This document shows, in pieces, positions 1-64,000 of a stretch of DNA of 64,000 nucleotides. Both the position numbers and the translations under genes were made by a program. This DNA is from Eledone cirrhosa (lineage: Eukaryota), in NCBI GenBank assembly GCA_964016885.1, contig OZ024740.1, positions 65,100,001-65,164,000 of the forward strand. Direction: 5' to 3'. Position 1 is the first letter of the stretch; every line of letters begins with the position of its first letter. Under the pieces are notes generated by a model. That model did no database searches. It was given only the letters and a program-made list of their open reading frames with translations, and had not been told where the DNA came from.

Positions 1-430
1 ATCTACAGAATGGATTCTCTTTCTTGAGCTGGGCTTGTTACTCATTTAAGAGCTCACAAGAATCAGAACTCTGGGCCCGATTATGCTTATGTCTTCCTTG
101 ATAGGCCTGCTGGGTATTCTCGTTAGTTTTGCGACAAAGCTGCTGGTGTCAAGTGGCATATGGGAGTGAATAAAGAGCAAAGTACATCCAAGACGACAAT
201 CCTAGGGCTTTATGTCTGTCATATGTGTAAAAGAGTATTCGGGAGAGAAGCAGGTTTTCAGGGTTATTCGCGGACCCATGGCTGTTCAGCAAAACGTCGG
301 TGAAATTACCCTCTTCTATAAAGAAGCGGCAATTATCATATATATAGATATATATACAGGGTGTTCCCCAAAAATCTGTACATACATTAAAAAGAATGCT
401 GTTGAAGTGTGTATATATTTTTGGGACACC

Positions 431-473
<43 letters not shown>

Positions 474-633
474 GGATAACAAGGTATCGTTTAAGGTAAT
501 CCAATTAGATGTTGTGAGTACTCTATACCGTGGATAGTTTTAACTTACGGCGTTGTTTGACTCAACAAGAAATTTCCTTAGTTAGGTGGCGAGTTTAAGA
601 GAATTCCCATGCAGGTCGTTCTAGGTGTAATAA

Positions 634-913
634 TAGTGAAAGAGTGAATAATAACATGCTCGGCTGTACAAAAAGGCTTTATTTACAGTATTAACAATTG
701 TTTCATTGATCAGGTGAGTATAAAGGCCGCTGATCGCTAGAAATTGGGTCTCTCGAGCTTAATTACAGTGTTTCTCTGATCAACTCATCGGTATTCCGAT
801 GATTTGTTCAGAGACACACACAGCGGCTTTTAGACTCACCTGATTAATGAAACGATTGTTAATACTGTAAATAAACACATTTTGTACCGCCGACCACGTT
901 GTTCTTCACTTTT

Positions 914-920
<7 letters not shown>
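634..920. repeat. Imperfect inverted repeat built from two back-to-back hammerhead-containing arms
   Basis: TAGTGAAAGAGTGAA...GGCCGCTG at the left pairs with CAGCGGCT...TTCACTTTTTCACTA at the right; centre near 793. Confidence 0.8.
791..865 (+). ncRNA. Type I hammerhead ribozyme motif (extended stem II)
   Basis: GTATT-CCGATGA-TTTGTTCAG...CTGATTAAT-GAAAC-GATT-GTT-AATAC; stem I GTATT/AATAC; core has U4C. Confidence 0.65.
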
Positions 921-1004
<84 letters not shown>

Positions 1005-1141
1005 GAGTTTTTTTTTACAAAATGAGAAAATAACCGAGGTGTCCTACACGAGTTAAAGTATAAAGAAAAAAAGATGAAATCGAAAATGCAACTGGAGTCT
1101 TATTAAAAAAAATATATATATATTTATTTGGTTCCTTTACC

Positions 1142-3368
1142 GGTTTCGCTCCGCCAAAAGGAAGAAATATCTATCTCGACCAATACATTGACATCCTGTC
1201 TAAATTTCCTCTTAGACGTAATACTAATGTTAGGCCAAACATTAACAAATCAGAAATGTCTGCACTTAAACGTATACAAAATGATAAAACAATAATAATT
1301 AAACAAGCAGATAAAGGGGGTGCAGTTGTTATAATGGATGATGAATACTACAAGGATTTGGTTGAGGAACAACTGAAAGACACAACAGTCTATCATGAAA
1401 TACCGTCAAATATATACCACAACATCATGAAGAAGATCAACAACCTGGCTTCAAAATACCACAACTCACTTACTAATAAGGAAAGAGACTACATCACCAA
1501 TTTTGAGCCAAAACCCAGCAACCTGTATGGCCTACCGAAAGTTCATAAGTCAAAAGAAATACAACTGGCAGTAAGAGAACAAAACAGTGAGTACATTAAA
1601 TTACTACACCCAAAAGCCTTAAAAATTAGACCTATTATAGCTGGTCCAACATGCCCCACTCACCGTCTAAGCAATTTTGTTGACACTATTTTGAAACCAT
1701 TAGGGCAGTAGATTGGCAGTATCGGTGGAGGGTCGGACGGCATGCTTTGCAGCATAGTTACGTCCCTTTACGATCAGAGTTCAAATCCCGCCGAGGTTGA
1801 CTTTGCCTTTCATCCTTACGGGGTCGATAAAATAAAGTACCAGTAATGCACTGGGTATTTGCTGGCCTTGTGCCTAAAGTAGAAACAATTATTTTGAAAC
1901 CATTATGTATTCACATACCCAGTTTCATCCGGGATGATATCGACTTCTTGTCCCATCTTGCCAAAACCACGGAAACGAATTCACTTCTACTTAGTTTCGA
2001 TGTGGTAAGCCTTTACACCAACATTACACATGATTTAGGAATAAAGGCGGTTAAATACTGTGTGGAAAAACATAGAGAAGTGATTCCCCTCAGATTCACA
2101 GCGCCATTTATATTAGAATCAGTTAAATATATTCTGGAAAACAACACTTTCTTCTTCAATGGAAAGAATTACATCCAAATTAGAAGCACAGCGATGGGAA
2201 CGAAGTTTGCTCCCGTTTACGCGAACTCTGTAATGGGATACTTAGAACAACAACTCTACCAAGAAATAGAGGAAAAATATAGTACTAACTTTAGAAAGTA
2301 CATTGGAAAATCTTGGAAGAGATACCTTGACGACTGTTTCATCATCTGGACAGAATCTCTAGATACTCTGGATGAGTTCAATATCCTCCTGAATAACCTA
2401 CACACATCTCTACAATCCACAAAGGAGATGAGTAGGTTCAAATTACCATTCCTGATATAATGAGAATCAAAAACGACACCACCATTACCACGGATATATA
2501 TTATAAACACACAGACACCCATCAATATCTGAATTTTAAGTCGTGCCATCCACCTCATACAAAACGCAACATCCCATACTGCCTAGCCAGAAGAATTTGT
2601 ACCTTTGTAGAAGATACGAATACCAGGTACAAACGCCTAACAGAACTAAGAGAATTTTTGCTCAAACAAAAATACCCATCTCTACTTATAGAAAATGGCA
2701 TACAGCGGGCTATAAAAATACCTATACAACAACTTAGGACAACCCAAGGAAGAAGAAACCAAGAACTGGTCATACCATTTATAATGACACACAACCCATG
2801 TCAGCAGAATATCTTCAACACTGCCAAAGCAAACCTACCGATGATTGCTCAAAGTAATGAATTAAAAGGCTTAATCACAGATCGATCTTTGACTCTTAGT
2901 AAAAGACAGCCGAAAGATTTGAAGCAATTACTAACAAAAGCAAAGTTTGACCTTAACAACAAAGACCAATAATTCACTGTATCTAAATGCAATGATAGTC
3001 GATGCGGCACATGTCAATCCATACACGCCGGTCAATATATGAAAACAAAAACTGGAAAAATATTCCCAAATGCAAATATGAACTGCAAAAGCAGAAATCT
3101 AATTTACTGCATTAAATGCCCGAATTGTGAAGAACTCTATGTCGGTCAAACTGGAAATGCACTATCGGAACGTGCACGGGTACACCATCAGCAAGTCAGA
3201 GACCCAAATGTCCGTCAGATACCCCTAAGTAACCATCTAGCAACATGTGGTCAGGGAATATTTATAATATTCCCATTCTACAAATTACACAGCCCAAGTG
3301 AAATCAAGAGAAAAATCAAAGAAACGAATTTTATTGATAAATTCAAACCCAAGCTAAATGAACAATAA
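1142..3368 (+). pseudogene. Disrupted PLE polyprotein (RT-GIY-YIG)
   Basis: ORFs 1256-1711, 1846-2460, 2460-2972 and 3039-3368 join into one reading. It is broken by a SINE insertion (1703-1889), a frameshift near 2455 and a TAA at 2970-2972; the frame continues into the GIY-YIG ORF. Confidence 0.9.
1703..1889 (+). mobile_element. tRNA-derived SINE with 16-bp target-site duplication
   Basis: A-box-like TGGCAGTATCGG, B-box GAGTTCAAATCC and core GCCTTTCATCCTTACGGGGTCGATAAAATAAAGTACCAG (resembles the Meta/Sauria-type SINE core). TSD TATTTTGAAACCATTA at 1687-1702 and 1890-1905. Confidence 0.92.
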
Positions 3369-3745
3369 TAATGCTTAGGGGTATTACTTCTACTATGACT
3401 ATGACTACTACCATGTCGACTACGACCACTAACAACAACGACAACAATAATAATAATAATAAAAGTGATGTTGATGGTGATGATTACTAGAAAATGCTAT
3501 TTTCATCATTTCTAAAAATAGCAAAACAGTTGATGCTTTGGATAGGATCAATTAGTGGTCGTTAGACATGCTCAACCAACCGTGACGCCTAAACCAATCA
3601 GCTTTAGTAATTCTACACACCGATTGCTCGAAATACAGTTTGCAAGATTTAGCATTCTGGAGCCACTTTTCACTGTATATAAGGTACAAAATTTACCCAT
3701 CTCATTACAGCTGAAAATTGCAAACTTGACTGTCACCACACATTA

Positions 3746-3784
3746 TGAACCTGAAGATTGCGAAAGCATGAAAATACTTGTTCA
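3746..3784 (+). ncRNA. Minimal type I hammerhead motif in PLE 3' pseudo-LTR
   Basis: TGAAC-CTGAAGA-TTGC GAAA GCAT-GAAA-ATAC-TT-GTTCA; stem I TGAAC/GTTCA. Confidence 0.7.
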
Positions 3785-3931
3785 ATTAACACTTAACATT
3801 TAATATTCTATCATACTATTTTATTATAATACCATTATAAATTTTAAAGGATTGTAAATAAAACGAGTAAATCAGACAAAGTTGGAATTCCTCTTATTAA
3901 TATAATCTTCTATACACAATCATACACACCC

Positions 3932-3980
<49 letters not shown>

Positions 3981-4661
3981 TGTTTACTGTAGTCTAATTA
4001 ATTCTATATTTTGCTTCGGTCACGTGTACGCCAACGCTACACACGCTTTTTAAATATTTACCCTCCAGCAATAGAAAGAAAAAAAATTGATAAGTAGTTA
4101 AATCTTAATAGTAAATACTGATTAGTTTTCTAGCACCGCTGACAATTTTCATTAGCCAAGTTCATATTTCTAATAATTTGCTTGAATAGTTTTGTAAAAA
4201 TACTCATTAATTATAATTCGAGTTTTTTACGCCTTTTACTTTCAGAGTGACGAATATAAATTTTAAACATTACTTACAATGTTAAAGTAAGATATATACT
4301 CTTCTCAAATAAATGTGAATAATAACAGTTGCAAAAAATATTACAGTGTTATATATAGTTTGCTGAAGGTGATGGAGTTTTGAGATAATGTTTGCTTATC
4401 AGACACAAATATCATGCTGGAATAAAGCTAAACACGTATAGTTTCTTCTACATTTTATGGTCGCGGCTAACCCAACTTCCCAAATAATAACAATGCAACG
4501 AGTTGCTAGCTTATGGACCTTTATACAATCAGTAATCAAAGGAAACATATATTTAACCACTTAATATATAATGTTAATAGAATGACCATGGGTGGAGAGG
4601 CTTGAATCGTAGCCGTGCTGAATTGGGTCTTCCCTCATGCTGAACAACAGAAGCGTAAATA

Positions 4662-4781
4662 TTCTTCTTCTTCTTCTTCTTCTTCTTCTTCTTCTTCTTC
4701 TTCTTCTTCTTCTTCTTCTTCTTCTTCTTCTTCTTCTTCTTCTTCTTCTTCTTCTTCTTCTTCTTCTTCTTCTTCTTCTTC
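4662..4781. repeat. (TTC)n microsatellite
   Basis: About 40 perfect TTC units; source of the poly-S and poly-L pseudo-ORFs. Confidence 0.97.
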
Positions 4782-5374
4782 TCGGTTCTCTGTTAAAGTG
4801 TCATCTTATCTCTGTTAGGTATTGGTCAACGATGGTCAATTTCATGCTGGACTTTGCGATTCCGTGGAATTTCATCTCGGGATGCAATGAGCAGGAACAG
4901 ACACCCCACAATCATCCAATAAATCAGCATTAACTGGAACTTAATTTGTTGACCTTGAAAAGAATAAAGGCAATATTCTCTTCGACGATAATTGAATTCG
5001 AATGTCAATAAACCGACTGAAATACAAGGCTCTAACAATACCAGCTTGTAAATAAAATAATAAAATATGTTTGTTCTTTCCATTATATGAGCGGACGTGT
5101 ACCTATTTTTGAATTATTATGTTTTAAAAATTCCTTTAGTATTGTTTCTGTCGAAATCATACTTTAATTGTTAGGAGTTACTTAAATCTTTACATATATG
5201 GTTACTATCGAAATCATATAAAATAAAATACAAATGTCTCTTTGAAAAGGCACTGTTTAGAGACATCGTCAAAGAAAACTTACTACTGATGGAATTCTTT
5301 CTTTTAAAGTTGACTTTGATATTACAAGCAATATAACTTAAGGGACATTTAACTTCTAGATATTTCGTATTATC

Positions 5375-5880
5375 ATTTCATCCTTACGGGGTCGATAAAA
5401 TAAAGTACCAGTAATACACTGGGATAATTGCTGGCCTAGTGCCAAAGTAGAAACAATTATTTGTAGGGCGGTGGATTGGCAATATCGGTAGAGAGTCGGA
5501 CGCCATGCTTTGTAGCATAGAGTTACGCCCATTTACGGTCTAAGGTCATATCCCGCCGAGATTAACTTTGCTTTACATTCTTACGGGGTCGACAAAATAA
5601 AGTACCAGTCACGCACTGGGGTCGATTTAATTGACTTTCCCCTCTCCCAAAATTGATGGCCTTGTGCCTATATAAGAAACCATTATTTGTAGGGCGGTGG
5701 ATTGGCAGTATCCGTAGAGGGTCGGACCCTATGCTTTGCAGCATAGAGTTACGCCCCTTTACAATCTAATTTCAAATACCGCCGAGGCTATCTATGCCTT
5801 TCATCCTTACGGGGTCGATAACATAGAGAAACCAATAATGCACTAGTATGATTGCTGGCCTTGCGCCAAAGGTAGAATCA
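5375..5880 (+). mobile_element. Cluster of three tRNA-derived SINE copies (head-to-tail)
   Basis: Same core and head as 1703-1889: partial copy ~5375-5460, full copies ~5464-5690 and ~5691-5880. Confidence 0.88.
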
Positions 5881-6390
5881 TTTTGTAAATAATGTGAGTG
5901 TTTGCAAGCCACATCAATAAAATTTGAATAATTTAATAAGGTATTTTAAAAGAAAAAGTGGGTAGTCCACTGCCTTTTCCTTATCATATCTATTTACGTA
6001 TTTCAGAATTTCATATTTTCCTCGTTTACAAAATATTCCCTAATGTGCTAATGCATCTTATCTATTTCTGATTCGTCCCCTTTCTGTACATAAGTTGTAG
6101 ACTATTCAAATAAAAGAGTTACCACACTCTAATAACGCTGAATTTCATAATTGTTGTATTTGCACAATAGACAGTAGACAAGAATGTAAATAACTGTCAC
6201 TTCAAAAAGATCACGTATGGTGCAAACAGTTTTCATATTTTGGATTAGCATATGTCGCTGTTATTATCTACTTGAAAAAAATTAGATTGTAATTATATAT
6301 CGCTCTTTATAGATCTTGTCAGACATTTGGGAAATATCTCATGTCTAACTATCTGGATATCTCTCTCTCTCTGTCTCTCTCTCTAATATA

Positions 6391-6422
<32 letters not shown>

Positions 6423-6758
6423 CCAACCTATATATCTACTTCACTTTCTCTCATTTTCTTTCTTTAAATATATATATATGTATATATATATATATCCATC
6501 TTTCTAACTCCGTCTCTCTCCTTTCTTAATCACCCCCATTTCGCCCTCGACTCTCTTCCCGCTCCCTCAAAATTTATGTGACGAGGTGTACCAATATAGG
6601 TATGAAATAACATCCTAAACAGTTAAATGTTTCCATTGCAAAGGTGTATTTGTTGGAGAATGATGTATGTATGTATGTATGTATGTATGTATGTATGTAT
6701 GTATGTATGTATGTATGTATGTATGTATGTATGTATGTATGTATTGATGTGTGTGTAT

Positions 6759-7368
6759 GTCAGGTCACCAGTTGGTGCTACTGGTAACATGTATCCCAGT
6801 ACAACCTGTCTCATGGTCGGGTCGTTGGCGACTAAACTGGCAACCCAACTATGGTTTCTTGGTGAGGAGGGTGACTTTGGTCATCCTGCAGGACTAAAAA
6901 CAAAACCTATCAAAGGCCAAAGGAGCTCTTAAGAGTCAATGGTCATCCAAAATCACCGGGAGAGATGACCCCATAGCTTTTGTCAAGGCATAATTCTAGG
7001 AGAAGGAAAACTCTGATATAACACCTGCAACCCTGATGGTATCCAATGATGTTGAATTGTTCTTCTTTTTGGTAAATATCATCTAGGTTAAGAGAGTGGG
7101 ACTGGCTTTGTGTAGTGCCTTTGCTCACTATAAAAGCTTCACGACACAGGCATTGCTTTATATCTGGAGGTCTCTCTGCATTTGTCGTCACATGGAACCA
7201 TGGGCCCCGCACTATGTGTCAATAATTGTCACAAGTGTAGTGTTTGTACCAGAGTTTTCAAGTCGCTGGCTGGACTAAAAAGTCACACTCGTTCAGCGAA
7301 TCGGTAGGAGTTCTCCTACATGGATATAAAGTAGTGGCCGTACTCGAAAACGAGTTGGCAGCCACCAT
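6759..7368 (+). mobile_element. Non-autonomous RTE-derived retroposon, family B (~610 bp)
   Basis: RTE-type 5'UTR motif CTAGGAGAAGGAAAACTCTGA, a C2H2 remnant (HKCSVCTRVFKSLAGLKSHTRS), 3' stem-loop CTCGAAAACGAG and (TATG)n tail. Near-identical copies at 7507, 53815(-), 59013 and 59660. Confidence 0.88.
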
Positions 7369-7506
7369 GTGTGTATGTATGTATATAGGTAGGTATGTAT
7401 GTGTGTATGTATGTATATATGTAGGTATGTATGTATATATGTAGGTATGTATGTGTGTATGTAGGTATGTAGGTATATATGTGTATATGTAGGTATGTAT
7501 GTTTGT

Positions 7507-8035
7507 GCAAGCCCACCAAGGTTTCTTGGTGAGAAGGGTGACTTTGGACATCCTGCAGGACTAAAAACAAAACTTGTCAAAGTGCAAAGGAGCTCTTAAG
7601 AGTCAATGGCCATCCAAAATCACCGGGAGAGATGATCCCTTAGCCTTTGTCAAGGCAGAATTCTAGGAGAAGGAAAACTATGATATAGCACCTACAACCC
7701 TGATGGTATCCAATGATGTTGACGTGTTCTTCTTTTTGGTAAATATCATCTTGGTTAAGAGAGTGGGACTGGCTTTGTGCATTGCCTTTGCTCACCATAA
7801 AAGCTTCACGGCACAGGCATTACTTTATATCTGGAGATCTCTCTGCACTTGTCGTCACAGGGTACAATGGGCCCAGCACTATGTGTCAGTAATTGTCACA
7901 AGTGTAGTGTTTGTACTAGAGTTTTCAAGTCGCTGGCTGGACTAAAAAGTCACACTCGTTCAGCGCATCAGTAGGGGTTCTCCTACTTGGTTATAAAGTA
8001 GTGGCCGTACTCGAAAACGAGTTAGCAGCCACCAT
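7507..8035 (+). mobile_element. Family B copy, 5'-truncated, tandem to previous copy
   Basis: Aligns to 6759-7368 from CCCACCAAGG onward. Confidence 0.88.
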
Positions 8036-8101
8036 GTATGATGTATGTATGTATGTATGTAAAGTCATCGACCTGTTGTCATACTCTCTACTCTGTGATG
8101 A

Positions 8102-8167
<66 letters not shown>

Positions 8168-8725
8168 ATGTGTGTATATACATCACTCAGTCAAACGACC
8201 AGATTTCAACCCCAACATCTACAACAACGACACCCACACTAATGTTTGCAGCAACAACAGCTTTAGAATGAATTGAAATCAACATTTACAACAACAACAA
8301 CAGCGGCATCAAAAGTTAAAAAAAAAAAACCCGCAAACAAACAAAAAAACTCAAAATAACAAAACACACACACACACGCACACAACACAACAATAACATC
8401 AACTTCCACCACCACCACCGCCGCCGCCATCACCATCACCAGCGACCGGGCTTTAAGAAAACAACTTTAATAATAATTTTTCTGCTTTTGGCACGGATCC
8501 AGCGACTGGTACAGCGCATCACTGGTACTCTCTTTTGTTGACTCTGTGGGGATGAAGGGCAAGGTAGACCTCGACGAGATTTAAGCTCAGAGCGTGGAGA
8601 GCCATAACTCTATGCTGTAAAGCAATTATAATAATACTGGACTGTAATACAAACGGCTTCAACTATACAAACTCTTGAAAGTCAACAGTTGACATAATCT
8701 TGTAATCTTGTATCAGTAATGACGG

Positions 8726-8765
<40 letters not shown>

Positions 8766-8910
8766 AAGTGAGTAGCATGTGTGTGTTTGTTTGTATGTAT
8801 GAGTGTTGCTGTGTGCGCGCGTATGTATGCGTGTGTGTGCGCGCATATGTATGCGCGTGTGTGTATGTCGTACGTATAAGTGTCAATAAGTGAGTTGTTG
8901 TTTTTTTTGC

Positions 8911-9241
8911 GCGGGAACATAGAAATAACCGGGCTGGATCGCGCAGTTAAACCTCTGGGAGTGAAGAACTCCTAGCCCTTGTAAGGGCATTCTTCTAGAA
9001 GAAGGCATCTCAGGAAACTGGGTTAACTCCGACATAAAACCTGCGGCTCAGTAGTTACCGATGATGTTGATATTTTCTTCTTTTCGGGTTATAGCTACTG
9101 TCGCTCAGAGAGTGGGATTGGCTCAGTGCACAGTCTTTCCTCACTTTAAAAATATTCGTCACGCACAGGCATTGCACAAGTGCATTAATAATTATTAATA
9201 GTGTACTATTATTATTATTATTATTATTGTTACTATTATTA

Positions 9242-9274
<33 letters not shown>

Positions 9275-11345
9275 CCAATTCAATGATGTTCCAGAACAAT
9301 ATAAAAGAGATAATTGGCAATTTAGGTTCTGGAACAAAAAAGATAATTGGCAATAAGGGTCGGGGCCCCAGGTTATCACAGCCTGGGCCCGCTCGTCATC
9401 GTGCCATTGTAATAGAGCCAAACAAGGCATTTAGTCTTGGCTGCTGGAACGTATGGACGCTGCTTGACAGGGATTCCTTGGGGCGTCCTGAACGAAGGAC
9501 CGCTCTTGTTGCAAAGGAGCTTCGACGTTAAGATCTTGACATCGTGGCTTTATCTGAGACGAGGTTAGCTGGAGATGGTCATCTTACGTGGAGAATATAC
9601 ATTCTTCTGGAAAGGAAGCGATGAAGGAACCAGAAGAGAGGCTAGGGTAGGATTTGCTGTTAAGACTGTTCTTGTGAATAAATTAGAAGAATTCCCAGTA
9701 GGGATTAGTGAGAGTCTTATGTCCATGAGAATTCCGCTGGACAAAGGAAGATATGCTACCCTGGTGAGTGTGTATGCTCTAACTATGAATTCTGTCGATG
9801 AAGAAAAAGTGTCCTTTTACCATGCCTTGAAAGGTATTTTAAGAAATATCCCTCAGGCAGACAAAGTCATCGTGCTTGGTGAATTTAATGCTAGAGTGGG
9901 TAGGGATTTTAACACATGGAATGTAATCGGAAGGCATGGGGTGGGCAAGTGTAACAACAATGGTATGCTCCTGCTGCAGATGTGTGAGGAGCTGGATCTC
10001 TGTGATACCAACACCATGTTCCAACAAAAGAACAAATTCAAGACACATGGATGCATCCTGCATCTAAGGAATGGCATCTTTTGGAATACGTCCTAGTCAG
10101 GATGCGTGACAGACAGGATGTGCAGTGTGTTCGTGCTCTTCGTGGAGCTGAGTGCTAGAAAGGCGACTCTGGGGTCGGCGAGACATATGCAGGAGGACAA
10201 AGGTAAAGGTGTACAGGGCATGTGTGCTCTCTTGTCTTCTTTATGCCTGCGAGACCTGGGTCACATATCGACACCACCTTAAGCAATTGGAGCGTTTCCA
10301 TCAGGTGTGTCTCAGACGGATCAATGGCGTTCACTGGAGGCACCACATCAGTGGTGTCGAGATTTTGGAAAGCTCTATGTGTGACAGTATAGAAGCTCTT
10401 GTGCTTAAGCAACGACTCCGTTGGAGTGGTCACCTTGCCAGGATGAAGGATTCTACAATACCAAAACAACTCTTTTATGGAGAGTTGGTTAAAGGAAAAC
10501 GACCGCCACATAAACCAAAAAAAGGTATAAGGATTCCTTGAAAGCCTCTCTGAAAGACGATAACATCTCTGCTGATACATGGGAAAATATTGCTGCTGAT
10601 CGTAATAAATGGAGAAAGACTGTATATGAGGGAAAAGTTGCCTTTGAGGCATCTCGAATCGCATACGTAAAGCGGGATGTGAGGAAGGCCATTGCTGTTG
10701 CACTTCCAGACGGCGAGGGTCCTCCTATGGTGCTGACATGCAGCGTCTGTGCGAGACTCTGCCTAAGCAAAGCTGGACTCGAAAGTCATCTTCGCAGTCA
10801 TAAAGTAAGACCAGTGGTTGACTACCAGGCTGCTGTTGGAGATGCTACTCATCATGCTTGCCAAACATGTGGTAGAGAATGTAAATCAGCAGGAGGGCTC
10901 AAGCGACATGCAAAAGTACACGAACTCCAACCAGAACCGACTATTCCCAGTGAATGTTTTGGTTGCCGACTCTGTGCAAGACATTTTAGATCATTGGCTG
11001 GGCCAAAAACCACATTCGATCGCAGCGCTGTTAGTTGCTATCGTGTGTGTGTCTGTGTATAGATATGTTTATGTGTGTGCGTCTATGTGTATATATATAT
11101 GTATATGTATATTATTATTGTTGTTGTCGTTATTATTATTGTTGTTATTATTACTATTATTATTGTTATTAATGTATATGTGTGTGTGTATATATATGTG
11201 TGTGTATATATGTATATGTATATGTATATGTGTATATATACATATATATTTCTTTTTTTTTCATTTTCTTTTTTATTTATTTATTAATTTTTTTTCTCTC
11301 CTCGTGCAATGGCCATACTCGATAACGAGAGGGCAGCCATCATGC
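8911..11345 (+). mobile_element. RTE-clade LINE with internal deletion of the RT domain
   Basis: 5'UTR 8911-9200; APE motifs CWNVWTL, ALSETRL, VGFAVK, LGEFNARVG, NGMLLL. The reading jumps at ~10156 from RGAEC to the post-RT LERRLW...KVYRACVLSCLLYACETW...RLRWSGHLARM. Three C2H2-like fingers, then 3' end GGCCATACTCGATAACGAGAGGGCAGCCATC + (TATG)n. Confidence 0.9.
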
Positions 11346-11384
11346 ATGTATGTATGTATGTATGTATGTATGTATGTATGTATG

Positions 11385-11415
<31 letters not shown>

Positions 11416-11506
11416 GTATGTAAGTATGTATGTATGTATGTATGTATTTGTGTGTATGTATGTATGTGTGTGTGTGTGTCTGTGCGTATATATGTATGTA
11501 AGTATG

Positions 11507-11670
11507 TCGGGTCACATCTGAGTGCTACTGGTAACATGTAACCCAGTACAACCTGTCGCATGGTCGGATCGTCGGTGACTAAACCGGCAACTCCACCAAG
11601 TTTACTTGGTGAGGACAAAAAGCAAAATCTGACAAAGGGCGGAAGAACTCATAAGCGTCAACGGCCATAC
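11507..11670 (+). mobile_element. Diverged 5' fragment related to family B
   Basis: GGTCAC...GTGCTACTGGTAACATGTAACCCAGTACAACCTGTC...GACTAAACCGGCAAC matches the family B leader. Confidence 0.7.
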
Positions 11671-11746
11671 AAAAATGTGTAAATAAGTATGTACATGTGT
11701 ATATATGCATATATGTGTATATGTGTATGCATATGTATGTATGTGA

Positions 11747-12092
11747 GCGTGGACATAGAAATAATCGGGCTCGTTACCCGATCGCCTGGTTAAACCACTG
11801 AGAGTGAAGGACCCCTAGCCTTTGTCAGGACATTCTTCTAGGAGAAAGCAACTCAAGAAACTGGGAAAACTATGACATAAAACCTGCGGCTCAGTAGTTA
11901 CCGATTATGCTGTTCGTTTCTTCTTTTCGAGTTATAGCTACTGTCGCTCAGAGAGTGGGATTGTCTCAGTCACAGTCTTTCCTCACTTTAAAAAAATCTT
12001 CACGTACGGGCATTGCATGATAACATTAATTGATAATTAATAGTCTTATATCATGCCATGGCCATACTCGATAACGAGGGGGCAGGCATCAT
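11747..12092 (+). mobile_element. Non-autonomous RTE derivative, family A (~340 bp; 5'UTR + 3' terminus of the 8911 LINE)
   Basis: Matches 8911-9200 fused directly to the last ~40 nt of the LINE (11301-11345). Confidence 0.85.
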
Positions 12093-13011
12093 GTATGTAT
12101 GTATATATGTATGTATGTGTCTATGAATGTATGCCTGTATTTACGTACGTATGTTTATGGACTTTCTGTCTCGTCATATGTATTGTGGGAGTTTGTGCAT
12201 TTACAGCAATATGGTGTGTATACACGCGCGTGTGTATGCGCGTGTCTGTTTATTAGATTTTACATGCAGTTGTGTTTTCTTTGGAAGATTTCTTCCTAAA
12301 TTTCTTATTTTTTGTAAATATATATTTTCCTTCTTTGAAAACAAAATACAACATCATTGTTTCGTGATGTTTTGCAGCTATTAGCTATATAGAATATATA
12401 ACACTTTGTACTGACTCCTATAGAACTTAATAGAAATCGATTATGGTTCTGTTACATTTCATTTCTGCATTGTGCGTATTGATATCGGTTCTTTAACGTT
12501 CTACAGCGAGAAAAAGGGAAAAAACTGAAGTAGTCTCTAACCTTGCCCATATGGACTTGTGATAGTCAAACTTACAAACACTAGTAGTGACAGTGTTTAA
12601 TTTCGTCGAATAACTATTGGGGGAATTGTTGAATGGATAAGTCGAACGGGGAGCACAAATTATGTTTGAAACCTGAAAAAATAGCAATTGCCTTAGAATG
12701 TAAAATATTAATATTTTACACTTTTATTTGCTTGTTGTGTATGTATTCAGGCAAATATCACTATGGATTACTGGATAATAATTGTAAATGATTTTAGCAC
12801 ATTTTCAAAGTAAGCTTTTTAGGATTCTCCGAGGTTTAGACTGATAAACGTATGTTCGGAGCAGCTCTATTAGGTGATCATTGAATTACCGATGTATGGA
12901 GTTTATTATTAGATTGTAAAACTGTTCTAAATTATTAGAGTTTATTATTAGATAGTAAAACTGCTCTAAATCTATGTTTAGTTATTATTCATATTCATTA
13001 GTTTAAGGCAT

Positions 13012-13565
13012 AATTATTTTTACTTTTGGCACAAGGCCAGCAATTATCCCAGAGTATTACTGGTACTTTATTTTATCGACCACGTAAAGATGAAAGGCAA
13101 TGTTAACCTTGGCGGGATTTGAACTCAGTCCGTAAAGGGATGTAACTGCATGACGTCCGACCCTCTACCGATACTGCCAATCCACCCCATTATGTCTTAG
13201 TTTAAGACATAATGGATTTGAATATGAAATATACTGAAAGTAGATATAGAACAGTTTTACCATCTAATAATTGTTTCTACGTTTGGCACAAGGCCAGCAA
13301 TTACCCAGTGATACTTTATTTATCGATACTTTATTTTATCGACCCCGTAAGGATGAAAGGCAAAGTTAATCTCGGCGGGATTTGAACTCGGAATGGCAAG
13401 GGCCGTAACTCTATACGTCAAAGCATGGCGTCCGACCCTCTACTGATACTGCCATTACTATCTAATAATTGTTTCTACTGTTGGCACAAGGCCAGCAATT
13501 TGCAGTACATTACTGGTACTTTATTCTATCGACCCCGTAAGCATGAAAGGCAGAATTTGAACTCA
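13012..13565 (-). mobile_element. Three tRNA-derived SINE copies
   Basis: Reverse-complement core CTGGTACTTTATTTTATCGACC..TAAGGATGAAAGGC at ~13012-13188, ~13270-13455 and ~13467-13565. Confidence 0.85.
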
Positions 13566-13956
13566 ATAAACACTCATAAGTGAGCGATTCAATTATCACC
13601 TAATGCAGCTGCTCCGAACACGCATTATTCATATTTACATATATGATTGCCACTTATTCCTCTAGAAAATATTCATTTGTTACTGATATATTTATGTAAT
13701 ATTAACACATCTAATATATTAATGATTTATGAAGCTAAGTAGTGACGGAGTTCTTTATATTAATGTTACTTTCCCCTTCTTTCTCTATAATAGACATACA
13801 CAGTATTATTTTATTGGTTGGATCAAAAGTGTGAAAGATATGAGAACAATGTATCGTTAAATTTGGGAATTTTTTTTCAAAGGACATTCATTTGACATTG
13901 ATTCTCAAATATTCTATTATATTTTCCCTTGTAATATCTGTCATTTTTAAATGCAA

Positions 13957-14056
13957 CTAGACAACCCGTGACACCTTTGGGTCACGTTCACTTCAAAATA
14001 TTAAAAAAAAACCATATATGTGTAGGCATATATGTATGTATATATATATATATGCA

Positions 14057-14117
<61 letters not shown>

Positions 14118-14165
14118 CTCTCATCTATATGCACCAGTCAAAGACACACACACACATATATACAC

Positions 14166-14197
<32 letters not shown>

Positions 14198-14585
14198 TCA
14201 CACACATATATATATATATATATATATACACACATTCACATATATATATATCAACAACACCATCAGTTCTCTCTCTCTTTCTCTCTCTGCCATTCTCTTT
14301 CTTTGTCTGCTCTCCCTCTCTCTATGTTTCTTTTTCAGTCTACTCTGTCACAAACACTATTTCCTCCTCTCTATCTTTCTCTCTCTTTGTTTATGAAGGT
14401 ACCCAGATACAAACCCATATCTCGGGAACCCGAGGTCCGATTTACGCGAAACTTGTTTCATCCATTTATATTCCTAATCCAGGGTCAACTTACTTTCAAA
14501 GTATTTTCCCATTAAGTGCACCTTTTAATGTATTACATTACAGACAAGCAAGCAATCAATAACGGAGTTAAAGTAAAATATAGGT
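13957..14585 (-). mobile_element. Probable non-autonomous Helitron
   Basis: On the minus strand a GC-rich hairpin CGTGAC-n8-GTCACG is followed by GGTTGT-CTAG|T at 13957-13960. The 5' boundary is a guess. Confidence 0.45.
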
Positions 14586-15067
14586 AGCTATTTCAAGTTT
14601 CCATTTATTCTGTAAGTTCTTTAATTTGTTTCATGGAATCTTTCTTCTTTACATAGTCTTGACGTTAGAAACGTGTATAATACCTTTCCTTTTGTATTGT
14701 TAACTTTATTATCCCTATCGTAACCACAGTATCAGAAATATATCAGCGATACTTCTGGAACACATCAGATTTCTGTCTTCAGAATAGGTAAGGCTTGGAA
14801 ACATTAATACACATTTTAAAATATGTATTTTAAATACTATATGAAAATGCTGCAATAATATTTACAAATATTAGTATTGCTAAGTTTTATGAGTATTAAA
14901 GAAATAGGCCTATATCTATGCTTATAGGTGATCTGCCAAATTCATTACAAAGGTGATGTCTAATATTCCATTTGTACCTAATTATAAATGGGGTAGAATG
15001 ATACTTTCTTATTCAACAGCAACGCTGTTAGCCTTGTGCCTAAATCAGAAACCATTATTATTACTAC

Positions 15068-15258
15068 AGGGCGGTGGATTGGCAGTATCGGTAGAGGGTT
15101 GGACGCCATGCTTTCCAGCATAGTTACGTCCCTTTACGATCTGAGTTCAAATCCCGCGGAGGTTTTACTTTGCCTTTCATCCTTACGGGTGGATAAAATA
15201 AAGTACCAGTAATGAACTGGGTGATTGCTGGCCTTGTGCCTAAAGTAGAAACAATTAT
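15068..15258 (+). mobile_element. tRNA-derived SINE
   Basis: Full copy with A/B boxes, core and (ATT)n tail. Confidence 0.9.
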
Positions 15259-16329
15259 TATTACTACAACAACAACAACAACAACTACTACTACTACTAC
15301 TAGTAGTAGTAGTAGTAGTAGTAGTTGTTGATGTTGCTGTTAGGTAATACAGGAAACTATTTTTTGCTATTTAGTCAGGGTTGGAGAAGCACATTTTTCG
15401 AAACGGAACAGTTAAGAAACCAATACCTGATATCAGAAGTCACGAGTCAAATATGTTGAATAGCTCAAATAAATCTATCAAAGTTATGCGGTAAACGATA
15501 AATCAAACAACAGTCTAACTGAGCATTACGGAATCATTTCACCACCAACTTTCCACATCAGTTCTTTTCTTGTACCTAGAAGACATTCAGATCAATGTAC
15601 GTTATCTAAATCAATAGGCGCAAAGATTGCTTAGATTTCTATCTTTACCAATGAATAAAAGGAAACAATGAAAAATATTATTTTATATAAAGGAACAAAG
15701 TAAAGAATCATGTCTGAAAATCTATCGCAGGCATTAAAAAAAATCAATTATAATCTCTTCACAACGGTGTAAACAATCGTAAACATAAAAACGAATATCT
15801 TTAAAATTCATAACACTACAGTCATAACACTATCATAACAGATTCAAATAAAGTATGGAAAAACAGGACAATAAAGATCAAATGATAATCAATTAAGAAA
15901 AGACATTGTTTGAAACACAAGCAAAGAAACCATTACTTCGTCAATTGTATTCTCGTTAAATATTCAGATAAATGTCAAAGTGATGACAGAACGTATTTAT
16001 AAATGTAGTCAGGGACATGGGTCGTCGCTTAAGTTTTTTCAATGATCTCAAGTGAATACGTATTACAAAGAACGCTGTCGATGGTAATTGCCCTTTTTAC
16101 CTAATACAGCTTATATGACTAATTCTGTTTCTGGAAAGTAGTAGAGCCAAATGAGAAGATCTATTTATATTATCCATACATATTTGATTCCCAACAGAAT
16201 GTAGAACACGAATGACGAGCCTCAATACAGTAAAGTATTTATTTCATGAGAAAGTAGTCCCGAAGAGGCGACTACTATACACAACAGATTACTGTGTCAA
16301 TCTAAATAAAGCATTACAGAGTAAGAAAG

Positions 16330-16530
16330 TGGAAGCAACTATATGGTCATTATACCTTCTACAAATATCCAATTTCCCCCTTATCTCATCAAATATTTAT
16401 ATACGTTATACGAAAATTTGCATCCAGCTGAGCTTGGTTCGCTGAAAATTATTAGATAACCAGGCCAAGAAAAGTTTGTATAATCGGTTCGCTTCACATG
16501 GGGTTAAATAACAAAAACAATCAACCACTT
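16330..16530 (-). pseudogene. Possible decayed secretin-family (class B) GPCR fragment
   Basis: Minus-strand reading GCKFSYNVYKYLMR*GGNWIFVEGI reproduces the TM3 spacing C-K-x7-Y-x7-W-x3-E-G. Upstream FCYL..CEANRLYKLFLAW resembles ICL1/TM2. Stops are present. Confidence 0.35.
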
Positions 16531-17739
16531 CTATTTAATTATGACGTTCTCTGTTCAATACAACAATCCCACGGAAAGCAACCTTGGAGGTCAATAGTTT
16601 CCTTTCTTTAAACAAGAGTTAAGTATATCTCTGAAAATATGTATTAACAACCGGCATTAAGAATGTGTCTAATCTTAAAGAAAATCTGTTATCTTTTCAG
16701 AATATATTGTGCATAATTCCAAATAGGATGGTATATATATATATATACCTAAACTGTTATCATGTTTTTACTTCTTAGGATACGTCCATGTAATTCTTTA
16801 GAATTTCAGAGCTCACTTTGTAAAATATTATAGGAATTTAGAAATTTTGCAATAAATTATACGTTATTGCCATTTTTGTTAGCACATGGATGTCATGTAT
16901 ATTATGTGCAACGAGCTGGTCATTTTTGCTTATGCTTAACTTCCATAGTAATTTAACTTTATCACTTTTGAAGTATAATCTAATTTGTACAGATTTGTTT
17001 CTTGGAGCAATTGAATGTGTATATAGTGCAGAAACAACACTACGTTTTCTGAGTACATCTTATTAAAATGTGGTATAATATTTCATATATATATTGTGGT
17101 ATAAAGTCGTCATATACATTATAAAGTTTGCGGATACTTATTTTAATGTAAGTATTTGTGATTGCCTTGATACTGTATTACAAATATTGTTAAATCTATT
17201 GTTCCATTTTGCCTAGATTCTTTTTTTATATATAAAATAGTGTATTATTTCTATTATCAATTCAAACTATGTTGATTCATATATGCTGTGCTCCTTTTAC
17301 TTTATGTAATCAACATTCTTTATTTCGTGATTTTATATGTTTGCGTACTCTGTAGTTAATGTATCAACGTCAGCGTGTTTTCAAAATATCATTTTAGGGT
17401 AGTTTCAACTGCAAATATTTATGACCGTCTATGTCACAGTATTGAATATAATCATGTATTGCGGGGATCTAGAATCTTATTAAGGATGTTCTCATATTTT
17501 CTTTCTATATCGAATTGAATGTTTTAGTTCTGTTACCCTTTCCTGTGTCTCCAAACTATTTCTCTTGTTTCAAGCTTAAGTTTGTTTTGAAAGAACTTTT
17601 AACACATTTTAGTAGTTTACTCTAACAGATAATTTTCACTTTGAAACATCATAAATTCAACCATATAGAAATGATTTTCTCATACTCTAGCTTATATAGC
17701 CACTAATAATTCAATTCAGATGATTTTTTATTGGCACCA

Positions 17740-18240
17740 AGCAGAGCTGTCTGGAGATTGGATAGGATGCGTTCATCCATAGATATATCATGAGTTTAGA
17801 ACAATGTATTATAATATTTTGTAACCACTGGCCACAAATCTATCAAGTGCATGTTGGATATTACCTAGACGAGATAAGAAATACCATGTAGTCTAGAATT
17901 TCCAGCCGACTGATCCTACAGCGACCATTCTTCATATTATATGCAATTTGGCTAAGCATGTCAATTCTGTTCATCAAGATTATGAACAAGAGAGGAGACA
18001 ATACATACGCTTGGTGGTGTGTAACAGTCACATTGAATGTTTTCGATTTAGCACCATTTGCCCAAACACAAAAGCTAGGGCATTTGTATGAAGTTTTCAC
18101 GGCAAAGAGAAAATCTCTTTCGTATACACCTGCAGAACTTTCCGGTAACGGTAGATGTATTAGTAATGAATTTTTAAATGTTAATAAAATTGCGGTCCCT
18201 CACCATCCACTGAACGATCACGTCTCCTTGTTGATATTAT
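17740..18240 (-). mobile_element. Degenerate LINE RT fragment (RTE-like)
   Basis: SKTFNVTVTHHQAYVLSPLLFIILMNRI corresponds to a decayed GVRQGCVLSPLLF motif, followed by a decayed FADD-like region. Confidence 0.65.
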
Positions 18241-20189
18241 AATTTTAAGGAAGATTATATCACATTCTACCATATTAGATAACTAAAAATCAAAATATTC
18301 CGGGATTAAAAAAAAGATTTCTAGAAAATCAAAATTGTTCTCTCATAGTTTAACAGATACCTCTTCTCACAGATGTAGGAAATTACATGCTAACATTAAC
18401 ACAGAAACTTTTGACAATAATATTCATGTTTTACTGTCGGTATTGTGTAAATTTTCTCCTTACGTTTGTAAAATATTACTTGCGCTAGGTTTCTCAGAAT
18501 TACTTTTTGTTTGCGTGTTCTAAATAAGCTTATAAAAAGCAGTCAACCGCTGTTTCGTGATTCAATAATACATCAATTTTAGTTTTAGTGTTATTTTGTC
18601 AGGATGTTTCATCTGATGCAAGGAAAACAGAATCTAATAAACTCTGGAAAGAAATGTTACCGTTTACTTGTTAAACAGACGTATTCTATCTTCACAATAT
18701 TTCCCTGATAAAATAAAAAAAATTAAAAAAATGAAAACACTATTGTGTCGAACTTCCATGTTATTCTTATTACAGTAGTCTGTGTGCATTAAACTACACT
18801 TTTCTCTCACAATAGGACACATCATTGCAATAGGTTGAAATTGTCTCGAACTACCAGGAGATTTAAATCAAATAAGAACATTTTCAATATGATTTATGTT
18901 TCTCGTGAGATTCCTAACTATGAAGATTTTTCTTTCTATTAATATAATCTGATTTTCTTTAGAACAAAACAAAAAAACAAATGAATGAAAAAGAGGAAAT
19001 GAACAAAACTATTTTATGCTTGCATGGTACACCAGTAAAATACTCATAATTCAACACATAATGGCAACGTATGAATAAGAATTAGAAAATTGATTATCTA
19101 TATTCTTAGCTTGAGTAGATTTTAAGCCAGAAAAATTCATAATTTGCTTTCCAAAAACATTAGATTTTATGGCTATGTAAATATGATTCTCACTATGAAA
19201 ATTGTTCAATATATGTGAATTAGAAATACATTTCTTTATATTTTAAGAATCCGAATACGAATTATAGATAGGAATAAAATTGGAGGAGAGGTTAATATAT
19301 TTTGCAAGAGTTTTTTTTTAATAGTCAATTATATATAAAATTGAATCGTGACTAAATTACGTTTATATATCTATATCTTTATATACACACAAGCCCTATA
19401 ATTGAGGTTTTATATAGATACGCTAGATATGCAGAAACATATGGATGAGACGCTTTCCAAGATTTCTTTCTCGATTAATCATAAACATTACGGTATAAAA
19501 GGCATATGTAAAAGATTAAATATGAATAAATGAAGCCTGAACAAGTGTGTAATGAAACAACTTTTGACTTAAGAAGCATTGTGAAAATGAAATTTGAATG
19601 TTTCCACGCATAATATGCCTGATATGCTCAACTATTAATTTATTGATCGACTAATACTATTATGTCCATTTGAGCTTTGACGCACAGATAAATCTTTGAG
19701 GTTAGTTCGTCAAAAACATTACATCACATTTATAACTGAAATATTATGCTTGGTGGAAATGAATAAGTAAAATAATGTACTTAAATATAAGGATGATGGT
19801 ACTGGGGACGATATTAATACTAAGAATGATAAAAAACCCACAGCCAAAACAGTAACAACAAATACTACTATGACTACTGCTGCTACTGCAGCTTCTTCTG
19901 TTACTATTACTAGTAGTAGTATTAATGGTTTTGTATTTAGGCAGAGCCCACGATTTTTGGGGATGACAAAGTCGATTAAATCAACCCCAGTTCATTATAG
20001 TATAGACTGCGAACGGATGGCTTGTAGAGCACACCTCAACAGGTTTTGAACTTAGGACGAAAAGAGTAGGAAATATACCGGAAAGCAATTGTCCAATGCT
20101 CTCATATCTTTGCATAAGCACAGATCCGCAGTGATCAAAAATGTAAGGCCAAGAGCAATTAAAAGACCGACTGTCACATCGTATGTATT

Positions 20190-21075
20190 TCAAAGCAGAA
20201 ATGTTGGTGTAGACTAGAAAATAATGTTCATTAGTGCTTTAAAAGTTCTGGACTAAATGCAGAGAAAATGGATCCATAATGGCAACAAATACTATATCAT
20301 CGATTAACCAGAAAATACAGAGCACTCATCTAGTTCAGAATGAAATACACTTTTCGTGACTTATATAAATGAAACAATAGACCATCTTATTTTGACCTGC
20401 TCGATACTAACACTATATGCGATTATGGATCACCATGACGGATTAGAAAAAAACATCTGCACGAGAATCTATGCAATCACTGCAAAATAGAAAGTGTTAC
20501 CAACTCGTAAGGAAAGCATCCAGAGTCAGTAATGGAAAGAAACAATGTAATGATCATTTAAGATTTCTCCAGTTAACACAGACTGGACAATTCAAGAGAT
20601 CTGTAAAGTTACTATCACGAAGGACAGGAAAGGTAAATAATTTAGATTAATTGATATGAGTATTCCATCAGATAAAAAAGATCAATAATAGAAATTGAAG
20701 AGCTAAGTAAATACAAAGAACTAGAGATAGAGATTGAAAGGGTGTGATATATTAAAACATACAGTTCCATTTATCAAGGTGCCTTTAAGCATTATAAGTT
20801 AATTGGACACAAGGACAGCAATTATCCTAGTGCATTACTGGTACTTTATTTTATCGACCCCGTAAGCATCAAAGGCAAAGTAAACCTCGGCGGCATTTGA
20901 ACTCAGACCATTAAGGGAGGTAACTCTATGCTTCAGAGCATGGCGTCCGATCCTCTACCGATATTGCCAGATGTATGAAACCGTTTTGCAATATCCCAGG
21001 CGAAATAAATCTTCAGAAAATTCAAAAGATTGTATTGGATAGCACTGTACACATACCACGAATTGTCCCCTCGAA
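20190..21075 (+). mobile_element. Degenerate R4/Dong-like LINE 3' fragment (restriction-like endonuclease), interrupted by a minus-strand SINE (~20800-20970)
   Basis: Remnants LKSSGLNAE, LIDMSIPSDK...EIEELSKYKELEIEIERV and IPGEINLQKIQKIVL are typical of RLE-clade C-termini. Confidence 0.65.
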
Positions 21076-21439
21076 ATATGAATTGCAGTATAAGTAGAAC
21101 ATGCTTTTAATTTAAATTAAATGTTGAACTTCTACACGTCTTATATATTCAAGGCCAAGTTATAAAAATAATCATTCAACTATAGAGAGTAGGCAGCATC
21201 TATTTAATACTGAACAGGAGCTATGTGCGTTGGTTTAGTTAACGCAGTTTGAATACAAGACCATAATTAATAATCCGTGTTCTCCCAGAAAATGAAACTG
21301 TATCCTTTTCTTACTTTTCTTAATCTCATCTAGCTTTATATTTCTTCTTTTCAGACAGGGGTTGAATAACGAGTTAAATGTAACGGAGATGAAGAAACAA
21401 CAAAAGGAAGAAATGTATACCAATATAATATCTACTTCA

Positions 21440-21930
21440 AAATTGTGTTACGGATTGCGCTGTTAAGGCGTTTGCAAGAAAACCACTTACGTCACTAAAC
21501 TAAGACATACAACATCACAGGATGAAAACCTCTGTAGAAAAAAAGAACACATGTATTTAATGCAACATAATATAGTTACTTCAGAGTATGTTGAAATATA
21601 TATTGTATCCCTCTGCACTCTAACAGCTGAGAACGAATAAAACGACAACTATGTGAGAGCTGTGACGTACATACATTAGAGAATATGCTAGCATATCAAT
21701 AGAAATATTAAGAGAAATATTTGTTCTAGATATACACAGGTAAATGTTTTCAAAGAATAATAAAGCGGCCATACTCTATTGTATGTCAATACTCATAAAC
21801 CGTCAGACAAATGATAATTCATCACTCATTGTTGTCAAGTTTCACTAGAAAGGAAGTACCGCATAATCGAGGTAGCAGTTCCAAGAATGATAACATATCG
21901 CTTAAAGAATTTGAGAAAATATCTATATAA
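21440..21930 (+). mobile_element. Second, more decayed R4/Dong-like fragment
   Basis: Remnants such as IIEVAVP followed by LKEFEKIS; many stops. Confidence 0.4.
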
Positions 21931-22191
21931 TTTTCTTAAAACAGACGAAGTGAGGAGGCTGAATAAGAAATATTCATATGAACAATAGCTGTTTTTTCTT
22001 CTTATTTTTTGAAAACACTAATATGAAACAACCTGTAGAAACAAACACAAAGTAATGCAGAGAAACTACGCAGCGACATAGAGAGATATACTGAATAGTA
22101 TTAACAGGGACGTGATTATAAATCAAGGTTAATTAAATTGACATATTTCCAAAAAAACCTTCAATACAATTAATTTCATATATATATATAT

Positions 22192-22378
22192 AATTGTTTC
22201 TACTTTTGGAACAAGGCCAGCAATTAACCAGTGCATTACTGGTACTTTATTTTATCGACCCCCTAAGGATGAAAGGCAAAGTTAACCTTGGCGGGATTTG
22301 AACTCAGAATGGCAAGGGCCGTAACTCTATGCGTCAAAGCATGGCGTCCGACCCTCTACCTATATTGCCAATCCACCT
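22192..22378 (-). mobile_element. tRNA-derived SINE
   Basis: Full reverse-complement copy. Confidence 0.9.
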
Positions 22379-23504
22379 ATAATATTATACCAATATATTT
22401 CCCAGGCTTGACTTCTCTCTATCAATCTTAATACATCAATGTGATGGCAATTCTTATTTGGATATTCAATTTGGATATTATATTTACATGCTTACTTTAC
22501 ATAACATCTCATATTATTTATCCCTAATTGTGTCTCTGAAACTCTGATTGCTTGAAGGTGTTTCGGTTTAGTTCAGTCTAATTACACAGATCTGATTTCA
22601 AGAGCATTTAATTAATGTAAATGCACGCAAGTTGGCTTTTCTTCAAAATTCGGTACAACTTGTCACGATGGTATGTAACTGCTAATTTGAGTAGCACAAT
22701 ACTTGTGCTACTCAAATCCAGTAAATAAGTACTCTATCATAAAACAATGAGTTTACATTTATCTTGCGTATTCCGATTCTCCCGCTAGTTTACGTTGTCA
22801 TGGGCAATATTTGTCCCTCACAAAATCACTAAATAATTATGAACCAGTGATAGATTCTTAATTAAGGATAGTAATAATACTATAGACATAATAAATAGTG
22901 ATAAAAAGAATGTTTACTTTCTCAAAATTCATATTACTATTGCTGAAGTAACGAGTAACGAATGGATAACAAACATAATTTCTGACACAAGTATAGGCCA
23001 CTACGGTGTTTCCGATTCGTACAAATAACCTTAGTCTCAACTGTATAATATAGTAATACAATTAACAAAATTGTATTTCCACATCTCACTAATTCTCATT
23101 TTGAAAGAGGTTTCTATTTCATCTTCATTTGCAGAGTAAATCTGATTTCAGGATGTTAATTCCCATTACGTCAGGAGTTAAGTGGTCAATGTAATCTAAA
23201 TGTAACATAAAAGTGCTTATGAAGCGTAAATGCTTTTCGAGTATATTAACTCGTAGAATGCGTGTAAGACACAGCTGAACCAAAATAATGAACTTATTTT
23301 TCAGATAGGTATTTCAAATATTTCTTTTCACTCCGCCCTTTAAAACTCATGGGGAAGAGAAAATACTAAAACCTAAATAGCATAATAAATTTACCTCTCT
23401 AGTATATAACAAACTATTCTGCTTCATTATTATTCACAGTATTATTATACATTATATAATCCATGAGTATGTATTGTATATGTATGTATGTATCAATCTA
23501 TCTT

Positions 23505-23910
23505 CAGGTCAGACACCTTTCTCTCCGGCGAGGAACTGATTCGTTTTTTTCAAATATCATTTTGGAAGAAGAATCAGGATGGAGAGAGAGGAGCTGTACC
23601 CCAGCACAGTTTATAAAAGGTGGGTGAATGTGGCAAAGATGGCCCGAGTGGTTGTGCCTCTCTCTATATAAGCCTGTAGGTTGAGGAAAAAGAGGAAGAG
23701 AGGAAGGGAGTACTCACTCTTGGTGCTCTTGGAGATGAGGGTTATACATTTTTTCGGGGTGTGTACAACCCCTATGTAACACCCCCCCCCCTATTGGGGA
23801 TTTCAATTGTTATTTCTTATTGTATCAATAGTTTTATTTTCAGATACCTGTATGTAAACACCCCATTTGTATTTGTCCCCTTCTTTTGTGCCCATGTGGC
23901 TAATAGAGAA
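23505..23910 (+). mobile_element. Probable Tx1/L1-like LINE 3' end
   Basis: FFKYHFGRRIRMEREELYPSTVYKRWVNVAKMARV resembles Tx1/L1 ORF2 C-termini; followed by a 3'UTR-like stretch. Confidence 0.45.
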
Positions 23911-23931
23911 ATGTATATATCTATCTATCTA

Positions 23932-23973
<42 letters not shown>

Positions 23974-23977
<4 letters not shown>

Positions 23978-24340
23978 AACGTTTGTATATGTATAATAAA
24001 GCAAAACAATGCAGGTATGGACATAGAATAAAGAATGCAAATGCAAAAGATAATGTTGACAATTAGTCTTTTACCTTAGATTTATTTAAATGTCCTTAAT
24101 TTTCGAGATAATATCTCTTCTTCGGAGGGAAGTAAAGCGGTGAAACCAGTGTTCTAAATAGCTTGCCAAGTCATGCTTTACTTCCCACCGAAGAAGAGAT
24201 ATTATCTCGAAAATTAAGGACGTTTAAATAAATCTAAGGTAAAAGACTAATTGTCAACATTATCTTTTGCATTTTCATTCTTTATTCTATGTCTATACCT
24301 GCATTGTTTTGGCTTTATTATACATATACAAACGTTTATA
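23974..24340. repeat. Inverted repeat (~165-bp arms), each arm with a minimal hammerhead motif
   Basis: Arms 23974-24138 and 24175-24340. Minus 24094-24128 reads CCT-CCGAAGA-A-GAGAT ATT ATCTC-GAAAATTA-AGG; plus copy at 24185-24219. Confidence 0.85.
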
Positions 24341-24380
24341 CCTCATTACACAATGCTTCAAGTGAACTATAACTTCCTCC

Positions 24381-24422
<42 letters not shown>

Positions 24423-24488
24423 ATACATATATACATGCATACATGTATATATCTGTGTATATACATGTATGCTTTGGTATTAATATGT

Positions 24489-24830
24489 GCGGGGACAGAA
24501 ATAATCGGGCAGAATACCTGACCGCGCGGTTAAACCACTGGGAGTGAAGGACCCCTAGTCTTTGTCAGGGCATTCTTCTAGGAGAAGGCAACTCCGGAAA
24601 CTGAGATAACTCTGACATAAAACATGCGGCTCAGTAGTTACCGATGATGTTGATTCTTTCTTCTTTTCGGGTTATAACTACTGTCGCTCAGAGAGTGGGA
24701 TTGGCTCAGTGCACAGTCGTTCCTCACTTAAAAAATATCTTCACGCACACGGATTGCACGATTGCATTAATTAATTATTAATAATGTTATATCGTGCAAT
24801 GGCCATAGTCGATATCGAGGGGGCAGCCAT
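24489..24830 (+). mobile_element. Family A non-autonomous RTE derivative
   Basis: Aligns to 11747-12092 end to end. Confidence 0.85.
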
Positions 24831-24856
24831 AATATATATATATATATATATATATA

Positions 24857-26656
24857 TACGATATTAACAAATGGAAACTATATTTATAAAACCATATTTA
24901 TTTCATTATGCATATTTCAAGAACACCAAGTTAAATTATGATGTGCTTTCATCAGATAAAATATAATATAGAGCAGTTTTATAAATAAACATTCACATAC
25001 CCTTAAATAATGCAACCATTACTGTTGGAAGCTCCCGGATAGTGGAGTTATATCTTTAATTATACTATTAGGTAAGTTAGTATTGGATATTTTTAAATAA
25101 GCCGTTGGGTTACGGAGAAAGAGAAAGATAGAGAGAGAGAAGAACAAGAGAGAGAAAAAAGAAAGAGAAAAAAGAAAGAGTAAAAAAAAGAAAAGAGAGA
25201 GAGAGAGAGGAGAAAGAGAAAGGAGAGTGAGCGAAACTCTAGGTGATAGGTTGTTGAGTTATCTTAACATTTGAGATGAAATGAATAAATAAAATTAGAA
25301 ATGTAAATAATCATGAATGGAAGATACATATATAATATGAGAATTTAAACCATTGTTTAAATATGATTAAATGTTTAGTTAATCAATTAAAATATTGAAA
25401 TCAATACATTAAAAATTGAGATCTATATATTAAGAAATCTATATATTATTATTAACAATCTATATATTATTAGAAGAATATAATACATATAACAATATGT
25501 GTATTGATATACATGTACATATATTTATGTGTGTCTATGTATATATATATGTGATGCATATCTACCTATGTGTGTGGGTGGGTACGTCTATGTATGTATA
25601 TGTGGGAATTGTGTATATATATGTATGTGTATATGCATACAATTCGATTGCACTTATTTATAAGGATTATCATAAGGTTCGTGACAAATAAACATATATG
25701 ATAACACTCATAACTACATAACAGGTAATCTTATTAAATATAAAACTTATATAAAAAAAGTATAATAACATAAAGTGTGTATAACATACAATTTCCTTTA
25801 ATAACTTAACAATTGTAACATTCATATAACTAAATAACGTAATTTTCCTTCACGTAATTTTCCTTCACGCTGCTTTGATATTACATAGAACGGATTTTCT
25901 CTGATTTTATAAGATTCCTATATCTTAAATTAAAAAATCCTTTATATTTTGTATGTATATATTATATGCGTAGATAGATATGTATATATGTTTATACGTG
26001 GGTATATATATTTATATGTATGTATATTTGCGTGTGTATATGTGTTATATACTTCTAATAATATATAGATTGTTAATAATATATAGTCTTAATAAAAATA
26101 TATAGATCTCAATTTTTAATGTATTGATCTCAATATTTTAATTGATTAACTAAACATTTTATCATATTTAAACAATGGTTAAAATTCTCATATTATATAT
26201 GTATCTTCCATTCATGATTATTTACATTTCTAATTTTATTTATTCATTTAATCTCAAATGTTAAGGTAACTCAACAACCTATCACCTAGAGTTTCGCTCA
26301 CTCTCCTTTCTCTTTCTCCTCTCTCTCTCTCTTTTCTTTTTTTTTCTCTTTCTTTTTTCTCTCTCTTGATCTTCTCTCTCTCTATCTTTCTCTTTCTCCG
26401 TAACCCAACGGCTTATTTAAAAATATCCAATACTAACTTACCTAATAGTATAATTACAGATATAACTCCACTATCCGGGAGCTTCCAACAGTAATGGTTG
26501 CATTCTTTAAGGGTATGTCAATATTTATTTATAAAACTGCTCTATATTATATTTTATCTGATGAAAGCACACCATAATTTAACTTGGTGTCCTTGAAATA
26601 TGTATAATGAAATAAATATGATTTTATAAATATAGTTTCCATTTGTTAATATCGTA
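24857..26656. repeat. Large inverted repeat (~630-bp arms, ~550-bp spacer) of a PLE pseudo-LTR-like unit
   Basis: 24857-25492 is the reverse complement of 26040-26656. Hammerheads at 24899-24963(-) and 26550-26614(+). Confidence 0.9.
26550..26614 (+). ncRNA. Type I hammerhead ribozyme motif, intact core
   Basis: TATTTTAT-CTGATGA-AAGCACACCA..TGGTGTCCTT-GAAA-TATGTA-TA-ATGAAATA. Related copies at 24899(-), 44121(+), 56816(-) and ~62350(+). Confidence 0.75.
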
Positions 26657-26728
26657 TTTTTACTCAAATTATTTATCAGTTATAAAAATATTTGCTTGCT
26701 GTATCCCAACAATTTAAATAGAACTTTT

Positions 26729-26903
<175 letters not shown>

Positions 26904-27254
26904 TGTGTATTTGTGATTTATTATCCGTGGGTCATTAATACTCGTTAGAGTCAGATGTGCTACGTTAAGATATGATGTCAGTAACCAGAAAGCCGGAATT
27001 GGTTCAATCCGTTTCTCTAACGAAGTTTTGTGTGGATTTTCTTGTATATTTCTTTACATTTTAGATTGAATTCACATTCAGTAAAAGCATAAGGAATACT
27101 ATATAGAATCCCTTCACCAACACTTATCTCCTGTGTGTTTCTGCAAGGATGCTTAAAAGTTTAACAATAATATCAAATCCATTTCCACTTTCTTGAAGAA
27201 ATCTTATCGATTTTTATATTGGAATTGCCTCTAACAAGGTTTAACGAGTCTTCT

Positions 27255-27950
27255 TCTTATCTTGTCCACAAGAATGTCAGCTACAAGGATTGGCTAGATG
27301 TGGTTCGGCCACTGATGAACACGTTCCTGTCCTTTCCCATTAAGCTCTGCCAAGTCCAATGCTGTGCAGGGGTGTTCCAGCAAGGGGCATATCAGAAGGT
27401 GCTGCATAGTTTGTGGTTGGATGCCACAGTCACACACAACATCCTTTAAATATCCCCACTTTGCCAGATTTGCTTTTGCACGACCAACACCAGGTCTTAA
27501 TCTGCAGAGGCATTTCCACACTGCATAGTTTGTATCTACTCCAGGGGCAATGCCGCGATCCATTGTTGTTACGGATGGGAGGTTGTTAAGTTTTTCTTCA
27601 AAGCGAGTGAGTCTTTAACTACTTATGCTTGATGTTTCAAGAGGTGTGACGCTCTTTAGGAAACTATTTAAGATTGCTCTTGGCTGGCACATGGCTGAAG
27701 AGGGGATGTTTCTGATCTGTAGTCTGTTGTTGACGATCTTTCTTGCTTGCTGCTCTTCGCCGTGTCTCTGGTGGAGCTATGCCTACCAGGATATACAGAC
27801 AGTAGGTGTAAATTCCAAGCAGCCTGTGATGAGGTGGCAGCTAGCAATGAGCGTAGGATCTAGTTTCTGGACATGGACAGCTCGCTTCTATACTGGACAT
27901 GGAGTTGACTTCTGAGTCTCTGGGTTTACACCCCAGGTTGGGCCACAAAT
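27255..27950 (-). mobile_element. Vingi/Ingi-like LINE 3' fragment
   Basis: WGVNPE...SCHLITGCL...LYILVGIAPPETRR...HPLF and the C-terminal RLRPGVGRAKANLAKWGY...CDCGIQPQTMQHLLICP zinc knuckle. Confidence 0.75.
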
Positions 27951-28698
27951 ATGATATGTATTCCTTAGTAAAGAAGTAAAATGTTTGAAGGAATTAAAAC
28001 TGTTAAAACAGGTATACAAGAGAGAGATGTGACGATGACTACTGAGATGGTAACAAAACAAGCAATATAGAATTCCCAACAGGAAAAGCACGAGACCAGA
28101 TCGGATGTAAGAGCATGGCTTGAACATTCTTATTTCATTGCTCGAGACAATATCTTGGCAAATTAACTGTGTGGCGATCCCAAGTGAATTACCACGTACA
28201 GGAAAGTATGGGCCAGTTTGTGCCGTTGATAATTATAGACCGATCTGATGATTACCCCTTATGCTAATAACGGGAATCATATCTGAAATTGTATATGAAA
28301 TCCGTGAAACCCACGAGCAGTTATCCATGGAACGGAAAGGTGCAGGAAAAAAAGATCTGTTTCCCATTGACAGAATGGCGCTTAGATATTGTAAGAGGTG
28401 ACACATAAATTTGGGCATGGTGTGGGACGATTATAAAAACACGCTTTTACTATGGTCCTCCATTCCTGGATCTTAGTGAATTTCATTAAGAGATTAATGA
28501 ATAACAGGCAAATGGACGTGCCACGATGTGGGGAAATTCTGGCGAATATAAACAACTGGAGAGGTATATTTCAGGCTGATAGCCTATAAACCATTATTAT
28601 TTCTTATTTGCATGATTCCCCCACACGCAAATCTTACGGAAGGCTCGGGCTGGTTACACCTTTATATATATATATATACATATATATATATGTGTGTG

Positions 28699-28741
<43 letters not shown>

Positions 28742-28776
28742 AAAAGGTAAACAGAAATAATAACAACATTGGTACA

Positions 28777-29948
<1,172 letters not shown>

Positions 29949-30251
29949 ATTGTTAGAAATCGACAATCAGGAAAGTTAAACCTAATGGATCTCATCAACA
30001 GACAGTCCTAAACATATCTAAAATTACTCCCCTCTCCAAATCTATAGTAGCATGAGAGGACAGCTATCAGGATAGCTTGGAACAAAAATGATAAATATAG
30101 AGGTAACTAGCTCAACCAAACGAAACACTAAACAAATTAAGGAACCAAATTACAAATAATTTCCATCACTACTATATATATATATATATGTACCAATTGT
30201 GTTGTTATTTCTGTTTAACTTTTACATACATACACACACACACACACACAC

Positions 30252-30307
<56 letters not shown>

Positions 30308-30944
30308 ATTTTGCAACGGGTCACTTTGTGGATCAATGAAGAGTTAATCAATTAAATAATCAGAGCAATATATCATAAAGCATGTCTATAGAAGCACCAG
30401 ATAAAATATATACCATTTCCTCTCACAATAAGCATAATTAACCATATAAGAAAATCGATTAGACCAAGCTATATGAATAAAGGCTTCTATGAAGAAATCT
30501 CCGACAAATAACCGAAGCAGCCCTTCGCCTCGGTTGCGACGGAGTATTTATCGAGTATATCGACAGCGTGTATAAATCGCTCAGATATACAGTCAACTAA
30601 ACAGAATTAGGTGTAAAATAAACTAGGAGAAAAGGGAACATATTTAGTTACCTCTACAATGGTTCCGTCCGCATTTTAAGATATCCGATGACATCGGACA
30701 TCTAGAGCACCGGACTCTTCAGGAAGTTAGCTCAAATTTAGACAATACATTTTCCAAAGTGATCGCGCCAAGAATACATTCAAAAATGGCTAAGAATCAT
30801 GACGTAACAGCGGTCAGGTTAGAAAGAATGTGATTAGTTGCTTACGGCTGGTGGCCTTTTGCTAGAAAGTGTAGCACAATACAGCCAAAATTGTATCTCA
30901 ACGTAAGGGAGATAATTACATATAAAGGTTTACTTACAGATATA

Positions 30945-31106
<162 letters not shown>

Positions 31107-31450
31107 TGTGTGTTTTGCAACGGGTCACTTTGTGGCTCAATGAAGAGTTAATAAATTAAATAATCAGAGCTATATATCATAAAGTATGTCAATAGAATCA
31201 CCAGATAAAATGTATACCATTTCCTCTCCCAATAAGCATAATTAACCATATAAAAAATCGATTGGACCAAGCTATAAGAATAAAGGCTTCTATGAAGAAA
31301 TCTCCGACAAATAACCGAAAGCAGCCCTTCGCGTCGCTTGCGACGCAGTATTTATCGAGTATTTCGACAGCGTGTATAAATCGCTCAGATATACAGTCAA
31401 CTAAACATAATTAGGTGTAAAATAAACTAGGAGAAAAGTGAACATATTTA

Positions 31451-31532
31451 TTACCTCTACCATGGTTTCGTTCGCATTTTAAGATATCCGATGACCTTGG
31501 ATTTCTAGAGCACCGGACTCTTCAGGAAGTTA
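31451..31532 (-). ncRNA. Type I hammerhead ribozyme motif with long stem II
   Basis: Minus: CTTC-CTGAAGA-GTCCG...CGAAC-GAAAC-CATG-GTA-GAGG; palindromic stem III ACCATGGT, GUA triplet. Confidence 0.75.
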
Positions 31533-31733
31533 GCTCAAATTTAGACAATACATTTCCCAAAGTGATCGCGCCGAGAATACATTCAAAAATGGCTAAGAAT
31601 CGTGACGTAACAGCTGTCAGGTTAGAAATAATGTGATTAGGTGCTTACGGCTGGTGGCCTTTTGCTAGAAAGCGCAGCACAATACAGCCAAAATTGTATC
31701 TCAACGTAAGGGAGATTATTACATATAACGGTT

Positions 31734-31819
<86 letters not shown>

Positions 31820-32173
31820 CGTGTGTGTGTGTGTGTTTTGCAACGGGTCACTTTGTGGCTCAATGAAGAGTTAATAAATTAAATAATGAGAGCTATATGT
31901 CATAAAACATGTCTATAGAATCACCAGATAAAATATATACCATTTCCTCTCCCAATAAGCATAATTAACCATATAAAAAATCGATTAGACCAAGCTATAA
32001 GAATAAAGGCTTCTATGAAGAAATCTCCGACAAATAACCGAAAGCAGCCCTTCGCGTCGGTTGCGACGCAGTATTTATCGAGTATTTTGACAGCGTGTAT
32101 AAATCGCTCAGATATACAGTCAACTAAACAGAATTAGGTGAAAAATAAACTAGGAGAAAAGTGAACATATTTA

Positions 32174-32255
32174 TTACCTCTACCATGGTTTCGTTCGCAT
32201 TTTAAGATATACGATGACATTGGATTTCTAGAGCATCGGACTCTTCAGGAAGTTA
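32174..32255 (-). ncRNA. Type I hammerhead ribozyme motif with long stem II
   Basis: Same motif as 31451-31532, core intact. Confidence 0.75.
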
Positions 32256-32902
32256 GCTCCAGTTTAGACAATAAATTTTCCAAAGTGATTGCGCCAAGAA
32301 TACATTCAAAAATGGCTAAGAATCGTGACGTAACAGCGGTCAGGTTAGAAATAATGTGATTAGTTGCTTACGGCTGGTGGCCTTTTGCTAGTTAGCGCAG
32401 CACAATACAGCCAAAATTGTATCTCAAGCTAAGGGAGATTATTACATATAATGGTTTACATACATATATGTATATATATATGTGTGTGTGTGTGTGTTTT
32501 GCAACGGCTCACTTTTACCCCTAATTCCGTTTAGTTGACTGTATATCTGAGCGATTTATACACGCTGTCGAAATACTCGATAAATACTCCGTCACAACCG
32601 ACGCGAATGGCTGCTCTCGGTTATTTGTCGGAGATTTCTTCATAGACGCCTTTATTCTTATAGCTTGGTCTAATCGATTTTTTATATGGTTAATTATGCT
32701 TATTGGGAGAGGAAATGGTATATAATTTATCTGGTGATTCTATAGACATGTTCTTTGATATACATATATATTTCGTTTCTGAATTTGTTTAGCAAGATTC
32801 TTTATCAGAAATCGTGTGTTGAAACCGATATTGTTATACTTTGGGAGGGTCATGTTGCCAATAAGAAATGTAGTGTATAGCAACATGACCCTCCCAGGGT
32901 AT

Positions 32903-33043
<141 letters not shown>

Positions 33044-33079
33044 TGACAATATGTAACTTCTTTCATATGTAACTTCCTT

Positions 33080-33114
<35 letters not shown>

Positions 33115-34487
33115 GGGAGTATATATACACGTGGCTGCATCTAGATTTCAAGAATAGCCCCGACCTGGTCCCCCTCTCACACATAGGTGACATGGATACG
33201 ATTATTTAGCCCTGCCAGGGATTTGTACTCCTTTCTGTATTTGCTGCAGTGATGGAAATTATTTGTAATTTGGTTCCCTGATTTGTTTAGTGTTTCGTTT
33301 GGTTGAGCTAGTTACCTCTATATTTAGCATTTTTCTTCCAAGCTACCCTAGCTGTCCTCTAGTGCTACTATAGATTTGGAGAGGGGAGTAATTTTAGATA
33401 TGTTTAGGACTGTCTGTTGATGAGATCCATTAGGTTTAATTTTCCTGATTGTCGATTTCTAACAATTTAATTGTTGTTAGCAAGTTTTTCATGGGTTGAA
33501 ACTCTGCGGCACAGGTGATTATAAATGTAATAACTTCAACATTTTTCTGTTAAACTGTCAAACCACTATGATTTCTTTTATTTCTTTCCCCCTTGTTATT
33601 TACTATTTGTATATTGTTGCTCCATGACTATATCATTTGTTTACTTTATCCGTCTCGGTTTTTCGCACCTGCTTACAATGAGTAGTTGTTGACAAGATAC
33701 TTGAAAGAATTTTGGAGGTTTCTATGCTACTGAGGTTATATTGATCTATATTCCTATAATAGTTTACACCCGAAAATGTTCAATGATCGGTTGAGTGCTT
33801 CGTTTGAACGAGCGAGTTGCTTCTATGTGTAGGCTTTCCGTGCCAACCTATCCTTATATCCATCCTGTCATGCTATTATAGATTTGTAGCAGCTACTCTA
33901 GCAGTGCACGACCGCATAACCATATTTGGCTTATCTTCTTGCTGGAGATGGCAACAATTTTTGTTCATCTTCAGGACAGCATGCTGATGAGGCAAAAATG
34001 TCCTAATATTGCTGGTTATCGATTTTAAATAATTGTAATTACAAAATGTTCGGCTATTTGAAATGCAGGAACTTCAGCGTTTCTTTGTTAAACTGTTAAA
34101 CTACTTAGATGTTTTTCCCCACTTGTTGCGTTCTATTTAGCTCTGGTTGCAAGGATGAAGGTGGAAAACAAAGGGTCATAATGGATTGTTGTAGATTTAA
34201 ATAGCGTAGATTTTCACCTAAACAATTATTTTGTTAATTCAAATTCAAATTATTTCGTTTCAAATATAATCGCTTCTATTTAACTATAAAGTAATTATTT
34301 CATGACAATAGGGAGTTTTACTCTATGGAATTGTTGCAAAATTTGGTTAATTAAATTATTTCAATTATGTGTGAATGCTGGAACGGGATGGGCTTGTTTG
34401 GATGATGAGTTATCTAAAAATATTGACTTTCGGATAAAATGCTTCAATTTCTTAACCGTTATATTATTTGGTCTTTAGCGTCTATAA

Positions 34488-34670
34488 TAATTGTTTCTAC
34501 TTTAGGCAAAGGCCAGCAATTACCCAGTGCATTACTGGTACTTTATTTTATCGACCCCGTAAGGATGAAAGGCAAAGTCAACCTCGGCGGGATTTGAACT
34601 CAGATCGTAAAGGGACGTAACTATGCTGGAAAGCATGGCTTCCGACCCTCTACCGATACTGCCAATCCAT
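34488..34670 (-). mobile_element. tRNA-derived SINE
   Basis: Full reverse-complement copy. Confidence 0.9.
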
Positions 34671-36169
34671 CACAGCGTGGTGTCTTAGACAATGGATAGA
34701 CTGTTCCTAAAAAGGTGTCCATTTTGGGGTTTTCCAGAGTTAATGTATGATGTTATATTGTTTATAATGCGTTAAAAATATTCGAGATAATATGAGTATA
34801 GTACCAAGTGGTGCTATATTCTCTCTACTACACATAAATTTACGTACTGGATTTTCTTTTATCTATATTACCTAATGCTTTATTAAAATCAATGTTTGTT
34901 TTTGTAATACATTAAAAAGTATTGTGAACAAATAAGATGATAGTATATGCCACCCAGTGTCTAAAGCTGGAGTATATTAAGATTGACATCAACTTAGAGA
35001 AAGAACGTTGTATGAAGGAATTATTCAGAAATATTTCCTTCAATTATTTTTATATATCGAGTATCTAATTCGATATAAAAAGAAATTCAATTGTGTTCTC
35101 TAATTCATTTTCACAACTAAATACATTATGAAAATATTCTATTATTTTAGCCATTTATTGACAGATATACAGAGAAAAGATTATCAGATATATGGAAAAT
35201 TTCCATTTACCTAAATCAAATATGTAACTAAATTATAAAACATATAGCCAATCGTGATATAGAAGTGAAAACACTTCTTTGTGTATCCAAGCTTCACTAT
35301 GCATGATTCTAAAACCGAATATGGTTAAGATATTTCACGTAAATATGTGTTCCATCGCTCATCTGCGTTATAATCTGACCGAGGATAATTTTCCATATTC
35401 AAGGTCGATAAAATATAATATCAGTCTAGGTTGATGGCGTTGGTTTTTGTAACTTCTTTGGTTTCTAGACACTTAGTCTGTCAATTTAACTGACTAAGTT
35501 AAAAGAACTCGCCTTGGTTGGATTTAGTGCATTCTTCCCTAACTCATACCTGTCTTAGATAGCTAGAAATAAATTACACTCACTGACTTTCTCATTTTTT
35601 CTTAACATTGAAATTAAAAACTAACACAATGTACCGCACTACATAATTCTATAATTTTTAATCAAGTTGGGCTCTGTAGGTGAAACATATATATCTTGAT
35701 AATGGATATACATCGACACAAGATGACACTAATGAAATGCCTACTACATCCCTACATAATTTAAGTCAGCAGAAAATTATAAAATCAATATCAAGCATCC
35801 CTGTAGTATTCAATATGACAAATAATTAGGTAGTAAATATGTATCCTTGCAATTACCGTATTGGATAAGTAGTTATATTGAAACGCAAGCATTCTTTTAA
35901 AATATTCAAATTAAGAGAAATCTGTGCGACGTCATGCTCACCATTTATACCCAACAATACAATGATTAGCGTTTCCGGATTCATTTTCCGATAAAGCTTT
36001 ATCAAATTAAAGCAATGATGAAACTACGCATAGATATATAAAATAGGCTGAAATTCAATACGTACCAAAAGATGAAAAACTGATATGCATGCACATGTTT
36101 ATATATATATACACATATGTATAAATAAAGTCATAGCCATCTCTGTCTCTTGCTCTGTCTCTTCATATA

Positions 36170-37691
36170 TCTAATATATATTTGTGAAATGGGCGGTGGT
36201 TGAAATTCAGATGTGCACGGTTAAATGGTAGTAGACGTGGTCGGACGGAAATGGAAATTTACACACCTATGTAAAAAGTGCCAAGGAAACAAATGGACGA
36301 GGTTTCAAATCTCTAACTTGAAAAATGTGGTCCGTGAGGCCCCAAAACTATCGCGTTCGGTGAGTTATTTCCCCCTGTTCTAATACTAACTCATCAGTTT
36401 ATTTCGCTGCATACTTTCGCAGCTTTCTTTCACTGTTAGCATACAGTACAATTTTGCGAAATGCCAATCCGAAAACGGTCACTGTTTTCCACCAAAAGAT
36501 ATAAAACTCTTAAAATGCGAAGAAGGGAGTCATGTTCTCAAGTACGTTTTTTCAGATATCATTTTCATTTAATTTCTAATACATGTTAAGCACCACTAAC
36601 AGTAAGTAGTATTTTTCGATTCATTGTCTTATTTAAAATAACATATCAAAGACAACGTTATTTCGCTGTTAATAAACCTTTGGCTACTACAGTACGTTTC
36701 ATTTTCATTTTTAAAATCAATTGCTCTATATTAAATTTAAATAATTCTATAACAATCATACAGTAGTGTTTTATGAAATCGATTCTGCAGTAGAATTTTA
36801 CGAAATGCCAAAAGGAAAAAGGTAACTGTTTTCTAACAAAAGAAATAAAACCCTTACATTGCGAATCCCCTGTTCTAATACTGGGGTTAGTTATTTCCCC
36901 CTCTTCTAATAAATATCTAATATATAGAGGCCGCTCTTCCTGACCAGGGCAATCAAATTGTAAACTATCATACAGTACCGTTTTATGAAATCAATTCTGC
37001 AGTACCATTTTACGAAATGCCAAACCGAAAACAGTCGCTGTTTTCCATCAAAAGAAATAAAACCCTTAAATTGCGAAAAAGGGAGTCATGTTCTCAAGTA
37101 CGTTTTTTCAGATATCATTTTCATTTTGTTTCTAATACATGTTAACCACCACTAACAGTAAGTAGTATTTTTCAAATCATTGTCTTATTTAAAATAACAT
37201 ATCAAAGACAACGTTATTTCGCTGTTAGTAAACTTTTGGTTACTACAAGCTTCCATGGTTACGGAGAAAATCGATGAAACAGGAATTTCCCATTCAAATT
37301 GAACTGAGAGTAATCTGTGAACGCAGAAGTAAATATTTCAAGAAACGTTGCAACCGAACGACAACAGGAAGACGATATTTTGTTTCTTGAAGACGTTCCC
37401 TGGCAAGAACGAAAAAAAGGCGAGGATAATACGTCGTTATGTGGGGCGTAAAGAACAATTTCGTGCAAAGACAAGACCAAGTTTATGGTATAAATGGAGT
37501 CGTTAGACTAATATTCTATTTAAAATAACAGAATGATTTCCAGCCCCGGAGTTTAAGAATGATGTAAATAAAATTGAAAACAAAAATGACAGAGGTTATT
37601 AAAATAGTAAAAGTAAATAGTGAAGATTTAGGCCAGTACATACATATGCCCCGACGGACATACCCATACAGACGCACACACAAATACATAC

Positions 37692-37757
<66 letters not shown>

Positions 37758-38282
37758 GCACACACAAATACATACACACGCCCACACACACATACACATA
37801 CACACACATACACATACACACACACGAACGCACGCGCGTATGTATAAATCTTATGCATTTCTACAGTATTTTCAGCAAACTTAACACATAGGTTAGTTAT
37901 GTACTCCGGATGGTCAGGGGCACTGTCATTTTTCCAGATATTGATTATAGGGCACCCCGGCAGATAACCCCTTTAACCACTTTAACCACTTCCTTGGAGT
38001 CGACTGAAGCACCGCAGTGCAATGCAACAAAACGTCATAACTTCTGGAGTTCACAACCGATTTTCACAAAACTTGACACATGGGCTACGTTTGTCCTACA
38101 GATGATGTGAACTCTCAGAATTAGCACATATTGGGTAGGGGACTCCTGGGGGCAGGAACCCCTTTTTGGAAAAAGCCGATGATTTTGTAAAAGTATAGTT
38201 TTCGAAGCAGCACTGAAGTATTGACATAAATGGTATACAGAACTGCTATTTAATATCCGAGCAATGCCGGGAACCTCTGCTA

Positions 38283-38283
<1 letters not shown>
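36170..38283 (+). mobile_element. Probable non-autonomous Helitron region with internal ~280-bp duplication
   Basis: A|TCTAATATATA at 36170 (again at ~36915). 3' hairpin CCGAGCAATGCCGG (38257-38270) then CTAG|T at 38280-38283. Segments ~36440-36690 and ~36995-37246 are duplicates. The extent is uncertain. Confidence 0.5.
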
Positions 38284-38329
<46 letters not shown>

Positions 38330-38330
38330 T

Positions 38331-38412
<82 letters not shown>

Positions 38413-39498
38413 ATATAATATGGATCTAATAAACCAGGGATGTGCAATCCACATTTTAGTCGGTCAGTTGTGATGCTGATGAAATGAAGGGCTCAACATG
38501 TATAAATTATACAAGCCGGAGCATCATAGAGTGTTAAATACATCAAAGGTCATATGCAATTTTATTCAGATTTATTCTCATCTCTATGATGCACAGTTTG
38601 CTGAGATCGACGACCATGTAGTTTTCATCCTCCCATCCCACCACATGGAAATCGTTAGATTGTATAAAGATATTTGAACAATTTCACACAACTTTAAAAA
38701 AAATTCCTCATAATAAATTCAAAGAATCCTTCAAATATGTTATCCTTTTTATGACACAGAGTTGCCGGTGGTGTGTGTTGTTGATACTATGCCAGTCTGC
38801 CACTGTATGACCCCTGTACTGTGGAGGAAAAAGAAAATCTGACAAATGGCAGAGGAACTCATGTGAGTCAACGGCTATCTAATAGTGTGTACATATGTAT
38901 ATATCGTGTGTGTGTGTAAATATGTATATTTAAGAGTGTCATGAGTTGTAGAATATTTCACTGGTTGGCACTTGATAGTTTTTGTGGCGTCACCGTGTTT
39001 ACAAGTGCTTGTTTAACGTACCACTCAGTGAATTGAAAACACGCAATATATTCTCATGCAAACAAAGCGCGTAGCCTTTCTCAGTTCTAAGAGAGACTTG
39101 CATGGTGAAAAGCCACATCATACACGAGGTGCCTCTGATATGGCTATCATAGGAGAATCGAGCGCAACAGGTCGGATCTAGAGGAGTTATCATTGATAAA
39201 AACCCTGCTTGTCTCATAGTAAGCGGTAGCTCTTGCGATGATAATCAGTTTAATTACAAGAGCTTGGCGTTGTGAAGACCAGTAGCTTCGCAGATGATCG
39301 AATATTACTTCTAACATTGGGTGGTACAACTGCTCAAGATAGTGGAGAAATCTATGGGTATGCAAGTGTGGCGAGCCGCATATAATTTAGACATTAGAAA
39401 AATTAAAATGCTTCACCTTCGATGGAGGGATGACTCAAGAAAAAGAAAAGACGAAGTTATATGAATGAAACATTTCTAGTCCTGTAGATGCATTGACA

Positions 39499-39542
39499 AC
39501 CGTCTATGCATTTCAGGCTTGACTGGCCCTCGCCAGGATGGT
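39499..39542 (-). ncRNA. Hammerhead motif (core variant CTGGCGA) in ~300-bp repeat also present inverted at ~63640-63945
   Basis: Minus: ACCATC-CTGGCGA-GGGC CAGTCAA GCCT-GAAA-TGCA-TA-GACGGT. Confidence 0.6.
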
Positions 39543-39781
39543 CCTTCCCACCGCCTGCGACTGCTGGACTTGAAAACAGTAGAGAATATATAGTTTTCTC
39601 GATGTCTAAATGAGATGATTAATCTCATTTGCATATGAAGCTTCATAAGTTGGCTCAACTTATAATAGAATAGAAATAAGATTTTGCTTCAAGCATAGCT
39701 TTGTACAATATATATAGAAATTTCGTATTTCTAAAGAAACAAGGTTTGAGGAAGCCGTAGCTATGCAAACACCGGGGCTAA

Positions 39782-39879
<98 letters not shown>

Positions 39880-39970
39880 CTATGTAAAAGGTAAACAGAA
39901 ATAACAGCACAATCGGTACAGTATATGGAAGGAATATATTAGGTTAACGCTTAATAAAGCAGTAAGAGGG

Positions 39971-40006
39971 TCTTAACGTTTCGGACGCTAGTCCTTCACC
40001 GGAAGA
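39971..40006 (-). ncRNA. Minimal hammerhead motif (core variant CCGGTGA)
   Basis: Minus: TCTT-CCGGTGA-A-GGAC TAGC GTCC-GAAACGTT-AAGA; palindromic AACGTT. Confidence 0.6.
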
Positions 40007-40225
40007 AAGGATGAGAAATAAGATAGATTGAAAGGACGGAATTAGTAAAAATGTCTTTAGATAAAAATAACAGGTCCATTCTTGTTGACATCTCTTGCAA
40101 AACCTTTGGTGCTGGCGTTTGTGTATGATTTATTTTTTAGAAAAGTGGATGATGTAGCGCGTCTACCTGAAATAGGAAAAAAAACACCCTTATGTAAAAA
40201 GAGCTGTACTTGTGCACGTGCGTAA

Positions 40226-40275
<50 letters not shown>

Positions 40276-40282
40276 ATATATG

Positions 40283-40573
40283 ATGGCTGCCGCCTCGTTA
40301 TCCAGCATGCCCATTGCACGATATAACATTATTGATAATTATCAATCATGCGTGAAGATTATTTTTGAAGTGAAGAAAGCCTGTGCACTGAGCCAATCCC
40401 GCTCTCTGAGCCACAGTAGCTATAACCCGAAAAGAGTAAAAGATCAACATTATCGGTAACTACTGAGCCGCAGGTTTCATGTAGGAGTTAGCCAAGTTTC
40501 TTGAGTTGCCTTCACTCCCCCGTGGTTTAACCGCCAGATCGGGTATCCAGCCCGATTATTTCTATTTCCCCGC
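40283..40573 (-). mobile_element. Family A non-autonomous RTE derivative (internally deleted)
   Basis: Reverse complement of 24489-24830 with a short internal deletion. Confidence 0.8.
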
Positions 40574-40614
40574 ATATATATATGTGTGTGTATATATATC
40601 TATACATATATGCA

Positions 40615-40727
40615 TACCGATTCTTTTCGTTACCCTCCAAGAAGGAATATGACGTCACTTTCAGCTTATATCTGGAGTCTAAAAGACAACCACACCCAAT
40701 ATAATTTACACAGGAAGTTCCTACTAT
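40615..40727 (+). mobile_element. Naiad-type PLE GIY-YIG fragment
   Basis: [34 protein letters not shown] is homologous to the 58407 fragment. Confidence 0.6.
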
Positions 40728-40739
40728 CCCCGCATATAT

Positions 40740-41431
<692 letters not shown>

Positions 41432-41726
41432 GTATTTTCCGTTGTGTTGTAATATAAATATTACACACAGTAGATTATCAGCTCACGTAGAGTTTGCTCG
41501 ACGGTTCCAGTTGTAGTTCCAAAAGTAATTTGTAGTTCCAAAAGAAAAATAGAAAGATATGAATGGATAGAGTTTAGTTGAAAGGAATTTATTGACACGT
41601 GTTTCTATAACAGTTACATAACCTAAAACAGCTGCTATCTACACACTTTTAGTTATGCAGACATTCAACATTTCATTGTTATTATTTACTGTCATTTCAT
41701 CAGATGTATATATATATATATATATA

Positions 41727-41782
<56 letters not shown>

Positions 41783-41972
41783 TAAAAGGGATATTTAATT
41801 TGTTTGTAATTCAACAAACATAAATGTTTATAACTCATTCAGACCACCCGTCAAGTTTCTGGAGTAAATATTCAATGATATCAAATAAATGGAAACTATA
41901 TATATAAAACCATATTTATTCTATTATACACACTCACACACACACACACACACAATACACACACTACACACG

Positions 41973-42064
<92 letters not shown>

Positions 42065-42165
42065 TATCTATATACATATATATATATACATGTATATATA
42101 TATATATATACGTATGTATGTATACGTACATACATATATGTATACAGACGTACAGTAGCATGCAT

Positions 42166-42220
<55 letters not shown>

Positions 42221-42658
42221 TATATACATACAGGTACACATACATATATGCACGCATCAGTTTAGCGGACGCTTATTATAACGCCCCTTTGTTCGTTTGT
42301 AAACAAACTGAACAGCCTGAATTTATGCCATACGGTGTTAAGGCAACCACGTCACCTTTTTGTTCAACACTGACACAGGAACGATGTACTAGTTTCAAGC
42401 TTGTTAGCTATCATCAGCACCGTATACCCATCTTCCAGATAGTTGAACGTTCGGAAGTATATACTTTCCTTATGAAAATTAACGGCTGAGCAGCCTAATT
42501 TGCATATTGAGTGAGTTAAATCGGTCAGGCATACCGAAAACGATAAGTTGAAAAAAATGAAAACGAAATTTCATTTCTCACTCTTAGTATGGCACTTACT
42601 TAAATGTAAGTATGTATGTATACGTACATACATATATGTATACAGACGTACAGTAGCA

Positions 42659-42732
<74 letters not shown>

Positions 42733-42850
42733 TACATATATACATACAGGTACACATACATATATGCACGCATCAGTTTAGCGGACGCTTATTATAACGC
42801 CGCTTTGTTCGTTTGTAAACAAACTGAACAACTATTTGGCAGATGGGTAT

Positions 42851-42893
42851 ATGGTGCTGATGATAGCTAACAAGCTTGAAACTAGTACATCGT
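42851..42893 (+). ncRNA. Minimal type I hammerhead ribozyme motif
   Basis: ATGGTG-CTGATGA-TAGC TAACAA GCTT-GAAAC-TA-GTA-CATCGT. Confidence 0.78.
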
Positions 42894-43055
42894 CCTGTGT
42901 CAGTGTTGAACAAAAAGGTGACGTGGTTGCCTTAACACCGTATGGGATAAATTCAGGCTGTTCAGTTTGTTTCCAAACGAAGAAAGCGGCGTTATAATAA
43001 GCGTCCGCTAAACTGATGCGTGCATATTTGTATGTGTACCTGTATGTATATATGC

Positions 43056-43188
<133 letters not shown>

Positions 43189-43423
43189 TGCTACTGTACG
43201 TCTGTATACATATATGTATGTACGTATACATACATACTTACATTTAAGTAAGTGCCATACTAAGAGTGAGAAATGAAATTTCGTCTTCATTTTTTTCAAC
43301 ATATCGTTTTCGGTATGCCTGACCGATTTAACTCACTCAATATGCAAATTAGGCTGCTCAGCCGTTAATTTTCATAAGGAAAGTATATACTTTCGAACGT
43401 TCAACTATCTGGCAGATGGGTAT

Positions 43424-43466
43424 ACGGTGCTGATGATAGCTCACAAGCTTGAAACTAGTACATCGT
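43424..43466 (+). ncRNA. Minimal type I hammerhead ribozyme motif
   Basis: ACGGTG-CTGATGA-TAGC TCACAA GCTT-GAAAC-TA-GTA-CATCGT; 6-bp stem I, palindromic ACTAGT. Confidence 0.8.
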
Positions 43467-43616
43467 TCCTGTGTCAGTGTTGAACAAAAAGGTGACGTGG
43501 TTGCCTTAACACCGTATGGCATAAATTCAGGCTGTTCAGTTTGTTTACAAACGAACAAAGCGGCGTTATAATAAGCGTCCGCTAAACTGATGCGTGCATA
43601 TATGTATGTGTACCTG

Positions 43617-43660
<44 letters not shown>

Positions 43661-43772
43661 TGCTACTGTACGTCTTTATACATATATGTATGTACGTATA
43701 CATACATACTTACATTTAAGTAAGTGCCATACTAAGAGTGAGAAATTAAATTTCGTTTTCATTTTTATTCAA

Positions 43773-43846
<74 letters not shown>

Positions 43847-44559
43847 TATATATATATACATATAAATATACATATATATATATATACATATGCATATATA
43901 TATATGTAGATGTTATATTTAATTTGTTGGGATACAACAAGCAAATATTTTTATAGCTGATATAAAGCGCTCAACAAATTATTGGAGTAAAATTACAATA
44001 TATTAACAAATGGAAACTTTATTTGTAAAACCACATTTATTTCATTATACATATTTCAAGTACAACAAAGCAATTCTTTAAGGGTATGTCAATATTTGTT
44101 TATAAAACTGATCTATATTATATTTCATCTGATGGAAGCGCACCATAATTTGCTTTGGTGTCCTTGAAATATGTATAATGAAATAATTATGGTTTTATAA
44201 ATATAGTTTGCATTTGTTAATATATTGTGTATATATATATAATTATATATATATATATTTATTAAAATAACAGATTAAAGTTTAAGCAAAGAATCGCTGC
44301 TTTCACCTTTAACGGGATTTTCTGAAACTAACAAAGTAAATCTGCGAACGCAGAAGTGAATATTTAAAAAAACGTTGCAACCGGAGGAAGACAGGAAGAC
44401 GATACTTTGGTTCGTGGAAACGTTCCCTGGCAAAGAACGGGAAAAAACGAATATAATACGTCATTATATATAAATACACTATATATATATGTATTTACAT
44501 ATTTAAATACACACACATATACATATATATATACATATATGTTGCCAATAAATATATAT

Positions 44560-44836
44560 ATGTTGCCAATAAGAAACACACGCACCAGTTGCTTTCACTT
44601 CAGTTTATTATAATAAATTTATAAGTCTAGGAATTTATAAATTTCCCCGTTGGTTGGTTGGTTCCACAACCAGATGATTATTTATATATTGTCAAAGTTC
44701 TTTCGTCAGACATTTTGTGACCTCTTCAGTGACTGGGGATTATTTTCTTATATATATATATATAAGTAGGCCAAATTTACTTGCAAACAGCCAGAGATTC
44801 GTGGCCTCAGCCGGATGGCTGAAACAGGTAAAAGAG

Positions 44837-44897
<61 letters not shown>

Positions 44898-45160
44898 TTG
44901 GTTGACGTATGTCTCCGAACATATGTGTATTTACATATAATTTAAATACATATGTATACATATATATATATATAAGAAAAGAATCCCCAGTCAGTGAAGA
45001 GGTCACAGAATGTGTGACGAAATAATTTTGACAATATATAAACAATCATCTGGTTGTGGAACCAACCAAACGGAAATTTATAAATTCCTAAACTTATAAA
45101 TTTACTATAGTAAATTGAACTGAAACAACTGGTGCGTGTGTTTCTTATTGGCAACATGAC
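44560..45160. repeat. Inverted repeat (~200-bp arms) with hammerhead motif in each arm
   Basis: Minus 44691-44733: GTCA-CTGAAGA-GGTCA..TGAC-GAAA-GAAC-TT-TGAC. The plus copy at 44990-45032 has C3G. Confidence 0.8.
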
Positions 45161-45708
45161 CCTCCCAAAATATAACAATATCTATATATATATATATATA
45201 TGTATGTATATATATATATCCAAATGAGTATACGAGAGGGATGACAAATGAGTATATGAAACGTACGAATTTCCTGGATACCCGCAATAGAGTACAGGGA
45301 TAATGACATTCACATAATAATTATTGCGAAACAGATTTAGAATCGATCCGGGTATCACGGCCATTGCCAATATAGGTTTGTTATTTTTATTGATTTATTA
45401 CTTTAAATCGAGACAGGCAAACCATAGTATTTTTAATTAGTATTTTTCAACCTAGCTAACTTGGTAATTTGCAATTCGAACACATGTATACTTGTATCGG
45501 TGTTCATCCCTCTCATATAATCATTTGTATTAAACGGCCGGAAATATTCCCTTCTTTGAGCTATTTAATTGTCAAAGACTATTTCGAGTTTATAACTCAA
45601 TATATGATATATATATATATATATATATATAACGAAGGAAATGTGGTAAGGAACCAGGTGGACAATAACTCACCAAAATACTCAATACTTAGGGTAGTAG
45701 ACTGTGTA

Positions 45709-45807
45709 ATAGGAACGAGTTGGACCCTGACGGCTGAGCTCAAGCCGTTTCGACGGCTAATTAGCCGTCGAAACGGCTTGAGCTCAGCCATCGGGGTCTT
45801 ACTCGTT

Positions 45808-45812
<5 letters not shown>
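45709..45812. repeat. Near-perfect palindrome (58-bp perfect core)
   Basis: GGCTGAGCTCAAGCCGTTTCGACGGCTAA|TTAGCCGTCGAAACGGCTTGAGCTCAGCC, centre 45760/45761. A related hairpin lies at 56570-56650. Confidence 0.9.
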
Positions 45813-45865
<53 letters not shown>

Positions 45866-45869
<4 letters not shown>

Positions 45870-46097
45870 GCAGTACTAGTTGTAGATGTTATCGAGATAC
45901 GAGTGACATAATAATTATTTCAACAGCAGAAATTAGAGATGAAATATACGTTTATTTTTTGATGTAGCACAAACAATGGTGTGGTACAGAGGCTGGTTTC
46001 TGGCGTGTGTTCAGTCGGCTTTTCAGTGGCTGTCTGTCTTTTCTTGCTGGCGTTCCTAACCGGCGTTCTATCAAGGAGCGTGAGGCGTCTTACTACA
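45866..46097 (-). repeat. 3' LTR
   Basis: Direct repeat of 51101-51332; minus strand begins TGTAGTAAG. Confidence 0.95.
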
Positions 46098-46325
46098 GTA
46101 CCTCGAGCCAGATTTTGAAATTATCGAAAATCGATGTCATTACTCACATGTGGAGTAAGATGGCGAACAATGCAACAAGGGGGAGCTATCCGCTCTAGCA
46201 AAAATTGAATCCAGAATAAGGATTTGAAAAATGTTAAAAAAAAAAAAACGACATGCATGCATAACAAAACAAGGCAAAGAAAAAGCAGAAACACAGAGGC
46301 AAAAAAAAGGTGCAGCTAACATAGT

Positions 46326-49300
46326 CTAAATATAGACGGTGCTGCAACATTTTCTGGGCCAGTGGACCCTACGACCTGAACGGGTCGTGGTCTTGTAACG
46401 TGGCGATGGTGGTGGTGTAGGGACAGGCGATGATGGTGGTTCAGGAACAGTCGTTCGCTCAACAGGCAAATACGAAGGGGTTCGTGGATCAGGAACCACA
46501 GCGTCCGTGTCAAGGTGCGCCTGCTTAAGCCTGTCTAATGTAACTGTCTCCCGGGACCCCTTAATATCTAACGTGAAATGCTTAGCCGAGCGCGCTAAGA
46601 CACGGTAAGGTCCAGTGTAAGGCTGTGTGAGCGGGGGCTTCACCGTATCATTCCTTACAAAGACATGCGTCCACGAGGCAATATCCCTCGGGACAGCAGT
46701 CTTGACAGTTTGCTTCCTAGTGTCCATTGGCGGCAAATCCTGGAAATAGGAGCGCAAACGGGACACGTAGGAAGCGTGATCTTGGGCATCAAGATCGATA
46801 GGGGCAAGCATTTGCACGGGCAACGTCAGAGGGGCACCGTACATTACTTCGGCCGGTGAAAATCCAAAGTCGACCACCGTTGACCGAATCCCTAGTAGCA
46901 CAATAGGGAGGTACTCGCTCCAATGCGCCGAGTCCATTGAGGCCATTAAGGAGGCCTCCAGTTGGCGGTGAAAACGCTCCACCATACCATTCGAAGCGGG
47001 ATGGTATGTCGTAGTTCTAATGCGTTTAGCACCAATTAATTTTGACAGCTCGAGGAAAAGGCTCGACTCGAACTGTCGTCCACGGTCGGTAGTTATTGTG
47101 GATGGAACTCCATAACGAGAGATCCATCCAGACACAAGAGCACGTGCTGTTGTCTCCGCGGTGATGTTTTTCAAGGGGATGGCCTCAGGCCATCTCGAAA
47201 AATGGTCAATGACGGTAAGTAGATAAGAAAAACCATCGCTGACAGGCCAAGGTCCCACTATGTCAATATGAATATGCGAAAAACGCGCATCTGGGTTAGC
47301 AAAGGTACCCAGGGGAGCCTTGACGTGTCGATGAACCTTTGATCTCTGGCAAGCGACGCAGGAATGGCACCAAGCAGCAATTTCACGCCTCATATTTGGC
47401 CAGAAATATCTAGCTGATATGAGCTTTGCTGTGGCAGAAGATCCTGGATGCGAGATACAATGTAATCCCAGAAACACGGTCCGACGATGATTCTCTGGAA
47501 CGAAGGGCCTAGGCACGTCCAAAGAGACGTCGCAGAGAATTTGGCAAACTGCAGTCGACAGAGGCAAGTATTTCATCTCGCAATTCGCAAACTCGGGCGA
47601 TGTGACATCCAATGACTCAAGGGGAGGCTGATCCGCAGCCAAACGAGTCAGATCTATGTCAGAGGATGACGAGATCGCTGTCACGGGTAAGCGGGACAAA
47701 GCATCGGCCGCTGTATTTAGTGAACCGGGAATGTGCTGGATATCACTCGTATATTGCGAGATGAAATCAAGCTGTCTCGTCTCTCTGGGCGAGTATTTAT
47801 CAGCCTTCGCTCTCAAAGCAAAAGTCAATGGTTTATGGTCAGTGAGGATAATAAATTGTCTACCCTCTAGCACATGTGAAAAATAGATGGCTAAAAGCTC
47901 TCTTCCAAAGGTGCTGTAGCGCGTCTCAGCAGGATTTAGCTTTTTGGAAAAAAACTCCAGCGGTTGCTGGTGACCATTGATGTTTTGCTGTAGTACTGCG
48001 CCCACAGCGATATCCGATGCATCAACACAAAGCGTTAGCTTTGCACCGGGTACCGGGTGAGTCAGTAACGAAGCATTAGCCAAAACAGTTTTGGCGTGCT
48101 GAAAATCAGCAAGTTGAGTGTCTGTCAAAGAAATATCTTTGTTCTTCCTCTGACAATTTTTCAAAATTTCTGTCAGGGAGAAAAGCAATTTTGCACAATT
48201 TGGCACGAAATGCCTATAAAAGTTAACCAGACCTAAGAACTAGCGTAACTGACGTAGTGAGGTCGGTGGAGGCAAATCCTCTATGACCTTAACTCGCTCA
48301 GGCCGGGGTCGAATACCGTCAGCATCGATGACGTGACCCAAGAAAGTCACTGACTCAGCACCAAAAACACATTTGGGTGCATTAAGCTGCACGTTATACG
48401 CCTTCAATCGGCGGAAAAGAAGATTCAAATGGTGCGTATGCTGCTCTGGAGAAGAACTAGCAATGAGCAGATCGGCAATATAGGTATAGACGAAAGCGAG
48501 GCCGCGAGTAACCTCATCCATAAACCGCTGAAAAGTACTAGCGGCATTCCTTAATCCGAACGGCATAGTCAAAAACTCGAAAGACCCAAATGGCGTAACT
48601 ATAGCCGTTTTTGGAATGTCATTTTTATGGACAGGAATTTGATGGTACGCACGAATTAAATCCAGTTTGGAGAATATCTTGCATCCCTGCAACGAAAACG
48701 CAAAGTCTTGCAGATGAGGGATAGGATAACGGTCCGGTACCGTTATCGAATTCAGGTGTCGATAATCTCCAGTAGTTCTCCAATCGCCATTCGCTTTCGG
48801 TACCATGTGTAATGGGGACGCCCACGGGCTCGTGGACGGACGAATAATCCCCATTTGCAGCATATGATCAAACTCTGATCGTGCTGCTTTGAGTTTGTCC
48901 GGAGGCAAGCGACGAGGACGAGAGAAAACGGGAGCACCAGTCGTAGATATGAAGTGCTCCGTGGTATGAGTAGGTTCATCAAATCGAAAATTCCCCTGTG
49001 TCAGTTGCGGGAATGAGTTCAACAACGCATGGAAAGGATCACCGGTGTTAGCAAGAAAAAATGTCGGGCTAACCGTTGGAACTCCTGCTGCCTTGCCAAC
49101 AACAGTTAATCCCGTGATGCCATCAATTAGGCGTTTACCACGAAGGTCCACCGTCAATGAAAAATGGTGGAGAAAATCCGCGCCTAGAATCGGATACGGC
49201 AAGGCAGCGACAGTAAATATCCATTTAAACTCGCGCCGCAGATTACGAAACTGCAAAGGTAACGAGATTTGTCCGAAAGTTCGTCTAAGGGGGAGTCTCC

Positions 49301-49427
49301 TTCATACAACACACAGGCCATACGGAACAAGCTGCACCTGTGTCAACCAGAAAAGCTCTACCTGACAGCAGGTCCTCAATGAAAAAGTGGCGGTTAGATG
49401 TTGTTTCGCAGAGCGCACTATCCGCCG
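46326..49427 (-). pseudogene. pol: Gypsy pol (protease, RT, RNase H, integrase), disrupted
   Basis: Protease [39 protein letters not shown], with catalytic YIDD changed to YIAD and a stop at 48240. RNase [18 protein letters not shown]. Integrase HxxxH...CxxC, DIVGP, TDRGRQF, NGMVER. Confidence 0.93.
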
Positions 49428-50206
49428 TTAGTGACTCTGGTCGTCTTTTCCCTCGTAAGCACAAGGAGGCCTACAACGGGCGGCTTTTTTACCATATCTT
49501 TCATGGTAATAACAATATGGTGTTCCTGGTGTGTTGGAAGGGCTACGGTGGCGAGAAGTTGAATAACGTCGTGAGCGGCTCCTCTGCCGTCCAAAGGACC
49601 CGAATTCCGTGCACAACTCCGCCATTTGACGAGTCATGGCTTCCATAGTGGTGATTAATTTGTCATCAGACGCTGATGAGCGTGATTAAGGAAGAGAAGA
49701 GGAAGCAACGTACTTTGGCTTCGAAGTGTCTCTCTTCGTCACCTCTACAATTTTGTCAGCAGAGACAGCAATGTGATCCAGGGTATTCACCTCTAGCATA
49801 TGGGCTAGGATCGCCTGTACCTCTTGAGGTAGGCGAGAGAAGAACAATTGCTTCAGGAAAGGGCTATCCTGATCTTGGGAATCGCTCAAATCCCGCAAAT
49901 ACCGGAGAAAAGCGGTAGGGGTCCTGTCACCTAATCGTTCGTCCTCGATCAGTGACCGAAAACGACTCTCTACCGACTTATAATTCCTCCTCAAAATCTC
50001 GCCCTTCAAAAACTCATACGTCAAGTCAGAGGGGGAGGGGGTCTGTAATTAGGTCTTGGACCGAATCTGCTAGATTAGGGGGAGGGCCGCATCAGTACAG
50101 CGAGGCGCTGGTCAGATTCGGTCTTACAGACCGTAAAATACGCCTGTAACTGGGCAAACCACATCTTAGGTTTTCCAGTAAAGGCGGGCAAATGTGGTAC
50201 ATTCAT
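49428..50206 (-). pseudogene. gag: Gypsy gag, frameshifted
   Basis: LPAF..KPKMWFAQL, LGDRTPTAFLRYL, LFFSRLPQEVQAIL and knuckle CYYHERYGKKAARCRPPC. Confidence 0.85.
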
Positions 50207-51100
50207 GTCAACTTTTAAAATTAAAACAAATATATATACCTATATATCTAAAGAGCAATTAATGTACCCTTGTACAGTAAAAAGAGAACAGCCTATATTG
50301 AGAAAATGTTAAAGGGCAAAAAGAAACAGACATTCAAAACATAAGGAAATATGCAAAATACATAAAATACAGATATATATCTTTTAAAAAAAAAATTTTC
50401 TTTCAACGTCTGTCCCCTCGCGTTGCTTCAACGAACCAGCCAAATCAAATAAGGTAAAAAAGAGGGAGAAAAAAATTTAAAAAAAAAAAAAATATATATA
50501 TATCCGCGTTGGATACCAACAAAGGTAGCCAGTGGCTAAAAATCCCTTAGAAAAAGGTAAGGCATGTATATCCCCATGCGGGGCAGTTATGTTCACAAAA
50601 AAAGTTTAGTCTCTTCTCTCTTGATCAGTCATGGAACACACACGCAATTCAAAAAATGTGTCCGTTTCAAAACTGGGAAGGAACGCAACGCCACCTTGGA
50701 AAAATACACTTTTTTCTTTTTTCTTCTGTAAGTTGCGAAAAAGTTGGCAACGGAAATGGAATATTCAAGTGAATGAAAAAAAATTGCTCTAAATTATCGA
50801 CTCGAATGAATCGTTTTGATATTTCCGATGTGTGGTGGTTTGCGTCGGTAAGGCTATGAAGCTGCCACTCACTATTCCCTGTTTTGGTCAGTGGTTAAAC
50901 AATGTTGTCGCTGCTGCTGCTGTCGTTGTTGTTGTCGAGTGTAGCAAAAAGTTTTTTGAAATACTACTAATTTTTCGATAATTTTAAAAGGAATATTTTT
51001 TATTTTCGCAAGTTGCGAAAATAAAGGCCGGCAATGTGGCAATAAAAGTTCAACTGAATGAAAACGAAGGGCTGCGTTAATTTCTTACGTCGGTCACTAC

Positions 51101-51332
51101 TTTAGCAGTACTAGTTATAGATGTTATCGAGATACGAGTGACATAATAATCATTTCAACAGCAGAAATTAGAGATGAAATATACGTTTATTTTTTGATGT
51201 AGCACAAACAATGGTGTGGTACAGAGGCTGGTTTCTGGCGTGTGTTCAGTCGGCTTTTCAGTGGCTGTCTGTCTTTTCTTGCTGGCGTTCCAAACCGGCG
51301 TTCTATCAAGGAGCGTGAGGCGTCTTACTACA
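51101..51332 (-). repeat. 5' LTR
   Basis: Direct repeat of 45866-46097, followed on the minus strand by the PBS-like sequence. Confidence 0.95.
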
Positions 51333-51352
51333 TATATATATATCTATATATA

Positions 51353-52342
51353 TATAAGGAGTTGACGGACCCAGCATATTTATTAATGCCAGGACCGGTT
51401 GTATCAATGGGCAATGTAAGATACATTCCCAGAGTATACACAGTTATTTGCTTCAATACAACACACATAAAACGGGTGCCTATAATAGTTCCCGGACTCG
51501 AGTTTCGGCCGCACTTAATGCAGCAGTAAGGTGCTCTGTACCATCCGTCTGCATATATTATGCAACAATCGGCTTATGCGGCTTCCTCAGCTGGTATCGC
51601 CTAATCAATAACCAATCGATCGACAGCCATGCCGGTCATGTCTGTTTGTGACAACCGACACGGTAAAGTGATTAGCAACTGGAACCCGATACAACTCTGT
51701 CCCTCAACTAGCCACCGATTTACAAATTTTATGAGGTGGTGGGTGATTAAGAAACCATATTTTCGTTCCAATCAAAAGCCCTAAGCCAACGTGTCTCACA
51801 CACAAATTATTAAGAGATGAAAGGATGGTTATTAGAAATAGCAAACCACAACGTTGTATGCATTCGGCTCATGTCTCCAAGTCCCATGGCTAGAGGAAAG
51901 CGATAGTAATAATGGTAGAGCGAAGAACCTTTAACGGACTTTAAATGCGATATAGTAGCGAGCTGAAATGTGGCAGCCGCGTGCGTAAAAACCAGTCTAT
52001 TTCACAACTTAAAAGAGTGAGTGATAAAATTAATAGCAGGAAAATAGAGCGCATATCATTCAAAACAATAAAAGAGTGAAAAATTGTTTAACTTACTCTC
52101 ATTAGTCCGCTAGTTGGGAGATAATAGTAATAAGGAGTTGACGGACCCAGCGTATTTATTAATGCCAGGACCGATCGTAGCTCAGAGTACTCACTGGGTA
52201 ATGTAAGATACATTCCCAGAGTATTCACCTAGTTATTCGCTTCAATACAACACACGTAAAAATGGGTGCCTATAATAGTTCCCGAAATCGAGTTTCGGTC
52301 GCACTAAATGCAGCAGTAAGGTGCACTGCACCATCCGTCTGC

Positions 52343-52345
<3 letters not shown>
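51353..52345. repeat. ~200-bp direct repeat pair (51353-51556, 52130-52345) with a half-hammerhead on the minus strand
   Basis: Minus GCTGCA TTAAG TGCGGC-C-GAAAC-TCGA-GTC; no recognisable CTGANGA upstream. Confidence 0.75.
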
Positions 52346-52383
<38 letters not shown>

Positions 52384-52386
<3 letters not shown>

Positions 52387-53800
52387 CCACACCCCTCTAC
52401 CAACAACAAGTTTCCACCACCTTCCAACACCTTGTCTCCTCCTCCCTCCTCCCCCCACCGCTTCCCACCTCATCGTCCGCACCCTCCGCACCCCCACCAT
52501 CTACTTCCTCCCCAAACTCCACAAACCCGACAACCCCGGCCGCCCCATCGTCTCCGCTTGCAACTGCCCCACCGCACTCATCTCCGCCTTTCTTGACTCC
52601 ATCCTCGCCCCCCTTGTCACCATCCTCCCCTCCCACATCTCCGACACCAACCACGCCCTGCGCGTTTTCGACTCCTTCACCTACGCACCCGGCTCACAGC
52701 CCTTCCTTTTCACCCTAGACATCAAGTCCCTCTATACCGTCATCCCCAACGCCGGCGGCCTACGCGCCCGCAAACACTACCTCGACCTTCGCCCCTCCCC
52801 CATCCCCTCCACCTCCACCCTCCTTTGCCTCGCCCAGCTGGTGCTCACCCTCAACTGTTTCTCCTTCTCGGGTGAGTTTTACCAACAGGTCACAGGGGTA
52901 GCCATGGGTAAAAGAATGGGCCCAAACTATGCCAACCTTTTTGTTAGCCATGTTGAGGCCCAAATCTTTGCCCAGTACACCGGCCCCACGCCCGAACTGT
53001 ACGGTCGTTACATCGACGACTGTATCGGAACCACGACCCTCACCCGAGAACAGCTCGACTCCTTTCTCTCCTTCTTCTGCTCCTTCCACCACTCCATCCA
53101 CTTCACCACCTCTATCTCCACCACTCACGTCCACTTCTTAGACATCTCAGTCGCCTTCGACCCCTCCCACCACTCCCTCGTCACATCCGCCTTCTTCAAA
53201 CCCACCGACTCCCACTCCTACCTCGACTTCACCTCTTCCCACCCCACACACACTAAACACTCTATTCCCTACTCCCAACTCCTCAGGATCCGCCGCCTCT
53301 GTAGCCGAGATGCTGACTTTGAGTCCCAGGCCCTTTCCCTAGTCAGCCATTTCATCCGCAGAGGTCCCCCCTCTCGTCCCCACCGCTCTCACCCGCGCCA
53401 GTGCTGTCCACCGCTCCACCACCCTCACCCCACCCCACGCCACCACACATCCACCCACCGTCTCCCCTTCCTCACCACCTACGACCCCTCCACCATACCC
53501 ATCCACCGCACCATCCTCCGCTTCTTCCGACGCCTCCAGTCCGACCCCTCCACCTCCCACATCTTCCCAGCCCCACCACTCCCCTCCTTCAAACGCGCAC
53601 GCAATCTCCGCACCATCCTCGTCCACAGCTTCCTACCCCCCAACCCACGCTCTCTTCCTCCCACCCCCCTGGTTACTTTCCCTGTTCTAGGCCCCGCTGC
53701 AACACCTGTCCCCACATCACCAACACCACCACTTTCCAGGGTCCCAACGGCCACTCTCTCTCTGACCGGCATGCCTTCCGCTGCACCTCCTCCAACCTAG
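52384..53800 (+). mobile_element. Penelope-like retroelement RT region (Neptune-like), strongly C-rich, truncated at both ends
   Basis: YFLPKLHKPDNPGRPIVS, DIKSLYTVIP, GVAMGKRMGPNYANLF, RYIDD, FLDI, KPTDSHSYL, SQLLRIRRLCS; in a shifted frame the linker CSRPRCNTC...CTSSNLV. Confidence 0.93.
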
Positions 53801-53814
53801 TGTCTGGACTTGGC

Positions 53815-54355
53815 TGCGCTGAATGAGTGTGACTTTTTAGGCCAGCCAACGACTTGAAAACTCTGGTACAAATGCTACACTTGTGACAATTATTGACACA
53901 TAGTGCTGGGCCCATGGTACCATGTGATGGCTATTGCAGAGAGATCTCCAGATATAAAGCAATGCCTGTGCCGTGAAGCTTTTATAGTGAGCAAAGGCAC
54001 TGCACAAAGCCAGTCCCACTCTCTTAACCAAGATGATATTTACCAAAAAGAAGAACAAGTCAACATCAATGGATACCATAAGGGTTGCAGGTGTTATATC
54101 AGAGTTTTCCTTCTCCTAGAATTCTGCCTTGACAAAGGCTAAGGAGTCGTCTCTCCCGGTGATTTGGGATGGCCATTGACTATTAAGAGCTCCTTTGCCC
54201 TTTGACAGGTTTTGTTTTAGTCCTGCAGGATGTCCAAAGTCACCCTCCTCACTAAGAAACCTTGGAGGGTTTGCCAGTTTAGTCGCCAACGACCCGACCA
54301 TGGGACAGGTTGTACTGGGATACATGTTACCAGTAGCACCAACTGGTGACCTGAC
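53815..54355 (-). mobile_element. Family B copy lacking its 3' end
   Basis: Reverse complement of 6759-~7300; abuts the truncated PLE tail-to-tail. Confidence 0.88.
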
Positions 54356-55476
54356 ATATATATATATATATATTTGAGGGGGATGAGGTATGCCGTAGCT
54401 GATGATATGCAAAATACACTCGGGCTAGTCATCTCCAGATTTATCTAGACGGTAAAAGGGTCTGGTCCGCGTTTGACACAATGGTGGGTGGAAACCCCAA
54501 CTTGCCGTTCTATAGAAGCTTAGTGGCGGGAAAAACGACGACGTTTTTGAGTATACTCTAGGTATCGATGAAAATAATCAAGCTATTCTTTTCCGGAGGA
54601 CTTTCGGAGTAGGGCCCATGCATTATTTTCAGAAATCCAGAGCCTGACAGTGCCCCCGGAGAGCATTATCAGTTTAAGATAAACTCTATATGCATGGAAG
54701 TCCTGTCAGCCGGGCCTATTCGAGATGCACGTAAGGCGACGAAACTCTTTCGCACGCACTCGTGGTATGTCCGAGTATTGCTGACTTGTGGTTTTATGCC
54801 GAATATCTGCTTAAGCATGTAGAACGGTACTAATTATCAACTGAGTCCCGCCGCCTTGCTTAAGAGGGGGAGGACATGCAGCTTTTATTTGCCTTGTAGC
54901 CATGGTAAAATACGTCATGTGGTGCATGCATTTGGATGTGTTGAAGTCAATCACCTCCTTCATCGGCGAAGCCCTGATTAACTTATTCAGGCCTCAATTT
55001 CAGAGAAAGCGAAATACTACCTAACAACCAGTTTGTTGAGAGTGATATGAATAGTCAGGGTGAATGCTCCTGATCTGGGTAGGCGCCTGCAAATGCGTCA
55101 GCCGAAGGGAGACTCTTGCCGTAGCGATCAGGGTGACCGTGGCTTTTGTCGGCTTTCTCCACGATCAACCCTTGGGATCTCCTCACTTCAGGGTAAATTT
55201 GTTATGTTTGAATTTTTAAATAAATATTTGTTTACATTTTGTTATAGAGATTTTTACTCTCCAAAACAATCCCCATTATACCGACCTGTGGCGTCTTTAT
55301 TCTCTGCTTAATGATAGCCCTCTGCTGCTATATAAAGAAATCATAATTCCATTATTTTATCATATGCAACATTCTCATCATGAAAATATTCAAAATAAAC
55401 ATTATACCACTAATACTACTACTTCTACCACTGTTGCTGTTACTATTAATACTATTTCTACCACTACAACTATTAC

Positions 55477-55885
55477 TGGCAATATCGTTAGAGGGTAGGG
55501 CACCATGCTTTGTCGCATAGAGTTACGGCCCTTTACAGTCTGAATTCAAATCCCACCGAGGTTAACTTTGCTTTTCATCTTTACGGAGTCGATAAAATAA
55601 AGTACCAGTAACGTACTGGGTTCGCTTTAATCGACTTTCCCCTCCCACCAGAATTACTGGCTTTGTGCCTGTACTAGAAATCATTATAGAATGTTGGACA
55701 ACATGCTTTCCCACATTGAGGTACGTCCCTTTGTGTATGGATTTCAAATTCTGCCGCGATTAGCTTTGCCTTATATCCTTACGGGTTCGATGAAATAAAA
55801 TATCATTGATGCACTGGGATCGATTTAATCGACTTTTCCCTCCTACAAAGATTGCTAGCTTTGTACATAAATCAGAACACATTAT
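55477..55885 (+). mobile_element. Two tRNA-derived SINE copies
   Basis: Core and tail motifs at ~55477-55688 and ~55690-55885. Confidence 0.8.
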
Positions 55886-56646
55886 TATTATTATAAATTT
55901 GATATATAACTCATTGATTATAATGAGTCTGGGCTAGGTGATTACACTCGGATACGATATGAGCCACAGTTCGTTCTCCTCCACAGATCATACCTAGCGT
56001 AGTAGACCCTCCTTGTCAATATAATGTTTCATTCATTTTCTACTAAAAGCTTGCCCCTGTGAAATGAGCAGTATTCCCTCTGTAATTTTGTTAAGACCCC
56101 CTTACATTAATCAGTCTCATGTGTACGAGAGGCTATTAAAAATAATTGGAAACAAACATATATCACATACAATTCTATATGTACATGTTATAGTTTAATA
56201 GCTATAAATGATTGCTTTTGCTTGTCTCCCACTCCATGGAGAGGGTTTTGGCTTGTGTCAAACGCTGTGACACCGAGTAACTTTGGTAGGGGGTCGAAAC
56301 TGCGAAAGTACATCTCAACGACTATTGACTCTGGAGTACTGTGTCTTTCGTTTGCACTTTTACTTTCAAAAAATATTTTTAAAAGTATCCCCTTCAGAAA
56401 ATTGTTTTTCGTTTTACCATGTTTTCCTTCGTTGTCTTGTCCTCTATCTGTTAATTTTCCTGAGTTTAATATTTGTATATATATATATAACGAAGGGAGT
56501 GTGGTAAGGAAACGAGGTGTACCATAATACACCAGAGTACTCGAAACATTGGATAGTAGAGTGGGCAATAGGAAAAGAGTCAGGACCCGACGGCAGAACT
56601 CAAGTCGAAACGGTTTGAGCTCGACGGTCGGGGTTCTGACTCTTTT

Positions 56647-56687
<41 letters not shown>

Positions 56688-56815
56688 AAAGTTATATTTA
56701 AAATTGTTGGGTTACAACTAGTAAATATTTATAACTGATATAAAAGCACTCGACAAATATTTGGAGTATATTTACAATATTAAATAAATGGAAACTATAT
56801 TTATAAAACCATATT

Positions 56816-56881
56816 TATTTCATTATATATATTTCGGGGATATCATATTAACAATACGCTATGCCTTCCTCAGACAAAATA
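56816..56881 (-). ncRNA. Hammerhead motif (26550 family)
   Basis: Minus: TATTTTGT-CTGAGGA-...-GAAA-TATATA-TA-ATGAAATA. Confidence 0.6.
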
Positions 56882-58361
56882 CAATATAAACAGTTTTATA
56901 GATAAATAGATTCGACATACCGTTATAACACCGACTTGCATTTGAAGAGGTTAAGCTGGCAGTGAAAAAATTTTATACAGAGAGAAAGAAAGAGAGAAAA
57001 AAGAAAGAAAGACAGAAAACGAAGAAAAGGAAGAAAAAGAAGAAATGCATGGAACAAAATATAGAGATGGAAAGATAGATAAAGAGAAGAACTTCATGTA
57101 AAGAAACAGAAAGAGATATATATATATAGAGAGAGAGGAAATAGAGATAGATACATATATATATAGAAAATTAGGTAGTGGGAGGTCATTTTGAGTAAAT
57201 GTATCAATGATACATTTATTTATTTATTTATTTATTTAGCTCTAGTATTAATGTAAGGGAGATATATATAGAGAGAAAAAAATATAGAGAGAGAAAAAAT
57301 AGCGAGAGAAAAAATTTAAAAATAGCCAGATATATTCGAGGCGTAAAAACCCTATGTCTTAATGTATTAGAATTCATAAAACTTCCACTATATTGTAAAT
57401 ATCAGTATTCCTGAATGAGACAAGTATCCATAGTGTGTGAAAATTAATTATCTTATGTTTAGTTTTTTAAAAAAATTCATATGTTTATGTTATAGCTACA
57501 AACATCCATGCGAATCCACATTATCAACTCTGCAAACTCTAAGTTCACGGAAAACATTCTCAATGTGGTATAAAAATTTGAGTATACATATATGTGTATC
57601 ATTATTCCTGTCTTTACTCTACAAGATTATCTATCAAGCAGAAATAGAGAGCAGATTTCAATATACTAATAAAAATATATATCAGAAACAAAACTAAAAA
57701 TAAAAAAAATAACAATAATAATAATAAGTAATAATAAAATAGAAAACTAAAAAATATTACGAAAGAATATTACATATTAAAAATATTACATACTAAAAAA
57801 TATTACGTATTAAAAAAATATTACGTATTAAAAAATTTACATATTAAAGATATTAAAAATAAAAATAAAAAATATTATAAAATACTACAATAATAAAAAA
57901 TAAAAATAAACCACAAAGATCAACCCTTCAAAATTAATTGACAATATATTGCCAAGTTCATTATAAGACAAAGCCAAAAATTATCTATCAAATCACATCT
58001 AGCAAAGATCATTTCAAAAAGTTTATGATGTCCAATTTGGTCTACATGTGTTCTTATATTTAATATAGAAGTTTATCTAGTGTAAGGTTTATTCAAAATA
58101 TTTGGAGCATCAGCTTTTAGGGTAGCTTAATTTTTCATGAGGAATGTTTAAATAAAAATAAAATAAAAATAAACAATAAAAAAAAGAATAAAAAGAAGGA
58201 ATCAAACATTTAGGAATCAAAAATGTATCGGCTAGTTTCCCATATAAAAATAAATCAAACTAAATATACTCCATTTTAAATTTAAATTTATATTTAAACG
58301 TTGAGTTTAATCTATGTTTGCAACAACTGAATAAATTTGTCCGTAGATTAAGGGAATTTTT

Positions 58362-58389
<28 letters not shown>

Positions 58390-58397
<8 letters not shown>

Positions 58398-58676
58398 CGT
58401 TACGCAATGAAACATTCCCAGCACCGTTATGTAACTACCCTTGCAAACAAGACCTGGCAACTGAGGGAAAGTAACCATCAATACACCCTGAAGTGGAAAA
58501 AATTATCAAACGCGCCCCCATATCGGAGTGGTATGAGAAGCTGTCGATTATGCGCCCTTGAGCTGTTCCACATCTTAAGTTCGAAGAATAGGTTACTCAA
58601 CAATAAAATTGAGAGATCAATTTATTGTAACCATAGACTCAAAGAGAAATTTTCGCACTACAAATCGAACACTTAA
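58390..58676 (+). mobile_element. Naiad-type PLE C-terminal fragment (GIY-YIG end + Cys/His motif)
   Basis: TTLANKTWQLRE..YTLKWKKL..APPY....CRLCALELFHI....LLN....YCNH. Confidence 0.75.
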
Positions 58677-58901
58677 CCTCTTACTACCAACTGACAAACT
58701 GCATATACTTAGACTTTATACCCTCTTATATCTAGACCCTTTAATTACCCACAAAACCAATACATATATCCCCCCCTTCTCCCTCATTCCTCTTCTATTT
58801 CTTCGTTTTCTTCCTTCCTCCCCCTTTCTTGGCTATCTTTTCTTTTCTTCCTTCTCACCCCCTTCTTTGCTTTTATTTTTGTCATTATTATCTTTATTTT
58901 T

Positions 58902-58966
<65 letters not shown>

Positions 58967-59012
58967 ATATGTGTGTGTGTGTGTGTGTATATGTATGTAT
59001 GTATGTATATAT

Positions 59013-59619
59013 GTCAGGTCACCAGTTGGTGCTACTGGTAACATGTATCCCAGTACAACCTGTCTCATGGTCGGGTCGTTGGCGACTAAACTGGCAACCC
59101 CACCAAGGTTTCTTGGTGAGGAGGGTGACTTTGGACATCCTGCAGGACTAAAAACAAAACCTGTCAAAGGGCAAAGGAGCTCTTAAGAGTCAATGGCCAT
59201 CCAAAATCACCGGGAGAGATGACCCCTTAGCCTTTGTCAAGGCAGAATTCTAAGAGAAGGAAAACTCTGATATAGCACCTGCAGCCCTGATGGTATCCAA
59301 TGATGTTGACTTGTTCTTCTTTTTGGTAAATACCATCTTGGTCAAGAGAGTGGGACTGGCTTTGTGCGGTGCCTTTGCTCACTATAAGAGCTTCACGGCA
59401 CAGGCATTGCTTTGTATCTGGAGATCTCTCTGCACTTGTCGTCACATGGTACCATGTGCCCAGCACTATGTGTCAGTAATTGTCACAAGTGTAGTGTTTG
59501 TACCAGAGTTTTCGAGTCGCTGGCTGGACTGGGGAGTCACACTCGTTCAGCGCATCGGTGGGGGTTCTACATGGATGTAGGGTGGTGGCCGTGCTCGAGA
59601 GCGAGTTGGCGGCCGCCAT
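59013..59619 (+). mobile_element. Family B copy with A-to-G hypermutated 3' part
   Basis: Full-length copy; compare directly with the adjacent copy 59660-60267. Confidence 0.9.
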
Positions 59620-59659
59620 ATATGTGTGTATGTATGTATGTATGTATGTATGTATATAT

Positions 59660-60267
59660 GTCAGGTCACCAGTTGGTGCTACTGGTAACATGTATCCCAG
59701 TACAACCTGTCTCATGGTCGGGTCGTTGGCGACTAAACTGGCAACCCCACCAAGGTTTCTTGGTGAGGAGGGTGACTTTGGACATCCTGCAGGACTAAAA
59801 ACAAAACCTGTCAAAGGGCAAAGGAGCTCTTAAGAGTCAATGGCCATCCAAAATCACTGGGAGAGATGACCCCTTAGCCTTTGTCAAGGCAGAATTCTAG
59901 GAGGAGGAAAACTCTGATATAACACCTGCAAACCTGATGGTATCCAATGATGTTGACTTGTTCTTCTTTTTGGTAAATATCATCTTGGTTAAGAGAGTGT
60001 GACTGGCTTTGTGCAGTGCCTTTGCTCACTATAAAAGCTTCACGGCACAGGCATGGCTTTATATCTGGAGATCTCTCTGCACTTGCCGTCACATAGTACC
60101 ATGGGCCCAGCACTGTGTCAATAATTGTCACAAGTGTAGTGTTAGTACCAGAGTTTTCAAGTCGCTGGCTGGACTAAAAATTCACACTTGTTCAGCGCAT
60201 CGGTAGGGGTTCTCCTACATAGATATAAAGTAGTGGCCGTACTCGAAAACGAGTTGGCAGCCACCAT
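59660..60267 (+). mobile_element. Family B copy, tandem to previous copy
   Basis: Full-length, separated from the previous copy by (TATG)n. Confidence 0.9.
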
Positions 60268-60272
60268 GTATG

Positions 60273-60329
<57 letters not shown>

Positions 60330-61042
60330 ATATATGTGTGTATATATATGTATGTGTATGTATGTGTGTACATATATATATATATATTTATCTCTTTATA
60401 TCTCCCCACCCCTCTATCTCTCTCCCTCTCTATCCATCCCCCCCCACTATTATCTATTTAATTCTCTTTAACTCACTACACTCCACGACATGATGTCTGC
60501 TATCAAAACTGACCAAAGAATCCTTCCACCTCTACCCCTACCTCCACCTCAGTTTGTCATTCTACTTCCTACCTCTTCCCCCTTCCTCTCTCTCTATACT
60601 ATGCCGTGTGTCCCCTCACCTCCTGATTCCTCTCTCTCTATACTAGTAAATACAATTCCAAATAAATGTTTTTCTCTATATATTAAGAATTATTTCAAGA
60701 GTAACTCACTATTTTGAAAATTTGGACTGTGAACAACAATTATTTTCGAGTGGCTGCTATTTGCAGTATAGCAATATAAGGTTGCACTTACCAATTAAAC
60801 GGTCGTAAATACCTGGATTAAATCCTTCTCTTAATGCTTACCTGTGTTTTCTCTTTTATACTTTATACTCCAAGATTGAACGGAATTCTCACCAACTTGT
60901 GGAGTTACCCCTAACCGTACGTTGAAACCATCCATGAAACTGGCTTTCTTAACCAAAAACTGGATCACAATAAGCAATTTTTTGCTTCTCTAACTACAGG
61001 CTCCTTATCGGTCGAGCAACCACCTAAACATACGGTACTACT

Positions 61043-61790
61043 ATGGAAAAGCATTACATAGGTATGTCCCTAAAGAACATTCCTATATCTCGGAGAAAGG
61101 ATTATACTCTCGGGATGATACAGCGAACAAACGACTTTATACGCAGAGTTAGATGGAAAACTTTCCATTTCGACAAAGGACGTAATGGTCGCACCGTGGA
61201 ATATAACAAGGAAACATAGGGCTTCAAATCGTGTAAAAACTTACCTACCAACCCTCAACTGGATGCCTTTGAACAGGACTTACTGAAGATGATTATGAAT
61301 ATCAAATTCAAAAAGCGGAGGAATAATAAACTCCAGAATGACATAAATACATTCATAAAAAAGCTGTGAACCACCAATGGAATTATTGTCAAAGCGGACA
61401 AAACATCAAATGTGTATACGATGAATGTTAATACATACAATAGCTCCATACGGAAAGAATTACATAGGAAATACAAAAAAACAAATGAGGCGGCACTGAT
61501 AAACATCAACAAAGAGGCACACAATATAGTCAAACACCTAGGAATAGACGACAGAACGGAGCCACTTAAGCCATGTACCCCCACATTTAACCTCAAAGAC
61601 CACAAGGTAAATTTTGATTATAACCCCACTATTAGACTTATATGCCCATCCAAATCGGACATCGGGAAAATTAGTAAACATATATTAGACAGAGTGATAG
61701 CACAAATGAAGAATAAACTAGTGATTAAACTATGGGGTAACGCTACCGAAACAATTAAATGCTTTAACAATATAGCTAACAAAGAAGTAT
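61043..61790 (+). pseudogene. Naiad-type PLE N-terminal ORF fragment
   Basis: MSLKNIP...FIRRVRWKTFHF...FEQDLLKMI..IKF...IIVKADKTSNVY...LKDHKVNFDYNPTIRLICPSKSDIGKISKHIL; two in-frame stops; ends before the RT core. Confidence 0.8.
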
Positions 61791-62452
61791 CTAACAATTG
61801 TTTGCTTGATAATTTATATAGCTTCGTTAAATTTACAATATTCTGAAAACATTCTCAATGTTGAACATTTCTGAATCCACAAATTATTCTAATCTCACAA
61901 CTTAAAATGTCAACATCCTTCGTACCTCATATTTTTATATATAACAAATCAATACATACGCAATTTATTAATATATATAGATATATTTATATATATATAT
62001 ATATAACCTATCCTAATGTAATAAGATAAAAATACCTACAACCATAAGTCTTCATATACTCTATATACAATATTATAACTCATAATATAGGTTACAAATG
62101 TCCTCCCAAATTAACGTTATTCCTTTCTCTTTTTCTTTCTCTTCCTTCCTTATCATAATTATTTTAATTTTCCATAGCGTCTAAAATAACGTCTTTTCAG
62201 CCCTTTAATATAAACATAAGTTGCATACTCATATTAATAATTTTAAATATCTGACTTTTCTTCTGTCTTCCCTTCACTTTCCAGGGATAATTTGAACCGT
62301 TAAGGTATATTATCTTTGGTCATCTCAAATATTTATATAACATGTTTTATTTTAATTGATGATAGCGTACCAACATTTTGGTACCCTTGAAATATATATA
62401 ATAGAATAAATATGGTTTTATAAATATAGTTTCCATTTATTTAATATCATTG

Positions 62453-62516
<64 letters not shown>

Positions 62517-62794
62517 TACATATTAGGCTTTCACTCTTTTACCATACGGCTGAGGCTATATCTTTATATATATATAAGCATATACATACATATAAATGTG
62601 TACATAATTTGCTAATGATAGAATTAACTTAATAATTAATCAATTAGTCAGAGCGGTATAAAATCATAAATAGGTAATGTAAATTATTGAAATTGCTGTC
62701 GGAACCAAAATAGTAATTGAGATAATACTTTTACTATATCTATTTATGATTTATGACGTTCTAAATAATTGATTCATTATTTAGTTAATTCATT

Positions 62795-63170
62795 TCAAGG
62801 CCAACAATTACCCAGTGCATTACTGTTACTTTATTTTATCGATGCCGTAAGGATGAAAGGCAAAGTTAACGTCGGCGGGATTTGAACACATAATTTCAAA
62901 GGCCGTAATTCTTTGCGTCAAATAATGGCGTCCGATCCTCTGCAGATACTGCCAATATATATATATAATAATGGTTACTCATATAGGCACAAGGCCAGCA
63001 ATTTTGGGGGTGGGGAAAGTCGATTAAATCGACCCCAGTGCGTGATTGGTACTTTATTTCATCGACCCCGTAAGGATGAAAGGCAAAGTTAACCACGGCG
63101 GGATTTGAACTCAGCCGTAACTCTTTGCTGAAAAGCATGGCGTCCAACCCTTTACCGATACAGCCAATAC
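62795..63170 (-). mobile_element. Two tRNA-derived SINE copies
   Basis: Reverse-complement core at ~62795-62955 and ~62966-63170. Confidence 0.85.
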
Positions 63171-64000
63171 ACCGAATAATAATAAAATGGATAAGGTCTT
63201 AAATGTTCATTACAATGATTTAGGACTGATGCGTACCACAATTATTTGTTTTATAATCCCTACATTTGAGTGACAAGGGCTAAAACGGGATTCTGTTTCT
63301 AGTAATCCCGTTATTTATCAATCGCCTACGTCTTGCTTCCATTCTTGTGAACTGCATGCCTCGTAATAGTTTTCCCTTTCGAAAACTTCACTGGTAGCGG
63401 TCACTAGAATTGTTCTCTTGTTGTCAGAAGGTTCCCAGAAGAGACGTCTTCTCGCGGCTGATATATTAACTTATTAGAATATCCAGACTAGTCTTCAGGG
63501 TGAAAGTGCAGTCGGAACCTAAAAGTAATTAAGTAATTGTTATAAAAATATATCAGCACTACCACTCTTCTCCGTCTGGCTGAGGGGGGGGGGGGGGGGG
63601 CAACCACCTTGCTTCTGCTGGAAACCACCAGAGAGCGTTAGCCCCAACGTTTTGTATAGCTACAGCTTTCTAAATGTTTACCTGTAAACATACCCTATTT
63701 CTTTAGAAATACCAAATTCTAATACATATCTGTAGACAACTATGCATGAAGCAAAATCCTAATTCTATGCTACTATAAGTTGAGCCATCTTAAGCAACTT
63801 CATATGTAAATGAGATTAATTACCTCATTTACGCAGATGAGAAAACCATATATTTTCGATTGTTTTCAAGTCCAGCAGTCGCAAGTGTGTGAGGCGTCGT
63901 CTTGATGAGTACCAGTGAAGTTTTAAATGCATCAACGATTGTCCCCCTTGCTTCTGCTGGACACCACCAGGGGGCGTATATAATATATATATATGTATAT

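What the first reader, a model, noticed from the sequence alone, without database searches (positions are those of the whole stretch)
59270..59619. Retroposon copy with an ADAR-like A-to-G hyper-editing signature fixed in genomic DNA
Seen: against its sister copies (6759, 7507, 59660), this copy has 15 A>G changes between 59514 and 59615 and no other substitution type there, plus one 3-nt deletion. Examples: GGACTAAAAAGTC>GGACTGGGGAGTC and GGATATAAAGTAGTGGCCGTACTCGAAAACGAGTTGGCAGCCACCAT>GGATGTAGGGTGGTGGCCGTGCTCGAGAGCGAGTTGGCGGCCGCCAT. About 4 further private A>G changes lie upstream. All are on the element's sense strand. None of the changed As has a 5' G, while the GA adenosines in the stretch (ggAct, ggAt, cgA, cgAg) are untouched. 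Known: ADAR disfavours a 5' G, inosine is reverse-transcribed as G, and coleoid cephalopods have very high A-to-I editing. Inference: a hyper-edited transcript was retrotransposed, so RNA editing became heritable DNA change. An antisense copy at 53815-54355 shows how dsRNA substrate could form.
Basis: partly seen in the sequence, partly recalled or inferred. Interest (0 to 1): 0.85.

Follow-up and report, generated by a model that had tools for sequence, protein, structure and literature searches.

The report
RNA-edited retroposon copy written into DNA
One copy of a jumping repeat in what is probably an octopus genome carries a dense cluster of A-to-G changes in the pattern of the RNA-editing enzyme ADAR, most likely because an edited RNA was copied back into the chromosome, which would turn temporary RNA edits into inherited DNA.

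Summary
Observation confirmed. Copy 59012-59619 has G at 15 of 29 adenosines in 59514-59615 and no other substitution there. Overall 19 of its 23 private changes are A>G, against 2 of 64 in four sisters. An older related family has A, so the direction is A>G. An RTE 5'-UTR domain and a C2H2 remnant fix + as the sense strand of a non-autonomous RTE-type retroposon. The 5' neighbours (T 5/7, A 7/10, C 3/8, G 0/4) follow ADAR's published order, with modest statistics (p 0.01-0.04). G-type contigs lie in a public run, possibly the assembly's own sample; none of about 28,000 family reads from another individual carries the haplotype. So it is probably neither an artefact nor a subfamily, but 'fixed' is unproven. 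The antisense copy at 53815 cannot be the partner: it misses 10 of the 15 sites. Best reading: an ADAR hyper-edited RNA was reverse-transcribed into the germline (0.74). Precedents are avian retroviruses; this scan also noted an LTR case on other DNA (e1-8036428). I found no report for a non-LTR element. It is one copy, with no genome-wide test.

The parts
59012..59619 (+). Edited copy (Q) of a roughly 610-nt non-autonomous RTE-type retroposon
59514..59615 (+). Dense A>G cluster: 15 of 29 adenosines, no other substitution, 3-nt deletion after 59566
59275..59476 (+). Six sparse upstream A>G (4 private, 2 shared with copy 7507); 59414 and 59476 are common family alleles; also two private T>C (59333, 59343) and one G>T (59457)
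59249..59271 (+). Conserved RTE 5'-UTR domain: 22 of 23 nt here, 23 of 23 in sister 6995-7017, identical to the RTE-derived part of OegopSINE in direct orientation
   Evidence: (supplement of PMC5786205), compared by eye
59345..59405 (+). Second segment resembling an RTE 5' region (RTE-1_MD 411-501 in the same supplement)
   Evidence: compared by eye
59484..59555 (+). Remnant C2H2 zinc finger, read as the C-terminal end of the parent LINE's ORF
   Evidence: (sisters: PF00096 E 3e-5 and 3.5e-4, below the curated cut-off)
59582..59619 (+). 3'-terminal stem-loop, kept after the changes (-27.5 kcal/mol read as G, against -14.8 in sister 6758)
59620..59658 (+). (TATG)n tail or target microsatellite between Q and the next copy
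59659..60267 (+). Tandem unedited sister copy; first 199 nt identical to Q
6758..7368 (+). Full-length unedited sister copy
7507..8036 (+). 5'-truncated unedited sister copy (starts at element position 83)
53815..54356 (-). Inverted sister copy, element positions 1-541 only; lacks the 3' stem-loop and tail
11305..11345 (+). 3' end of an older related family used as outgroup (also 12054-12094 and 24795-24835); A at the positions matching 59593, 59601, 59611 and 59615

Best explanation
The element is an internally deleted, non-autonomous RTE-clade retroposon: RTE 5'-UTR, C-terminal zinc-finger remnant, 3' stem-loop and (TATG)n tail. It inserts into TATG/TA microsatellites, often beside older copies (anatomy shown; mobilisation by an RTE enzyme inferred). 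A source copy elsewhere was transcribed in the germline or early embryo, and its 3' 100-350 nt paired with a complementary strand, most simply an inverted 5'-truncated copy in the same transcript (inferred; partner not found). ADAR deaminated about half of the adenosines in the paired stretch (inferred from type, strand, density and neighbours). The heavily edited duplex opened, the 3' stem-loop was still usable, and reverse transcriptase put C opposite each inosine, so the new copy, or at least its 3' part, has G (inferred from established chemistry). The copy is probably a passenger with no function, and may be polymorphic in the species.
For: Single substitution type, density and clustering. 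A is ancestral in 3 of 3 sisters that cover the whole cluster and in three outgroup ends. + is the sense strand on separate markers. 5'-truncated copies preceded by TATG/TA repeats occur in the window and as loose ends in runs X1 and X7. 5' neighbours T 5/7, A 7/10, C 3/8, G 0/4 (T/A against C/G p 0.025) match U=A>C>G (PMC3113232). 3' neighbours A 7/10, G 4/8, C 3/7, T 1/4 fit the invertebrate hyper-editing motif of A downstream (PMC5625713); not tested statistically. Changes rise towards the 3' end: 0/74, 6/57, 15/29 (p 5e-9), as expected for pairing with a 5'-truncated inverted copy. X1 contigs at 90% likeness or more cover 59575-59622 (bin depths 367, 175, 39, 11.6) with no G>A row listed beyond 59563. 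Young repeats are the main ADAR targets in animals (PMC9989829), and squid repeat editing is not confined to nerves (PMC9068888).
Against: One copy only; no genome held, so no genome-wide strand test. No duplex partner for the last 65 nt lies in the window. In the element's own predicted fold 12 of 15 changed adenosines are unpaired, against 6 of 14 unchanged (p 0.06; p 0.54 among 5'-T/A sites), so the element's own hairpins are not the ADAR substrate and an unseen partner must be assumed. Neighbour statistics are weak. No RNA evidence. X1 and X2 are one sample, of unrecorded kind, possibly the assembly's source; X1 holds only 0.55 of the 33 sampled words, X2 has no depth past 59600, and no listed piece spans the stretch. 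The autonomous partner LINE was not found.
Confidence: 0.74

Rival explanations
1. The RNA was edited and retrotransposed, but by a deaminase that prefers loops or single strands (tRNA-deaminase type, as recalled for fungal and bacterial mRNA editing), acting on the element's own fold rather than on a long duplex.
For: 12 of 15 changed adenosines are unpaired in the predicted fold, among them 6 of 8 in two A4 tetraloops; no inverted partner in the window.
Against: The pairing bias is not significant (p 0.06) and vanishes after control for the 5' base. The 5' order fits ADAR, with A as good as U. I know of no such mRNA-editing activity in animals (recalled).
Confidence: 0.08
2. DNA-level process: adenines deaminated in the + DNA strand of an RNA:DNA hybrid, or dG put opposite T during second-strand synthesis under low dATP.
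For: Both give + strand A>G; four consecutive adenosines are changed (59531-59534).
Against: Deamination of the first-strand cDNA would give T>C, the wrong strand. A slippage-type misincorporation would favour a 3' G, which is not enriched (4/8), and would not avoid a 5' G. A density of 52% is typical of RNA hyper-editing, and repair should remove hypoxanthine from DNA (established knowledge, not tested).
Confidence: 0.08
3. Sequencing or assembly artefact, for example polishing or gap filling with RNA reads.
For: No raw reads of the locus were seen; word shares are only 0.55, 0.42 and 0.39; the kind of X1-X3 is not on record; systematic clustered base-call errors have entered assemblies before, though as G>A (PMC2873906).
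Against: Contigs of X1 (1,428 million letters, so most likely genomic; inferred) carry the G letters to the 3' end, and X2 to about 59600. No other repeat pair in the window shows such a run. An enzyme-like neighbour order is not expected of a base-calling error.
Confidence: 0.06
4. An ordinary G-rich subfamily, or chance mutation.
For: Some upstream G alleles (59414, 59476) are common in the family. Depths of 175 (X1) and 73 (X2) at 59588-59600 hint at more than one G-type copy.
Against: In X21 about 28,000 reads start at 59478 and are long enough to cover the cluster; 24,448 stop matching at 59568 with an A-type loose end (agreement 0.98) and depth is 0 past 59588. The spectrum is not balanced (p 2e-13) and the outgroup has A.
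Confidence: 0.03

Closest known systems
ADAR-linked A-to-G hyper-editing in avian retroviruses RAV-1 and avian leukosis virus (Felder 1994; Hajjar and Linial 1995; seen only as cited in PMC8586724)
   Same: Clustered sense-strand A>G passed from RNA to DNA by reverse transcriptase
   Different: Those are exogenous retroviruses; this is a non-viral, non-LTR, non-autonomous element in an assembled invertebrate genome
APOBEC DNA editing of LTR retrotransposons (PMC4866542)
   Same: A deaminase cluster preserved in a genomic retroelement copy and found by comparing sisters
   Different: G>A from cDNA deamination, LTR elements, vertebrates; that screen selected G>A over A>G and reported invertebrates devoid of that signal
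A-to-I hyper-editing of repeat RNA across animals (PMC5625713, PMC9989829, PMC9068888)
   Same: Type, density, 5'-G depletion, A preferred downstream, young repeat as target
   Different: Those edits are in RNA only; here they are in the DNA sequence
Bipartite non-autonomous RTE LINEs and RTE-derived SINEs, including Ceph-SINEs (PMC5786205)
   Same: RTE 5'-UTR domain in direct orientation, LINE-like 3' end, microsatellite tail
   Different: No tRNA head found, so not a Ceph-SINE; four other motifs of this element were absent from that supplement; family name and partner LINE unknown

Membership tests
ADAR hyper-editing signature | Dense cluster of A>G only, polarised from ancestral A | tested here: met
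   15 of 29 adenosines, no other type; sisters and outgroup have A
ADAR hyper-editing signature | On the strand that is the RNA intermediate | tested here: met
   + is sense by RTE 5'-UTR matches and C2H2 frame; A>G 19 against T>C 2
ADAR hyper-editing signature | 5' neighbour order U=A>C>G with G depleted | tested here: met
   T 5/7, A 7/10, C 3/8, G 0/4; p 0.042 in the cluster, 0.014 over 59270-59619; small numbers
ADAR hyper-editing signature | Edited stretch lies in long double-stranded RNA | tested here: inconclusive
   No partner in the window for the last 65 nt; own fold leaves 12 of 15 sites unpaired; source locus unknown
ADAR hyper-editing signature | Same sites edited in RNA, dependent on ADAR | not testable with these tools
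   Needs stranded raw RNA reads of the family and an ADAR perturbation
Genomic (heritable) edit | G alleles present in genomic reads | tested here: inconclusive
   Present in X1 contigs, in part in X2; one sample, kind not on record, no raw reads of the locus
Genomic (heritable) edit | Fixed in the species | tested here: inconclusive
   Absent from X21 reads of another individual; reduced representation, so absence is not proof
Bipartite non-autonomous RTE LINE | RTE 5'-UTR sequence | tested here: met
   23-nt identity with the RTE-derived domain and a second RTE-like segment, by eye
Bipartite non-autonomous RTE LINE | 3' end shared with an autonomous RTE | tested here: inconclusive
   C2H2 remnant resembles the C-terminus of an RTE-like ORF at 10514-11059 (E 4e-6; RTE label recalled; C2H2 fingers are generic); no partner found
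Bipartite non-autonomous RTE LINE | Microsatellite tail and 5' truncation | tested here: met
   (TATG)n tails; truncated copies in the window and in loose ends
Bipartite non-autonomous RTE LINE | Target-site duplication | tested here: inconclusive
   Both flanks are microsatellite; cannot be read
Ceph-SINE (tRNA head, CORE, RTE 5' part) | tRNA-derived head | tested here: not met
   ARAGORN 0 genes; Rfam no hit at gathering score and no tRNA among 11 weak hits on copy 6758; a decayed head could be missed

The most novel reading that the evidence does not exclude
ADAR editing is a recurrent, strand-specific germline mutagen of non-LTR retroposons in this lineage: many copies carry 3'-biased A>G clusters, some edited alleles spread through source elements (common family A>G alleles at 59414, 59468, 59476 and 59488, no T>C allele at 4% or more), and the genome holds a datable fossil record of germline RNA editing.
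Probability: 0.35. Interest if true: 0.85.

Novelty: new variant of a known kind. Interest (0 to 1): 0.63.

Why it matters
It shows a route by which A-to-I edits, normally confined to RNA, become inherited DNA change without a virus. The published genome screen I read for deaminase scars in retroelements looked for G>A in LTR elements and found invertebrates empty (PMC4866542). A sense-strand A>G screen of non-LTR copies in animals rich in editing is cheap, and would measure germline ADAR activity, its motif and its share of repeat divergence. It would also test whether ADAR restricts retroposons by editing or merely marks them. For now it is one copy with no sign of function.

Tried and rejected
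No whole genome is held, so the genome-wide test was impossible. Pattern scans of metagenome contigs and viral contigs found 0 copies. X7 (kind unknown) had no depth past 59575; not used either way. Rfam: nothing at gathering score; 11 weak hits on copy 6758, among them no ribozyme or tRNA. A search for the autonomous partner with the zinc-finger remnant found 1 candidate and none significant (weak evidence). Pfam on 97 non-repetitive ORFs found no host exon, only the element's C2H2 remnant and one weak KRTAP7 hit. The antisense copy 53815-54356 was rejected as the duplex partner because its coverage is opposite to the gradient of changes. The element's own hairpins were rejected as the substrate. 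Inverted repeats in 58400-64000 are microsatellite only among the 25 shown of 646. The idea that G is ancestral was rejected. Literature searches for a prior report in non-LTR elements listed none by title or abstract start; the library lacks most subscription papers, and bioRxiv supplements were closed.

Full report
Observation. The window holds five copies of a roughly 610-nt repeat: 59012-59619 (Q), 59659-60267, 6758-7368, 7507-8036 (5'-truncated) and 53815-54356 on the minus strand (3'-truncated). Against the majority of its sisters Q has 15 A>G changes in 59514-59615, no other substitution there, and a 3-nt deletion after 59566. Upstream it has four private A>G, two A>G shared with copy 7507, two T>C, one G>A and one G>T. 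So 19 of 23 private substitutions are A>G, against 2 of 64 in the four sisters (p 2e-13; tail and junction positions dropped, a recount gives 66). A>G outnumbers T>C 19 to 2 (p 1e-4), and none of 200,000 random placements reached more than 13 changes in 102 nt. Among 168 repeat alignments of 60 nt or more in the window, the 164 without Q's 3' part have same-type runs of at most 6; the four with it have 11, 11, 10 and 5. Three 3' ends of an older related family have A at the positions matching 59593, 59601, 59611 and 59615, so G is derived.

What the element is. No tRNA or Rfam family was found. A 23-nt stretch (6995-7017; 22 of 23 in Q at 59249-59271) is identical to the RTE 5'-UTR domain of OegopSINE, aligned in direct orientation to RTE LINEs in the supplement of PMC5786205, and 59345-59405 resembles RTE-1_MD 411-501 there (compared by eye; I read passages of the main text and part 3 of 15 of the supplement). 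The 3' third keeps a C2H2 zinc-finger frame on the + strand (Pfam PF00096, E 3e-5 and 3.5e-4 in two sisters, below the curated cut-off), similar to the C-terminus of an RTE-like ORF at 10514-11059 (E 4e-6; the RTE label is recalled). It ends in a stem-loop (z -2.95) and a (TATG)n tail. 5'-truncated copies preceded by TATG/TA repeats appear in the window and as loose ends in two runs. Microsatellite tails are typical of RTE-related retroposons (PMC6007223, abstract). I read it as a bipartite non-autonomous RTE LINE with + as the sense strand; the partner LINE was not found. The best hit of a Penelope-type RT in the window is from Octopus sinensis (76%, next 57%), which suggests but does not prove an octopod host.

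Enzyme signature. In the cluster, adenosines are changed after T in 5 of 7 cases, after A in 7 of 10, after C in 3 of 8 and after G in 0 of 4. This follows the ADAR order U=A>C>G (PMC3113232, passages). Downstream, A 7/10, G 4/8, C 3/7 and T 1/4 fit the invertebrate hyper-editing motif, with G depleted upstream and A preferred downstream (PMC5625713, passages). The numbers are small: p 0.042 for 5'-G avoidance in the cluster, 0.014 over 59270-59619. Changes rise along the element from 0 of 74 adenosines (59012-59269) to 6 of 57 and 15 of 29 (p 5e-9).

Substrate. The antisense copy covers element positions 1-541. It would pair perfectly with the unedited 5' part but misses 10 of the 15 sites, and no other inverted match to the last 65 nt lies in the window apart from a weak 34-nt hit of the older family at 40280-40313. 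In the element's own fold 12 of 15 changed adenosines are unpaired, against 6 of 14 unchanged (p 0.06; 0.54 after control for the 5' base). ADAR needs duplex, so the substrate was probably a long duplex at the unknown source locus. An inverted 5'-truncated copy in the same transcript would pair with the 3' end only, which matches the gradient. That editing depends mainly on intramolecular duplexes is reported in PMC13445718 (abstract); a preprint seen only in a search listing (10.64898/2026.03.25.714158) argues for intermolecular duplexes, so either is possible. The loop bias keeps a loop-preferring deaminase alive as a minor rival.

Is it in real DNA, and how common? Three runs of one sample hold 0.55, 0.42 and 0.39 of 33 sampled words of 59250-59622. 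That alone is weak, because half of the 31-mers there differ from the family at one site or none. Laid at 90% likeness or more, X1 has depth 367, 175, 39 and 11.6 in the four bins from 59575 to 59622, and X2 has 316, 73, 0 and 0, with no G>A difference listed beyond 59563; unedited pieces cannot reach 90% there. So read-derived contigs carry the G letters. The sample may be the assembly's source, its kind is not on record, and no listed piece spans the stretch. In X21, RAD reads of another individual, about 28,000 molecules start at the AATT site at 59478; 24,448 stop matching at 59568 with an A-type loose end and depth is 0 past 59588. The G haplotype is therefore no common subfamily. Q itself would give a fragment of about 310 nt from 59478 to the PstI/SbfI site at 59786. 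If that was the second enzyme (inferred, not on record), this individual probably lacks Q, so 'fixed' is unproven. Q's other divergence is low (4 of 608, against 10 of 610 to 20 of 612 in sisters), consistent with a young copy.

Mechanism and odds. Shown: anatomy, strand, direction, spectrum, neighbours, presence in contigs, rarity. Inferred: germline transcription of a source copy, duplex over its 3' end, ADAR deamination, reverse transcription with C opposite inosine, and insertion into a TATG microsatellite beside an older copy. I give this 0.74; a loop-preferring deaminase 0.08; DNA-level deamination or second-strand error 0.08; artefact 0.06; ordinary subfamily 0.03. Whether the whole copy or only its 3' part came from the edited RNA is open: Q and its tandem neighbour are identical over the first 199 nt (chance about 7e-4 from the rest), which suggests local conversion or a chimeric origin.

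Relation to what is known. ADAR-linked A>G hyper-editing is reported for avian retroviruses (Felder 1994; Hajjar and Linial 1995; seen only as cited in PMC8586724, passages). This scan noted a one-LTR case in an endogenous retrovirus on other DNA (e1-8036428; not checked beyond that precedent). APOBEC scars in genomic LTR elements are established; that screen kept G>A over A>G and found invertebrates empty (PMC4866542, passages). Young repeats are the main ADAR targets (PMC9989829, passages), and squid repeats are edited beyond the nervous system (PMC9068888, passages). Eight searches listed no report of ADAR clusters in genomic non-LTR copies; most subscription papers are outside the library, so this is not proof of absence. 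I class it as a new variant of a known kind.

Verdict. Real, well polarised, on the right strand, and best explained by an edited RNA written back into the genome. It rests on one copy, without raw reads, RNA data or a genome-wide control, and has no sign of function. Interest 0.63; 0.85 if the genome-wide pattern holds (probability 0.35).

Noticed in passing
59012-59210 and 59659-59857: The two tandem copies are identical over their first 199 nt although they differ at 15 non-edit sites in the remaining 409 (chance about 7e-4): local gene conversion or chimeric origin.
   Followed up: partly
59388-59621: Two TAG>TGG changes (59560, 59584) remove the stop codons of the zinc-finger remnant, so Q has an open 78-codon frame where sisters stop; no sign that it is used.
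   Followed up: partly
59250-59563: Family variants at 4% or more are mostly CpG decay, plus A>G at 59468 and 59488 and common non-A letters at 59414 and 59476; no T>C row. A hint of recurrent editing in source elements, confounded by subfamilies.
   Followed up: partly
59588-59600: G-type depth of 175 (X1) and 73 (X2) here, against 11.6 and 0 at the very end, hints at further partly edited copies; summed contig depth is no copy number.
   Followed up: no
52202-54356: The inverted copy abuts a Penelope-type RT/GIY-YIG frame at 53815; both are cut at the junction.
   Followed up: no
8908-11345: An RTE-like LINE remnant (about 9250-11050) seems nested in a copy of the older related family; further copies at 11747-12090, 24486-24835 and 40282-40513 (minus). 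A 170-nt element at 11505-11674 shares the young family's 5' end.
   Followed up: partly
45867-51331: Gypsy-type LTR retrotransposon with 230-nt terminal repeats 98.7% identical (45867-46096, 51102-51331) and RT and integrase-like frames on the minus strand.
   Followed up: no
30310-32762: Three tandem 625-nt copies (94-96% alike) with an inverted 250-nt partial copy at 32513-32762.
   Followed up: no
24859-26654, 42249-43600, 24048-24265, 44004-44219, 636-917, 45712-45809: Long inverted repeats and palindromic elements (fold-back or MITE-like), up to 98.5% alike: possible dsRNA sources and useful controls without an RNA intermediate.
   Followed up: no
1701-1893, 5376-5883, 13010-13552, 15031-15261, 20803-20969, 22193-22377, 34484-34688, 55478-55877, 62796-63151: An abundant SINE-like family of about 190 nt in both orientations; no same-type mismatch run above 6 in its pairs.
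   Followed up: partly
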